Shown here in pieces: positions 1 to 64,000 of a DNA stretch of 64,000 bases. The stretch's first letter is position 1. Each line of letters begins with the position of its first letter. The notes beneath the pieces were generated by a model. The model was not told the origin of the DNA, ran no database searches, and saw only the letters and a list, made by a program, of their open reading frames with translations. Made by a program: the position numbers and the translations under genes. Source of the stretch: Macrostomum lignano (Eukaryota); contig NIVC01002661.1 of assembly GCA_002269645.1 (NCBI GenBank), positions 62,001 to 126,000 of the forward strand. The letters run 5' to 3'.

Positions 1-1
1 G

Positions 2-3000
2 CCACTAAACCTATTCACTCCCAATAGAAGAGCTGCAGCAGTAGGAGACCAGCGAGTTCGATCAGGCAATGAAGAATATGGCAATTTAGTTTGGTACAAT
101 TATTACAGAGGCTACGGATTCCTGCGAGATAGCAATAATAGAGATATATTCTTTCATGTGACTAATACTAATATAGCAACTGATTACGAAATTATGCATT
201 TTCTGCGCCAGAGGGCGACAGTAAAATTTATTCGCACTAACGATACTACTCATAGTAGGAAACAGAGAGCGGTCAATGTTAAAATTTGCTCAAGCGAGGA
301 ACGCAGATTAGCAGAAATTAACAAACAGAAGTCAGCGAGCTTAGCTAGACAGTCAGAGGCATTGACGAAAGAATTAGAGAAACGAAGCGAAGCTGCGGCA
401 GCTCAGAGAAGCGCATTAAACAGCATAGACTTGCGACTTAGTGAAGTAGAAGGAAAGAAAGCTTCAGCGGACGAATCAAAGGTAGTAAAAGAATTATCAG
501 ATCTAAGAACCGAATTGAAGGACTTGCGCCAATGCTTGGTAGGAAAAGTCCAGGAAGAATCAGCGAAAGAAGAACCTGACAAGAGTGCGACGACAGCAGA
601 ACTTAGAGCTGAACTTAGGGAAATGAAGCAAGAATTAAGGAAGTTAGAGACAGCCATCCAGCGAGATGTGGCAGCTGAGAAGAAAGCGACAGAGAAGCAG
701 GAGAAGACCGTAGAAGCAGACATATCTAGCCAATTAGTGAATTCAGGATTATTCCTCGATAGCCAGATTAACGGATTAAGCGAAAAAATATTAGTTGACA
801 CCGGCGCCTCGAATTGCCTAATTGATAGTAAATTATATCAGCGCCTCTATCCGGCAAATCATAGTTTGAAGCCATGCTCAGTGAATATGCGATCCGCCAA
901 TGGCCAGACTTCAAATTTATTAGGCCAAGTAGCATTGCGCGTCAGATTTGGGGACTGCGAGATTACGCACCCATTCTATGTTGCTGAAGGCTTACTAACA
1001 TCATCAATAATAGGCATCGACTTGTTAACTAGGCATAAAATTAAATTAGATATAGCAGGAAAATCCTTAGAATTTAGTGATCGCAGAATTCCGCTTGTAA
1101 CAACGAGTGATGAAACGCGTTGCGTCCTACTGCAAGTAGTCAAGAAAGTATCTATAGCACCGATGAGCGAAATTTATGTCAAGGCTAAATGTAAAGATAT
1201 TCCAGAGACTGCAGAACTCGGCTTCATTTCAGGCCGCAGTCAAATTAGCGAGAAAGATGAGCCATTAGTAGCTAAAGCTATTACTAGATTGGACGAATTC
1301 GGCGAAACTTACGTTAGATTAATGAACCTGACAGAAGAGGCACAGACAATTCATAAGGATGAGGTAGTTGCGCAGTATCAACCGCTGAAGGAAGATGTAG
1401 AACTTTTCGCAATGTCAGAAACTGATTTAGAAGTAGGTGCGCAGAAGCAATCGAAGGCAGCAATTACGGTGCAAGAAGCTGATAGACTTAGGGATCAATT
1501 CCGCTTAAACGAGACCGATTTAAGTGAGGCTCAGAAGAGAAAAGTAATTGAATTATTACATCGTTATCAAAATATAGTTTCAAAGGATCAGTGGGATATC
1601 GGAAAGACCAAGATGGGCGAATTCAAGATTGAGACTACCGATGAAATTCCAGTCAGAATTCCCCTGCGCAAGCAAAGCCCTGAGCAACGAGAATTTGTTA
1701 GCGGGCATGTGCAGCAGCTATTAGAGCACGATTTGATTGAGCCCTCAGAATCTGAGTGGAGTTGCCCTATTGTTCTCGCCCGGAAGAAGTCCGGAGAATT
1801 CAGATTTTGCTGTGACTTCAGACAGTTAAATAATAAGACTAAGAAGGACAGTTTTCCGTTACCGCTAATTCAAGAATCGCTGGAATCCCTGGCAGGCAAC
1901 ATGTACTTTAGCACCCTAGACATGGTCGGCGCTTATTGGTCAGTGAAGGTCAGAGAGACTGACCGCGAGAAATTAGCGTTTCGAACCCATGATGGCCTGT
2001 TCCAGTGGAAAGTTTTGCCTTTCGGAGTCACGAATGGACCCGCTTGCTTTCAGCGCATAATGCAGAAGATCTTAGGCGATTACGCTTATAAGTTTGCCTT
2101 ACTCTACCTAGATGATGTAATTTGCACAGGCAAGAATTTCGAAGAAATGCTAGGAAATTTAGAATTAATTTTCTCTCGATTAGCAGATGCTGGAATGAAA
2201 ATCAAGCCAGAGAAGACCTTTCTGTTTCGGAAAGAAGTCACCTTCCTAGGGCACACCGTCTGCCAGCACGGTATCTATACCAGCAAAGATAAGATAGAAA
2301 AAGTCCAGACATGGCCCCGGCCAGAGAATATCTCTGAGCTGCGCTGATTCTTAGGCTTAGCCGGCTACTATCGCAGATTTATTAAAGACTTTGCGCGAAT
2401 AAGTGAGCCCTTGAATAATTTAACTAGAAAAGATGTCAAGTATAAGTGGGATGACAGTTGCCAGAAGGCATTCGATCTTTTAAAGCAGAAGTTAGTGAGC
2501 GCACCTGTACTGAGCTACCCCAGGTTCGATAGCGACGCGGGACCGTTCATCCTCGATGTCGACGCCTGTGACGTAGCTATAGGTGGAAATTTATTACAAG
2601 AGCAAGATGGGGAAGAAAAAGTAATAGCCTATGCTTCGCATCCGTTGAATGAGCATCAGTTGAATTACTGCACTACGATGAAGGAAATGTTTGCGCTGAT
2701 ATATTTCTTAGAACATTACCGGCCTTATCTGGTCGGCCGTCGTTTCAAGGTCAGGACAGACCACGCGGCCCTCCAATGGCTACGCAAGTGCCACGGTGCA
2801 AAAGGCATGCTAGGCAGATGGAACATGATCCTTGAGCAGTTTGATCAATTTGAAGTAATTTCGAGAATGGAAGAATATGACTTCGCAATTCAGTACCGCC
2901 AAGGGATTGCCCATGGTAACGCAGACGCCCTGAGTCGCAGACCTCAGCGGGATGGTCCCCCGAAACGCTACCATGAGGAATGCCCCACTTGCAGTGCGAC

Positions 3001-4734
3001 GAAGACAGCAACAGTCCACTGCGGTGCAATTAATATCGATACGCCAGCGGGAATTGTAGAACTGCAGGAGAGCCAGCCAGAGTTGCTGCTGCTCAAGCAA
3101 AAGCTCAGACAGGGAGAGCCCTGTCCGCCCAAAATGAATGGGTTGGAATGAGCCGCAGTTATAAGTCATTATTTAGCGATTATGAGCAGCTATTAGTGAA
3201 AAATGACATAATTTACAGGAATTGGATAGATTCCGAAGGCCGAAAATTTGAGCAGACTGTACTGCCGGAAAACCAAGCCCTGGAGCAGCAGTTGTTTAGA
3301 GCTTATCATGACCAGATGGCCCACGGCGGTATTTCGAAGACAAAAGATTTGATTCGACAGAGATTTTGGTGGCCAAACTATTCAACGAACTTAGACAGAT
3401 ATATTAAGACTTGTACTGAGTGCCAGACAAGAAAGAAATACGGGCCAAAGCCACGAGCGCCCTTAGAACCAGAAGTCAGCAGTTACATGGGCGAGAAAGT
3501 ACATATAGATTTCGCCGGTCCGTTTAACGCCACAGCACGGGGGAACAAGTACCTCCTGCTGATGGTTGATCACTTTACGGGCTGGCTAGAGGTAAAAGCG
3601 CTGAGAGATTGTACAGCTGAAAGTACAGCTTGGGCCCTGTACACAGAGTGGATCACTCGGCATGGTGCCCCTGAAGCATTCATATCAGACAGAGGTACAT
3701 CATTTACTGCAGAATTAGTGAAATCGTTAACCGAAAATTTCCGAATAGATTTGCGCCATACTACTAGCTACCATCCGCAGGCAAACGGTCGCTGCGAGCG
3801 CATGGTCAGAGTAGTGAAAGATGGAATCAGATTAGCTCAGGGTGAACTCAGTTTGGCATGGGATGAGGTGCTTCCGCACGCTTTGATGGTTCAGCGAAGC
3901 ACGGTCAGTGAAAGCAATAAATTTAGTCCGTTCGAATTAGTCTATGGTCGAAAGATGCGGCTACCGGTTGATGCTGAGCTTGGATTGCCTTCGCCGGAGC
4001 GCAAGACCCGTGATAAGCATTTACATGATCTGTATAAGAAGTGCATGGAATCGTATAGAATCGCCAGAGAAAAGCAACAAATATCAGTCAGGCGGCAGAA
4101 ATCTAATTATGACACGAAAGTATGCCAGCAGTATTATCAGCCAGGTGACCTGGTCTGGATAGCAAATACGCAGAACTGTTATGATACGAATAGGAAATGG
4201 GTAGGTCCGTACCGAGTGCTAGAAGTAAGAAATAATGGCAAAAATTTAAAAATTGAACCCGGTCCAAAGGTTGACCGAATAGAGCAACCCGTCAGAATTC
4301 ATGACGTAGTGACAGTAGACAGAACAAAGCCATGCTACTTGTCAGAAGAAAAGTTGCGTCAATATCGAGAAGAGGAAGCTGGAAGTGCTAGTGATGACGG
4401 CTCGGAGGAGTCAGAAAGAGTCCAAGTGGAGATTCAGAGACCAGAGAGAATTAGATTTTTGCAACGTGAGAGAGCTCACGAAGCTACTGGAAGTAATATA
4501 GATAGAACAGTGGAAAATACTCAGACAGCGGCCAATGCAAACCAACAGGCGCAGGCGAGTCCTGCGGGGTCTCAGGCCAGGCAGATTCCTGTGCGCACTC
4601 CACCGAATTTAATGCATCTGAGCCCAGTGCACAGTACGCCCCCGCAGCGGGCAGGCACGAATAACGTTAGTTGGATACCGCGGCTGCGGAACCGCGCGGC
4701 GATTAGACCCCCAGAGCGATATGGTTATCATTGA
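2..4734 (+). pseudogene. Gypsy polyprotein (cold-shock domain, coiled coil, PR, RT, RNase H, integrase) interrupted by one in-frame TGA and one frame change
   Basis: Frame 2 is open from base 2 to TGA 2345-2347 (ELR*FLGLAGYYRRF) and continues in the same frame to 3151. The integrase is in another frame, 3148-4734. Confidence 0.9.
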
Positions 4735-5336
4735 ATGGAGTCTATAGAAACGAAAGGCACTGTCGAGACGAAAAATTTCAATTGTATTACTAATAGTAAC
4801 TTGTCGAGACATACGCGAGAAATTTGTTGAACGAAAATGGAGCCGGAGGAAAATAGTTAATAGAAATTACAATAAAGACTTGGAAGTGCTGATGTTGACA
4901 CTGCAGTTGCAGGAGTGGAAGACTAACTGCTCGAGCTGCCACACCTGGTAGATTCCAGGATGCTAATGAAAGAGAAATACCATAGACGACCATGGAAGAT
5001 ATGAAACGATTGGAAGTTGCAAATAGAAATTGAAATTGAATTGAGCCCAGATTGAAGTCGTCTGCGGTTCCATCGGCCAGCATATTACTATGAGTAGGAC
5101 ATATTATTATCAGAAAATTAGTAAGGAATAAATATTACACGAAAAATTATTAAAAAACAGTCTTGCAGTAGAACTGACATGCGTGAATATTCGATAAAAA
5201 CATAAAAATTGTAAAAGCATCATAAAAACAACACAAAAATATTATTCAGATTGCTTGAGTCAGAACACTGCTTGACGCAAAAATAATTCTAACTTACAGC
5301 TAACCGACATGTCACATGTTGCAGCTAGAAATGTCT

Positions 5337-5680
5337 GAAGCGTCCTGGGCACGACGTTAAACTGCAACCGCTAGGAGAGAAGCAAACTAATGATGCGTCC
5401 TGGGCACGACGTTAAACTGCAGCCGCTGGAAAGGAAGTTCACTAGAGCCGACGTCCTGGACACGACGTTAAACTGCGACCGCTAGGGAAGAAATCAACTA
5501 AAGACGTTAAACTGCAGCCGTAGGAAGAGAAATCACCAAAAGAAGACTGAAGTGCGAGAAAGGAGCCCGGTCGGGTGAATTTATAGTTTTGTCCTGGGCA
5601 CGACAGAAAACTGCAGCCATTGGGCGGTGAATTTCGCCACGGGGATTGGTCCTGGGCAAGACCATAAACTGCAGCCAATG
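5337..5680 (+). repeat. Degenerate ~55-60 bp tandem repeat (~6 units) in the retrotransposon 3' non-coding region
   Basis: Recurrent GTCCTGGGCACGACGTTAAACTGCAGCCG core. Confidence 0.85.
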
Positions 5681-6428
5681 GGCGATAGTTTTCGCGCGCT
5701 GAGTGTTAGTCCGCCACGGGAGCGTGGGTGGAACTTAATTATCGTCGAGGCATCCAATTAGAGATAAGCGTCGTGAAAAATTGCGATAAGAATTCCGCTG
5801 TGGAGACAGCGAGGGTCGTAGCGCCCACCCTACCTTTTTAGGAGGGGGGAGGTGCGGATAGTTAAATCAGCGAGTAATAAAATGTTGCCAGTCGATAAGG
5901 TTCATCGTAGCACGTCGAGAAGGAGTAATTTAATTAATTTGTGTAAAATGCGTCAACGCGTTATTTGTTCTTGGTGATGGGTAGCATGCGTTTTGCTTTA
6001 AGTTTTCGATTGTAGAAAGTCGTGCCATAGTTTGCGTAAACGTTGTGTTCCGTCGCGATTTGTTTCGATTTATTTATTGATTTGCTTGTGTTTTGTCTTG
6101 TCGCGTATTGAATAGTAACTTTGCTTATGTATTTGATTGCGTTTTGCCGTGTCATAGAATTGTATTTGTGTTCTTGTTTGCGTTTCATTGTCGTGTCATG
6201 TTTCGCATAGTGAATTACGTTGTGTTCCCATTTGCGTTTTTTTCCCAGTTGCTATAGTTATACCCTTGTTATAGTGCTCTTGTTCTGGAATTTTGAAATT
6301 TGCTTTCCGCGAATGCGTTCCGTGCTGTACTGTACCAACTTGCTTACTAGGAGTAGTATGTCGTGAATATGACGCAAATTTTCATTTGTTGTAAAAGTTT
6401 TTCTTCTTTTGTACTCTATACTTCTTTT

Positions 6429-6440
6429 AGGAGGGGGGAG
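6429..6440 (+). other. Polypurine tract
   Basis: AGGAGGGGGGAG immediately followed by TGTAGTGTGA. Confidence 0.85.
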
Positions 6441-7625
6441 TGTAGTGTGAGCATCTTTGCGTGTATTTTGTTGTAAATTGACTGCATTAGTTTCTATATT
6501 GTTATTGAATTGTTATTTTGCTTTAGTTAGTCATACGTTTTTTTGTGTACTTTTTCCTTGTTAGTTAGAATCTAAAATTGTAAACAGGTTAGAGTTAGAC
6601 GCCGTTTGTGACTCAGCGGAGGGTTGAGTTTGTCTGCGAACCCCAGCTTTGCGCGGTCAGCCAATCAGAACCGGCCTGGACCCTGGCACGCGGCAAGTTT
6701 CAGTTCTACCCGGCGCCGCGGGCACAGTTCAATTCGGCTTAAGCAAGCGGCCGGCCAGACGACCACCACCCGGCTTGAGGGGGGTTTTGAGGGGTTGTGA
6801 CTCTGGCTATATATGAAAGTGTGTTTTGGCAATCGGATCTCGCTTCTCTCTCCTTTTCCCGGTTTGTCTTGTCCAGTTCCCGGCCGGTGGCCCGATTTTT
6901 CCCTCCTCTTGTTGGTTCGCGCTTTGAGGCGTTTTGATTCTATCACCCCCGGTCCATTTCTTTGTCCCCGCCCAACCGCAGTAGTCTTGTGGCGTAACGT
7001 CTACGGCATTCCTGTCTGAAGTCGTCGCTATCAAGCGCGGTTAGATAGAGACTGTCGGATCTGATCAAGTACGCGGCCTCGACCCGAGGGCCTCAGTGTT
7101 ACACTGAAGGGCAGTGCCGATAGAATTTAGTCGGTACTCCGTTGAACGGTCGATTCGGCAGGGCTCTCGTTTGAGAGTAGGTTCTGGTTTAGGCCAGGGG
7201 TTAGGAGTCTTCTCCGTGGTCCTGTGTTCGGTGCCTTCTTCTTCTTCAGCTGAGATCCGCTTGTCAGTGCGTATATAATCATTATTTATTAACCGTTATT
7301 GTCGTTTTGTCAACTCTAGTTATCTGCGTCGTTTGTCTAAATCTTGTAACTCAGCTAATCAAATTAAACCGTCAATCAAGTTAGTTGTTCTTGAAATAGG
7401 ATTATCACTCTCTAAATCTTTCGGTTTGTGTTCCCTCGTGTTCTTTATTTTCTTGTACTGTACCTGCGGCTATTGGAGAAAGACTGGTAGGACTCGCCGA
7501 CCGGCGATAGGCGATTAGGATTAATAGCTTTAAAATCTTCGAACGCTCCAAGTAGGTTTGTCTAGGGCCTAAATAATTTCTCACCGTGCATGCTATTTAT
7601 CTAATTGCCTATTTATCACACTCCA
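6441..7625 (+). repeat. 3' LTR (~1.18 kb)
   Basis: Starts TGTAGTGTGA after the PPT. TCACACTCCA at 7616-7625 matches its reverse complement at 9/10 positions. CCAAT at ~6661 and TATATA at ~6808. The 5' LTR is outside the window, so the right end may be 7620 instead. Confidence 0.7.
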
Positions 7626-9335
7626 ATCTCCACAAGCTCCAAACTCCACAAGCTCCAAACTCCACAAGCTCCAAACTCCACAAGCTCCAAACTTCAGAAG
7701 CTCCAAACTCCACAAGCTCCAAACTCCACAAGCTCCAATCTCCACAAGCTCCAAACTCCACAAGCTCCAATCTCCACAAGCTCCAAACTCCACAAGCTCC
7801 AATCTTCACAAGCTCCAAACTCCACAAGCTCCAAACTCCACAAGCTCCAATCTCCACAAGCTCCAAACTCCACAAGCTCCAATCTTCACAAGCTCCAATC
7901 TCCACAAGCTCCAAACTCCACAAGCTCCAAACTCCACAAGCTCCAAACTCCACAAGCTCCAAACTCCACAAGCTCCAATCTCCACAAGCTCCAAACTCCA
8001 CAAGCTCCAATCTCCACAAGCTCCAAACTCCACAAGCTCCAATCTTCACAAGCTCCAAACTCCACAAGCTCCAAACTCCACAAGCTCCAAACTCCACAAG
8101 CTCCAAACTCCACAAGCTCCAATCTCCACAAGCTCCAAACTCCACAAGCTCCAAACTCCACAAGCTCCAATCTCCACAAACCCCAAACTCCACAAGCTCC
8201 AATCTCCACAAGCTCCAATCTCCACAAGCTCCAAGCTCCAAACTCCACAAGCTCCAATCTTCACAAGCTCCAATCTCCACAAGCTCCAAACTCCACAAGC
8301 TCCAAACTCCACAAGCTCCAAACTCCACAAGCTCCAATCTTCACAAGCTCCAATCTCCACAAGCTCCAATCTTCACAAGCTCCAATCTCCACAAGCTCCA
8401 AACTCCACAAGCTCCAAACTCCACAAGCTCCAAACTCCACAAGCTCCAATCTCCACAAGCTCCAAACTCCACAAGCTCCAAACTCCACAAGCTCCAAACT
8501 TCAGAAGCTCCAATCTCCACAGCTCCAAACTTCAGAAGCTCCAATCTCCACAAGCTCCAAACTCCACAAGCTCCAATCTCCACAAGCTCCAAACTCCACA
8601 AGCTCCAATCTCCACAAGCTCCAAACTTCACAAGCTCCAATCTCCACAAACCCCAAACTCCACAAGCTCCAATCTCCACAAGCTCCAATCTCCACAAGCT
8701 CCAAGCTCCAAACTCCACAAGCTCCAAACTCCACAAGCTCCAAACTCCACAAGCTCCAAACTCCACAAGCTCCAATCTCCACAAGCTCCAAACTTCACAA
8801 GCTCCAATCTCCACAAGCTCCAAACTCCACAAGCTCCAATCTCCACAAGCTCCAAACTTCACAAGCTCCAATCTCCACAAACCCCAAACTCCACAAGCTC
8901 CAATCTCCACAAGCTCCAATCTCCACAAGCTCCAAGCTCCAAACTCCACAAGCTCCAATCTTCACAAGCTCCAATCTCCACAAGCTCCAAACTCCACAAG
9001 CTCCAAACTCCACAAGCTCCAAACTCCACAAGCTCCAATCTTCACAAGCTCCAATCTCCACAAGCTCCAATCTTCACAAGCTCCAATCTCCACAAGCTCC
9101 AAACTCCACAAGCTCCAAACTCCACAAGCTCCAAACTCCACAAGCTCCAATCTTCACAATCTCCAAACTCCACAAGCTCCAAACTCCACAAGCTCCAATC
9201 TTCACAAGCTCCAATCTCCACAAGCTCCAAACTCTACAAGCTCCAATCTCCACAAGCTCCAAACTCCACAAGCTCCAAACTCTACAAGCTCCAATCTTCA
9301 CAATCTCCAAACTTCATAAAGCTCCAAACTTCGAA
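7621..9335. repeat. 16-bp satellite CTCCAA(A/T)CT(C/T)CACAAG, ~105 units
   Basis: Direct reading; explains the stop-free ORFs in many frames. Confidence 0.97.
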
Positions 9336-10418
9336 AAGTCAAAGTCGAAAAGTCAAGCTACAAATATTCACTTCTTCTGCTAGCTCTTGAACTAATTCAA
9401 ACTTGTGAAATTTCGAGCTTTACGAGCTATGACGTTTCAAGCTTATGAAACTCAGACTTGGCATGTAGCTCAGGCCTACTTATAGCGCCTTTATAATATC
9501 ATCAGCTTTGGCCTTGCACCGAACATTGCTAGGCTATAGCAATCCATTACTTCCTTCATCCTGATGGAGCTGGAGCCGGGTCGGAGGCTTTACTTAGAAA
9601 CAGACAGTGCTGTCGGCTTTTGGTAAAAGAAGCTTTTGACCACAAAAATCTCTAACCGAGTTTATTTTTTCTTCATTTTTGAGAGATTTTTACACTAGGA
9701 GAAACTGCCTGCGGTTTTTAAACTCCCATTTCACCAGCGCCCTGCTGTACTTTTATTTAATTTTCAATTTGCACTCCCTATTCATCAACCAACTGACCTG
9801 TTGCTAACCCATGCACTGTTTCACTCTTGCCATTGCGAATCGTGTGTTTTTGTTGTCCTTAAACTCGTACACTAATCAATGCAGTTCGTTGTGATTGCGG
9901 TGCCTTATTTGAATGCTATATATTTTGTTTGTTTGCTGCATATATCTTTTATCATTATAATTTTATAACTAAACAGTATTTTTATTTACTATACTTACAT
10001 GTAAAAACAGTGCGGTAATGTGCAAGCATTTCACCACCGGAACTCTTAAAAATAGTAAGATCCGCATGCCCCTGTGTCACAGTTTATTCTCCAAAGCTTG
10101 TCTCTCTCCAAAAACTTCCTCTGAATGAGAGACATGTGCAGGAGATCTGGGGTCTTACCCATGTTTATAGATGAGTGGTGAGTGCTACTCGACGTACCTA
10201 GTAGTATAAAGCGGTTATTAAGATTGAAAGGCACAAGGAACTGTCTGAATGAATTTATTATGGCTAACCAATTAGATTAGGGCTCCTTCAAGGGATCAAA
10301 TTAAGGGGCGCTAACCACGATCGAAGAGACAGCAAAATTTGGGACGGGTGCCCCTTAGGGTTGCCCCACAATTACATGTACATGTTACATATGTACGCTG
10401 TATAGATATTACGGTATA

Positions 10419-10683
10419 TTGTAGTCGGTTTTAGAGCGTCGGACTCACACGACTAGAAGGTTGGGGATTCGATTCTTGACCCCACTCGGAACAATTGTCT
10501 CCTTAAGCAAGACACTTAATGTCTTCAGTTCACCCAGCTGTAAAATGGGTTTGTGTGTGTGGCGACCCCCCAGTCCTTTTGACTGAACAGCCACGCACAT
10601 ACGCAGCCTTCAGATGCGCCTGAGCTGTCGGTACGCGGTTATCTGCCCGTTAATGCAAGGTGTAATCAATCGTATTATTATAA
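10419..10683 (+). mobile_element. tRNA-derived SINE with CORE-like central domain (copy 1, degenerate head)
   Basis: B-box-like GATTCGATTC, CCTTAAGCAAGACACTTAA...CAGCTGTAAAATGGG, 3' ATT-rich tail; homologous to 25074-25343. Confidence 0.8.
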
Positions 10684-11858
10684 TAGGTTAGATTGCAGAT
10701 TACATTTTACGTGTAAAACGCGTTAATTGCAATATACAGCTATATATAATTGCATGCCTGTCTGATCGTGACATACTACTAACTAAACAGTTGGTTGTTT
10801 TTTGACCCCAAAGTCTTGCAAGATTTTTACATTCATTTTTTTCCAAGCTGCTTTATATTTGTTGCCGTGGCATTTTCCGTGTTTTGTGTAATATTTTGAT
10901 CAGTGATTAACCTTTCTATTAACAAAGTGTAATCCATGCATATTATAATACCTGCAGTAGTGTTAAAACTTAATTTATAAAATAAATGGTTTTTTTAACA
11001 ATCCCAGAAGTTTCTTTCAATTTTGATTTTTAAAACCCAAACACCAATCCCAGTTGACGTGGATCTCAAACCCTGGCAGTTGTGGTGGTTTTGTTGACTT
11101 TCTTATTGAATTGAAGCAGTTATGTAGGTCTTTTACTAATTAAATTGAAGGCAAACCAGCTGATAGGAAGAAATTAATTAGACTTTCTGCAAACACAACG
11201 GCATATGCATAAATGAAGTATATTTCAAATTGCAGGACTTAGCCCATGCCCAACAGCAGTTATAAATTAAAAACAAAAAATAATATCTAGCTAGCTCTAG
11301 AGCAGAGACCTGCCTGGAACCAAGCCAATTCTATTACTGTTTTCTGCTACGAGTACAGATCACTGACTTGAGCTTATTTAGGATTAATAATTTATGACCT
11401 TTCGCATTCTTTTCGAAGGCAAAACAAAATCGAACAAGTTTTGTTGCGTTGCTACTATTAGTAGCAGTAAAAAACTCGGAATTAACTTTTGAATAAAAAT
11501 ATATAATTTGTCACAGTGGGGGTTTATATCAGCTGATACGAATATTGAACAGTGAAAAATTCAATTGAACCGCCCAGTTGCAGGAAACAGGAAAATTATT
11601 AATAATTGATAACTGCGACACTTGAAGTAATTAATCAATGACGGAGTCGTTACAGTCGTATACTATAACATCGTACATCGTGTCGAATCACATGAACCGC
11701 AAATCGTACATAGTCATACATTATATAACTAGGTATAAAACGTTGCGTGGTCCAAGTTTATTACATGGTTCTAAATTTGCACGAGTATTAAGTTAGACTG
11801 GTAGAGTGGCAGACTAGCTTGTCCTGTCCATCTATCAATAGTTACTAATCTCGACAGA

Positions 11859-12170
<312 letters not shown>

Positions 12171-12198
12171 TTAACCAGGCACAAGTCAAGTTGTGTGT

Positions 12199-12376
12199 TT
12201 TGCCTAGCAAATCCACAGTATGATATACATGCTGTGGGCCGTGGGGACGGGGAGGACTATCTTGCTTCATAGCTTCACTCGCTATCTCATTGGCTGATTG
12301 CAGGAGTTTACGCGCAAGAGTTTAGCTTCAACTCTTCAGCTATTGGCTGACGGGTCCTAGGAGTTTTAGCTTCACT
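12199..12376 (-). promoter_or_regulatory. Probable LC8 promoter elements: two CCAAT boxes and an RFX X-box-like site
   Basis: ATTGGCTGA twice on + (CCAAT on -); TTTGCCTAGCAAA at 12199-12211 resembles the X-box GTTGCCTAGCAAC. Confidence 0.45.
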
Positions 12377-13429
12377 GTTCTTTATGCCCAAAATGGTTAT
12401 TATAGTAAGGGCGGGAAGGAATTTCCACGTCTCCTTGACAGCCGCGAGCAACCCCCGTTTCTACCCTCCTCCGCTCAAACAGGGGAAGCGAGGGTTGAAA
12501 GAAGAGAGGAAGGCCTGCAGGCTGCGGCCCACATTGCCTTTGCTCTCGCACGCCCAAATGGCGTCAATCGGGGCGAATCTTCTTAATTTACAGCTCTGCT
12601 CGTCCAAGTCTCTCTTAGCTTTCTGTGACTTTCAAGGCAAAGCAGATCGATTTATCTCTCTTGTTTACATGCAGCTAGCTAACTTTCTTTACAGCCAAGT
12701 CTGAACTCTGAAATGCTTCAGTATTTCTTGAGAATGAATCTAATTCAATGGAGAATGTTGAAATTAGCCTTTAGGGCTACAGCCCGGGCCAATAAAGGAA
12801 GAGACGGGTTTTTTGCCTCGCCAAGTATCTTGTATCTATACTACTATAGGAATTAGACGAATGAAATTGCGCCTATGTATATGTAATTAAATCATAGATT
12901 AGAGGATATAAGATGATAGAGATTATAGAGTATTCTCAGTTAGTCATGAAAACATTAAATCAAGTCCTAGACTCCTAGTACTAAGTGGTGGTGTAATAAG
13001 TAAATGAGAAATATATATTATATTCGCAGTTGTGTAGCTAAGGCAGGTAGGTCGTCATGGCTGTCATGACCCCCCTCCCAGACAGCAGACCATTCAAATT
13101 TTGAATCTATTTTAGTAAAAGTAATCTTTAGTTTAGTGTAATGAGAACTACAAAATTATAAAAATCAGCCTATTATGATTTAGCACGCCTGCTACAAACA
13201 CGCTACTAACAGTACAAAATGAAGCGTTTCGCGTAACATATGACTACTTTTTCCATATCAATCTGAGCTTAGCTTGAAGGTTGGGGGGGAGGCAAGGAGA
13301 GCCGCGGTCTATCACGATTACTTTTCACGATTTCATAATTCCCCGCGGCAAAAACATAAACAATGTAGCACCCCCTGGTACTTTTTTTCTGACACTGGCG
13401 CCCACTCTAAATGAAATGGCGCCTACAGT

Positions 13430-14150
13430 GCCGTCTTAGTCAAATGAAATGCCGTCTAGTCAAATGAAATGCCGTCTTGTCAAATGAAATGCCGTCTTAG
13501 TCAAATGAAATGCCGTCTAGTCAAATGAAATGCCGTCTAGTCAAATAAAGTGGCGTCTAGTCAAATGAAATGCCGTCTAGTCAAATAAAATGCCGTCTAG
13601 TCAAATAAAGTGGCGTCTAGTCAAATGAAGTGCCGTCTAGTCAAATGAAGTGCCGTCTAGTCAAATGAAATGCCGTCTAGTCAAATGAAATGCCGTCCTA
13701 GTCACATGAAATGCCGTCTTAGTCACATGAAATGCCGTCTAGTCAAATGAAATGCCGTCTAGTCAAATGAAATGCCGTCTAGTCAAATGAAATGCCGTCT
13801 AGTCAAATAAAGTGGCGTCTAGTCAAATGAAATGCCGTCTAGTCAAATGGAATGCCGTCTAGTCAAATGAAATGCCGTCTTAGTCAAATGAAATGCCGTC
13901 TAGTCAAATAAAGTGGCGTCTAGTCAAATGAAATGCCGTCTAGTCAAATGAAATGCCGTCTAGTCAAATAAAGTGGCGTCTAGTCAAATGAAATGCCGTC
14001 TAGTCAAATGGAATGCCGTCTAGTCAAATGGAATGCCGTCTAGTCAAATGAAATGCCGTCTAGTCAAATGAAATGCCGTCTAGTCAAATGGAATGCCGTC
14101 TAGTCAAATGAAATGCCGTCTAGTCAAATGAAATGCCGTCTTAGTCAAAT
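13430..14150. repeat. 20-bp minisatellite TAGTCAAATGAAATGCCGTC, ~35 units
   Basis: Direct reading. Confidence 0.97.
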
Positions 14151-14384
14151 GAATTTCGAAAGGCAAAATTTCGAATTTCAATAAAATAATTGTAGCGTCT
14201 GTTAATCGGCTGATGGCATACATCAGGCATTAATGTACATGTATTGGGTACAAAAGGCCTAGGATACAGGATGACAGGCCGCGCCATCAGCAGAATCCTT
14301 GGCGACAGCGTAATCAGCAAGCAGTCGACGAACAAAACGCTGCAACACTGAACGCTTGGCCTAATTGCTCGTATAGGGTGCCGG

Positions 14385-16801
14385 TGTTAGAGTTTAGGAT
14401 CTCCGCGTTTTAGGGTCTCCGGCCCGGAGATCACAAACTGAAAATTGTGTCATTTTAAGATCGCCCACACGGAGATCGGAAACCATAACATAAGATAGAG
14501 TTACAGGTCTCCGCCGTGTTAGGATCTCCGCGGTTCTTTTCTATATGAAAATTATAGCTACTTCTATGTACATCGAGATTGGCACCCCAAAGTGTGAGCA
14601 CTCTTGCGTAACTTTCAATAGGCTTTGCACATTTTGGAGATCAGCTTTGTACTCATATTTTATGGGTGGCGGGAAGCGCTGTAAACATTTATATTGGGCA
14701 GATGATAAGAAAGGTTTGTGCTGTGTGATTTTCGTCGATTTCTGCATTTCAAAGCTTGATGGCTTCGCTCAATCAAATATTTTTCTACGTCCTAAACAAT
14801 GAATATACGCAGGTACCAGCCAGATTGGACGCCAAAGATAAGGCCAACTTAAAAAGACGTATTAGAGAAAAGAGCAAGCGTTTCTCCATCCATGACGGAG
14901 CGCTTTACTACAGGGTGACTAATAAGGACGACAGTCAGCGAATGCGGCCTGAAGACCATCGCAGAGTACTTTTAACAGAGGAAGAGGTACGGGATAAGAT
15001 CCGCAGCCTTCACTCGAAAGGAAGTCACGTGGGTGTCAACAGCACAGTGAGCCTTTTTACTGCACGATACTATGCTGACATCCCCGTCACACCGATTGCC
15101 AAGGCAGTGGTCGAGTCTTGTGACAGGTGCGAGCTGGTCAACAAAAAGTTTACCTCAAAGCAGAGGGAGCTTTACCCGGTTGAAGTACCTTCTAATGCAG
15201 AGCGCCTCTTTGGATTCCTGTGCATGGATTGCATCACAATGCCGACCACCACGCCCAACGGTAGGTCTATCAAGTGACAAATTATTCATTAGCAGAAACT
15301 AAAATCAATCAATTACTCTAATGAAATATTGCTCCAATATAATCTAATTTAAGGCTCAAAGAATGTCCTAACAGTGTGCTGCAAATTTACAAAATTTGCC
15401 ATTTTCCGCGCGTTACCAAACATTCAAGCTCAGACGATCGCTGCCGAACTGAGGGACATTTTTGGGCTTTTCGGTTGGCCTAGGGTGATTCTCAGCGATC
15501 AGGGGAGAGAGTTTTGCAACTCTGTTGTAGATGCTCTTCTACAATCCGGTGGGACGGAAAGAAGAGTAACTAGTGCCTACCACCCACAGGTAAGTCTCTT
15601 TTTATCGCATATAAGCTGTTGCTGTTTTCTTGAATTCTACTCACGCACATACATTCGAATCCACAGACAAACGGTCAAACCGAGCGACTCAATCAAACTT
15701 GCATTGACCTCCTGAGGAAGCTCAGTGATTCCGAAGAGCCAACCGACTGGGACACCAAGTTGAATGATGTTCAACTCGCATGCAACAGCAGACGCCATTC
15801 GGTGACAGGCTTTTCGCCGTTCAGGTAGAAAAAGAGAAGATATTAATACCTCATATGTATCATTGAAGTTTATGCCGTAGAATATAAGCAGGCGCCATGC
15901 CATTTTGCAGAGCCGCCTTTGGCTTTGAGCCTTTGCTTGGCGAGCATGCCGCAACGCTAACTGATGTTCCTGAGCCCACTGCAATCAATAGGCGTTCTGT
16001 TGCAGTCAAAGACAAGAAGCGAGCGGCAGTGCGAAAGCTAATCTCCAGCAGGATCAAGCAGGCCCAGGAAATGATGCGAAAGCGTCACACCGTGGGAGCA
16101 GCTGGGGTTCAGGATCTGAAGCGAGGGGACAGAGTTAGGCTTCGCAATCTTCGCAGGGACGATCGGAAGGGTGGTAAGATGCGATACACTTGGAGTCAGC
16201 AAGTCTACATCGTGACCAGGTGTCTTGGTCAAAACGTGTACAGGCTAGGAGGACTAACCAGGTGTGTCAATGGGAAACACCTCAAGAGATGCTTCCTCCA
16301 AGCACCGGCTGAAAGTGCATCACCGGTTTTACCGTCACGTCCGGTAAAACGTCATTACTTTTACGTCATTACTTTAACAGTAAACAGTTTTCCATTTAAA
16401 TACACAGTTGTGCGAGCATATACATATAAAACTAATGCTACGTTAATGATAAAAATGCCTTTCCACTTCTTATACATGTACGAGTTCAATACCATGACCA
16501 TTGGTTTTACACAAATGGGGGGGAGATCGGAAACCGGAGATCCTAAACCAGGACTTTGTTTTTGCGGCCCTGACGGAGAGCTGAAACTGGTTTAGAGTCT
16601 CCTGGGGGGAGATCAGAAACTGGTTTAAGATCTCCGGGTGCGGAGACCTGAAAATGCCCCGGAGACCCTTAAACGGTTTCAGATCTCCTACCCCGGAGAC
16701 CCATAATCGTTAGAAGTCTCCAGGGGAGATCTCCACGGGACCCCGGTCTCCGTCCCGGACACCCTAAACTGACCGGACCCCGGAGATCCTAAACCATAAC
16801 A
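14385..16801 (+). mobile_element. Ginger-type DNA transposon (Gypsy-like integrase with TIRs)
   Basis: 21-bp TIRs TGTTAGAGTTTAGGATCTCCG (14385-14405) and CGGAGATCCTAAACCATAACA (16781-16801), 2 mismatches. GCCGG is duplicated at 14380-14384 and 16802-16806. No RT or LTR. Confidence 0.9.
14759..16595 (+). CDS. Ginger transposase/integrase, 4 exons: 14759-15260, 15354-15589, 15667-15824, 15911-16595
   Basis: All three GT-AG introns are phase-consistent. The joined protein has H/C zinc-finger residues (SHVG...CDRC), D (CMDC), D (ILSDQGREF), E (TNGQTERLNQT) and an RKGGK...W C-terminal motif. The final stop position is less certain. Confidence 0.85.
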
Positions 16802-16850
16802 GCCGGAATCGTCAGCAGCAGCAGAAACTCCTGCACATGCGCATATTATG

Positions 16851-19144
16851 TACTAGCTGGCAGTCTCAGATGGTGTAGCCTACTAGCTGGAGTTGCAGAT
16901 GGTGTAGCCTACTAGCTGGCAGTCTCAGATGGTGTAGCCTACTAGCTGGCAGTCTCAGATGGTGTAGCCTACTAGCTGGCAGTCTCAGATGGTGTAGCCT
17001 ACTAGCTGGCAGTCTCAGATGGTGTAGCCTACTAGCTGGAGTTGCAGATGGTGTAGCCTACTAGCTGGCAGTCTCAGATGGTGTAGCCTACTAGCTGGCA
17101 GTCTCAGATGGTGTAGCCTACTAGCTGGCAGTCACAGATGGTGTAGCCTACTAGCTGGCAGTCTCAGATGGTGTAGCCTACTAGCTGGCAGTCTCAGATG
17201 GTGTAGCCTACTAGCTGGCAGTCTCAGATGGTGTAGCCTACTAGCTGGCAGTCTCAGATGGTGTAGCCTGCTAGCTGGCAGTCTCAGATGGTGTAGCCTA
17301 CTAGCTGGCAGTCTCAGATGGTGTAGCCTACTAGCTGGCAGTCTCAGATGGTGTAGCCTACTAGCTGGCAGTCTCAGATGGTGTAGCCTACTAGCTGGCA
17401 GTCTCAGATGGTGTAGCCTACTAGCTGGCAGTCTCAGATGGTGTAGCCTACTAGCTGGCAGTCTCAGATGGTGTAGCCTACTAGCTGGAGTCTCAGATGG
17501 TGTAGCCTACTAGCTGGCAGTCTCAGATGGTGTAGCCTACTAGCTGGAGTTGCAGGTGGTGTAGCCTACTAGCTGGAGTTGCAGTTAGTGTAGCCTACTA
17601 GCTGGAGTTGCAGGTGGTGTAGCCTACCAGCTGGAGTTGCACATGGTGTAGCCTACTATAGCTAACAGTCTCAGATGGTGTAGCCTACTAGCTGGCAGTC
17701 TCAGATGGTGTAGCCTACTAGCTGGAGTCTCAGATGGTGTAGCCTACTAGCTGGCAGTCTCAGATGGTGTAGCCTACTAGCTGGCAGTCTCAGATGGTGT
17801 AGCCTACTAGCTGGCAGTCTCAGATGGTGTAGCCTACTAGCTGGCAGTCACAGATGGTGTAGCCTACTAGCTGGCAGTCTCAGATGGTGTAGCCTACTAG
17901 CTAGCAGTCTCAGATGGTGTAGCCTACTAGCTAGCAGTCTCAGATGGTGTAGCCTACTATAGCTAGCAGTCTCAGATAGTGTAGCCTACTATAGCTAACA
18001 GTCTCAGATGGTGTAGCCTACTATAGCTAGCAGTCTCAGATGGTGTAGCCTACTAGCTGGCAGTCTCAGATGGTGTAGCCTACTAGCTGGCAGTCTCAGA
18101 TGGTGTAGCCTACTAGCTAGCAGTCTCAGATGGTGTAGCCTACTAGCTGGCAGTCTCAGATGGTGTAGCCTACTAGCTGGCAGTCTCAGATGGTGTAGCC
18201 TACTAGCTGGCAGTCTCAGATGGTATAGCCTACTAGCTGGCAGTCACGGATGGTGTAGCCTACTAGCTGGCAGTCTCAGATGGTGTAGCCTACTAGCTGG
18301 CAGTCTCAGATGGTGTAGCCTACTAGCTGGCAGTCTCAGATGGTGTAGCCTACTAGCTGGCAGTCTCAGATGGTGTAGCCTACTAGCTGGCAGTCTCAGA
18401 TGGTGTAGCCTACTAGCTGGCAGTCTCAGATGGTGTAGCCTACTAGCTGGCAGTCACAGATGGTGTAGCCTACTAGCTGGCAGTCTCAGATGGTGTAGCC
18501 TACTAGCTGGCAGTCTCAGATGGTGTAGCCTACTAGCTAGCAGTCTCAGATGGTGTAGCCTACTAGCTGGCAGTCTCAGATGGTGTAGCCTACTAGCTAG
18601 CAGTCTCAGATGGTGTAGCCTACTATAGCTAGCAGTCTCAGATAGTGTAGCCTACTATAGCTAACAGTCTCAGATGGTGTAGCCTACTATAGCTAGCAGT
18701 CTCAGATGGTGTAGCCTACTAGCTGGCAGTCTCAGATGGTGTAGCCTACTAGCTGGCAGTCTCAGATGGTGTAGCCTACTAGCTAGCAGTCTCAGATGGT
18801 GTAGCCTACTAGCTGGCAGTCTCAGATGGTGTAGCCTACTAGCTGGCAGTCTCAGATGGTGTAGCCTACTAGCTGGCAGTCTCAGATGGTGTAGCCTACT
18901 AGCTGGCAGTCTCAGATGGTGTAGCCTACTAGCTGGCAGTCTCAGATGGTGTAGCCTACTAGCTAGCAGTCTCAGATGGTGTAGCCTACTATAGCTAGCA
19001 GTCTCAGATAGTGTAGCCTACTATAGCTAGCAGTCTCAGATGGTGTAGCCTACTAGCTGGCAGTCTCAGATGGTGTAGCCTACTAGCTGGCAGTCTCAGA
19101 TGGTGTAGCCTACTAGCTGACAGTCTCAGATGGTGTAGCCTACC
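16851..19144. repeat. 30-bp satellite AGCTGGCAGTCTCAGATGGTGTAGCCTACT, ~76 units
   Basis: Direct reading. Confidence 0.97.
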
Positions 19145-19792
19145 ATCAAATGAGCCATCGCATCACGCCAACTGTGCTGCAATTCGCTGTGTGGAAAAGG
19201 CTTAAAATTTTGTGCATTTATAAATAGGCGCCGATGTGGGGATTTCAGTTGATAACACCTGAGCGTACTCTATTGTACACAAGTAATTTTGCTTGGAAAT
19301 GCAGTGCTGGACTAATCGCGTACAGAGAAGTGTCTAACCTTATGGCGAGCGCTTACTCCAGTTTTGGCAGACTTTTTTGACCTTAGTTGCTGGCCTGCGC
19401 TGTACTCTTCCAGTCGTCACCCTGACATTGGAACAGCTTTGCACATTAGAAAGAAACTCACATTGAGAGGGCCATGTATAGAGACGAACAACAGACTTTC
19501 TACGGTCCGCTGTAGTACAGTGCTGCTATTAAATTTTCAACGGAATTATTCTTTTGTCAATTAGACGGTATAACAAAATCCATAATTCTCGCAAGTTTTA
19601 ACTTAACCATTCTAAACTTAAAAGCGAAATTATTTGTCATTTTTGCGCCTTAAAGTTTTCTGGCGATTATGGAGAGCCTCTTTCAGTACAAGAGTACTGC
19701 AACAATTTTCAAAAGTCAATAATTTCCTCATCTTGTCGTATTCAAGATTCCATTCACTTTTTAGTCCTGATCACTTTTGCTTACAGATCACA

Positions 19793-21873
19793 ATGCTAGC
19801 TGTATTGAATACACGTTTTTTCTGGATCCAGCTGTATACTGCTCTGGTCTGTTTCTTCCATCAGCTCATGGTGGCAGCAGCGGGTACGTATAATTCGTAA
19901 TTGAAATTTTCATGCTTTTTGAGATGCATCCATGACAAAAATATTAGTTTAGACCACACTATGGTATTGCTTGTGATCCACTGTTGATTTGTTACAGTTG
20001 GATAAAAGTCGAGGGCGTAGTCAGGTAGAATTTTCATTGGTAAGCTCGTCTTTGGTGGCGCCGATTGAGTTTAAGGGGCCCCTGCCCGCCCTTAATTGGT
20101 TACGCTCCGACTAGCGAAGCAGTCCCTCCGAAAGACTATCGATAGAGTTCCTTGGGTCTTCTAGAATGTGACGACTCAAACCAAATTGAGACCTACAAAT
20201 CCATTTGAAAGTACCCGGTAGCTCAAAACTAGATAATTTGCATGACTTTGAATTAAAATTTATCTCTCCTTCCAATGCAGCTGTTGCTTCGGACTGCTGG
20301 GATCGGTACAACTACATCAGGCAATGCAGCTCCCATCCCTGCGAGCCAAATCACTACTTTGGCATCAGTTGCCTCTGTGAGCCCTGTCCGTCGAATCTGA
20401 GTGGTCGGGACTGCCTCGTTCAGCTGGGCATCTGTCCGCAAAACCAAATGCCGAATAACCGACTGGAGTCGGGTGGCAATCGTGCCAGGTCGGGAGACAC
20501 CATTTCTGCCAACGAGCAGGCCGCACCAGGTAAGGATAGAACGCATATTACATGTCTATACTAATTGATCTTTCCTAACACAGTGCAGCAAGCTTTGAAT
20601 CTGGTACATGTAAATTGTATTAATTTTCAAGTTGTCTAGCTTTTAGTCTAGGTAGCCTTTACTAGCAATTAACATATAAATGAAATAGGGCTTTTTGCTA
20701 GCCACAGGGTTGGGTAGGTTGGTAGGTAGAGTCCTTTTATTGATGCAGATGGTGAGGATAGATAGATAAATAGATTGATTGATTGACAGACAGATAGAAA
20801 GACAGATATAGACAGATAGATGGACAATTGTGGCAGATACATGTAGACAGATAGACAATTAGACAGGTAGACAGATGGACAGATGCAGGGATAAACAGAC
20901 AGATAGATAAGACAGTATTAGATAAACAGAAAGACAGACAGTAGATAGAAAGTCGTAGATAGACCCAGATAAACGATCAGTAGAATTAGTCTATGCAAAC
21001 TTTCTACTTTCTATCATTGAGTAGTCAAAGTGCAGGATTTATACTTCGAATACCTGCATATAAATTGTACTGAAACCAATTAGCATTCACACCTTAAAAG
21101 GGCCTTTTCGTTAGCTAGAATTACTTGGTGCAGTGAGCATGCTTTTACTATTATGCTGTGCTTTATCGTATAGATACTATAGACTATAGGCTGTACTGAG
21201 TAAGTAGTATAAGAAGTCATGCGTTTCAATTTCTTTCACTGTTTCAGATAACAGAAATCTATTCTACTTTTTTGATTTTATTCGCTTTTCTCCCTTAGGT
21301 CTTTCTGGTGGAAAAATTGCGGCTATTTCCTGCCCTGTTGTTGCGCTAGCAATCATCGCTGCTATCGGATTTCTTGTGTTTTACAGACGATGGAAGACAG
21401 CTAGGAATGGTAGTGACCATGGTAGCCGGATAGAAGATTCAGAAGAGAGCCATCCTCTGAATGACCTGCAGGAGCACAACAACCAGCCACAGGAGCACAG
21501 CAACCAGCCGCATGATCACAACAACCAGCCGCATGATCACAACAACCAGCCGCAGGATCACAACAACCAGCCACCGGATCACAGCAACCAGCCGCAGGAT
21601 CACAGCAACCAGCCACCGGATCACAGCAACCAGCCGCAGGATCACAGCAACCAGCCGCATGATCACAGCAACCAGCCACCGGATCACAGCAACCAGCCAC
21701 CGGATCACAACAACCAGCCACAGGATCACAGCAACCAGCCACCGGATCACAGCAACCAGCCACAGGATCACAGCAACCAGCCGCCCATGGATCCGATCGC
21801 TCGCAATCCTCAGCCGTTCTCCACTTCAGTCCATGATGCCAACGCGCTCGAGCTAGATCGCAATGTTGCTTGA
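19793..21873 (+). CDS. Orphan type I membrane protein, ~304 aa (signal peptide, EGF-like domain, TM helix, repetitive tail); exons 19793-19883, 20281-20529, 21299-21873
   Basis: Two phase-1 GT-AG junctions give 915 nt in frame. Hydrophobic N-terminus, CSSHPC...SCLCEPC...GRDC, then IAAISCPVVALAIIAAIGFLVFY followed by RRWK. Confidence 0.7.
21470..21786 (+). repeat. Coding 21-bp repeat (H-S/N-N-Q-P-Q/P/H-D), ~15 units
   Basis: CACAGCAACCAGCCGCAGGAT units in frame in the last exon. Confidence 0.9.
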
Positions 21874-23470
21874 CCTTTACATGCGCGTCTTTTAGTTTGT
21901 TAGCAGCTTTTTTTGCTGGACAAACTAAGGCGCAGCGTCTTGTTTATCGTCTTTACACCATGTCTCTCGTCTTTTTAGTTAGCTATGCGGGTTAATACGT
22001 CGTAATAACAATAGCAACTTGCTGGAGGCCTGTGGCCACCCTGACACAACGTCTTCGGCGAACTCGACCCACAACCAAGCTCTGAATAATTTTGACCATT
22101 CCACTGACTCCTGAACACACACAAGCGCGCCAAAACTGTACTCAGGCACGGACTCACGCACACGCTCACACAGGGTGTACATCAGCCCTGACTTTCCAAT
22201 CGTCAGGCATGTACACTCTCTGTGTGCCTTGGAGGTTGGGCATTATCAGTGTGAATCGCACGACAACCTCCCGTCCAGTTTCCGTGCACACGAACCCCCA
22301 ATTGAATTTGGCCACGCAACTGATTCGAATCAAGGGTTTTCCCCTAGCTACGATGATCAATAATGTGTTCGAATCAAATTTCAATGCTTTTTTTTCTATC
22401 ACAGCTGCCTGTTTTTATCCAGAGTCATGAGAGACATTCCAAGACTTGTTTAAAGTTTAATGTCTACTTTATCGTTTTCTAATAATATTTCTTTTGTTGT
22501 TATTCAACTATTTTAGTCATCTTAAGGATGAACCACGGCCTGTAACCCCTCGCTGCCTTCCCAAATGCCTTCATGATAGTGTGCCTGGAGTTGTACTTTC
22601 CAACAAGCAAACTTAATTAGCTAGCAATAATTATGTAGAAACTATTCAACATAACAATCGAGTCTCGATCAACGCTAATCAATTTTTTCATTTGTTTGCA
22701 ATGAATCAAAATGCAACCATTTTTAACATCCTATATTACTGCTATTGAAATCTTGTCATTTTATATTATAACAAATGTAACGAAAGACGCTACCAAAAGA
22801 TGAATCAGCGATTTCTTCAGAGAACACTACATAAGCGCATTGTAGCGATAAGACAAATTACGTGATCCGACCCCCAGCCTTTTCTGAGAAAGTCAAGTGT
22901 TGCGTCTTTCTCAATTCAGTTGCCGTGTAATGTACTTAAACAAAAATTGGTTCATCTGCTTTCCGTTTTTCTATCGCGATTTTTAACCCACAGTGTCTAA
23001 AATTGGCTTCATGTTTTGTGCATTATTGGATCCACGTTCCTCGAATACTCAAGTAAACGTACCTCCCAGAAAAACCTCAGGGTATGCTTTCAGCTAGACT
23101 AAATGCAAGTATTATCCGCGTTGCCAGTTTAGCTAATTAAAGCTGCTTGAAGGAGCTATTTTTTCCGGACGAGGTTGTACTGACAAAGTTCAATTCGGCT
23201 GTATTTTCATACTTTTAATTGTGCTTGTCATTTTTTCTCGCATAAAATCTACAATGCGAGTTCATATCTGGTTTTATTTTGTTATGACAATACAAATTAT
23301 CCTGAGAGGTTAACCCTCACTACAGAGCTTGTGTCTATTATACCATGAGTTGCAGAAATATATTTTTTGTACAAAATACTAATTCTTTTAATATATTACA
23401 ATTGGAATGGTCACTCAGTCTGCTCACTTAGTCCCTAGTTACCTGCTCACTCTTAGTCCCTAGTTACCTG

Positions 23471-24561
23471 TGAAGAGTTTGCTTTAGCACACAAGAGAGA
23501 GAGAGAGAGTGAGAGCGTCACAATGTAATTCGTGGACGTCGCAGTATTCCTCGAGTGCAGAAATGAATATATACCTCGAGTGCAGAAATCAATATATTCT
23601 TCGAGTGCAGAAATCAATATATTCCTCGAGTGCAGAAATCAATATATTCCTCGAGTGCAGAAATCAATATATTCCTCGAGTGCAGAAATCAATATATTCC
23701 TCGAGTGCAGAAATCAATATATTCCTCGAGTGCAGAAATCAATATATTCCTCGAGTGCAGAAATCAATATCTTCCTCGAGTGCAGAAATCAATATATTCC
23801 TCGAGTGCAGAAATCAATATCTTCCTCGAGTGCAGAAATCAATATGAGCGATGCGCCCTAATAACAAAGTTAATTCTTTATAACAATAGCGAGGTCCTCC
23901 AGAAAGGGCGTCTTCTTCTAGAAATAACGGAATCGGAGTCGTGTGCTCCTATCGGTTACTCTAGGATAATCCAAATCAATCAATCGATAATCCTTTAAGG
24001 GTATCGGAATCGGGTCCGCAGATCCTATCCAATCCCTTAGGAAAATGGGAGGCCTCAAATTCAATAAACTCAGTTAAATCAACTGATCAGTAACGGCCGG
24101 CAATAAATCGCTCTCAATCAATCAATAACAAAAGCTCGAACACGGCTTACCAATTGGTATTCGTTTTCCTCAGAGATGTAGCCTCGATTAGGTTCTGCAG
24201 TAATCTCAAAATGTTTTGAGGCTGCTCCGAGTCTGAGATTTTTAGCTCTGATTTTGGATTGTATTTATAGGAAAATCTTGTGAGAAACAGGTTATTTTGG
24301 GTAGGTGACAGTTTCGCGTTTTGGAAATTTGACCCTTTGAAAATTGAATATAATACGGTACGGTATGGTAATGGATTTCAAGCATCCATTACCATATTCG
24401 GAGTTCTATATTTAAATGTTGCAAAAGATTATCATTCGTTGTTTTCGTGGTCTTAAAATAGAGTGTGACCACTTGGAATTTTTAGATTTTGAGTTTTTCG
24501 CATTTTTGAGTTACTATACTTATAGTAGTTTACCTTGCACTGTATTTTGGAGATCTCTACA
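23471..24561 (-). mobile_element. Probable solo LTR (1091 bp)
   Basis: Termini TGAAGAG...CTCTACA (6/7 inverted match), CCTG duplicated at 23467-23470 and 24562-24565, TATAAATA on the minus strand near 24260-24267; interrupts a short ACCTGCTCACTC..AGTCCCT repeat. Confidence 0.6.
23546..23845. repeat. 25-bp tandem repeat TCGAGTGCAGAAATCAATATATTCC, ~12 units
   Basis: Direct reading; lies inside the putative solo LTR. Confidence 0.95.
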
Positions 24562-25073
24562 CCTGCTCACTCTCAGTCCCTACCTGCTCACGCTCAGTCC
24601 CTCGTACCCCTTCCTCCTTCAAACTCGCTTGTTAACCGAAAGATAAAAAATCCATATCAATTTGAAATTTCCCTCGAGAATGTCCCAATTTAGCCGAAGA
24701 CTTTGTTTGCGTAGCCGATCGTGACTTTCTATTAGCCCTTAATAGTACAAACCCAGGGGCCGGTGGGTCAGAGAGGGGAACGGAACCAAATATTGTTTTT
24801 CATGGCAATTGTCAAAAACAGGATTTGCGCCGGATCAGGGATTCGCTACTGTCAAGTAGAAACTCCTGAGCTCGCATATAAACTGGAGGCAAATTGCCAA
24901 CCCTGTTGACAGATTAGAGTTATTTCCCAGCCCCAGGTTGAAGATACAGAATTCTTAAAAATATGGAAGCCAACAATGATGCGACTTGGGAGCACATCGA
25001 ATCGGACGTGTTGAGTCAGCAATCTCCCACAAGGTACTGGCGCGCCTTTATTTTGCACTTTTATTTTTGTTCA

Positions 25074-25343
25074 GGGGTTGTAGCCTATAGTGGTTAGAGT
25101 GTCAGACTCACAACTGAGAGGTCGGGGGTTCGATTCTCGACCCACTCGGAGCGATTTGTGTCCTTGAGTAAGACGCTTAACTCCGCATTGCTTCAGTTCA
25201 CCCAGCTGTAAAATGGGTGCTAGGTTTAGCTGGGGTAATTTAGGATGTGTGGCGACCCCCCAGTCCTTGGACTGAACAGCCGTACGCAGCCTTCAGATGC
25301 GCCGCGCAAGCTGCGGCTGAGCTGTCGGTTGCACATCTGGCCA
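25074..25343 (+). mobile_element. tRNA-derived CORE-like SINE (copy 2)
   Basis: A box TAGCCTATAGTGG, B box GGTTCGATTC, then TGTGTCCTTGAGTAAGACGCTTAAC...CAGCTGTAAAATGGG (25157-25217), resembling the MIR CORE consensus. Confidence 0.85.
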
Positions 25344-27017
25344 TGGGGGCAGGGTTTAATCAAAAATGTTGTCAGAATAAGTTGGGCCAGCTCCAGGATG
25401 GCGCGGCAGTTATAAGATACAAGGACGACTTAAGTGAGACGGGAATTACTTGGTTTCTTTAAAAATATTCGTGGACTGAATGTTCGCGTATAGAAAATTA
25501 TTACAACAAAGGTACGAATTATGCTTTTATCGGAGAGCAGATCAAATGCTTATATTTTAAAACAACATACCTGTTTTACTGCTCAATTGATATTTTTTAA
25601 AGCTTTATTGATAAAAAATATCTATACATGTATACTGCAAATATTTTAAACCATATATTTCTCTTGAGCCGTAAATTTCTAAAATGCCGGAAAATTACAA
25701 TTATTTTGTTAATTTAGTTCAATCATAATCATAATCTTGTTAAAGGATTCAGAAAAACTCAGTTTTTTTCGCCATCTTGGAACCTGAAAGCTCCTTAAAA
25801 ATCATCAAGCTAATTGCGCTCCTGAAAAGATTTCGTAGTCATGGGATGCGCGATGCAATGAGTCACCCATCGGTCCATTCAGGCGTTCAACCGATTCGAG
25901 CGAATTTGACGAGCCGTCGTTCGACCAGCGGCGACAGTCGTGGGAGCGCATCGCAGCAACAAAGCCGCATTGTGCCGCCAGCGACCCGGAAGCGAGCAGC
26001 AGCGGAGCCAGGCGGTTCCTTGTCCGATTGTCAGCCCTGGGCAGCCGGATCTACGAGACCATTCTCAGTCACTTCTGCTTCGTGTTTGCCGAATACGACG
26101 GGCATCGGCGGCCGAGCCACTACAGCAGCAACTATGGCGACGAGATCGATAGCGATTCGGTTGGAGAGAGTTGAATCAACCGCGGTTTCCTCAAGGACAA
26201 CTTATTTAAGCCTTTGGGTAACTTCAAGTGGTCCTTGCGACGGCTGTGCATAAGTCTCATAAGTTTTCTTGTAATCTATAGATTCGATCAGTAGAGAAAT
26301 CTACATTTTGAGGTCAGATGCTTATAAATTCCGCAGGCCCAATCGAACTGATCGCACATACTCGTATTCTGAAATTTTATTTGATTTTCACATCCGCATG
26401 TTACTAGTATAATTTATATTATATTGTATCATTCCACTCATCCTTACATAAATTTCAAAATTCAGTTTTTTTGCATGGCATATGTGACTCATGGTTCTTT
26501 TTAATGCATCGATTTCATATGCTCGTAGATTAAACGTATGTAAATAAACATGCAATTGATTTATACCTTGCATGCTCAAACCAAACAAGAATATGATAAA
26601 AAACGTCATGTCATCATCTTAAGCCAATAAAGATATGACAAAAATGGGGATATGACAGCTGAGGGGGGGCATGACCCCCTTTTGCCCCACCCCTGGATCC
26701 GCCATTATAGCATAGAACAACATGCTAGTTTGACAATGACACCTGCCGGATATTAATCTGAGTGTCCGTCAAAGAGAGAATCAGCTGTCAATGCGAGACA
26801 GTTTACTGCTGATCAATACCATTACAATCAGCAGTACACTGTAGATCGAGAAGAGCAGCAGAATTTTTGCTACTGCATTTTTTACAGAATTTCGCAGGTC
26901 CTACAGGCTACAGTGTAGTCCAGGCCAGAGAGTACATCCATGTATCAAGATCTGTATTATACTTTTACAACAAACGATGGATCTTTGACGACAGAGAGAA
27001 TTCGCGGTAGTCAGATT

Positions 27018-27442
27018 GGGGTGCTTTCAGAAGGTCGAAATTTCACAACATCGAAACTTTAGCAAAGCTAGGACTTCATAAGGTCGAAATTTCACAAGGT
27101 CGAAATTTCACAACGTAGAAAACTCCAATAGCAGCCACTTTCACAAGGTCGGAATTTCACAAGATCGAAATTTCACAACACCGAAAACTCTAATCAGCTC
27201 GAAATTTCACAACGTCCAAAATTTAATATAACAAGAACCATATACAGTAGTTTTCTACGTTGTGAAATTTCGACCTTGAAGTCTCTTGCTAAAGTTTTCG
27301 GTGTTGTGAAATTTCGATCTTGTGAAGTTTCGACCTTGTGAAAATTGCTGCAGCTGTTTAAGTTTTCTACGTTGTGAAATTTCGACCTTGTGAAAGAAGG
27401 TGCTTTCGACGTTGTGAAATTTCGAGTTTGTGAACCGGCCCC
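27018..27442. mobile_element. Foldback/MITE-like element built from inverted arrays of GGTCGAAATTTCACAA
   Basis: Left arm carries direct copies of the motif; right arm carries TTGTGAAATTTCGACC; degenerate GGGG...CCCC termini. Confidence 0.65.
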
Positions 27443-29353
27443 CGTCAGAATGGGCGAAAAGCAGATCTAAACGTCGCGATGCCAATTTATCATTGCGGTT
27501 TTCACAGCAGTATAAAATCTCAACTTTACTTCTTTACATCAGTGAAAAATTTGATTGTGTATAGTTTTTAGCCACCCTGGAGAAATTTATACTTTCAGAA
27601 ACATTAAAATTGTGCTAATTCCACCTGCGGGACCTGATTCCAAACCCGAATAGACAGTATGGAGAAACTTCAAGGGAATTCTTGATTCACCTTTAAACTG
27701 TAGGCTGCGCTTATTTTTTTGTGGTACATTTACATATAAAGACTAAATGGGCTTATATGCAAACTGTGGTGCCTACTCAGAATTTCTGGATTCCGGTGTT
27801 AAATAGGTTGCAAATATTCCTTCATAGAAATACAAAGAACTGAACAAGAAATTTTCATATTTTGGTGTAAAGCCGAAAAATACGCGCACTTCCCGGCTTG
27901 AAAACCAAAAGATACATGTATTAATATAGCTTTACCTGTAAAGTTGGCATTGAAAGCCCAACTAATATATTTTAATGCGCACTTATTTAACAAAAGTAAA
28001 AAGTAAGACTCATGAGAAACCAGCAAGAATATCTTAGACGTGTAACACATGTTTCAATGTGTTTTTACTTGAAAATTCGATCTAAAATCAATTCCCATCC
28101 ATAAGGAAATGACTTCCCTATCCTAAAACCTTTGACTCCCTATATGGTGCCTTAGTGCCTAGTGGTTCTAAGTCATAGTTTGTTTGAAACAACCTAAAAA
28201 TGAAACTTAAATTTGAAATTAGGCCTTTAATACTATTAAAACCCCTATAAAACAAGATTATGATATTTTCAAACTATGACTATTTTATATCTATCTTAGA
28301 CTTAAGTTCACAAAGTTCACAATAAGAATTCTTAGTCCTTATGGTCTATTTTTATATAGGAATTTTAAAATGTTAAGTATATAGTTTTATATACTAATTA
28401 TAATTATAAAATAATTTTTGTAATATAGGCCTAATGCTATGTTAAAACCTAATGAACTGAAATTTAAAATAGAGGCCTAGCTAACCTTGTTATAGCTTAA
28501 TAAAACTATAGTTAAATAACTAAAAAAATAGTTCTTTTTTATTTGTATGAAATAATCTATTGTTACAATCAACCCTCCTCTCTTAATAAAAAATCTTTAA
28601 CCATAATTTAGTAACAAGAAAATAATAGACTTTGGCATACAAATTTGGCATATCTTCTTTAATAAGAAATATAATATTTCATTATGATTAATTTATGTTT
28701 ATAATATTTACATTATCATTATTTTGAAATCTAGAATTAAAAATAGTAAATCATTCCTGTTATAAAATGACATCTGGCTTTAAATTTGAGTTATAGAGTA
28801 GAACAAATTCAAGTGAACAAAACAAACCCAAAGTTGCACTAGGAGCTGTTGGCACCCTGTCTGGTATATCAAGCATATGGATACTATATGTAGACATACA
28901 CACAAGATTTATAGAGGCTTTGACTTTCTAATTGTAGGCCTAATGTAGACACATATGCAACACAAGGGGCCCAGCCCAGCCAAGGTAAGTTGCAAAATGC
29001 TTCCCAAAAAACAGACATGGTACTAACTAGATGACAAAGCATTTGGCATTAATAATATGGTCATAGTTAGGCCTACTCCAGCCATTTACCCAAAAGTACA
29101 TTTATTTTGCCTGCATTTTTTTATAGGTAAGTCAAATTTTTTGTCAAAAAGTAAGTCACATGGCTGGTGTAAATCGGGGGGGGGGGTTGCACATGTATGC
29201 TCAGGCTATGCAGAGTCAAACCAGGGGGTCAATGGGTCGTGGTCTTAGAGTCAGATGCATTCACCATTGAGCTGCTCCAAACACTTGGCTCACCTTACAG
29301 CACAATCCACTGCGCTGGCATCCATTCTCTAATCTGCAAGAAATTAAAGCAAA

Positions 29354-32300
29354 ATGGATCATTTAAAAAACATGCGGAGCCTCATCACCCGACCTCGCAT
29401 TGCCATGCTGGCCAGTGCAGCTATCGCCTACTTAGCAACAGCCTCCATCTGCCTGGCCCTCCTGCTGGCCCTGGCTGGCTACGCTGCTGCAGGCGGCTGG
29501 CGGTTCCTTCGCGTGGCTGCTCTGACCGCGCCACGTGATGCCCGCGGCCTCGTTGTACTACTCCGCACCCGCTGGATGCTGCGCCAAATGATAGCGCGCC
29601 GGCGTGGCATCGCCCAGCTGTTTGGCGCCACTGCGGCTGCAAACAGCCATCGGGTTTGCTTCCTGTATGAGGATCAGAGCTGGACATTTCGGCAGGTGGA
29701 CGAGTACTCGAATAGGGTGAGCTGCCTTACCTGTCAATTGATTTGTATCAGTCAGTTTAAATATTGTTCCTACCGTGAGTGTAAGAATCCCATTTTAATC
29801 GCCTTAAAATTCGGCCGAAATTATTGCCTTAAAGTCCTTAAAATTTGGCTCAATCACCCCGATAATTGCTATCTACAATTGCCTCGGTAATTACCCTAGA
29901 GAGTCGCCCTGATAATCGCTTTAGAGATTCGCCCTGATAATCGCCCTAGAGAATCGCCCTGATAATCGTCATAAACAGTCGCTCTAGTTTTTCGCTCTGA
30001 TAATCGCCCTGATAATCCTCATAAACAGTCGCTCTAGTTTTTCGCTCTGATAATCGCCCTGATAATCGTCATAAACAGTCGCTCTAGATTTTCGCTCTGA
30101 TAATCGCCCTAGAGAGTCGCTTTGATAATCGCCTTAAAGAGTCGCTTTGATAATCGCCTTAAAGAGTCGCTCTGAGAATCGCCATAGAAAATCGCCCTGA
30201 GAATCGCCATAGAGATTCGCCATGAGAATCACCACAGAGAATTGCCATAGAGAATCACCATAGAGAATCGCCATAGAGAATCACCATAGAGAATCGCCAT
30301 AGAGAATCGCCATAGAGAATCACCATAGAGAATCGCCATAGAGAATCACCATAGAGAATCGCCATAGAGAATCGCCATAGAGAATCGCCATAGAGAATCA
30401 CCATAGAAAATCGCCAAAGAGAATCGCCATAGAGAATCACCATAGAGATTTGCCATAGAGAATCACCATAGAGAATCGCCATAGAGAATCGCCATAGAGA
30501 TTCACCATAGAGAATCGCCATAGAAAATCGCCATAGAGATTCGCCCTTCGAATCACCATAGAGAATCGCCATAGAGAATCACCATAGAGAATCGCCATAG
30601 AGATTTGCCATAGAGAATCACCATAGAGATTCACCATAGAGAATCGCCATAAAAAATCGCCCTGAGAATCGCCATAGAGATTCGCCATAGAGAATCACCA
30701 TAGAGAATCGCCATAGAGATTTGCCATAGAGAATCACCATAGAGATTCACCATAGAGATTCACCATAGAGAATCACCATAGAGAATCACCATAGAGATTC
30801 GCCCTTCGAATCACCATAGAGAATCGCCATAGAGAATCACCATAGAGAATCGCCATAGAGAATCACCATAGAGAATCGCGATAGAGAATCACCATAGAGA
30901 TTCACCATAGAGAATCGCCATAGAAAATCGCCCTGAGAATCGCCATAGAGATTCGCCATAGAGAATCACCATAGAGAATCGCCATAGAGATTTGCCATAG
31001 AGATTTGCCATAGAGAATCACCATAGAGAATCACCATAGAGATTCGCCCTTCGAATCACCATAGAGAATCGCCATAGAGAATCACCATAGAGATTCGCCA
31101 TAGAGAATCGCCATAGAGATTGCCATAGAGAATCACCATAGAGAATCACCATAGAGAATCGCCATAGAGAATCACCATAGAGATTCACCATAGAGAATCG
31201 CCATAGAAAATCGCCCTGAGAATCGCCATAGGGATTCGCCATAGAGAATCACCATAGAGAATCGCCATAGAGATTTGCCATAGAGATTTGCCATAGAGAA
31301 TCACCATAGAGATTCACCATAGAGAATCACCATAGAGAATCACCATAGAGATTCGCCCTTCGAATCACCATAGAGAATCGCCATAGAAAATCGCCCTGAG
31401 AATCGCCATAGAGATTCGCCCTTCGAATCACCATAGAGAATCACCATAGAGAATCGCCATAGAGAATCACCATAGAGATTCACCATAGAGAATCGCCATA
31501 GAAAATCGCCCTGAGAATCGCCATAGAGAATCACCATAGAGAATCGCCATAGAGATTTGCCATAGAGATTTGCCATAGAGAATCACCATAGGGATTCACC
31601 ATAGAGATTCACCATAGAGAATCACCATAGAGAATCGCCCTAAACAATTGCGCAGGTGGCCAACCTTCTAATGGAATCCGGCCACCGTCCCGGCCAAGTG
31701 GTGGCCATCCTGGCCGAGTCGCGGCCCCAGTTCGCCTGCCTGTGGCTGGGTGCAGCTAAAGCCGGGGTAGTCAGCGCCCTGATCAACTTCAATCTGCGCG
31801 CCCAGTCTCTGCTGCACTGCCTGCACGCTGCCGACGCGACCAGCCTGATATTCGGCGCTGAGCTGGCGTCCGCGGTGCTGGAGGTGGCGCCAAGCCTGCC
31901 AGCGGGCCTGAGGCTCTACTGCCTGGGCGGTGGCAACGGGGGCCTGTCCAATGCGGCCGATTTGGATGCCAACCTGCTGCGCGCGTCCACTCTGCAACCG
32001 GCCTATCCGGTTAAACAGGGGCCCAATGCTAAGGATCGACTGTTCTATATCTACACCTCGGGTTTGTGGCTTGGTGTTGCTGTCCTTGTTTACTTTGTTA
32101 ATCATTTAGAACAGCTGTTTACCTGGGATCACCGGTATTTTATGATTGAGAACAGCTGTTTACCTGGGATCGCCGGTATTTTATGATTAAGAACAGCTGT
32201 TTACCTGGGATCGCCGGTATTTTATGATTAAGAACAGCTGTTTACCTGGGATCTCCGATTGTTTATGATTGAGAACAGGTGTTTACCTGGGATCAGCGGT

Positions 32301-35300
32301 ATTTTATGATTGAGAACAGCTGTTTACCTGGGATCTCCGATTGTTTATGATTGAGAACAGGTGTTTACCTGGAATCACCGGTATTTTATGATTGAGAACA
32401 GCTGTTTACCTGGGATCTCCGATTGTTTATGATTAACAACAGCTGTTTACCTGGAATCACCGGTATTTTATGATTGAGAACAGCTGTTTACCTGGGATCG
32501 CCGGTATTTTATGATTGAGAACAGCTGTTTACCTGGAATCACCGGTATTTTATGATTGAGAACAGCTGTTTACCTGGGATCTCCGATTGTTTATGATTGA
32601 GAACAGGTGTTTACCTAGAATCACCGGTATTTTATGATTGAGAACAGCTGTTTACCTGGGATCACCGGTATTTTATGATTAGGAACAGCTGTTTACCTGG
32701 AATCACCGGTATTTTATGATTAAGAACAGGTGTTTACCTGAGATCACCGGTATTTTATGATTAAGTACAGCTGTTTACCTGGGATCACCGGTATTTTATG
32801 ATTAAGAACAGCTGTTTACCTGGGATCTCCGATTGTTTATGATTGAGAACAGGTGTTTACCTGGAATCACCGGTATTTTATGATTGAGAACAGCTGTTTA
32901 CCTGGGATCACCGGTATTTTATTATTAAGAATAGCTGTTTACCTGGGATCACCGGTATTTTATGATTGAGAACAGGTATTTACCTTGGATGACCAGTTGT
33001 TTATAATTGAGAACAGGTGTTTATCTGGGATCACCGGAATTTTATGATCGAGAACAGGTATTTACATTGGATGACCAGTTGTTTATGATTGAGAACAGCT
33101 GTTTACCTGGAATCACCGGTATTTTATGATTAAGAACAGGTGTTTACCTGAGATCACCGGTATTTTATGATTGAGAACAGGTGTTTACCTGGGATCACCG
33201 GTATTTTATGATTGAGAACAGCTGTTTACCTGGGATCTCCGATTGTTTATGATTGAGAACAGGTGTTTACCTGGAATCACCGGTATTTTATGATTGAGAA
33301 CAGCTGTTTACCTGGGATCACCGGTATTTTATTATTAAGAATAGCTGTTTACCTGGGATCACCGGTATTTTATGATCGAGAACAGGTATTTACATTGGAT
33401 GACCAGTTGTTTATGATTGAGAACAGATGTTTACCTGGGATCACCGGAATTTTATGTTTTAGAACAGGTGTTTACCTGGCATCACGAGTATTTTATGATT
33501 AACAACAGGTGTTTACCTTGAATCACCGGTAGTTTTTTATTTAGAACAGGTGTTTACCTGGGATCACCGGTATCGTATGATTGAGTACAGGTGTCTACCG
33601 CGTGGGAGCACCGGTATTTTATGATTGAGAACAGGTACTTACCTGGGAGCACCGGTATACATGACTGATATCATATATTTGTAATTTTTGATGCTTTATA
33701 TTTTCTTAAAAATTCTATTACTCTATATTTAGGCACCACCGGCATGCCAAAGGCGGCGGTGATATCGCACCTCAGATTCGCCATGATGTCCAACACAATC
33801 GGCTTGTTCTTCGGCTTGGGCCTGGGCGACATTCTGTACGACTGTCTGCCACTGTACCACACTGCTGGCGGCATTCTGGGCATCGGACAGGTGAGTCGCA
33901 GGGCTTTTTCATTACTCAGGTCCTGTCGCTATTTCTGATCCCATTCCCTAAATTCTGATCCCATTCTGCGATTCCGATCCCATTCCCAAGTTCTGATCCC
34001 ATTTCCGAATTCTGATCCCATTCCTAAATCCTGATCCCATTCCTTGAATTCTGATCCCATTCCTTGAATTCTGATCCCATTCCCTGAATTCTGACCCCAT
34101 TCCCGAATTCTGATCCCATCCCGAATTCTGACCCCATTCCCGAATTCTGACCCCATTCCCGAATTCTGATCCCACTCCCAAATCCCATCCTAAGTTGGAA
34201 TCCCACCCGCCTCCCAGGCGTTCCTCCGCGGCGTGACGGTGGTGATCAAACGGAAATTCTCAGCCTCGGCCTTCTGGGACGACTGCGCCCGCTACCAGTG
34301 CACGGCGGCGCAGTACATCGGCGAGATCTGCCGCTACTTGCTGGCCCAGCCTGCCAAGCAGTCGGACAGGCGGCACCGGGTTCGCGTCATGTTCGGCAAC
34401 GGGCTCCGGCCGCAAATCTGGCGCGAATTTCAGCAGCGATTCGGCGTCGATAAAATGGGCGAATTCTACGGCGCCACGGAGTCCAACTGCAACATGGTGA
34501 ACATTGACAACACGGTTGGCGCTGTGGGATTCCTCAGCCAGATCGCGCCCAGCGTCTACCCGCTCCGGCTGGTCCGGGTCGATCCCGACACTGGCGAGCC
34601 GCTCAGGAACCCGCGGATCAGCTGTGCGTGCCTGCTGGTCCCGGCGAGCCCGGCGAACTCATCGGCAGTGTCGTGCCCGGCGACGCAATCCGCGGCATCG
34701 ATGGCTACGTGTGCAAGCAGGCCACGGAGAAGAAGATGCTGAGAAATGTGCTGCGCCACGGCGATTGCTATTTCTCTACTGGGGACGTGCTGGTCATGGA
34801 CGAGCTGGGCTATATGTACTTTAGGGACAGGACTGGGGATACGTTCCGGTGGAAGGGCGAGAATGTGTCCACCTCTGAGGCGAGTTGCCGCTTTGCTTAC
34901 TGCTTCAGTAGGGGGCGGATTGATACAGACAGTCTAGAGTGAGATGAGATTAAGAGGCTAGAGTGAGATTAAGAGGCTGGAGTGAGATGAGATTAAGAGT
35001 CTAGAGTGAGATTAAGCGGCTAAAGTGAGATTAAGAGGCTGGAGTGAGATTATGAAGCTAGAGTGGGATTAAGAGGCTGGAGTGAGGTAAGAGGCTGGAG
35101 TGAGATTATGATGATAGAGTGAAATGAAAAAAGAGGCTAGAGTGAGATTAAGAGGCTAGTGTGAGATTAAGAGGCTAGTGTGAGATGAGAATAAGTCTGG
35201 AGTGAGATAAGATTACGAGGCCAGATTGAAATGAGAATAAGTCTGGAGTGAGATAAGATTAAGAGGCTAGATTGAGATGAGATTAAGAGGCTGGATTAAG

Positions 35301-36021
35301 GTAAGATTAGGAGGCTAGAGTGAGATGAGATAAGGAGTCTAGAGTGAGATTGAGAGGCTAGAGTGAGATGAGATTAATAGGCTAGAGTGAGATGAAATTA
35401 AGAGGCTAGAGCGAGATGAGATTAAGAGGCTAGAGCGAGATGAGATTAAGAGGCTGGATTGAGATGAGATTAAGAGGCTGGATTGAGATGAGATTAAGAG
35501 GCTAGATTGAGATGAGATTAAGAGGCTAGATTGAGATGAGATTAAGAGGCTAGAGTGAGATGAGACTAAGAGGCTGGAGTGAAGATCCTCACCATTTCTC
35601 CCTAATCCTGACCTCCTGTTCCCGCATGTGCCCCCCCCCCCAGGTGGAGGCCTGCCTGTCCAACGTACTCTCGCTGGCCGACTGCGCTGTCTATGGCGTC
35701 GAGGTGCCCGGCAACGAGGGCCGCGCCGGCATGGCGGCTGTGGCCGATCCCGAGGGCCGCGGTGTTGAAGTGGCCCGGCTGGCCCAGCACCTGCCCCGTC
35801 TGCTGCCAGCCTACGCCAGGCCGCTGTTCCTTCGAATTGTCCGCCACATCGAGGCCACCGGCACCTTCAAGATGAAGAAGACCGAGCTGCGCAAGGACGG
35901 CTTCGATCCCGACAGGTGCTGCGGAGATCCCCTCTACTACCTGTGCTGCCGGTCTGGGCAGTACCTGGCCCTGGATGGGCCTGCATTTGCCGCCATCGCT
36001 AGGGGAGAAATCCGATTCTAG
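29354..36021 (+). CDS. SLC27A1/4: Long-chain fatty acid transport protein / very-long-chain acyl-CoA synthetase; exons 29354-29716, 31656-32061, 33733-33890, 34218-34879, 35644-36021
   Basis: AMP-binding motif [12 protein letters not shown] assembled across intron 2; FATP motifs EFYGATE and TGD...[22 protein letters not shown]. One apparent -1 frameshift at ~34610-34612. Start codon choice is uncertain. Confidence 0.93.
29895..31641. repeat. 13-bp minisatellite AGAATCGCCATAG filling FATP intron 1
   Basis: Direct reading; degenerate units at the 5' end. Confidence 0.95.
32108..33660. repeat. 41-bp minisatellite filling FATP intron 2
   Basis: Unit GAACAGCTGTTTACCTGGGATCACCGGTATTTTATGATTGA. 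Confidence 0.95.
33932..34190. repeat. ~20-bp minisatellite in FATP intron 3
   Basis: Unit TGAATTCTGATCCCATTCCT and variants. Confidence 0.92.
34935..35585. repeat. ~19-24 bp purine-rich minisatellite in FATP intron 4
   Basis: GAGATGAGATTAAGAGGCTAGA variants. Confidence 0.9.
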
Positions 36022-36029
36022 GCGCCTGT

Positions 36030-36800
36030 CACTCCGAGTGGGGACTGGTGGGCCTGTCACTCCGACTGGGGATGTTCTGTCACTCTGATTGAGGACTGTC
36101 TGTCACTCTGATTGAGGACTGTCTGTCACTCTGATTGAGGACTGTCTGTCACTCTGATTGAGGACTGTCTGTCACTCTGATTAAGGACTGTCTGTCACAC
36201 TTTAATTGAGGACTGACTGTCACACTTACTGAGGATTGTCTGTCACACTTACTAAGGATTGTCTGTAACTCTTTGGGATTGCCTGTCGCTCTTGTTGGGG
36301 ATTGCCTGTCACTATTGTTGGGGACTGTCTATCACTCTTGTTGGGGACTGTCTGTCACTCTTATCGGGGATTGCCTGTCACTCTTGTTGGAGACTGTCTA
36401 TAACTCTTGTTGGGGACTGTCTGTCACTCTTATCGGGGATTGTCTATCACTCTTGTTGGGGATTGCCTGTCACTCTTGTTAGGGATTGCCTGTCACTCTT
36501 GTTGGGGAATAGGGGATTGCCTGTCACTCTTGTTGGGGAATAGGGGATTGCCTGTCACTCTTGTTGGGGAATAGGGGATTGCCTGTCACTCTTGTTGGAG
36601 ATTGCCTGTCACTATTGTTGGGGACTGTCTATCACTCTTATCGGGGATTGCCTGTCACTCTTGTTGGAGATTGCCTGTCACTCTTGTTGGGGACTGTCTG
36701 TCACTCTTATCGGGGATTGTCTGTCACTCTTGTTGGAGATTGCCTGTCACTCTTGTTGGGGACTGTCTGTCACTCTTATCGGGGATTGTCTGTCACTCCT
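36030..36800. repeat. 19-23 bp CTGTCACTC-core minisatellite downstream of the FATP stop
   Basis: CTGTCACTCTGATTGAGGA grading into ATTGCCTGTCACTCTTGTTGGGG. Confidence 0.9.
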
Positions 36801-37647
36801 ACTGGTTAATCAAAGAGCTAATTGCAGGTGTCTGGCACTGAGCCAGCCGCCGTGACGATCACATAAGTTTTCCTGCACAGTCTGTGAACAAATTTGTCTC
36901 ATTAATAGAAGTTTCTATTTAGTTCAGGCGTTTCGCCCTCACTCTGTATCCCAGTGTGTGTCCCTCTTAATTATTTACTATGACGCCAAGTAGTTCCAAT
37001 TCTCTCTAATCCTCTTAAATGGTTTTATTACTTGACTTATTTGCTTCATTTTTTATTTAAAATGCAGTTTAGTTTAAACTTTTTTCAGTTAGCCACTGTC
37101 TTTCATTGTGTTAGAATCCCTGTAGCTGACCTACTATGTTCACTGAGTAATTCGATCATTAGTACAGGCAAATATGAGAATATTTATCAATTGACCATGT
37201 GCCTACAGTTTCCTTATGATTGGCCTTTTTTAATTTGTTATCATATTGTAGTAGCCTTTGATTTTTTTAATTTTCTGTTATTGGCGTCACTGTTTTTCTA
37301 GCTTTTTTGTTTGTTAATAACAAGATTACCTTGCGCAGCTGCAGACCATTCCTTCGCATTATTTAGCATGGAATATATAAATATAGCCGTGAGCTGTTGC
37401 GTCTGAACAACTGACTGACTTTATAATCAGTTTCATTTCTGCTTATTGTTTTGTGTAATTTCCTGTCAGTTAAAATATGTTTTCAAAATTATATTAACAA
37501 AACTGTTGGGTAGGAATACAAATTGCTTTGACTGAAATTAATACTTCAACAATGGTTTGTCACGATTTCGCTTTGATAAACTGTTTGCTGGCAATTTGGC
37601 TTTCAAGTTCTTTTTTAGGACTGGCAACGGGGTCTATTTGATGTTTC

Positions 37648-38061
37648 CATGTCTGTCTGTCTGTCTCTTTGTGTCTGTCTGTCTGTTTGTCTGTCTCTTG
37701 GTGTCTGTCTGTCTTTCTGTCTGTCTGTCTGTCTATCTGTCTGTCTGTCTCTTTGTGTCTGTCTGTCTGTCTGCCTGCCTGTCTGCCTATCTGTCTGTCT
37801 GTCTCTTTGTGTCTGCCTGCCTGTCTGCCTATCTGTCTGTCTGTCTCTTTGTGTCTGCCTGCCTGCCTGCCTGTCTGTCTGTCTGTCTGTCTGTCTGCCT
37901 GCCTGTCTGCCTATCTGTCTGTCTGTCTCTTTGTGTCTGCCTGCCTGTCTGCCTATCTGTCTGTCTGTCTCTTTGTGTCTGCCTGCCTGCCTGCCTGTCT
38001 GTCTGTCTGTCTGCCTGTCTGTCTGTCTGTCTCTTTGTGTCTGTCTGTCTGTCTGCCTGCC

Positions 38062-38092
<31 letters not shown>

Positions 38093-38197
38093 TTGTGTCT
38101 ACCTGTCTGTCTATCTGTCTCTTTGTGTCTGCCTGTCTGTCTGTCTGTCTCTTTGTGTCTGCCTGCCTGCCTGTCTGTCTGTCTGTCTGCCTGTCTA

Positions 38198-38234
<37 letters not shown>

Positions 38235-38312
38235 TTGTGTCTGCCTGTCTGTCTGTCTGTCTGTCTCTTTGTGTCTGTCTGTCTGCCTGTGTGTCTGTCT
38301 GTCTGTCTCTCT
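37648..38312. repeat. Compound (TGTC)n/(TGCC)n microsatellite
   Basis: Direct reading. Confidence 0.97.
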
Positions 38313-38647
38313 GTACTGTACTGCAGTTTATTATCCGGTCCATATCGCTTTGAACTTCACTGCTTGGATGAGCCAGGCGTACCGCGGCCCAGCTCGCGAG
38401 CATTTAAATTACGAGCGTATTTCGAATCGAATATTTAACTCAAATACTTCAGTTTTAAAGTTTCAGCATTTCAAGAAGTCAAGTAAGGAAGGTCTAATTA
38501 TAAAAATTACAATAAAATTGCATACGGTACGTGCATTCCAATTAGTATGTGCACTAGAAAAGTACATTTACAGTCTGGCTGTAAATGTACCGTCAGCCAG
38601 CAAGTACACGTGATGACAAATAAGCACCGGCCAAACCAGCTCTGAGC

Positions 38648-40480
38648 TCATTGCCCTCCACTCCACTCGGACAGCAGCTCCCGGAATCGCGCGATCTCGT
38701 TGGCGAACTTTTCCGGCTGTTCTTCCGCTTGCCGATAGAATGCCGCCGACGTTCGCAGCGCCTCGATGAGCGGCGTCGCCGGCAGCCAATCGCCGCAGGC
38801 CTCGGCCGCCTTCTCCACGCTGATTGGTCCGCTGGTCACGGTGGGGTAGAGCTGGCTGGCCGACTCGCTGAATTCGATTCTCGGCGCCTCGGGCAGCTCC
38901 ATGGCTTCGGCCAGCCGGCCAACGAACGCCTCCGCTGTCCAGGTCTCCTGGTAGGCGAAGTTGAAGATTTCCTTGACTGAGCCGAGCGGTCTGGCCAGGC
39001 GTCTGTAGCGATCGACAAGGCCGACCAAGAAGTCGGCCACGTCGCCGACGTAGGCCAGCGACATTCGGGCGTCGCGGCTGAAGCTCGGCAGGCGCACGCG
39101 GCCTGCAGCCGCTCCGTGAACTAAGTACCAGAACCTGTAGCTGGTGTCCCTGGGCCCGAACGTGTCCGGGATGCGCACGATGGTGTAGTCGTAGAGAGCC
39201 CCATTGTGCTCTGCGGCCAGCAGGTCGACAATGAACTCCGCTGTGAGCTTCAGCTCCGCGTAGCGACGTCCGGCGCGCAGACGGTTGCGTAGCGCCGCGT
39301 CGGACGGGAAGGCGCCGTCAGATTCGCGCGACCTGCCGGCGTGTCGCTTGTCCGACACGTCGTAGACGGAGTCGGTGCTCAGGTACACGTAGTACTGGAA
39401 CCGGCCGGTCAGCAGCTGGACGCTTTGCATCACTGCTACGTCAGCGTAGCCGGAGAGGTCGATGACGGCCAGGAACGGCCGCGCCTCCAGCTGCGAGAGG
39501 CTGGCGCAGTCCGTGAGGTCAAAGTTGCGGTCGCAGGTCAGCACCCGGCTGTGGTGGCTGCTGTGCCACTGCCAGTAGGTGTTGTTCCTGTGCAGGGTAG
39601 TCACATTGTAGCCGCGCGAGGCCAGACGCTCCACAGTGTGGCTGCCGATAAAGCCGTTGCCTCCGAGCACGAGGATGTCTCTGGCGCGGCGGGAGGGCGG
39701 AGTTGGTGCGCAGATTGTGACTTTGAGCACTGCAACGATTGAATCAAGGCAAAATTTGATCCGTCAAGGAAGGGACGCAATGATGCAGTCCAGCTCCCAG
39801 GAATAGGTACACAATGATGCGGTCCAGCTCTCAGGAATAGGGACACAATGATGCGGTCCAGCTCTCAGGAATAGGGACACAATGATGCGGTCCAGCTCTC
39901 AGGAATAGGGACACAATGATGCGGTCCAGCTCTCAGGAATAGGGACACAATGATGCGGTCCAGCTCTCAGGAATAGGGACACAATGATGCGGTCCAGCTC
40001 TCAGGAATAGGGACACAATGATGCGGTCCAGCTCTCAGGAACAGGGACACAATGATGCGGTCCAGCTCTCAGGAACAGGGACACAATGATGCGGTCCAGC
40101 TCTCAGGAACAGGGACACAATGATGCGGTCCAGCTCTCAGGAACAGGGACAAAATGATGCGGTACAGCTCTCAGGAATAGGGACACAATGATGCGGTCCA
40201 GCTGTCAGTAATAGGGACACAATGATGCGGTCCAGCTCTCAGGAACAGGGACACAATGATGCGGTCCAGCTGTCAGTAATACAGACACAATGGTGCAAAC
40301 CAGCTCTACCTAGCCCGCAGACAAAATCCTCAACCCCTGAGTTTACCTGTTCCCCTCGGAGTGGTCCCTCGGTGCATCGGGATCCGCGTAGCGACTGTTC
40401 AGGTGGGCCAGGCTCGGGGAGGCGCAGCAGGCGGTGACCACCAGCAGCACAGTCAGCAGCAGCCATCGTTGATGCGGCAT
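38648..40480 (-). CDS. Atypical SDR / NAD(P)-dependent epimerase-dehydratase-like protein; main exon ~39729-38648, probable signal-peptide exon 40480-40347
   Basis: Rossmann motif ILVLGGNGFIG, YVYLSTDSVY, YxxxK (YAELK), IVRIPDTFGP. Upstream exon reads MPHQRWLLLTVLLVVTACCA with a GTAAAC donor, but the phases differ by 1 nt. Confidence 0.8.
39776..40290. repeat. 34-bp minisatellite in the SDR intron, ~15 units
   Basis: Unit GGACACAATGATGCGGTCCAGCTCTCAGGAATAG. Confidence 0.95.
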
Positions 40481-40909
40481 CTGCGCGCCTGTTCTTCGTT
40501 TCTGCACTGCTTCCGATGCACGCGGAACCTTTTACCGTGGGGTGTTTTATCCTTCCTCTAGGCTGGGAGCATCGAATGCTTTTCTTCCCCTAATCGGTGC
40601 AGTGCACATTCTTTCTTCCCTGCTGATTCATGCATAAATTTCTCCCTCAAGTTCGCACAGTTTCGCATCGGAAAAATCCCTATACACACTGTACATTCTC
40701 TGAGGCTGTACTCTGCGCTTGAGGGGAAGCTAACAGCACGTTGTTTCGAATTAAAAGCAACAGAATATTGCTACAGTTTTCCCTGCAAAGTAAAGGTTTG
40801 CATCAGGTTTGTTCAACAAATTTCAAGGCTTGATGCAGGGGTCCGCAAAATTCTTAACTTCTAAGGGCCAGATTAATATGAGCTAAGATCTAGCTCGTTG
40901 CCGCGGGCT

Positions 40910-41175
40910 AGATGAGAGAGGAAAATAGAGGGAATAGAGGAGGAGAGGAAAGTGGATAGGAAAAATGAAAGAGGAGAGAAATGACGAGAGGCAAGAGAGG
41001 TGATGTGATGAGATATGGGAGGAGAGAGAAGAGATGAGACGAGAGGAGAAGAAGGGAGAAGAGAGGAGCGAGAAGAGAGGGGAGAGAAGAGAGGAGAGAA
41101 TAGAGAGAAGGGTTCATGAGATGAAAGAAGATCAAAAGAGAGAAGCGGTGGGACAGTAGGGAAGAGAGCTGAGAT
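40910..41175. repeat. GA-rich low-complexity purine tract
   Basis: Direct reading. Confidence 0.85.
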
Positions 41176-41850
41176 GAGACATAAACCTGAAGAGGACCTG
41201 ACTTCTATTGTGCTGTATCAAAGGACCTTTGATTCATGCTTACACCTGCAATCATTAAAAAATTGTCTCATTAAGAAGTAAAATCATAATGCATTTAGAA
41301 TTTTTTCATCAAGTCCGCCCGCAGAGGTCATCGCAGCAGCTCTTAGCGGACCTACAGAAGGGGCTTGTCAGCCGTCAAATCCAGTTTCTTTATAAATTTA
41401 TTTGAAAGAAAAATAAACGAAATCGCAGAGAAAATTTAATCAAACAGGAAAAAAGCAAATTGTACACACAGGGACTGTAGGGCCAGTGGAGGGAGGGCAA
41501 GTCACCTAGGGCAGGCTCTGAACTTTGCTTTCAGCTCGGCCTTCAAATTTTGATTGGCTGGGTACGGGTCAGTCACGTGATGACTGGGATTTTGGTTTGC
41601 CTAAGAAGCTCCATTTTACAGCCGCAAAGTCCCTAATAAAAATATTTTAAATAAAATAATAAATAGTAATAATGTTAGCGGGACTTGAAGTTTGCCAACA
41701 TTTATACCATTGAACGGTGCATCAGTAACTCAGAGAGTGATATCAGCATAAAGCAATAAAACAATTACATAAAGCAGTTCGCGCGAACCCAGCGGTGGCA
41801 ACAGAGGGGTTTACCGCAATTGACTGCCAATCAACAGGTTGCGTCATCCT

Positions 41851-43642
<1,792 letters not shown>

Positions 43643-43965
43643 GTCTACACGCTGTTTGTGTCTTCTAAAGCTCAGACAGGTAAAGTTTAGTTTACAAACT
43701 TAGCTAATGCAAAACGGAAAATTCGCAAACAAAAACTATGTTAAAAATGAACGTCTAAGCAAGTCGTAGCAACGAATCGGTATAACAAAAACGGCATAGT
43801 TACGAGAATAAAATCAGGCGCGGTTTCAAATTTAATTCATCGCGATTTTTATACAGCTTCGTCTGCTCGGAGCCATAGCTTACTTTTTTAACTTCTTTAT
43901 TCTGCCTTTACCGTCTGTCCTTCCTAAGTTTCTAGCGTAGGTTAAAATAAAGTATTGTTTTCAAT

Positions 43966-45973
43966 ATGCATCGGTACCACTACAACCTTTTTCCATGCCA
44001 AAATAGGCTTCTTCAAATGCAATATGACAAAGCTGCTTATCAACGTCATATGGATGGGGTATGTACTGCCCGATTCTCTTCGTAGGAGCTTATTTTGTAA
44101 AATGGTTTAAAAATTATTCCTTATTTTCCTGTCTTATTCATCTAATAAAGTTCAAAGTATATAGCCAGGCTTGTGTCATTTAAATGCTTTTTTGTTTAGA
44201 ATTAGAGTCTGTTTAGAATAATTTCTAAAAATTTTACATCATGTACTCTAATTAACAGCATAGCCCATTCTCTATTGGAAAAACCATAATTAGTCTTACT
44301 AAAGGCGACTTTTAAGTCACTACAAAGCGTTTAAACGTATTCACAAATATCCAGGTTCGAAAGGCTCGCCCAAAGGTGGACACCAGTTCACCGCAAACCT
44401 TCATTCATCTGCATCTCAAGCCGAAGAAGCTACAGCTAGAGGAAGAACGGTTGGCCATCATTGAGCGCGACAACCGCCTGCTGCTGGAGAAGATGTCCAC
44501 CATCATGCGGAAGCAGAGCAGAGTGGACAATGTTAACAACTACGAACCGAAGAGGTCAGTCAGTCAGTCAGTCAGTCAGTCAGTCAGTCAGTCAGTCAGT
44601 CAGTCAGTCAGTCAGTCAGTCAGTCAGTCAGTCAGTCAGTCAGTCAGTCAGTCAGTCAGTCAGTCAGTCAGTCAGTCAGTCAGTCAGTCAGTCAGTCAGT
44701 CAGTCAGTCAGTCAGTCAGTCAGTCAGTCAGTCAGTCAGTCAGTCAGTCAGTCAGTCAGTCAGTCAGTCAGTCAGTCAGTCAGTCAGTCAGTCAGTCAGT
44801 CAGTCAGTCAGTCAGTCAGTCAGTCAGTCAGTCAGTCAGTCAGTCAGTCAGTCAGTCAGTCAGTCAGTCAGTCAGTCAGTCAGTCAGTCAGTCAGTCAGT
44901 CAGTCAGTCAGTCAGTCAGTCAGTCAGTCAGTCAGTCAGTCAGTCAGTCAGTCAGTCAGGGCACAAATTGACAAAAAATCATTCAATAATTGCAGCCTGA
45001 ACCGAGAGAAGCGACAGCGCGAACTACTGAAGGTCACGCGCGACAATAAGAGCATGATGGAGCGCATCATCAGCAGGTCAAGCATGCGACAGGAGCGGGA
45101 ATGGGAGGCCGACTGGCAGCGGAATCTGGCTTATATGGACAGCATCAGCCGCTACCCCACTGGCTGGTGGGAGAAGGTGCGCGCTTGAATAAAGTCCTTG
45201 AGGATCTTCTTCTCCGCTCCCTCAGTCCTTGAGGATCTTCTTCTCCGCTCATTCAGTCCTTGGGAATTTGCCTCTCCGCTCATTCAGTCCTTGGGAATTT
45301 GCCTCTCCGCTCATTCAGTCCTTGGGAATTTGCCTCTCCGCTCATTCAGTCCTTGAAAATCTGCCTCTCCGCTCCCTCAGAACTTGAGAATCTGCCTCTC
45401 CGCTCCCTCAGAACTTGAGAATCTGCCTCTCCGCTCCCTCAGAACTTGAGAATCTGCCTCTCCGCTCCCTCAGAACTTGAGAATCTGCCTCTCCGCTCCC
45501 TCAGAACTTGAGAATCTGCCTCTCCGCTCCCTCAGAACTTGAGAATCTGCCTCTCCGCTCCCTCAGAACTTGAGAATCTGCCTCTCCGCTCCCTCAGAAC
45601 TTGAGAATCTGCCTCTCCGCTCCTTCAGAACTTGAAAATCTGCCTCTCCGCTCCCTCAGAACTTGAGAATCTGCTCCCCCCCAGTGCTTGGATCTCCTGT
45701 GATCCGGTCTGTCTCTCTAATATTCAACTGTATTTAATTTACAACCCCGTCGAACTTCAGGAGAAAACGTCCATGTCGCTTCAGTCGCAGAATCGCGGCG
45801 GCAGCAGTCGTGACGGAGGTCGCGAACGAACTTCGAAACGCTCTGGCGGCGGTGGCAACAGCAGCAACAGAAGCCGCGGCTACGACAGCGGCAGCTTCGC
45901 CTCCACATCCAAGGGCGACGAGAGCGAGAAGAGCGGCGAGAACCGGTCGCAAGCAGACATGCAGCAGCAGTGA
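43966..45973 (+). CDS. CFAP97D2: CFAP97-domain (KIAA1430/Hemingway family) protein, CFAP97D2-like; exons 43966-44058, 44355-44554, 44996-45176, 45761-45973
   Basis: MHRY...PCQNRLLQ..YD..AYQRH, VDTSSP...KKLQLEEER...IERDNRLLLEKM, SLNREKRQREL.KVTRDN; phase-consistent junctions. Exact paralog assignment is uncertain. Confidence 0.8.
44555..44959. repeat. Pure (GTCA)n microsatellite, ~101 units, in intron 2 of the CFAP97D2-like gene
   Basis: Direct reading. Confidence 0.98.
45195..45675. repeat. 31-bp minisatellite in intron 3 of the CFAP97D2-like gene
   Basis: Unit ATCTGCCTCTCCGCTCCCTCAGAACTTGAGA. Confidence 0.93.
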
Positions 45974-48092
45974 TCGCCCCCCCCCCTCCAGACTTTCCAA
46001 CTCCTTGCACACCTTGCCGGATAAGCATTGTTTCCCAATCCCAACTGAACTCCGCGTCACCTGGGGAAATTGAATAACTATTATTCCAAGGTGTCCTCCG
46101 GTTCAGGCAGCTTCTCGCTCACTCCAGTAGCATCATTAGTGCGAGAAGGAATCGATCGCTTGCGCTCCAGTTTTGATGGGGTCATGTAAAAAGCTAGCTA
46201 GAAGTTATTTCCTTCCCCTACCCGCCTCCCCTTGTAAAAACCGTCACTGAGAAATCCATCCCCGTCGCTCCCGGGCCCGGTAGCAACCAGCTCGCCCACC
46301 TCAGCAACCGCTGTCAAAGCTGTTAGGCTTTCTTTTACGACCTGCGACAGCGGCGGAGAGGCCCTTGGATGGAGAGCGCCGCTCTCTACATGGCCAGTTT
46401 TGCTGAGCGTTCGCTCTGCTTCTCTGCAGATGAGAGAAAATTCTATTAATAAAATATATTGCCCAGGACCAAGCCAGAGCAACCCTCACTCCCCGCCCTG
46501 TTGAGAATGATTCCAGACAGATTTTTCCGCCCATTTGCCTTGCCGCTTCTGCAAAATTCTCGCGCCGTGACTTTTTTCTACCTGCGGGTGTCCAAGGTTT
46601 TTTGTCAAACTCTGCTGCCAATAATTTTTTACACCTTTCTGTTGTCGAGGCAATTTTGGCACCCTTTTAATTCTCTTGTCCTCGCTTTTTTGCCGCATTC
46701 ATCTTTTTTGACACCATTTTTTGTTTCAATTTGCACCACTGTCTTTTTTAGTCTGCCGAAATTGGCATTGCAATAACTGCTGCGATACTGCTGTACCAAC
46801 AAATCTAGTCTGCTTCATGCAAATTTAATCGATTTTTTAATTTTCACACAGCTTCCAAAGCTGCATACAGTGTCGGATTGCACACCTGAGAACGAGGTGT
46901 GCATCGAATCTAAATATACTAAAAATGAAAAGAAAAACGTTTTGCACTCGAATGAATAGAAAAGAACAAAACGGTGGTGCCCTTGAATAATGCATTTTTG
47001 TGTCAAACTAACACACATTTTGCCAAATAAGGCCAACTACCCTACTAGAAGTGCTGTATAGAGGAGTGTGGAGAGATAATAGAGTCTATTTGTTGGCTGA
47101 TGGTTATCAATCAGGCCGCCAGATAAGAGCGATCCCGTTGAAAGCGTTGACATGACAAGAGTCGCTAAAGAGATGTTGCAAACAACTCTCTAGGGACTCT
47201 AGCGACTCTGGGACGACTCCTGTGACTTTTTAACGACTCAAACGCGTCTAATGCGACGGAGAGGTGACTGTTGCGTCACAAGCGCGTCACGTCAGTTGTA
47301 GAATCGTAAAAGAGTCGCAAGAGTCCTTTAAGACTCGTTGTGTAGGCGCATACCTTTGTGACTCGAATTCATCAAGCGACGCAAATGCGCTTCACACACA
47401 ACTCAAGTGACTCTGGGACGCTTCTTGGCGTGGGCACCGCTTTCATCGGGGATGAGCGAGTTGTCAGCGCTAGATTCTACTGCCGAGAGAAACTTGTGTG
47501 TTGTGCCGTCGGCGACTTCAGCTGTCAGGCCAAATCGTCGAGGCTCCCGAGACGCGCCCTGAGAGACAACAGCAGGGACAAGAAGGACAGGTGCTAAGAA
47601 GGGTTTTTTGCTAGAGACTCTGACAGGGTTGCACTTGGGAGGTTTGAATTCCTAGTCTCAAATAAATCGTCAGCAATCATCAAAAATATCTCAGAAAACG
47701 ATCAACACGCTTGCCTCGCAAGATTAGACAATCGGATGTGTCTAATGGAACATCACATTTGGATTCAAATGGAGTGCGTTTTAATTCGCGTTTTAAAGTG
47801 ATAAACTGAGTGCTTCTAGCGCGCAGTTCCTGAATCCTTTTAAGGGTTTCGACGAAAGCTTTTTATTAAACGCATCATTTCCTGCCTGTTAGCATTTTCA
47901 TAGCTACGATTTGTTGACTGCTCATAGCTTTGAAATAACAAACAGATTTTTTCCACTTCCCGGCAAGTCACTACTCTCGGCTAACGCTTAACGCGTAAAA
48001 GCCTATTTAAATGGATTGATTCGTTTGGTAGCAGGTTTCCATTTTTGCTGAGACTATAGCTGCAATAACCGCTACAATCCAAGGCTGTAACG

Positions 48093-49109
48093 ATGAGCTC
48101 ACCGAAGCTATGGAACGCTGTTCTCATCGTGTTCGGCCTGCTGACAGGTGTCCGGTGCGCGCAGCAGACCGCAGTATATCAGCAGGCCGATGCCCAGTGC
48201 GCACCGGAAGATTCACCGATAGTCCGAGCTCGAATCCTTGCAACGGTGACTACACCTTCGGCGACGAGTTGCGCGATTATGGCTTCGCAAACGGCGCAGA
48301 CTGGCGCTCTGGTGGCGCAGTTCCGCCGGGGCAGCCGGCAGTGCACCATATTCCAGTTTCAATCCATCTGCCAGCACCTGATGCCTGGCAAAACCTCCGG
48401 CTGCTACGTTTACTTTCGCTTTCCGATTGACCATGGGTTGCTGAACGCCAAGCTCAGCAATATGTGGGTGGGCGACCGCGCCGGCAAGCTGGAGAACCTG
48501 GTTTGCCAAGCCCATGAGGACACCAATCGGCTCTACCCGTTCAACATCCAGTGGAGCAGCGAGGGCGCCTATTTCGACGGCACAACGGCCTATGCGGTGC
48601 TGAACAAGTCGAGCCTGAACTTTGCCAGCGGACTCACCTGGCTGATGAAGCTAAAGAGGCAGCCTCAGGTTCAGCCAATCCTGGAATTCGCCGACTGCAA
48701 CGATATAAACGGCGTCACCGGTTACGGCATTCACCTGTGGGAATATGCCGCCCCTGGTCAGCTGTACATCAGGGCCAACCGAATCACGGGAAGCCTGCTG
48801 CCGTTTGTCTACTCAGCAACTGATGCTCTGCCGCTGGGCCAAAACGACTGGCTGAACATCGCCTTCACGGCCAACGGGAGCAACTTTGATGTCTTCGTGG
48901 CTGATTCCTTCCTGCCAAGGCACACCCTCTCTCTTTATAGCGACAACAACCCCAATCCCATAACCAACTCGAACGCCTGCCTATACCTCGGAATGCGAGT
49001 GGAGCCAGCCAACAATCCCAGGTTCAAAGGCACCATGAAGGCGCTGGCCTTCGCTGGGACGAGCATGTCGGAGGCGGAGATACGCGAGTTCTTCTCCATC
49101 TTTGAATGA
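48093..49109 (+). CDS. Secreted protein, 338 aa: signal peptide, PAN/apple-like domain, LamG/concanavalin-A-like domain (intronless)
   Basis: Hydrophobic N-terminus ending VRCA; SATSCAIM...RQCTIF pattern; LamG-like GLTWLMKL, WLNIAFT, LYLG...FKGTMKALAF. Confidence 0.75.
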   Translation: MSSPKLWNAVLIVFGLLTGVRCAQQTAVYQQADAQCAPEDSPIVRARILATVTTPSATSCAIMASQTAQTGALVAQFRRGSRQCTIFQFQSICQHLMPGKTSGCYVYFRFPIDHGLLNAKLSNMWVGDRAGKLENLVCQAHEDTNRLYPFNIQWSSEGAYFDGTTAYAVLNKSSLNFASGLTWLMKLKRQPQVQPILEFADCNDINGVTGYGIHLWEYAAPGQLYIRANRITGSLLPFVYSATDALPLGQNDWLNIAFTANGSNFDVFVADSFLPRHTLSLYSDNNPNPITNSNACLYLGMRVEPANNPRFKGTMKALAFAGTSMSEAEIREFFSIFE

Positions 49110-49729
49110 AGAGCAAAAATTGGCAACAATAATGAGCATATTGATTGCCGCACTCTCAATAACAAGGACTGAACTATCCGAACACATTTCCAATGTATGG
49201 ATTGAAAATATGATTAAATAAAATTAAGATGGCGCATCAAATGTCTTAATCAGTCGTGAATTTTATTTTACAGCCCCCCCCCTAAGTTGACTTGACATCC
49301 TTTGAGCCTTCAAGACGCATGGTCAACTAAATTCTAACAGTGACGCATCCAGGATTTTCTTAGGGGTGGGCAGAGTCAATGTTAGTACAGCATGTGTCGA
49401 GTCAACGAGCAGCTCCAAATGAAGCAAGTTTTCAGCGGGTTTAATTTCGTTCCTTTTTATCTGAGAGGATCAATTTCAGATCTTGAAAGGCAGCTCTACA
49501 AGTTAGCCAAAATACTTGCAGCAATGAACCCCGCTCAGAACTGGGCAGACTGTGTATATAAAGTTCAGCCTGCCACAGTTTAAATTAGCACACCATACGC
49601 TGCGAAATGGACTGCGAAACAATGAGGACTGCGGGACCACTCACTATTCGCTGGCATTTGCATGTAGTTTTTTCTTTCATTGCATTCATTAGCTCGCTTC
49701 ATATGTATTATTAAAATATAATATAATGA

Positions 49730-51976
49730 TGTAACCGCCCTTGTCGCCTGTCCGCTCCGTAGAGAGACGAACGCATGACTAGAGGGGGCAATGACTGCAG
49801 GCTGCCTATGACCGGGCAATGACCTGACGGACCTCCAGCACCAGACTGTCCCGCCCACATGATTGATAGCTTTGGTAGCGCTTTGTGACCAGAGGGCCAA
49901 GGACCCACATGGACCCCACCTGTAGCCAAGGTGCAATAGTTGGTCACTCGGTCATAGTATGACCGAGTGGCTGCCACCACTCTATGTGACCTGGCGCACC
50001 TAGATCTTACTACCAGACCTCTCGAAGCTAGAGCCCCGCCTGGGATGGTTACCAGGAGATTTAGGCTAGCAGGGGAGACACATGCAGCCGAGTACAGGGA
50101 CTCTGCTTGGGGCATGATCGGGAACTCTGGGCTCAATCTGGAGGATTTCTCAGCAGGAAATCCTTTGTGGCTGTGAGCGAGGCTGACTTGCGACTTTGAT
50201 TACTAAGAGTAGTATGAGACGAACATGTGCTGTCTAGAGTTTAGATTGCTCAGGGCAAAGGGACGCGTCAGCATGGGGTTGCAACCTTCCTACTGCCATT
50301 CCGTGCCAAGACTCGCTAATCCCTCTACCGCACGCACACACGGCCCCGCAGCACGCACTCACAGGCGGGCTTTGCACGGGGAGAGGCCATTAGCTTACCC
50401 AAACTTCCTTATGCTTCGCCACCCCGGAAGAAAGGCTTAGCAAGCCATGAGTGAAATGATGGTGAAAGAGTGAATAATGATGAGGTTAGTCAATAGTTAA
50501 TAATGAGGCCCTTAGGCAAATAATCAGGCAAATAGGCGGCTTCACTATTGAGTAAAATACAGCAAAAGATACGGTATCACGATTGGCTCAGCTCTCTAAT
50601 CAAGTAATGGCAAAATAGGCAAACCCCGGATAAGCAGAGGCGATTAGAGCACAAATTAGTAACAGGAACTTACCGGCAGCTGCACAGAGAGCGAGAGAGA
50701 CGGAGTGACCGAGGGCGGCTGTAGGCTGCAGGCAGACAGTGAAGCGGCGATGCGCTGAAGCGACGAGGCGCAGGTGTAGATCAGGCGATGCTGATGATGC
50801 TGGGCGGTATCAGACCGCTGGCCGATAGGCGAGCTCACTTGGGAGCTAAGGTAACTGGGCGGTATCAGACCGCGGACCGGCAGAGGTTCGTCCTACAGAC
50901 GAATAGGTCAGAGCTACGTCTGACGGCAAGTCCAAAGAAGGACGAGGAGCCCGAAGGTCGAACCGGGTCGGAACCGGGCGTCCCAAGGTCGAGCCGGGTC
51001 GGAACCGGGTGTCCCAAGGTTGAGGATTCTCATGCCGAAAACCGCCTCGTTATATAGACATCCCAGCCGCCGCTCCAAGGTCGTTTCCATGACTCCCTCT
51101 CTCTGATTGGCTGCCGGCAGAATGACGTCAGAAGTATGAGAACGGCATAGCAACATGAGAAATGGGAGAATTGCGCAATCCGGAGGTGGGGTGGGGTGGG
51201 GGGATAATTGGCGCAGCGGGAGGTCGCGAAAGTGTTGCGCAAGCAAACATTGAGAACAATGGGGCGGGGGTCGAGAACAAAGGAATTGGAAATCGGGGAT
51301 AATTGGGGAGAACCGAGAACAATAGAAAAGCAAACATTGGGGAAAAGGTGATAATTAGGTGCGAAAATGAGAACAATAGAAAGTGAAAATCGGAGAAAAT
51401 GTGATAATTGGTGGGGATAAAGAGAACAAAAGAATCAAAAACGAGAACAATAGAAGCGGAGGTGAGGTGGGTGTCGCATGAGAAATTTGGGGAGGAGAAC
51501 AATAGCATGAGAAAATGTTGCGCAAGAGAGGGGGATGAGTCATCGATGAGTCATCGAGGGGAAGGAGGGGTCACACGACTTGCGTCACCGTTTGGGAGTT
51601 TGAGAAGGGAAGGGGTGACGGTGAGCGCACAAAATACTGTAAGTAGACACAGAGAAAGGGGGGCAGCGCAGGAAACTAGTGCAGAAAGAGACAAAACGAG
51701 GAGAGAGAGGGAAAGTACACGAAGAATAGGGCGGAAAGCAGAAGATATAGGGTAGAGGGGGAGGTACAGAGAGGGAGGGGGGAGCTCCGGAAAGGCAAGT
51801 GTGGCGGCAGGGGAGACGGAGCCAAGGCAGCAGGGGGTGCAGCAGAGCGGGAGTCTCCAGGCCTGGTCGAAGACCTGGCCGAGTCTCAACAGCTCTGTGC
51901 AGGGGGTGCACGGCGATAGGAGGCACTTTCGAAAAAAAGTTCCCCTGCCCTATCCCGCGACCAGAGCGTGGTTACA
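49730..51976 (-). mobile_element. Possible large solo LTR (~2.25 kb)
   Basis: Termini TGTAACC...GGTTACA are perfect inverted repeats; CCAAT, TGACGTCA and TATATAA read on the minus strand at ~51050-51130. No TSD found. Confidence 0.45.
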
Positions 51977-52876
51977 CCAATAATAATGATAATAATATGA
52001 TACAGCTGCTTCGTTTGAGAAATCTCGGAAACGTAACCTTATTTTGTGTCTTAAGATCTCGTTTGCAATTCTTAGAAGTACAGAAGCTGATGTACAAGGA
52101 TGAACCAAACATTTGCACATTTTTATGACATTCTGGCACTTGCCGACTCTGCTTGCTGACCTTTCCCAGCTGGTGCAGATGGAGTACAACGCTTATTTGC
52201 GACATTCACAGCTGGCGGATAGATTGATGGTGGACGGACTTGCTTCAGCAGCCTCTCGCAGGGCGTCCGAGTCCACGGTTGACGGTCAGCCTCTCAGTCT
52301 TTTGCACAAATAAATGCCGGAACCCGATGATTTCGATGTAGTGAAGATTTCTTGAGCAAAGTTCCGGTAAAACGTCAGATGCACACCTCGTGGCTGAGGT
52401 TTAAGGCGCAAGGGCAGGGGTTTAAAAAACCAAAATGCGAAGCTTCTCACCCTCCTGCGCATTCCGGCTCGGCCTCAAGCAGCACTTGTCAAACTGCTCG
52501 GACTGGCTTTCCTCGCCGGTCAACCGCACCGCCAAAGCTCGTCATTTCGCATTTGCCTTCTATCTGGAATGTATGATGGATGCTTATAGTCCTGTTCCAC
52601 TGTCGGCCTTCTTTTTTATTCATTCGTTTTATCTATTCTTCTTGCGCCCCTACAAAAATAGGCAAGCACGGGTAGAAGGCTGCGACAACTGAGCTCTGAG
52701 AGCAAGGTTCGTTGATTCAGTCACTAGTTCAAAGATGAGGTATTTTTAATAAGTATATTAGATAGAAGAAAGCGACAAAGAAATAGGTATTAAAATCTTA
52801 TTAGTAAGTTAAATGAATTTTTAGTTAAGATCTTCGTTAGTTAAAAGACAACTGACGGCCTTTTTAATCTTCTGCG

Positions 52877-55800
52877 ATGGAAGCGCATTCTTCAACGGAG
52901 TCTGCAACGGCTGCTCGGCAGCAGCAAAAGCAGGTGAGCAGGAAGTGCGACTGCCTTTTCGAAACAAACGAGTTACTTTACTAACTGACTTAGTGAATCG
53001 GTGAACGGTAAAAATTAATATAAGCGACAACAGGCATTTACTCTCTTATATTTACAGGTTTATAATGATATTTCAAAGTAAAGAAACAAAGCACCAATCT
53101 TCTATGACACAAAGACTTCTCAGAACTTTTCACTTTGGTTCGTTTCCTTACCGTGAAAAAAACGAAATTACGGGTTTCGAACTCCAGAAAAGCTACCTGG
53201 ACGAGCTACCGTACTACTCAAACTACCAACTGGCCGATGACGAGGTGCCCCTGGCCAAGTACCTGCTGCCCGCCGACTCTGCTGAAGTGCAGCGAGGCGT
53301 CGAGTCCGGCCGCTTCCCGACGCTGGCCGGCTTGGCGCGGCTGCAGCGGCAGCGAGGCCAGCCGCCCAATCCGTTGGGCGACGCAGCGAACGAGTCGCCG
53401 CCGGCTCCGTTTCCACCGCGACGCACCAAAACGGAGCTGCTCGAATCGAAGGACTTTACAGAGACGGACAAGTTCGCCGAGTCGGTGACGCCGTTGCCAA
53501 GCGACGACTGGGAGCAGCTGGCGGAGCGGCTGTTCGAGCAGAGCCGCAGCAACCTGGAGAAGGTGAGGGTCGCGTTCTGCTTCGCCTGCGCGCACCGGCA
53601 GCTGGCAGAGGTTGCAGAAGAAACTCCGGCATACAAAGCTATCCGGGAAAATGAGGCGACGGATGTATTTGAGAAGCTGCTTGGGTAAGTTCCACGTTCT
53701 GGTCGATGTTTTTGTTTTGTGATCGATTGGACGGAGTCTTTACGTCGAAGCTCTTGGTGTGAAGATTTTAGTAGTGGAAAATTTCTGATCGAACAGTTCA
53801 AGTTCAAATAAAATCGGTTGAGCCGTTTTTGCTAAAATCGATCGCACACACACACACACACACACACAGACAGACCATTTTTAGTATATGGAAGAGCCAA
53901 AAATGTAGGACTGTGTAAGTCCAAGTTACGAGCGTGGTCGACAAAGAGAAGAAAGAGAACGGAATGTTTAGCAGTCAATGATGTTTATTAAAAGAATATT
54001 TATTAAGACACGCGGGTGTAAACGTCTTCCTGATAATAAAAACAATCGTCGTTGTCTTTTGCATTGACTTTAGCATTTCGATTCGTTTCCAAAGATTCAA
54101 AACTAAATTTTTCAGCTGTGGAAAAGTGCCAAACAAGAAGCTTTACGGCTACAAAAAGGGTGCGAACTCCGACTCTGGCGTAAAGGCCGAACTCGGTGGC
54201 TGTTGGTTCGCGTGCTACGTTGAGGGCGAATGGCGATTCGTGGACCCGCACTGGGGTGCCACGGCTGTGATGAATCACGATTCCGGCAGATATGGCTCCA
54301 TTGACGATAAGGGCCGAGTCAGAAGTGCCAGAGAACAGAAGGGACAGAGCGTATTTCACCGTAATGAGTTCTACTTCCTGACTGATCCAGAAAGGCTGAT
54401 CACAAACCATTGTCCACAGCAGCATGATCTGGAGTGGCAGCTGCTAGCGAGGCCACTCAGTATTGAAGAATTTGAACTGCTTCCTCACTACTTTGGAGGT
54501 TTTGCCAAAGAAATGGAATTCTACGATCTGGAGCCGATAAACTATCCTTATAACGTCATCGTAGCAAAGCCGGGACCCGTTGAGATTCTGTTGAAGGAGC
54601 GAGCGGGAGAACAGTATGAGTACAGCGGGCAGCTAAAGATACACACGAAGCACATCAGCAGTGAATCGAAGACAGCCATTTTGAGTGCCTATCAGGAGAA
54701 GGCTTGCGTCAGCAAGGGGATCCGTGTGTCAAAGGATACCGTCAAGTTCATCTTTGAGCCACCATATCCAGGACAGTACGCTCTGGAAATCATGCTCTGG
54801 CGTCAGGTCAGTGAGGTTACGCTAACTGGATGTAAGTTCCTTACGTATACGATCCACTGCCCTCAAAACTGGGAATCGGTCGATGTCATCCCGGAGGGCC
54901 AGGAAGATCTTCGCGAGTTCGGACCAGGACAAGACCTTCAACGAGCTGGACTAACCTCAGAAGCGCCCGGAGAGCTGAAAGCTGGCGACGGAGAGGCATC
55001 GCTGGAAATTGCACCGCTTGAAGAGGACGAAAAATCTAGCAGGTGAGTATAAGAACTACATTTTATGATGTGAAGTATGATCATCTCATTAAAAAAGCAA
55101 GCAACCAGGGAATGTCTAACATACAATTCGCAGCCATCAAAACTTTCAAAAGCAAGCAGATAATTTTTTTAAAATTCTAAAAATCTAAACAATTATTTTC
55201 CGACAATATTTACATCGCAGAAATCTGACGTGCCAAGCGCTGGGTCCGGACAACAAGCCCCTGCCGACGGGCAGCGTGCTCGTGTGGCGCGACGATCGCC
55301 GCAACGCCTTCCTGTTCCTGGCGCCCGATTCCGGCTACTACGCTCTGGTGCTCTACGAGAACGGTCGGCCCGTCGGCCAGTTCCTGGTGGACGCCAGCAG
55401 CGAAGCCAAGGACGGCGCGAGCTTCCCGCTGCCCGACTGGAGCCGCGTCGGAGGTCTCGGACTCGCCGCTGTAAACAAGGCGGACGGCGGAGGCTGTCGG
55501 CTTGTGCCACTGAGCCACCAAACGCCGTACGTTCGAACCGAAGAGTCTGAGCTGGCGTTTCGCTTTGGCGTTGATGGCGGAGGCGAAGAAGGCGACGCAG
55601 GCATCGAACTGAAGTCGGAGATGTTGGGTGTCGTAGCGGACGGAGGGACCGAGTCGGTCGGCGACTACTCGTTAGTGAGCGGTGTCGATGGCGGCGGCTT
55701 CGAGGTGCGGTGCCGGTTCCCGAGAGCGGGCCACTACCTGCTACGCCTGTCGTTCCGAGAGAGCGGCGGAGACTGGCGCCCGTACTTCACGTACTTCGTG

Positions 55801-58800
55801 CGAGCGGTGGGCCAGCTGGACGGATCGGCATCCGCGTTTCCGAGCCTCGGAGCGGACTGGCCGGTCGGCGGAGCGCTCATCGAGCCGCTGGACCGCACGC
55901 TGTCCGTTGGACAGCCGACGCCGATCCGCCTCCGTCTCGTGGATTCCGCAGCTATCGGCGCTGTGGAGGTGGTCGACGAGCGAAGCGGCAGTCGGGAGCC
56001 GTTGAGTCGCGACCCGCAGGACCCGCGGTTGTGGTTCGGGTCCGTGACGGCATCTGCGGGTAACACCGATGGAGCGAACGCTGCCGGGAGCAGCGGCGTG
56101 ACGGTGGTGGCCCGTGTCAACGACGGCGTTGAGACACAGCTTGTAAAGTTCGACGTCGAGTCGGGAAGCAGCTCAGGAGCTGAATGAGCGACGTCGGGTG
56201 GCCGAGGAGAATCGGCAGAGGAAGCGGGAGAACCGGCGCCGCCACGAAGAGGGACTGGAGCCGCTGCCTACCCAGGTGCATTTTTTAATCCTACTTGCAC
56301 ATGTATCTCAGATTTTTGCGATTGATTAGTAAATAATGGCACCGATTGATCGCTTATTTCACAAGTTACGCTTTTACTTTTATCTTTATGTAGGATTCGC
56401 TTAAGAAATTGGCTGAAGCAGAAGCTGCTGCAAAAGCGGCGGCAGAGTCAGAAGCCGCAGCCAAAGCCAATGCGGCGTCCAACAAGACGTTTGAAAGGGT
56501 GGAAGTGGCTTCAAAAAAATCGACTGACTCGAAGGCAGCTTCCAATGAAGCTGTGAAAGCGGCATCCAGGGCGGAATCTGCCGGTCAGGCGGTGACAACG
56601 GCGGGTGCCGCAGTAGAGGCGGCTGTTCAGTCAGCGGCCGAAGCTGCCAGGACTGCGGCTGAAGCTGCGAAGTCAGGTGAAGTTAAAAAAGCTGCCAAGG
56701 CGGCGAAATTAGCGGAGACAGCCGCTCTTGAAGCGAAATCTGCCGCTCAGGCTGCAGTGAGTGCCGCGACCGATGCGCGTACGGCCGCCAAAGCGTCTGC
56801 CGAGGCGGAACAAAAAGCCAAGACGGCGGCCGAGGCGGCGAGAAACGAAGCGGACCAAGCAGCAGTGGAAGCTGAGAAATCAGGAAATGACCAAACCAAA
56901 AAGGCCGCTCAAAATGCCGCAACACTGGTCGATGAGGCGGAAGCTAAATTGAAGACGTCAAAGGAGGCTTCAGAAAAGGCTGCCGCGGAAGCTGACGCCG
57001 CAAGTAAGAAGGCCGCGAAGGCCTCCTCAGATTTTGAAGCTGCAGCCGAATCGTCAGGTGAAGCGACAGCAGCAGCTAAAGCAGCAGCCGCGGCAAAGGC
57101 AGCCGAGGCAGAAGCTGCGGCGGCAGTGAAGGAAGAGGTCAAACTTCTCATTTCTCAGCTAGACGAGGCGCGGCTTCGTAGAAAAGTTGTTCAGTTGCTC
57201 AAGGCGATCAAGGCTTTGGAACCGCACGAATTTGATATGCACGGTTTAGACAAGAAGAAACTGCAAGAGGCCCGGCTGACACTGACTGCCCTGCAGAATA
57301 GGAAGGGTGCGTTGAAACAGTGAGGTTTTAGATTCCGATTTTGCAATTATCATTTGTAGATTGACCGGATGAAGCGAATATAGTTACGTGGCTTACATCC
57401 GTTTTACATTCAGTTGAAATTGTTTTCAAAGCAGTTGAAAGCAAACCAGACAAGCCGTATTAAGACCTGAACCAGATTGGAACTTGATGATTCAGAATTT
57501 AGTTTGCCTGATGCATCATTTTTGAGCACTTGTAGGTGTATGTGCGTGACAAATTAGTGTTCCCACAATCCCTTCAAAGCACCCAACCGGAAAATTTACC
57601 GGCCCACCCCCATCCCCGCAGACCTCCGTGACGCCATGGCGGACGCTCAGCGAGCCCGCAGCACCGACCGCCTGCGCGCGTTGGTGCACCGTCTGGAGGC
57701 TGAAGCTGAGTCGCAACCGCTGAAGGAGGCGCAGCTGGCGCTGTTCCGCGAGGACCTGCGGCTCGCCAGAGAGGCCATCCAGCGAGATGACAAGCTGAAG
57801 CGAATTCCCTCACACCGGCTGGAGATGAGTCCGAAGAGTCTGTCCGAGCTGAGGCAGTACAGCCGGCCAGTGGAAACGGTGCACCGGACGGTGCAGGCGC
57901 TGCTGCTGCTGTTCGGGCACTACGAAAAGCGCACACGGGTAGGCGATCCGCGCTTCATCATTTGCCGCTTCTATGGATTCATTCTGAGTCTGGGACAAAC
58001 CATTGAAATGCTTGGCTGTGAATAAGTATTTTATTTAATAAATCATATTATATTCTCGAAACGTAGTTAATAAGGTGCTTAGCAATTTCTTACCAATGTC
58101 CCTTTTGGCGCGAATTTGAATTGGATTTAGTTAAATGAACATTTTTTGAAGATAACCAAATATGGCTTCTAAAGAAATTAACAATTACGCTACAACAACC
58201 ATGAAAGCATGAAAGAGTGGGTTATAATATTATAATTTGTTGTTTTGCCACCTGACAGAAATGGCCTCGCTGCCAGCCGCTGTTGAAGAGTATCAACAAG
58301 TCTGTCGCGGAGTTTCAGCCGCGCTTCGTTGATCCGCGCATCGCTGCCCGAAGCTGGCAGATTCTTGACGGCATCGACAAGCGCGAGATCGCCCTGCATA
58401 GCTCTGCCGCCTTCGCCTTCTATGAATGGGTTCGTTTAAATTCGAATAACTCGTTTTTGAAAACTCGAGCTGACGCAAGCGTGATTCGTTAGCATATAAA
58501 AATAGGCTTGTGCTTTTCTCACTAAAAGATTCTCGCGGTTGACCCTAAAACCCTAGTAACTGCTTCCTAAAAGCTTTGAGACACCCTTCAAATCTCTGCT
58601 CTGCTATCTTTTGCCGCCTAAAGAGACTTGAGCCTTGACCACACACGTAGACTTGACACAAGCCGTAGACTTGACACAAGCCGTAGACTTGACACAAGCC
58701 GTAGACTTGACACAAGCCGTAGACTTGACACCAGCCGTAGACTTGACACAAGCCGTAGACTTGACACAAGCCGTAGACTTGACACAAGCCGTAGACTTGA

Positions 58801-59802
58801 CACAAGCCGTAGACTTGACACAAGCCGTAGACTTGACACAAGCCGTAGACTTGACATAAGCCGTAGACTTGACACAAGCCGTAGACTTGACACAAGCCGT
58901 AGACTTGACACCAGCCGTAGACTTGACACAAGCCGTAGACTTGACACAAGCCGTAGACTTGACACAAGCCGTAGACTTGACACAAGCCGTAGACTTGACA
59001 TAAGCCGTAGACTTGACACAAGCCGTAGACTTGACACAAGCCGTAGACTTGACACAAGCCGTAGACTTGACACAAGCCGTAGACTTGACACAAGCCGTAG
59101 ACTTGACATAAGCCGTAGACTTGACACAAGCCGTAGACTTGACACAAGCCGTAGACTTGACACCAGCCGTAGACTTGACACAAGCCGTAGACTTGACACA
59201 AGCCGTAGACTCACTATCCGGAAGTTATTAGTGAAAATCGTGAATTCGACTCAGTTGTTAATTGAGTAAGTTGTTTACAGGTTTTGTTTCATTAGGCCGA
59301 TAAAGCAGAAATAGTGGCTCTGAGATTGTTACATATTGGCCCATTTTAAAGTAAAATTTTGCTCAAATTTGATGAACAGATGCAGAGATGAGAAGGGTGT
59401 CATAAAGCGTATTGACTGCGCCAAGCTAAAAAACCTAGAAACCCTGGGGCACAAGAAACATACCTCGATTGGATGTCTCAGTGTGTCTAGTCGAACTGTT
59501 CCTACAAGTTATCGATAGCAGTCGATACTTCGGGCTCCATTCCGTCGCTTACAGTAAGTTGGCATCCCATTTGGCTTCCGGTTCCGACATCTCAGAATGA
59601 ACCCCCTGTCTCAAAGTGGTTCAATTTCATTTTTCCAATGTCCTTGCAGGCGTTCAAAACAGCGAACTCGATCAAGGAAGCGTCAACACCGGAGACCTTC
59701 GTCCCGGCCAGCATGAAGCAACAGATATATATCATTGGCATCACCGATGAAGAGGACGCGATTTGGGACTTCGAAGACGAAGGCATCCGCAGGAGGTCGT
59801 AA
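52877..59802 (+). CDS. KY/hillarin-like transglutaminase-fold protein; model exons 52877-52933, 53188-53684, 54116-55042, 55221-56274, 56394-57306, 57622-57938, 58259-58429, 59650-59802
   Basis: GYKKG, W...VEGEWRFVDPHWG, NEFYFLTDPE...H.P...WQLL motifs; Ala-rich coiled coil; C-terminal ELRQY...VH.TVQALLLLFG...AFYEW. Junctions are phase-consistent. In-frame TGA at 56185-56187; first exon tentative. Confidence 0.75.
58643..59212. repeat. 18-bp minisatellite GTAGACTTGACACAAGCC, ~31 units, in the last intron
   Basis: Direct reading. Confidence 0.97.
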
Positions 59803-61046
59803 TGGTGCATAAGTAGACTTCGGTCTATCTAAAGACAGAGAACAACTGTGCTTTTCCTAGATGTATCACAATATGGTTATCCATGGACGTAACTCACATT
59901 CCACAATCGTGGCTTCCTAAGATCATCTTAATGACCAGCTTAATGATTGTTAAGCTCATTGTGGAGGGAAGAAGGGTTATAACTTTTTCAATGTTTGTGG
60001 ATTAAAGTCTTATCAGAAATTATTTATACTCGTATTTACACGTATTTTTTACGTTCTTCATTTTGCGCAATTACCGGTACAAGCTACGAGTACCGGTATA
60101 TGCAGTACAAAATGCACTTTTAATATCTTTTTTTCCACACTACTGAAGAGAAGTACCAGCTAAGTATTACCTGACAGGATTATACCATTTTATAATCCTG
60201 TTCAGATCGCGACTATCTTTTACAAGCGTATTAACAGTAGGAATACCAAGCCATTTTTCCGCCCGTCGAACTACCAAGAGGGGGGAATCCCCCCTGACAA
60301 TTTTTTTGCTGCGCCGGAACGGAGCAACGCAGGCAAACGAAATTCAAGAAAACGGGCTAACTTTTTGTTGCGCACCTTCTCAAACAAGAATCAAGTCGCC
60401 AGCCCTCCGGACCGTCGAGATATTTGACGATTCTGCCAGAAGGTCGGATTTTTCCCATAGGCACAAGTGTATTCAGTACACCCCTGTGCGCCAATTAGCA
60501 CTGTGCCTCAGTGCAGCCTTGCCAAGTCTCCAAATTTCATCAGCACGTCGACCACATGTACCTGCATCAGTTCTGACTTCGTTGGTCACTGGCCTTCACC
60601 CAGGTGGAGCTTCTGGACCCTCAACAGGTGGCATTAGGTGACTATGGACACCCTGATGCGGATTTCTCTAGTTTCGCCGATCAAGCCTCGACAGTGGGCA
60701 AGAATCAACCGCCAGACATTCTCAGCTAGTCTCTCAAGCATTCCGTCATCATCCCGACGCCGTCGGCTCCTTCAACAGATTTGATGTTTTGATGTACCCT
60801 TTCCCATTGAGGCGCCATTTCTTCATTCTCTTCTTTTGGATTTAACAAAATCAGTTTGTTTTTTACCCAGATAGTTCTTTACAGTTCTTGCTTTAATATG
60901 TGACAAAAGCCAACAAGTTGTCTTAAAATTTTTGTGACATTACACTCCTAATATTTTATAATCGGTGGCGAAAATTGTCAGATTTTAACAAATATTGTAT
61001 TATGTTTGATTGTCCCTATGGTTCTCTTTACTTTAAAATTACTAAA

Positions 61047-61742
61047 TTTCGCTTTCCGATTGACCATAAGTTGCTGAACGCCAAGCTCAGCAATGTGTGG
61101 GTGGGCGACCGCGCCGGCAAGCTGGAGAACCTGGTTTGCCAAGCCCATGAGGACACCAATCGGCTCTACCCGTTCAACATCCAGTGGAGCAGCGAGGGCG
61201 CCTATTTCGACGGCACAACGGCCTATGCGGTGCTGAACAAGTCGAGCCTGAACTTTGCCAGCGGACTCACCTGGCTGATGAAGCTAAATAGGCAGCCTCA
61301 GGTTCAGCCAATCCTGGAATTCGCCGACTGCAACAATATAAACGGCGTCACCGGTTACGGCATTCACCTGTGGGAGAATGGCGCCCCTGGTCAGCTGTAC
61401 ATCAGGGCCAACCGAATCACGGGAAGCCTGCTGCCGTTTGTCTACTCAGCAACTGATGCGCTGCCGCTGGGCCAAAACGACTGGCTGAACATCGCCTTCA
61501 CGGCCAATGGGAGCAACTTTGATGTCTTCGTGGCTGATTCCTTCCTGCCAAGGCACACCCTCACTCTTTATAGCGACAACAACCCCAATCCCATAACCAA
61601 CTCGAACGCCTGCCTATACCTCGGAATGCGAGTGGAGCCAGCCAACAATCCCAGGTTTAAAGGCACCATGAAGGCGCTGGCCTTTGCTGGGACGAGCATG
61701 TCGGAGGCGGAGATACGCGAGTTCTTCTCCATCTTTGAATGA
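61047..61742 (+). pseudogene. Partial duplicate (LamG-like domain only) of the gene at 48093-49109; pseudogene or terminal exon of another gene
   Basis: Colinear with 48414-49109 at a constant offset of 12633 with no indels and roughly a dozen substitutions; signal peptide and PAN part absent. Confidence 0.75.
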
Positions 61743-62985
61743 AGAGCAAAAATTGCCAAGAGTTTGTGCCTGGCCACAGTAATGAGCATCTGATTGCTGC
61801 ACACTCGATATCTGCGGTTTGAACACTTGAAGAGGCTTATAACTTTCCGAACACATTTCCAATGTACGGACTGAAAGTACGATTAAATAAAGATAAGATG
61901 CCGCATCAACTTTCTTAGGCTTAAGCAGTCTTAAATTTAATTTTACATGCCGGCCTTGAGTCGTAAGAAGAGTGATGGCACGTTAGAAGACCGCGTGATG
62001 CGTCGTAAAAAATGATAGTAATAAAAAACTAAATTAAATAATTAATATAAGTTAATAGCTAGTGGTTATTGGTCCAGTAGTTCTCCCATTAGCCTAATTC
62101 AATGGTAGATTGTATTGTATGCAACTGAGCTGAATAATGGCCAAAACAGGAGTGCGCGTAGGAGACTCCATTATCTCCTCAAGAATCCAGTCTGGGACCC
62201 AGTTTACAGTGAGGTTGGCATAGCAGCTAAAACGAACAGCGAAATGATATGAAACTGTCCCTATTACTGCTTAAAATGGTACTCAACCGAAAAGTAAATC
62301 TCGAAATCTCGAATGAAGCTTTGTGTTGAACTCTGACTCGACTGACTTCGATCATTTACGGACTGTGGATTCTGGGTTCAGTGCTCGGGGTGGGTTATTT
62401 GTCTGGTGAGGGTCTGCGCACTTTGTGTACATCGTTGCTCATTCTCCCCCTCGTGCAAGCCTTATCTCTGTCACCCACCCCAATGCAATGCTGCGATGCT
62501 TGTTAAATTTATGTTCTTACCTAAGACTGACTTTAATAACCTTGTGTCAATGCTGAGAGTTAAAGCTATTGATTTTCCCTTCGAATTTTAAATACCTTAC
62601 TGCAGAGGATGAAGTATTTTACCTAATGACTCAAGAAGATAGGGATACGAGCGTACAATGTAAATTCTAGAAAAAATCATCAAAGACATGACGCAAGCCA
62701 GAATGCAGCCTAATTGTGTATTAAGGTCTCGTTTGCAATTCTGAGGTACAGTACAAGGATGAACCAAACGTTCGTACGTTCTGGCACAAGCCGACATTGC
62801 GTGCTGACCTTCCCCAGCTGGTGCAGGAGGTGCAAAACGCTTCGTTGCGACATTCACAGCTGGCCAGATAGAGTGCAAGTGCTGCATCTTGGACCCTCTG
62901 TTGATGGTCGGCCAGCCCGTGGCCGAACTTCAAGACCCGTGTCGCCGCTTAAAAACCGATGGTTGCTGCTTCCGTGCTGCTGTGT

Positions 62986-63129
62986 TCTGAAGGGCGTCCT
63001 GACCCTCAGTTTCTTCTGAAGGGCGTCCTGACCCTCAGTTTCTTCTGAAGGGCGTCCTGACCATCAGTTTCTTCTGAAGGGCGTCCTGACCCTCAGTTTC
63101 TTCTGAAGGGCGTCCTGACCCTCAGTTTC
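62986..63129. repeat. 29-bp tandem repeat, ~5 units
   Basis: Unit TTCTGAAGGGCGTCCTGACCCTCAGTTTC. Confidence 0.93.
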
Positions 63130-64000
63130 TGCAATTAGCTGGTGTTGGTCCTGTGGCGCAGGAAAACTAGATAAAAATTCATCTACAACGGCACCCTACC
63201 CATTGAAGCTTCCATTGGACTCAAGATCGGTGCAAGAGTGTACTTTGTCTAGCCGTTACGTTGGAAGTCTTACAAACTAGATCGCCGTTAGTTGTATTCA
63301 AATCTCTTCTAAATATTACTCTGGAAAAACCTCAATGTTCAAATTCGTGTCGTTTTTCGCACTGAAAAGATTGCTGAATTTATCAGTGGTAACAAAACTC
63401 TGCCATGCCAAATGAACATTTGCTCACTTGCAAACGCTGTGAACCGCATGAAAATGATTGTTTGAGAATTCTGTAGGAACGATGGCAAAATTAGTTTATT
63501 AGTACGTCATGTTCATCATGGCCTAACAACATACTCTTAACAACCGTCTCGCCACGAGGAGTGCTAGTCGCCAACTTTACATTTTTAACCCGCTTAAATA
63601 ACCGGTTGGAACTCATTTTTTGTATACTTCTTCCTTATCCACCCAAACTCTTGTACCCACCTCTGTGCTCTTGTACTTTTTTCAATTGCTAACAATAAAT
63701 TGGTCTCAAGCCAATATATATATTCCTTTGTTTCTTTCAAACAAGATGCTCATTGTTGGACGAAATGCACTGGCCAATGAAATGTAATAAAATAATCGAA
63801 TTTAACACAATTGAACTAATTAAATATGCTGATTATTTCTTTCGTGTATCTACTTTTCATTAAGCGAGCTTTAATTTAGTGGGCTTTTCCACAACTTTAG
63901 ATTTCTTAGGCGAAGCTCCGGTAAAATGTCAGACACGCCGGGGCTGAGGCCTCAGTCGCTTGAATTCTCCGCCCTCTGCCGCCGAGTTGCCGCGAGTTGC

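Follow-up and report, generated by a model that had tools for sequence, protein, structure and literature searches.

A compact, protease-less DNA transposon, probably of Ginger1 type, with a 5-bp target-site duplication in Macrostomum lignano

Does the Gypsy-integrase-like gene in this stretch of Macrostomum lignano DNA belong to a cut-and-paste transposon, and does the 5-bp duplication at its borders tell how its family integrates? Both questions arise from a sequence-only reading of the window, that is, the whole 64-kb stretch that was analysed, which had proposed a Ginger transposon with terminal inverted repeats (TIRs), three introns and a perfect GCCGG target-site duplication (TSD). Among DNA transposons, those of Ginger1 are nearest to LTR-retrotransposon and retroviral integrases. 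They were described by Bao, Kapitonov and Jurka in 2010, with Ginger1-1_BF, Ginger1-5_HM and Ginger1-6_HM among the examples, as elements of 2.6–7 kb with TIRs of about 40–270 bp, TGTNR termini and 0–4 GT-AG introns (PMC2836005). Their TSD is 4 bp, CCGG or CCGT (PMC2836005), as the sequence-only reading had stated for Ginger elements in general. Our analysis indicates that the region probably holds a single Ginger1-type element, a cut-and-paste DNA transposon, and that it belongs to a compact, protease-less subgroup (2.0–2.4 kb) with a transposase made of four integrase domains and nothing more.

The element occupies positions 14385–16801 on the forward strand (2417 bp), as had been proposed, and combines TIRs, a TSD and an integrase-like gene. 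Its termini read TGTTA...TAACA, with TGTTA seen at both ends (TGT...ACA inverted ends). The left TIR (14385–14430, forward strand) has a 21-nt core at 14385–14405 (TGTTAGAGTTTAGGATCTCCG) and reaches 46 nt with gaps, while the right TIR (16747–16801, reverse strand) has its core at 16781–16801 and reaches 55 nt. The element start TGTTAGAGTTTAGGATCTCCG and the reverse complement of the element end, TGTTATGGTTTAGGATCTCCG, match at 19 of 21 positions. No chance match to the 21-mer core is expected in the window, and around the gene the element's own ends form the only TG..CA pair that matches at 15 or more of 20 positions. A 14-nt core, GTTTAGGATCTCCG, occurs 16 times in the 64 kb with at most three mismatches, against 4.2 occurrences expected, and 15 of the 16 lie inside the element's ends. 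They form a left subterminal array of five copies (14392–14530) and a right one of ten (16521–16794), each with copies in both orientations, and are presumed to be transposase-binding sites.

A single gene is predicted between these ends. Exon 1 (14759–15260, ATG at 14759) encodes an N-terminal YPYY-like region, the HHCC zinc finger and the first catalytic residue, D157; exon 2 (15354–15589) runs from D216 (SDQGREF) to SAYHPQ; exon 3 (15667–15824) extends from TNGQTE (E252) to SPF; and the conserved part of exon 4 (15911–16298) encodes a linker helix and an SH3-like C-terminal domain, ending in VNGKHLKRCF. The predicted introns, all in the forward orientation, are intron 1 (15261–15353, 93 nt, GTAGGT..AG, phase 1, with in-frame stops), intron 2 (15590–15666, 77 nt, GTAAGT..AG, phase 0) and intron 3 (15825–15910, 86 nt, GTAGAA..AG, phase 2 inside codon R299), with GC contents of 0.26, 0.38 and 0.36 versus 0.48–0.54 in the exons. 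Removal of these three GT-AG introns yields one open reading frame of 526 aa, and the splice junctions show no gaps when aligned with 11 homologues, which upholds at the sequence level the claim that splicing restores one frame; the gene is presumably transcribed and spliced accordingly. Intron 2 interrupts an invariant motif between SAYHPQ and TNGQ. Near HPQTNGQ, the intron falls at another codon in each of the three relatives, and within the compact subgroup only the position of intron 1 is common, being found also in a relative on L086 that has 68% identity. Beyond the conserved part the frame stays open through an AT-rich, putatively coding tail (16299–16595, forward strand; 98 codons plus TAG at 16593–16595), which runs 98 codons past the stop position of the sister family described below and into the right repeats. 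Only 0.2% of shuffles of this tail stay open. The readthrough may come from loss of the stop codon, or else from a fourth intron that escaped notice, for which GTAAAA at 16344 is a candidate donor, with several AG acceptors leading to stops within 0–12 codons.

Residues 1–428 of the product align over their whole length with Ginger1 transposases. Four domains are assigned: the N-terminal YPYY-like extension, the HHCC zinc finger, a D,D35E core with RNase-H fold and the SH3-like C-terminal domain. In the 526-aa frame, Pfam detected rve at 4.7e-10, above the cut-off, and Integrase_H2C2 weakly, below it. The zinc-finger residues (H85, H90, C121, C124) and the catalytic triad (D157, D216, E252) noted earlier fall in invariant or near-invariant columns among the 11 homologues. 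When the YPYY region was aligned to Ginger1 references, three of its four positions were kept (V-P...F...Y), the first aromatic being replaced by V. The canonical GPY/F motif is absent; W393 is kept and GPY is replaced by SQQVY (W-SQQ-VY). Since the sister family has the same motif, the W-S-x-x-V-Y found in place of GPY/F is read from the alignment as a subgroup variant. Despite the missing GPY/F, an SH3-like fold is still predicted for the C-terminal domain in the AlphaFold model, in which residues 1–428 are folded, whereas the 98-codon tail has pLDDT below 35 and is predicted to be disordered. The coding sequence that had been called intact is upheld for residues 1–428, but not for the 98 further codons, which are unconserved and of predicted disorder. 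The best PDB matches of the model are the full-length PFV integrase (8e-18) and the Ty3 integrase (1e-15). The Pfam scan of the 526-aa frame gave rve and H2C2 only. No protease domain of OTU or Ulp1 type was detected, the tail is unconserved and predicted to be disordered, and the element offers no space for such a domain. Because the sister family also lacks OTU/Ulp1, the absence here is probably not a deletion.

The Ginger identity proposed from the sequence was narrowed to Ginger1 by HMM scores, BLAST and two trees, and is also supported by the fold match to PFV and Ty3. Against published sets the transposase scored 198 bits for Ginger1 versus 112 bits for Ginger2, and BLAST matches to Ginger1 references start from residue 4, with 29–36% identity over about 300 aa. 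In the integrase phylogeny that had been suggested as a check, two NJ trees grouped it with Ginger1 rather than Gypsy (bootstrap 82 and 81) and placed Ginger2 as a separate 100% clade; the NJ backbone is weak (supports of 28–61), and the grouping does not fix a place inside rather than beside Ginger1. Mean core identity to Ginger1 references is 35%, versus 49% among those references. Membership in Ginger2/TDD was rejected on the separate clade, the lower HMM score and the GC-rich, CCGG-containing target. GingerRoot elements have TA...TA termini, a 6-bp TSD and a DDE domain without flanking YPYY, HHCC or GPY (PMC6839031), and this membership was likewise rejected, as the element has TGT...ACA termini, a 5-bp TSD and HHCC.

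It is very improbable that this is no DNA transposon, the gene having instead been domesticated by the host in the manner of GIN1 or being a piece of integrase from a Gypsy LTR retrotransposon. Such an origin would account for the integrase homology, introns do occur in GIN1-like genes, and a Gypsy pol lies within the same window (158–4734). Nevertheless, the ORFs and Pfam revealed no PR, RT or RNase H within 14385–16801, the ends are inverted and not direct repeats, and the transposase shares no more than 27% identity with the Gypsy integrase of the same window. The introns are not shared with GIN1-like genes either, as the Megalops GIN1-like gene and a Halichondria relative are interrupted elsewhere. 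TIRs, subterminal repeats and a TSD are present, near-identical fragments lie at other loci, and the element is placed in a spacer between two minisatellites. In protein databases, the other M. lignano copies found were exon-1 fragments in two unrelated gene models, P0001 (98% identical) and P0061 (93%), and since such near-identical fragments sit in unrelated models, other copies of the element exist. P0001 is an M. lignano protein whose EGF exons lie outside this window; the UniRef entries P0001 and P0047, both from M. lignano, match the window or element at 96–100% identity. Within the window, neither a TIR pattern search nor BLAST of the element with its flanks, which returned self-matches only, found further copies, and no empty paralogous site was found. 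The tRNA and Rfam scans of the window gave no matches.

A sister element from another organism, on Logan contigs of SRR26493805-7 (L088-L090; protein P0055), is 1999 bp long, starts and ends as TGTTATG..GTGTAACA, has copies that are 99.95% identical and encodes a transposase of about 448 aa without a protease and with the W-S-x-x-V-Y variant. The M. lignano transposase, the L088 transposase, P0050 and P0059 form a 100% clade in the NJ tree, with 44–48% identity between the M. lignano protein and the sister L088-L090, P0050 and P0059. Besides being compact and protease-less, this group has the TCKF(T/S)KF and W-S-x-x-V-Y signatures and the TGTTAT terminus in common with the M. lignano element, and the sister family also combines a short TIR with subterminal repeats. 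The two differ in that the sister family has a flush 4-bp CCGG TSD, a single intron after TNGQ, 12 nt from M. lignano intron 2, against three introns here, and a transposase that ends three codons past HLKK, where the M. lignano frame stays open. In the relative on L086 the 5' exon differs and the zinc finger is damaged, and no TIR or CCGG-TGT junction was found upstream at its left terminus; this copy may be decayed or co-opted.

In the proposed mechanism, the host would transcribe the transposase gene and splice out its three short introns. The transposase would then bind the 14-nt motif that makes up the TIR, at five copies in the left end and ten in the right, pair both ends and expose the CA-3' OH termini of TGTTA...TAACA. 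The ends would join the target DNA at points staggered about a CCGG, and repair of the resulting gaps would leave the flanking duplication, with a stagger of 5 bp (GCCGG) in the M. lignano copy. The element is putatively autonomous and may be active at present, and recent activity, which had been suggested earlier, is supported only indirectly by the perfect TSD and the 93–98% identical fragments at other loci. An unlikely alternative is that this copy is inactive or non-autonomous. It would then be a remnant with nothing but an integrase, its stop codon lost, and would at best be mobilised in trans. It lacks the OTU/Ulp1 domain carried by nearly all described Ginger1 elements as well as the canonical GPY/F motif, its frame continues through 98 unconserved codons, and its 21-nt TIR has two mismatches. 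Decay would nevertheless have had to spare 428 conserved codons over four exons, free of stops and frameshifts, along with every catalytic and zinc residue and a perfect TSD. In addition, the protease-less architecture and W-S-x-x-V-Y recur in the sister family with its almost identical copies, indicating that they are subgroup traits and not decay.

The length of the duplication needs separate consideration. GCCGG stands as a direct repeat at 14380–14384 and 16802–16806 (5 bp each), and the flanking 6-mers are unlike (TGCCGG versus GCCGGA), limiting the repeat to exactly 5 bp. The duplication reported earlier is thus present on both sides, in one insertion (n=1), and it includes the canonical Ginger1 target CCGG. 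The whole family might make 5-bp duplications, with an intasome geometry altered within Ginger1 and GCCGG as its normal product. Given symmetric TGT..ACA ends, 5 bp is the sole flush duplication here; TSD length is known to differ among integrase lineages, being 5 bp in TDD-4 and TDD-5 and 4 bp in metazoan Ginger2 (PMC2836005); and the M. lignano family is divergent, with 48% identity or less to anything with known ends. Such a rule nevertheless appears doubtful on a single insertion whose GCCGG is the full CCGG plus one base, as an off-by-one event gives, and which is asymmetric for a symmetric intasome. All ten complete insertions of relatives have flush 4-bp CCGG, comprising the sister family, with 44% identity and the same TGTTAT terminus, and nine more insertions; so have 112 Hydra elements (PMC2836005). 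Off-by-one TSDs make up about 6–8% of insertions in another integrase-type TIR family (PMC6839031). The GCCGG duplication is hence best, if not securely, explained by strand transfer that was off by one base at a canonical CCGG site, which is more probable than a family-wide 5-bp rule. The small remainder falls to other junction artefacts, among them a 4-bp reading of the TSD, kept in this place only because it needs an asymmetric end (TGT...ACAG or GTGT...ACA).

There is a small chance that M. lignano harbours a minimal, integrase-only transposon family that is autonomous and still active, with a 5-bp stagger as the rule of its intasome. Together with the 2.0-kb sister it would then define a protease-less Ginger1 sublineage, and a flatworm ready for transgenesis would have as a native element the first cut-and-paste transposon of retroviral-integrase type that is tractable in experiments. 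To our knowledge, no Ginger element has been shown experimentally to transpose. Should the 5-bp duplication prove a one-off and the copy inactive, the result would be routine transposon annotation. A 2.0–2.4-kb four-domain subgroup with short ends would be the simplest system for asking how an integrase-type enzyme both excises and integrates, and what sets TSD length and CCGG targeting. In M. lignano, a regeneration model, Minos-based transgenesis gave no transposase-mediated integration (PMC5730564), which lends practical interest to a native element that may be active, though its use as a transgenesis tool, raised already in the sequence-only reading, is speculation.

Compared with known systems, Ginger2/TDD elements are likewise integrase-type TIR transposons with TGTNR ends, and TDD-4 and TDD-5 also have 5-bp duplications, whereas Ginger2 lacks YPYY and GPY/F and targets AT-rich RTATAY. 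The integrases of PFV and Ty3 (intasomes 3L2Q and 7Q5B) are the best structural matches, in alignments of about 395 columns that extend over all four domains, and these intasomes likely model end binding and strand transfer by the M. lignano transposase. They differ in having only about 20% identity to it and in acting on reverse-transcribed DNA ends of viruses and retrotransposons, and we know of no donor-excision step for them. Like Ginger1, the element has one gene, coding for a transposase that resembles Gypsy integrase and comprises an N-terminal YPYY-like region, an HHCC finger and a D,D35E core; its inverted repeats with TGTNR termini, its CCGG-containing target and its GT-AG introns agree as well. 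It departs from published Ginger1 in its length of 2417 bp, below the 2.6–7 kb range, in the absence of OTU/Ulp1, in W-S-x-x-V-Y for GPY/F and V as first YPYY aromatic, in the shortness of its core TIR (21 nt) and the many copies of its subterminal motif, and in the 5-bp instead of 4-bp duplication of this copy. An OTU or Ulp1 domain is C-terminal in all described Ginger1 except Ginger1-1_BF (PMC2836005), which the M. lignano element resembles in having no protease domain. Our literature search on Ginger in Macrostomum or Platyhelminthes found nothing relevant, and the host phylum is new relative to the 2010 Ginger1 list. The element is a further member of the known Ginger1 kind, from an unusually small, protease-less subgroup.

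The sequence at 14385-16801 is best supported as a Ginger1-type cut-and-paste transposon. Its ends bear out the sequence-only reading, which had described a 2417-bp element with TGT...ACA terminal inverted repeats (TIRs) and a perfect 5-bp duplication: the left end, TGTTAGAGTTTAGGATCTCCG, matches the reverse complement of the right end, TGTTATGGTTTAGGATCTCCG, at 19 of 21 positions, and GCCGG abuts both sides (14380-14384 and 16802-16806). The gapped TIR extends to 46/55 nt, and its 21-mer had no chance occurrence in 100 shuffles. Counted at up to three mismatches, the 14-nt core GTTTAGGATCTCCG is present 16 times across the window where 4.2 would be expected, and 15 of the 16 lie within the two ends of the element, in both orientations (5 left, 10 right). 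An inverted occurrence of the terminal 21-mer, with two mismatches, is found at 14470-14490, so that the first 106 bp (14385-14490) contain both end types like a miniature element, with no duplication of its own flanking it.

Against the published Ginger1 and Ginger2 alignments (Bao et al., 2010, supplements; PMC2836005), the transposase scored 198 bits with the Ginger1 HMM and 112 bits with that of Ginger2. The alignment to the Ginger1 references begins at residue 4 and thus includes the YPYY region, which is absent in Ginger2. Integrase phylogeny, proposed earlier as a check, likewise places the transposase with Ginger1. In a neighbor-joining tree of 233 columns the two grouped together (bootstrap 82) and Ginger2 formed a separate 100% clade. 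In a second tree, the transposase, the database proteins P0050 and P0059 and the transposase of a sister family (contigs L088-L090) made up a 100% clade, which joined Ginger1 against Ginger2 and Gypsy with a bootstrap of 81 on a weak backbone. Mean core identity is 35% to Ginger1, 28% to Ginger2 and ~30% to Gypsy integrases; since the mean among the Ginger1 references is 49%, the transposase represents an outlying lineage. Closer relatives, at 44-68% identity, were found by exhaustive search and missed by word-based search.

Over the element, the mechanical ORF list gives only fragments, as had been noted. Excising three GT-AG intervals on the forward strand, 15261-15353 (93 nt), 15590-15666 (77 nt) and 15825-15910 (86 nt), does restore one frame of 526 codons, from ATG at 14759 to TAG at 16593-16595. 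The GC content of these predicted introns is 0.26-0.38 vs 0.48-0.54 in the exons, the first contains in-frame stops and the second falls inside the invariant SAYHPQ|TNGQ. When the product is aligned with 11 homologues, no gap falls at any of the three junctions. By composition, borders and junctions the intervals look like introns, and the first is independently backed by an intron at the same position in a relative on contig L086 that shares 68% identity. No intron position is conserved between the element and a GIN1-like gene or the Halichondria relative, and the three members of the subgroup carry introns near HPQTNGQ at three different codons. The claimed zinc finger (H85, H90, C121, C124) and full catalytic triad (D157, D216, E252, with D,D35E spacing) occupy invariant or near-invariant columns of the same alignment. 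Pfam matched rve above the cut-off and Integrase_H2C2 weakly. An AlphaFold model built from this alignment is folded over residues 1-428. It comprises, besides an N-terminal extension and a zinc-finger domain, a core with the RNase-H fold, a long helix and a barrel of the SH3-like type. Among PDB structures it best matches full-length PFV integrase (8e-18) and the integrase of Ty3 (1e-15), across ~395 columns.

The conserved residues end with VNGKHLKRCF at ~16298, and the frame then stays open for 98 codons (16299-16595), whereas the sister-family transposase stops three codons past HLKK. This tail crosses AT-rich DNA and reaches the right subterminal repeats; it lacks homologues, and AlphaFold predicts it to be disordered. 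Only 0.2% of shuffles kept such a tail open, and 3-8 stops interrupt each of the remaining five frames. The tail may be lineage-specific or reflect a stop codon that was lost, or else a fourth intron may begin here, with GTAAAA at 16344 as candidate donor. Positions 16349-16376 of the tail are a tandem duplication of 14 nt, ACGTCATTACTTT(T/A).

Because the flanks differ one base further out, the direct repeat measures 5 bp and no more, and the symmetric TGT...ACA ends allow no flush 4-bp repeat. Ginger target-site duplications (TSDs) had been described as usually 4 bp, and the literature agrees: among 112 Hydra Ginger1 elements they are CCGG (75%) or CCGT/ACGG (24%), metazoan Ginger2 also has 4 bp, and 5 bp occurs only in TDD-4 and TDD-5 (PMC2836005). 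In every complete insertion among the relatives fetched (L001, L002, L008, L042, L046, L050, L051, L069, L073 and the sister-family L088), TGT...ACA ends are flush with a 4-bp CCGG, which makes GCCGG a real anomaly. A second sister-family left junction, on L090, likewise abuts CCGG. Contig L046 also carries an unrelated 1.6-kb element (1348-2956) with a 19/20 TIR (TGTGAATGAGG...) and a 4-bp GATC duplication.

GCCGG adds a single base to the canonical CCGG, as expected if, at a CCGG site, one of the strand transfers had slipped by one position. Such off-by-one events are not rare, since GingerRoot, an integrase-type TIR family, exceeds its normal TSD by one base in 5/77 cases and by two in 1/77 (PMC6839031). 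The duplication in this single insertion is therefore probably a one-off event of this kind. That 5 bp is the rule of the family seems rather unlikely, GCCGG being asymmetric for a symmetric intasome; what little likelihood is left falls to some other junction artefact.

No second copy of the element lies in the 64-kb window. The best database match of its transposase is an M. lignano EGF-domain gene model (UniRef, P0001), which matches exon 1 over 105 residues (98% identity); its EGF exons are absent from the window, and the fragment therefore belongs to another locus. Exhaustive searching with HMMER added another exon-1 fragment (93%) in a different gene model, P0061, which brings the family to three or more loci that differ by a few percent. 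P0061 is a KRMSEFVGKR-repeat, neuropeptide-precursor-like protein unrelated to P0001. Both fragments begin at the identical residue (VPARLD), right after an AG in exon 1 (14811-14813), which reflects either intronic copies exonised via a cryptic acceptor or a repeated gene-prediction error.

The M. lignano genome is repeat-rich, and the very dense minisatellites of the window fit this (27 rows scoring >=200 in TRF, with repeat units of 13-46 bp in <=120 copies; for example 7621-9330, 29894-31639, 32104-33658 and 58646-59211). Two further such arrays, of 20 bp (13429-14153, left) and 30 bp (16851-19143, right), leave the short unique spacer in which the element is placed. A Gypsy-type LTR-retrotransposon pol runs forward at 158-4734 in three ORFs, encoding protease and RT (158-2347), RNase H (2411-3151) and an H2C2 plus rve integrase (3148-4734); this integrase shares just 27% identity with the transposase of the Ginger element. 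An NAD-dependent epimerase/dehydratase gene lies on the reverse strand (39269-40528; 96-100% identity to M. lignano UniRef A0A1I8H6I5), and the intron between its two matched exons contains a 34-bp minisatellite (39771-40307). With the P0001 match, this gene places the window in M. lignano or a very close relative. Two forward ORFs with weak Laminin_G_3 (concanavalin-like) matches (48093-49109, 60975-61742) and three consecutive forward ORFs of ~300 aa each, one with a weak Ig-like match (54126-57323), are possibly exons of host genes.

From sequence, homology and fold, on which the reading of the element is based, we infer that host splicing of the mRNA would yield an integrase-like transposase, which would bind the repeated 14-nt motif and synapse the element ends, and that the CA-3' ends would be inserted at CCGG-type targets.

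The 68% relative on L086 (JGI 3300040801; catalytic core, 5275-6375) has a different 5' exon and altered zinc-finger histidines, with no TIR upstream, and it adjoins a KIF9-like ORF; this copy may have decayed or been co-opted. The 1999-bp sister element (L088, 48-2046; TGTTATG...GTGTAACA) encodes a transposase of ~448 aa with one intron and without a protease domain. Its copies on L088, L089 and L090 (Logan SRR26493805-7) are 99.95% identical with differing flanks, and on this ground the family, a minimal one, looks active at present. Because this family shares both features, the absence of OTU/Ulp1 and the non-canonical GPY/F are traits of a compact subgroup, not decay. The most notable result is this subgroup without a protease, whose copies appear young in two organisms; the element would gain in interest should its family be shown to be active or 5 bp turn out to be the rule. 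The Ginger1 kind itself is already known, and the element adds a further member that shares with the sister family the TCKF(T/S)KF and W-S-x-x-V-Y signatures.
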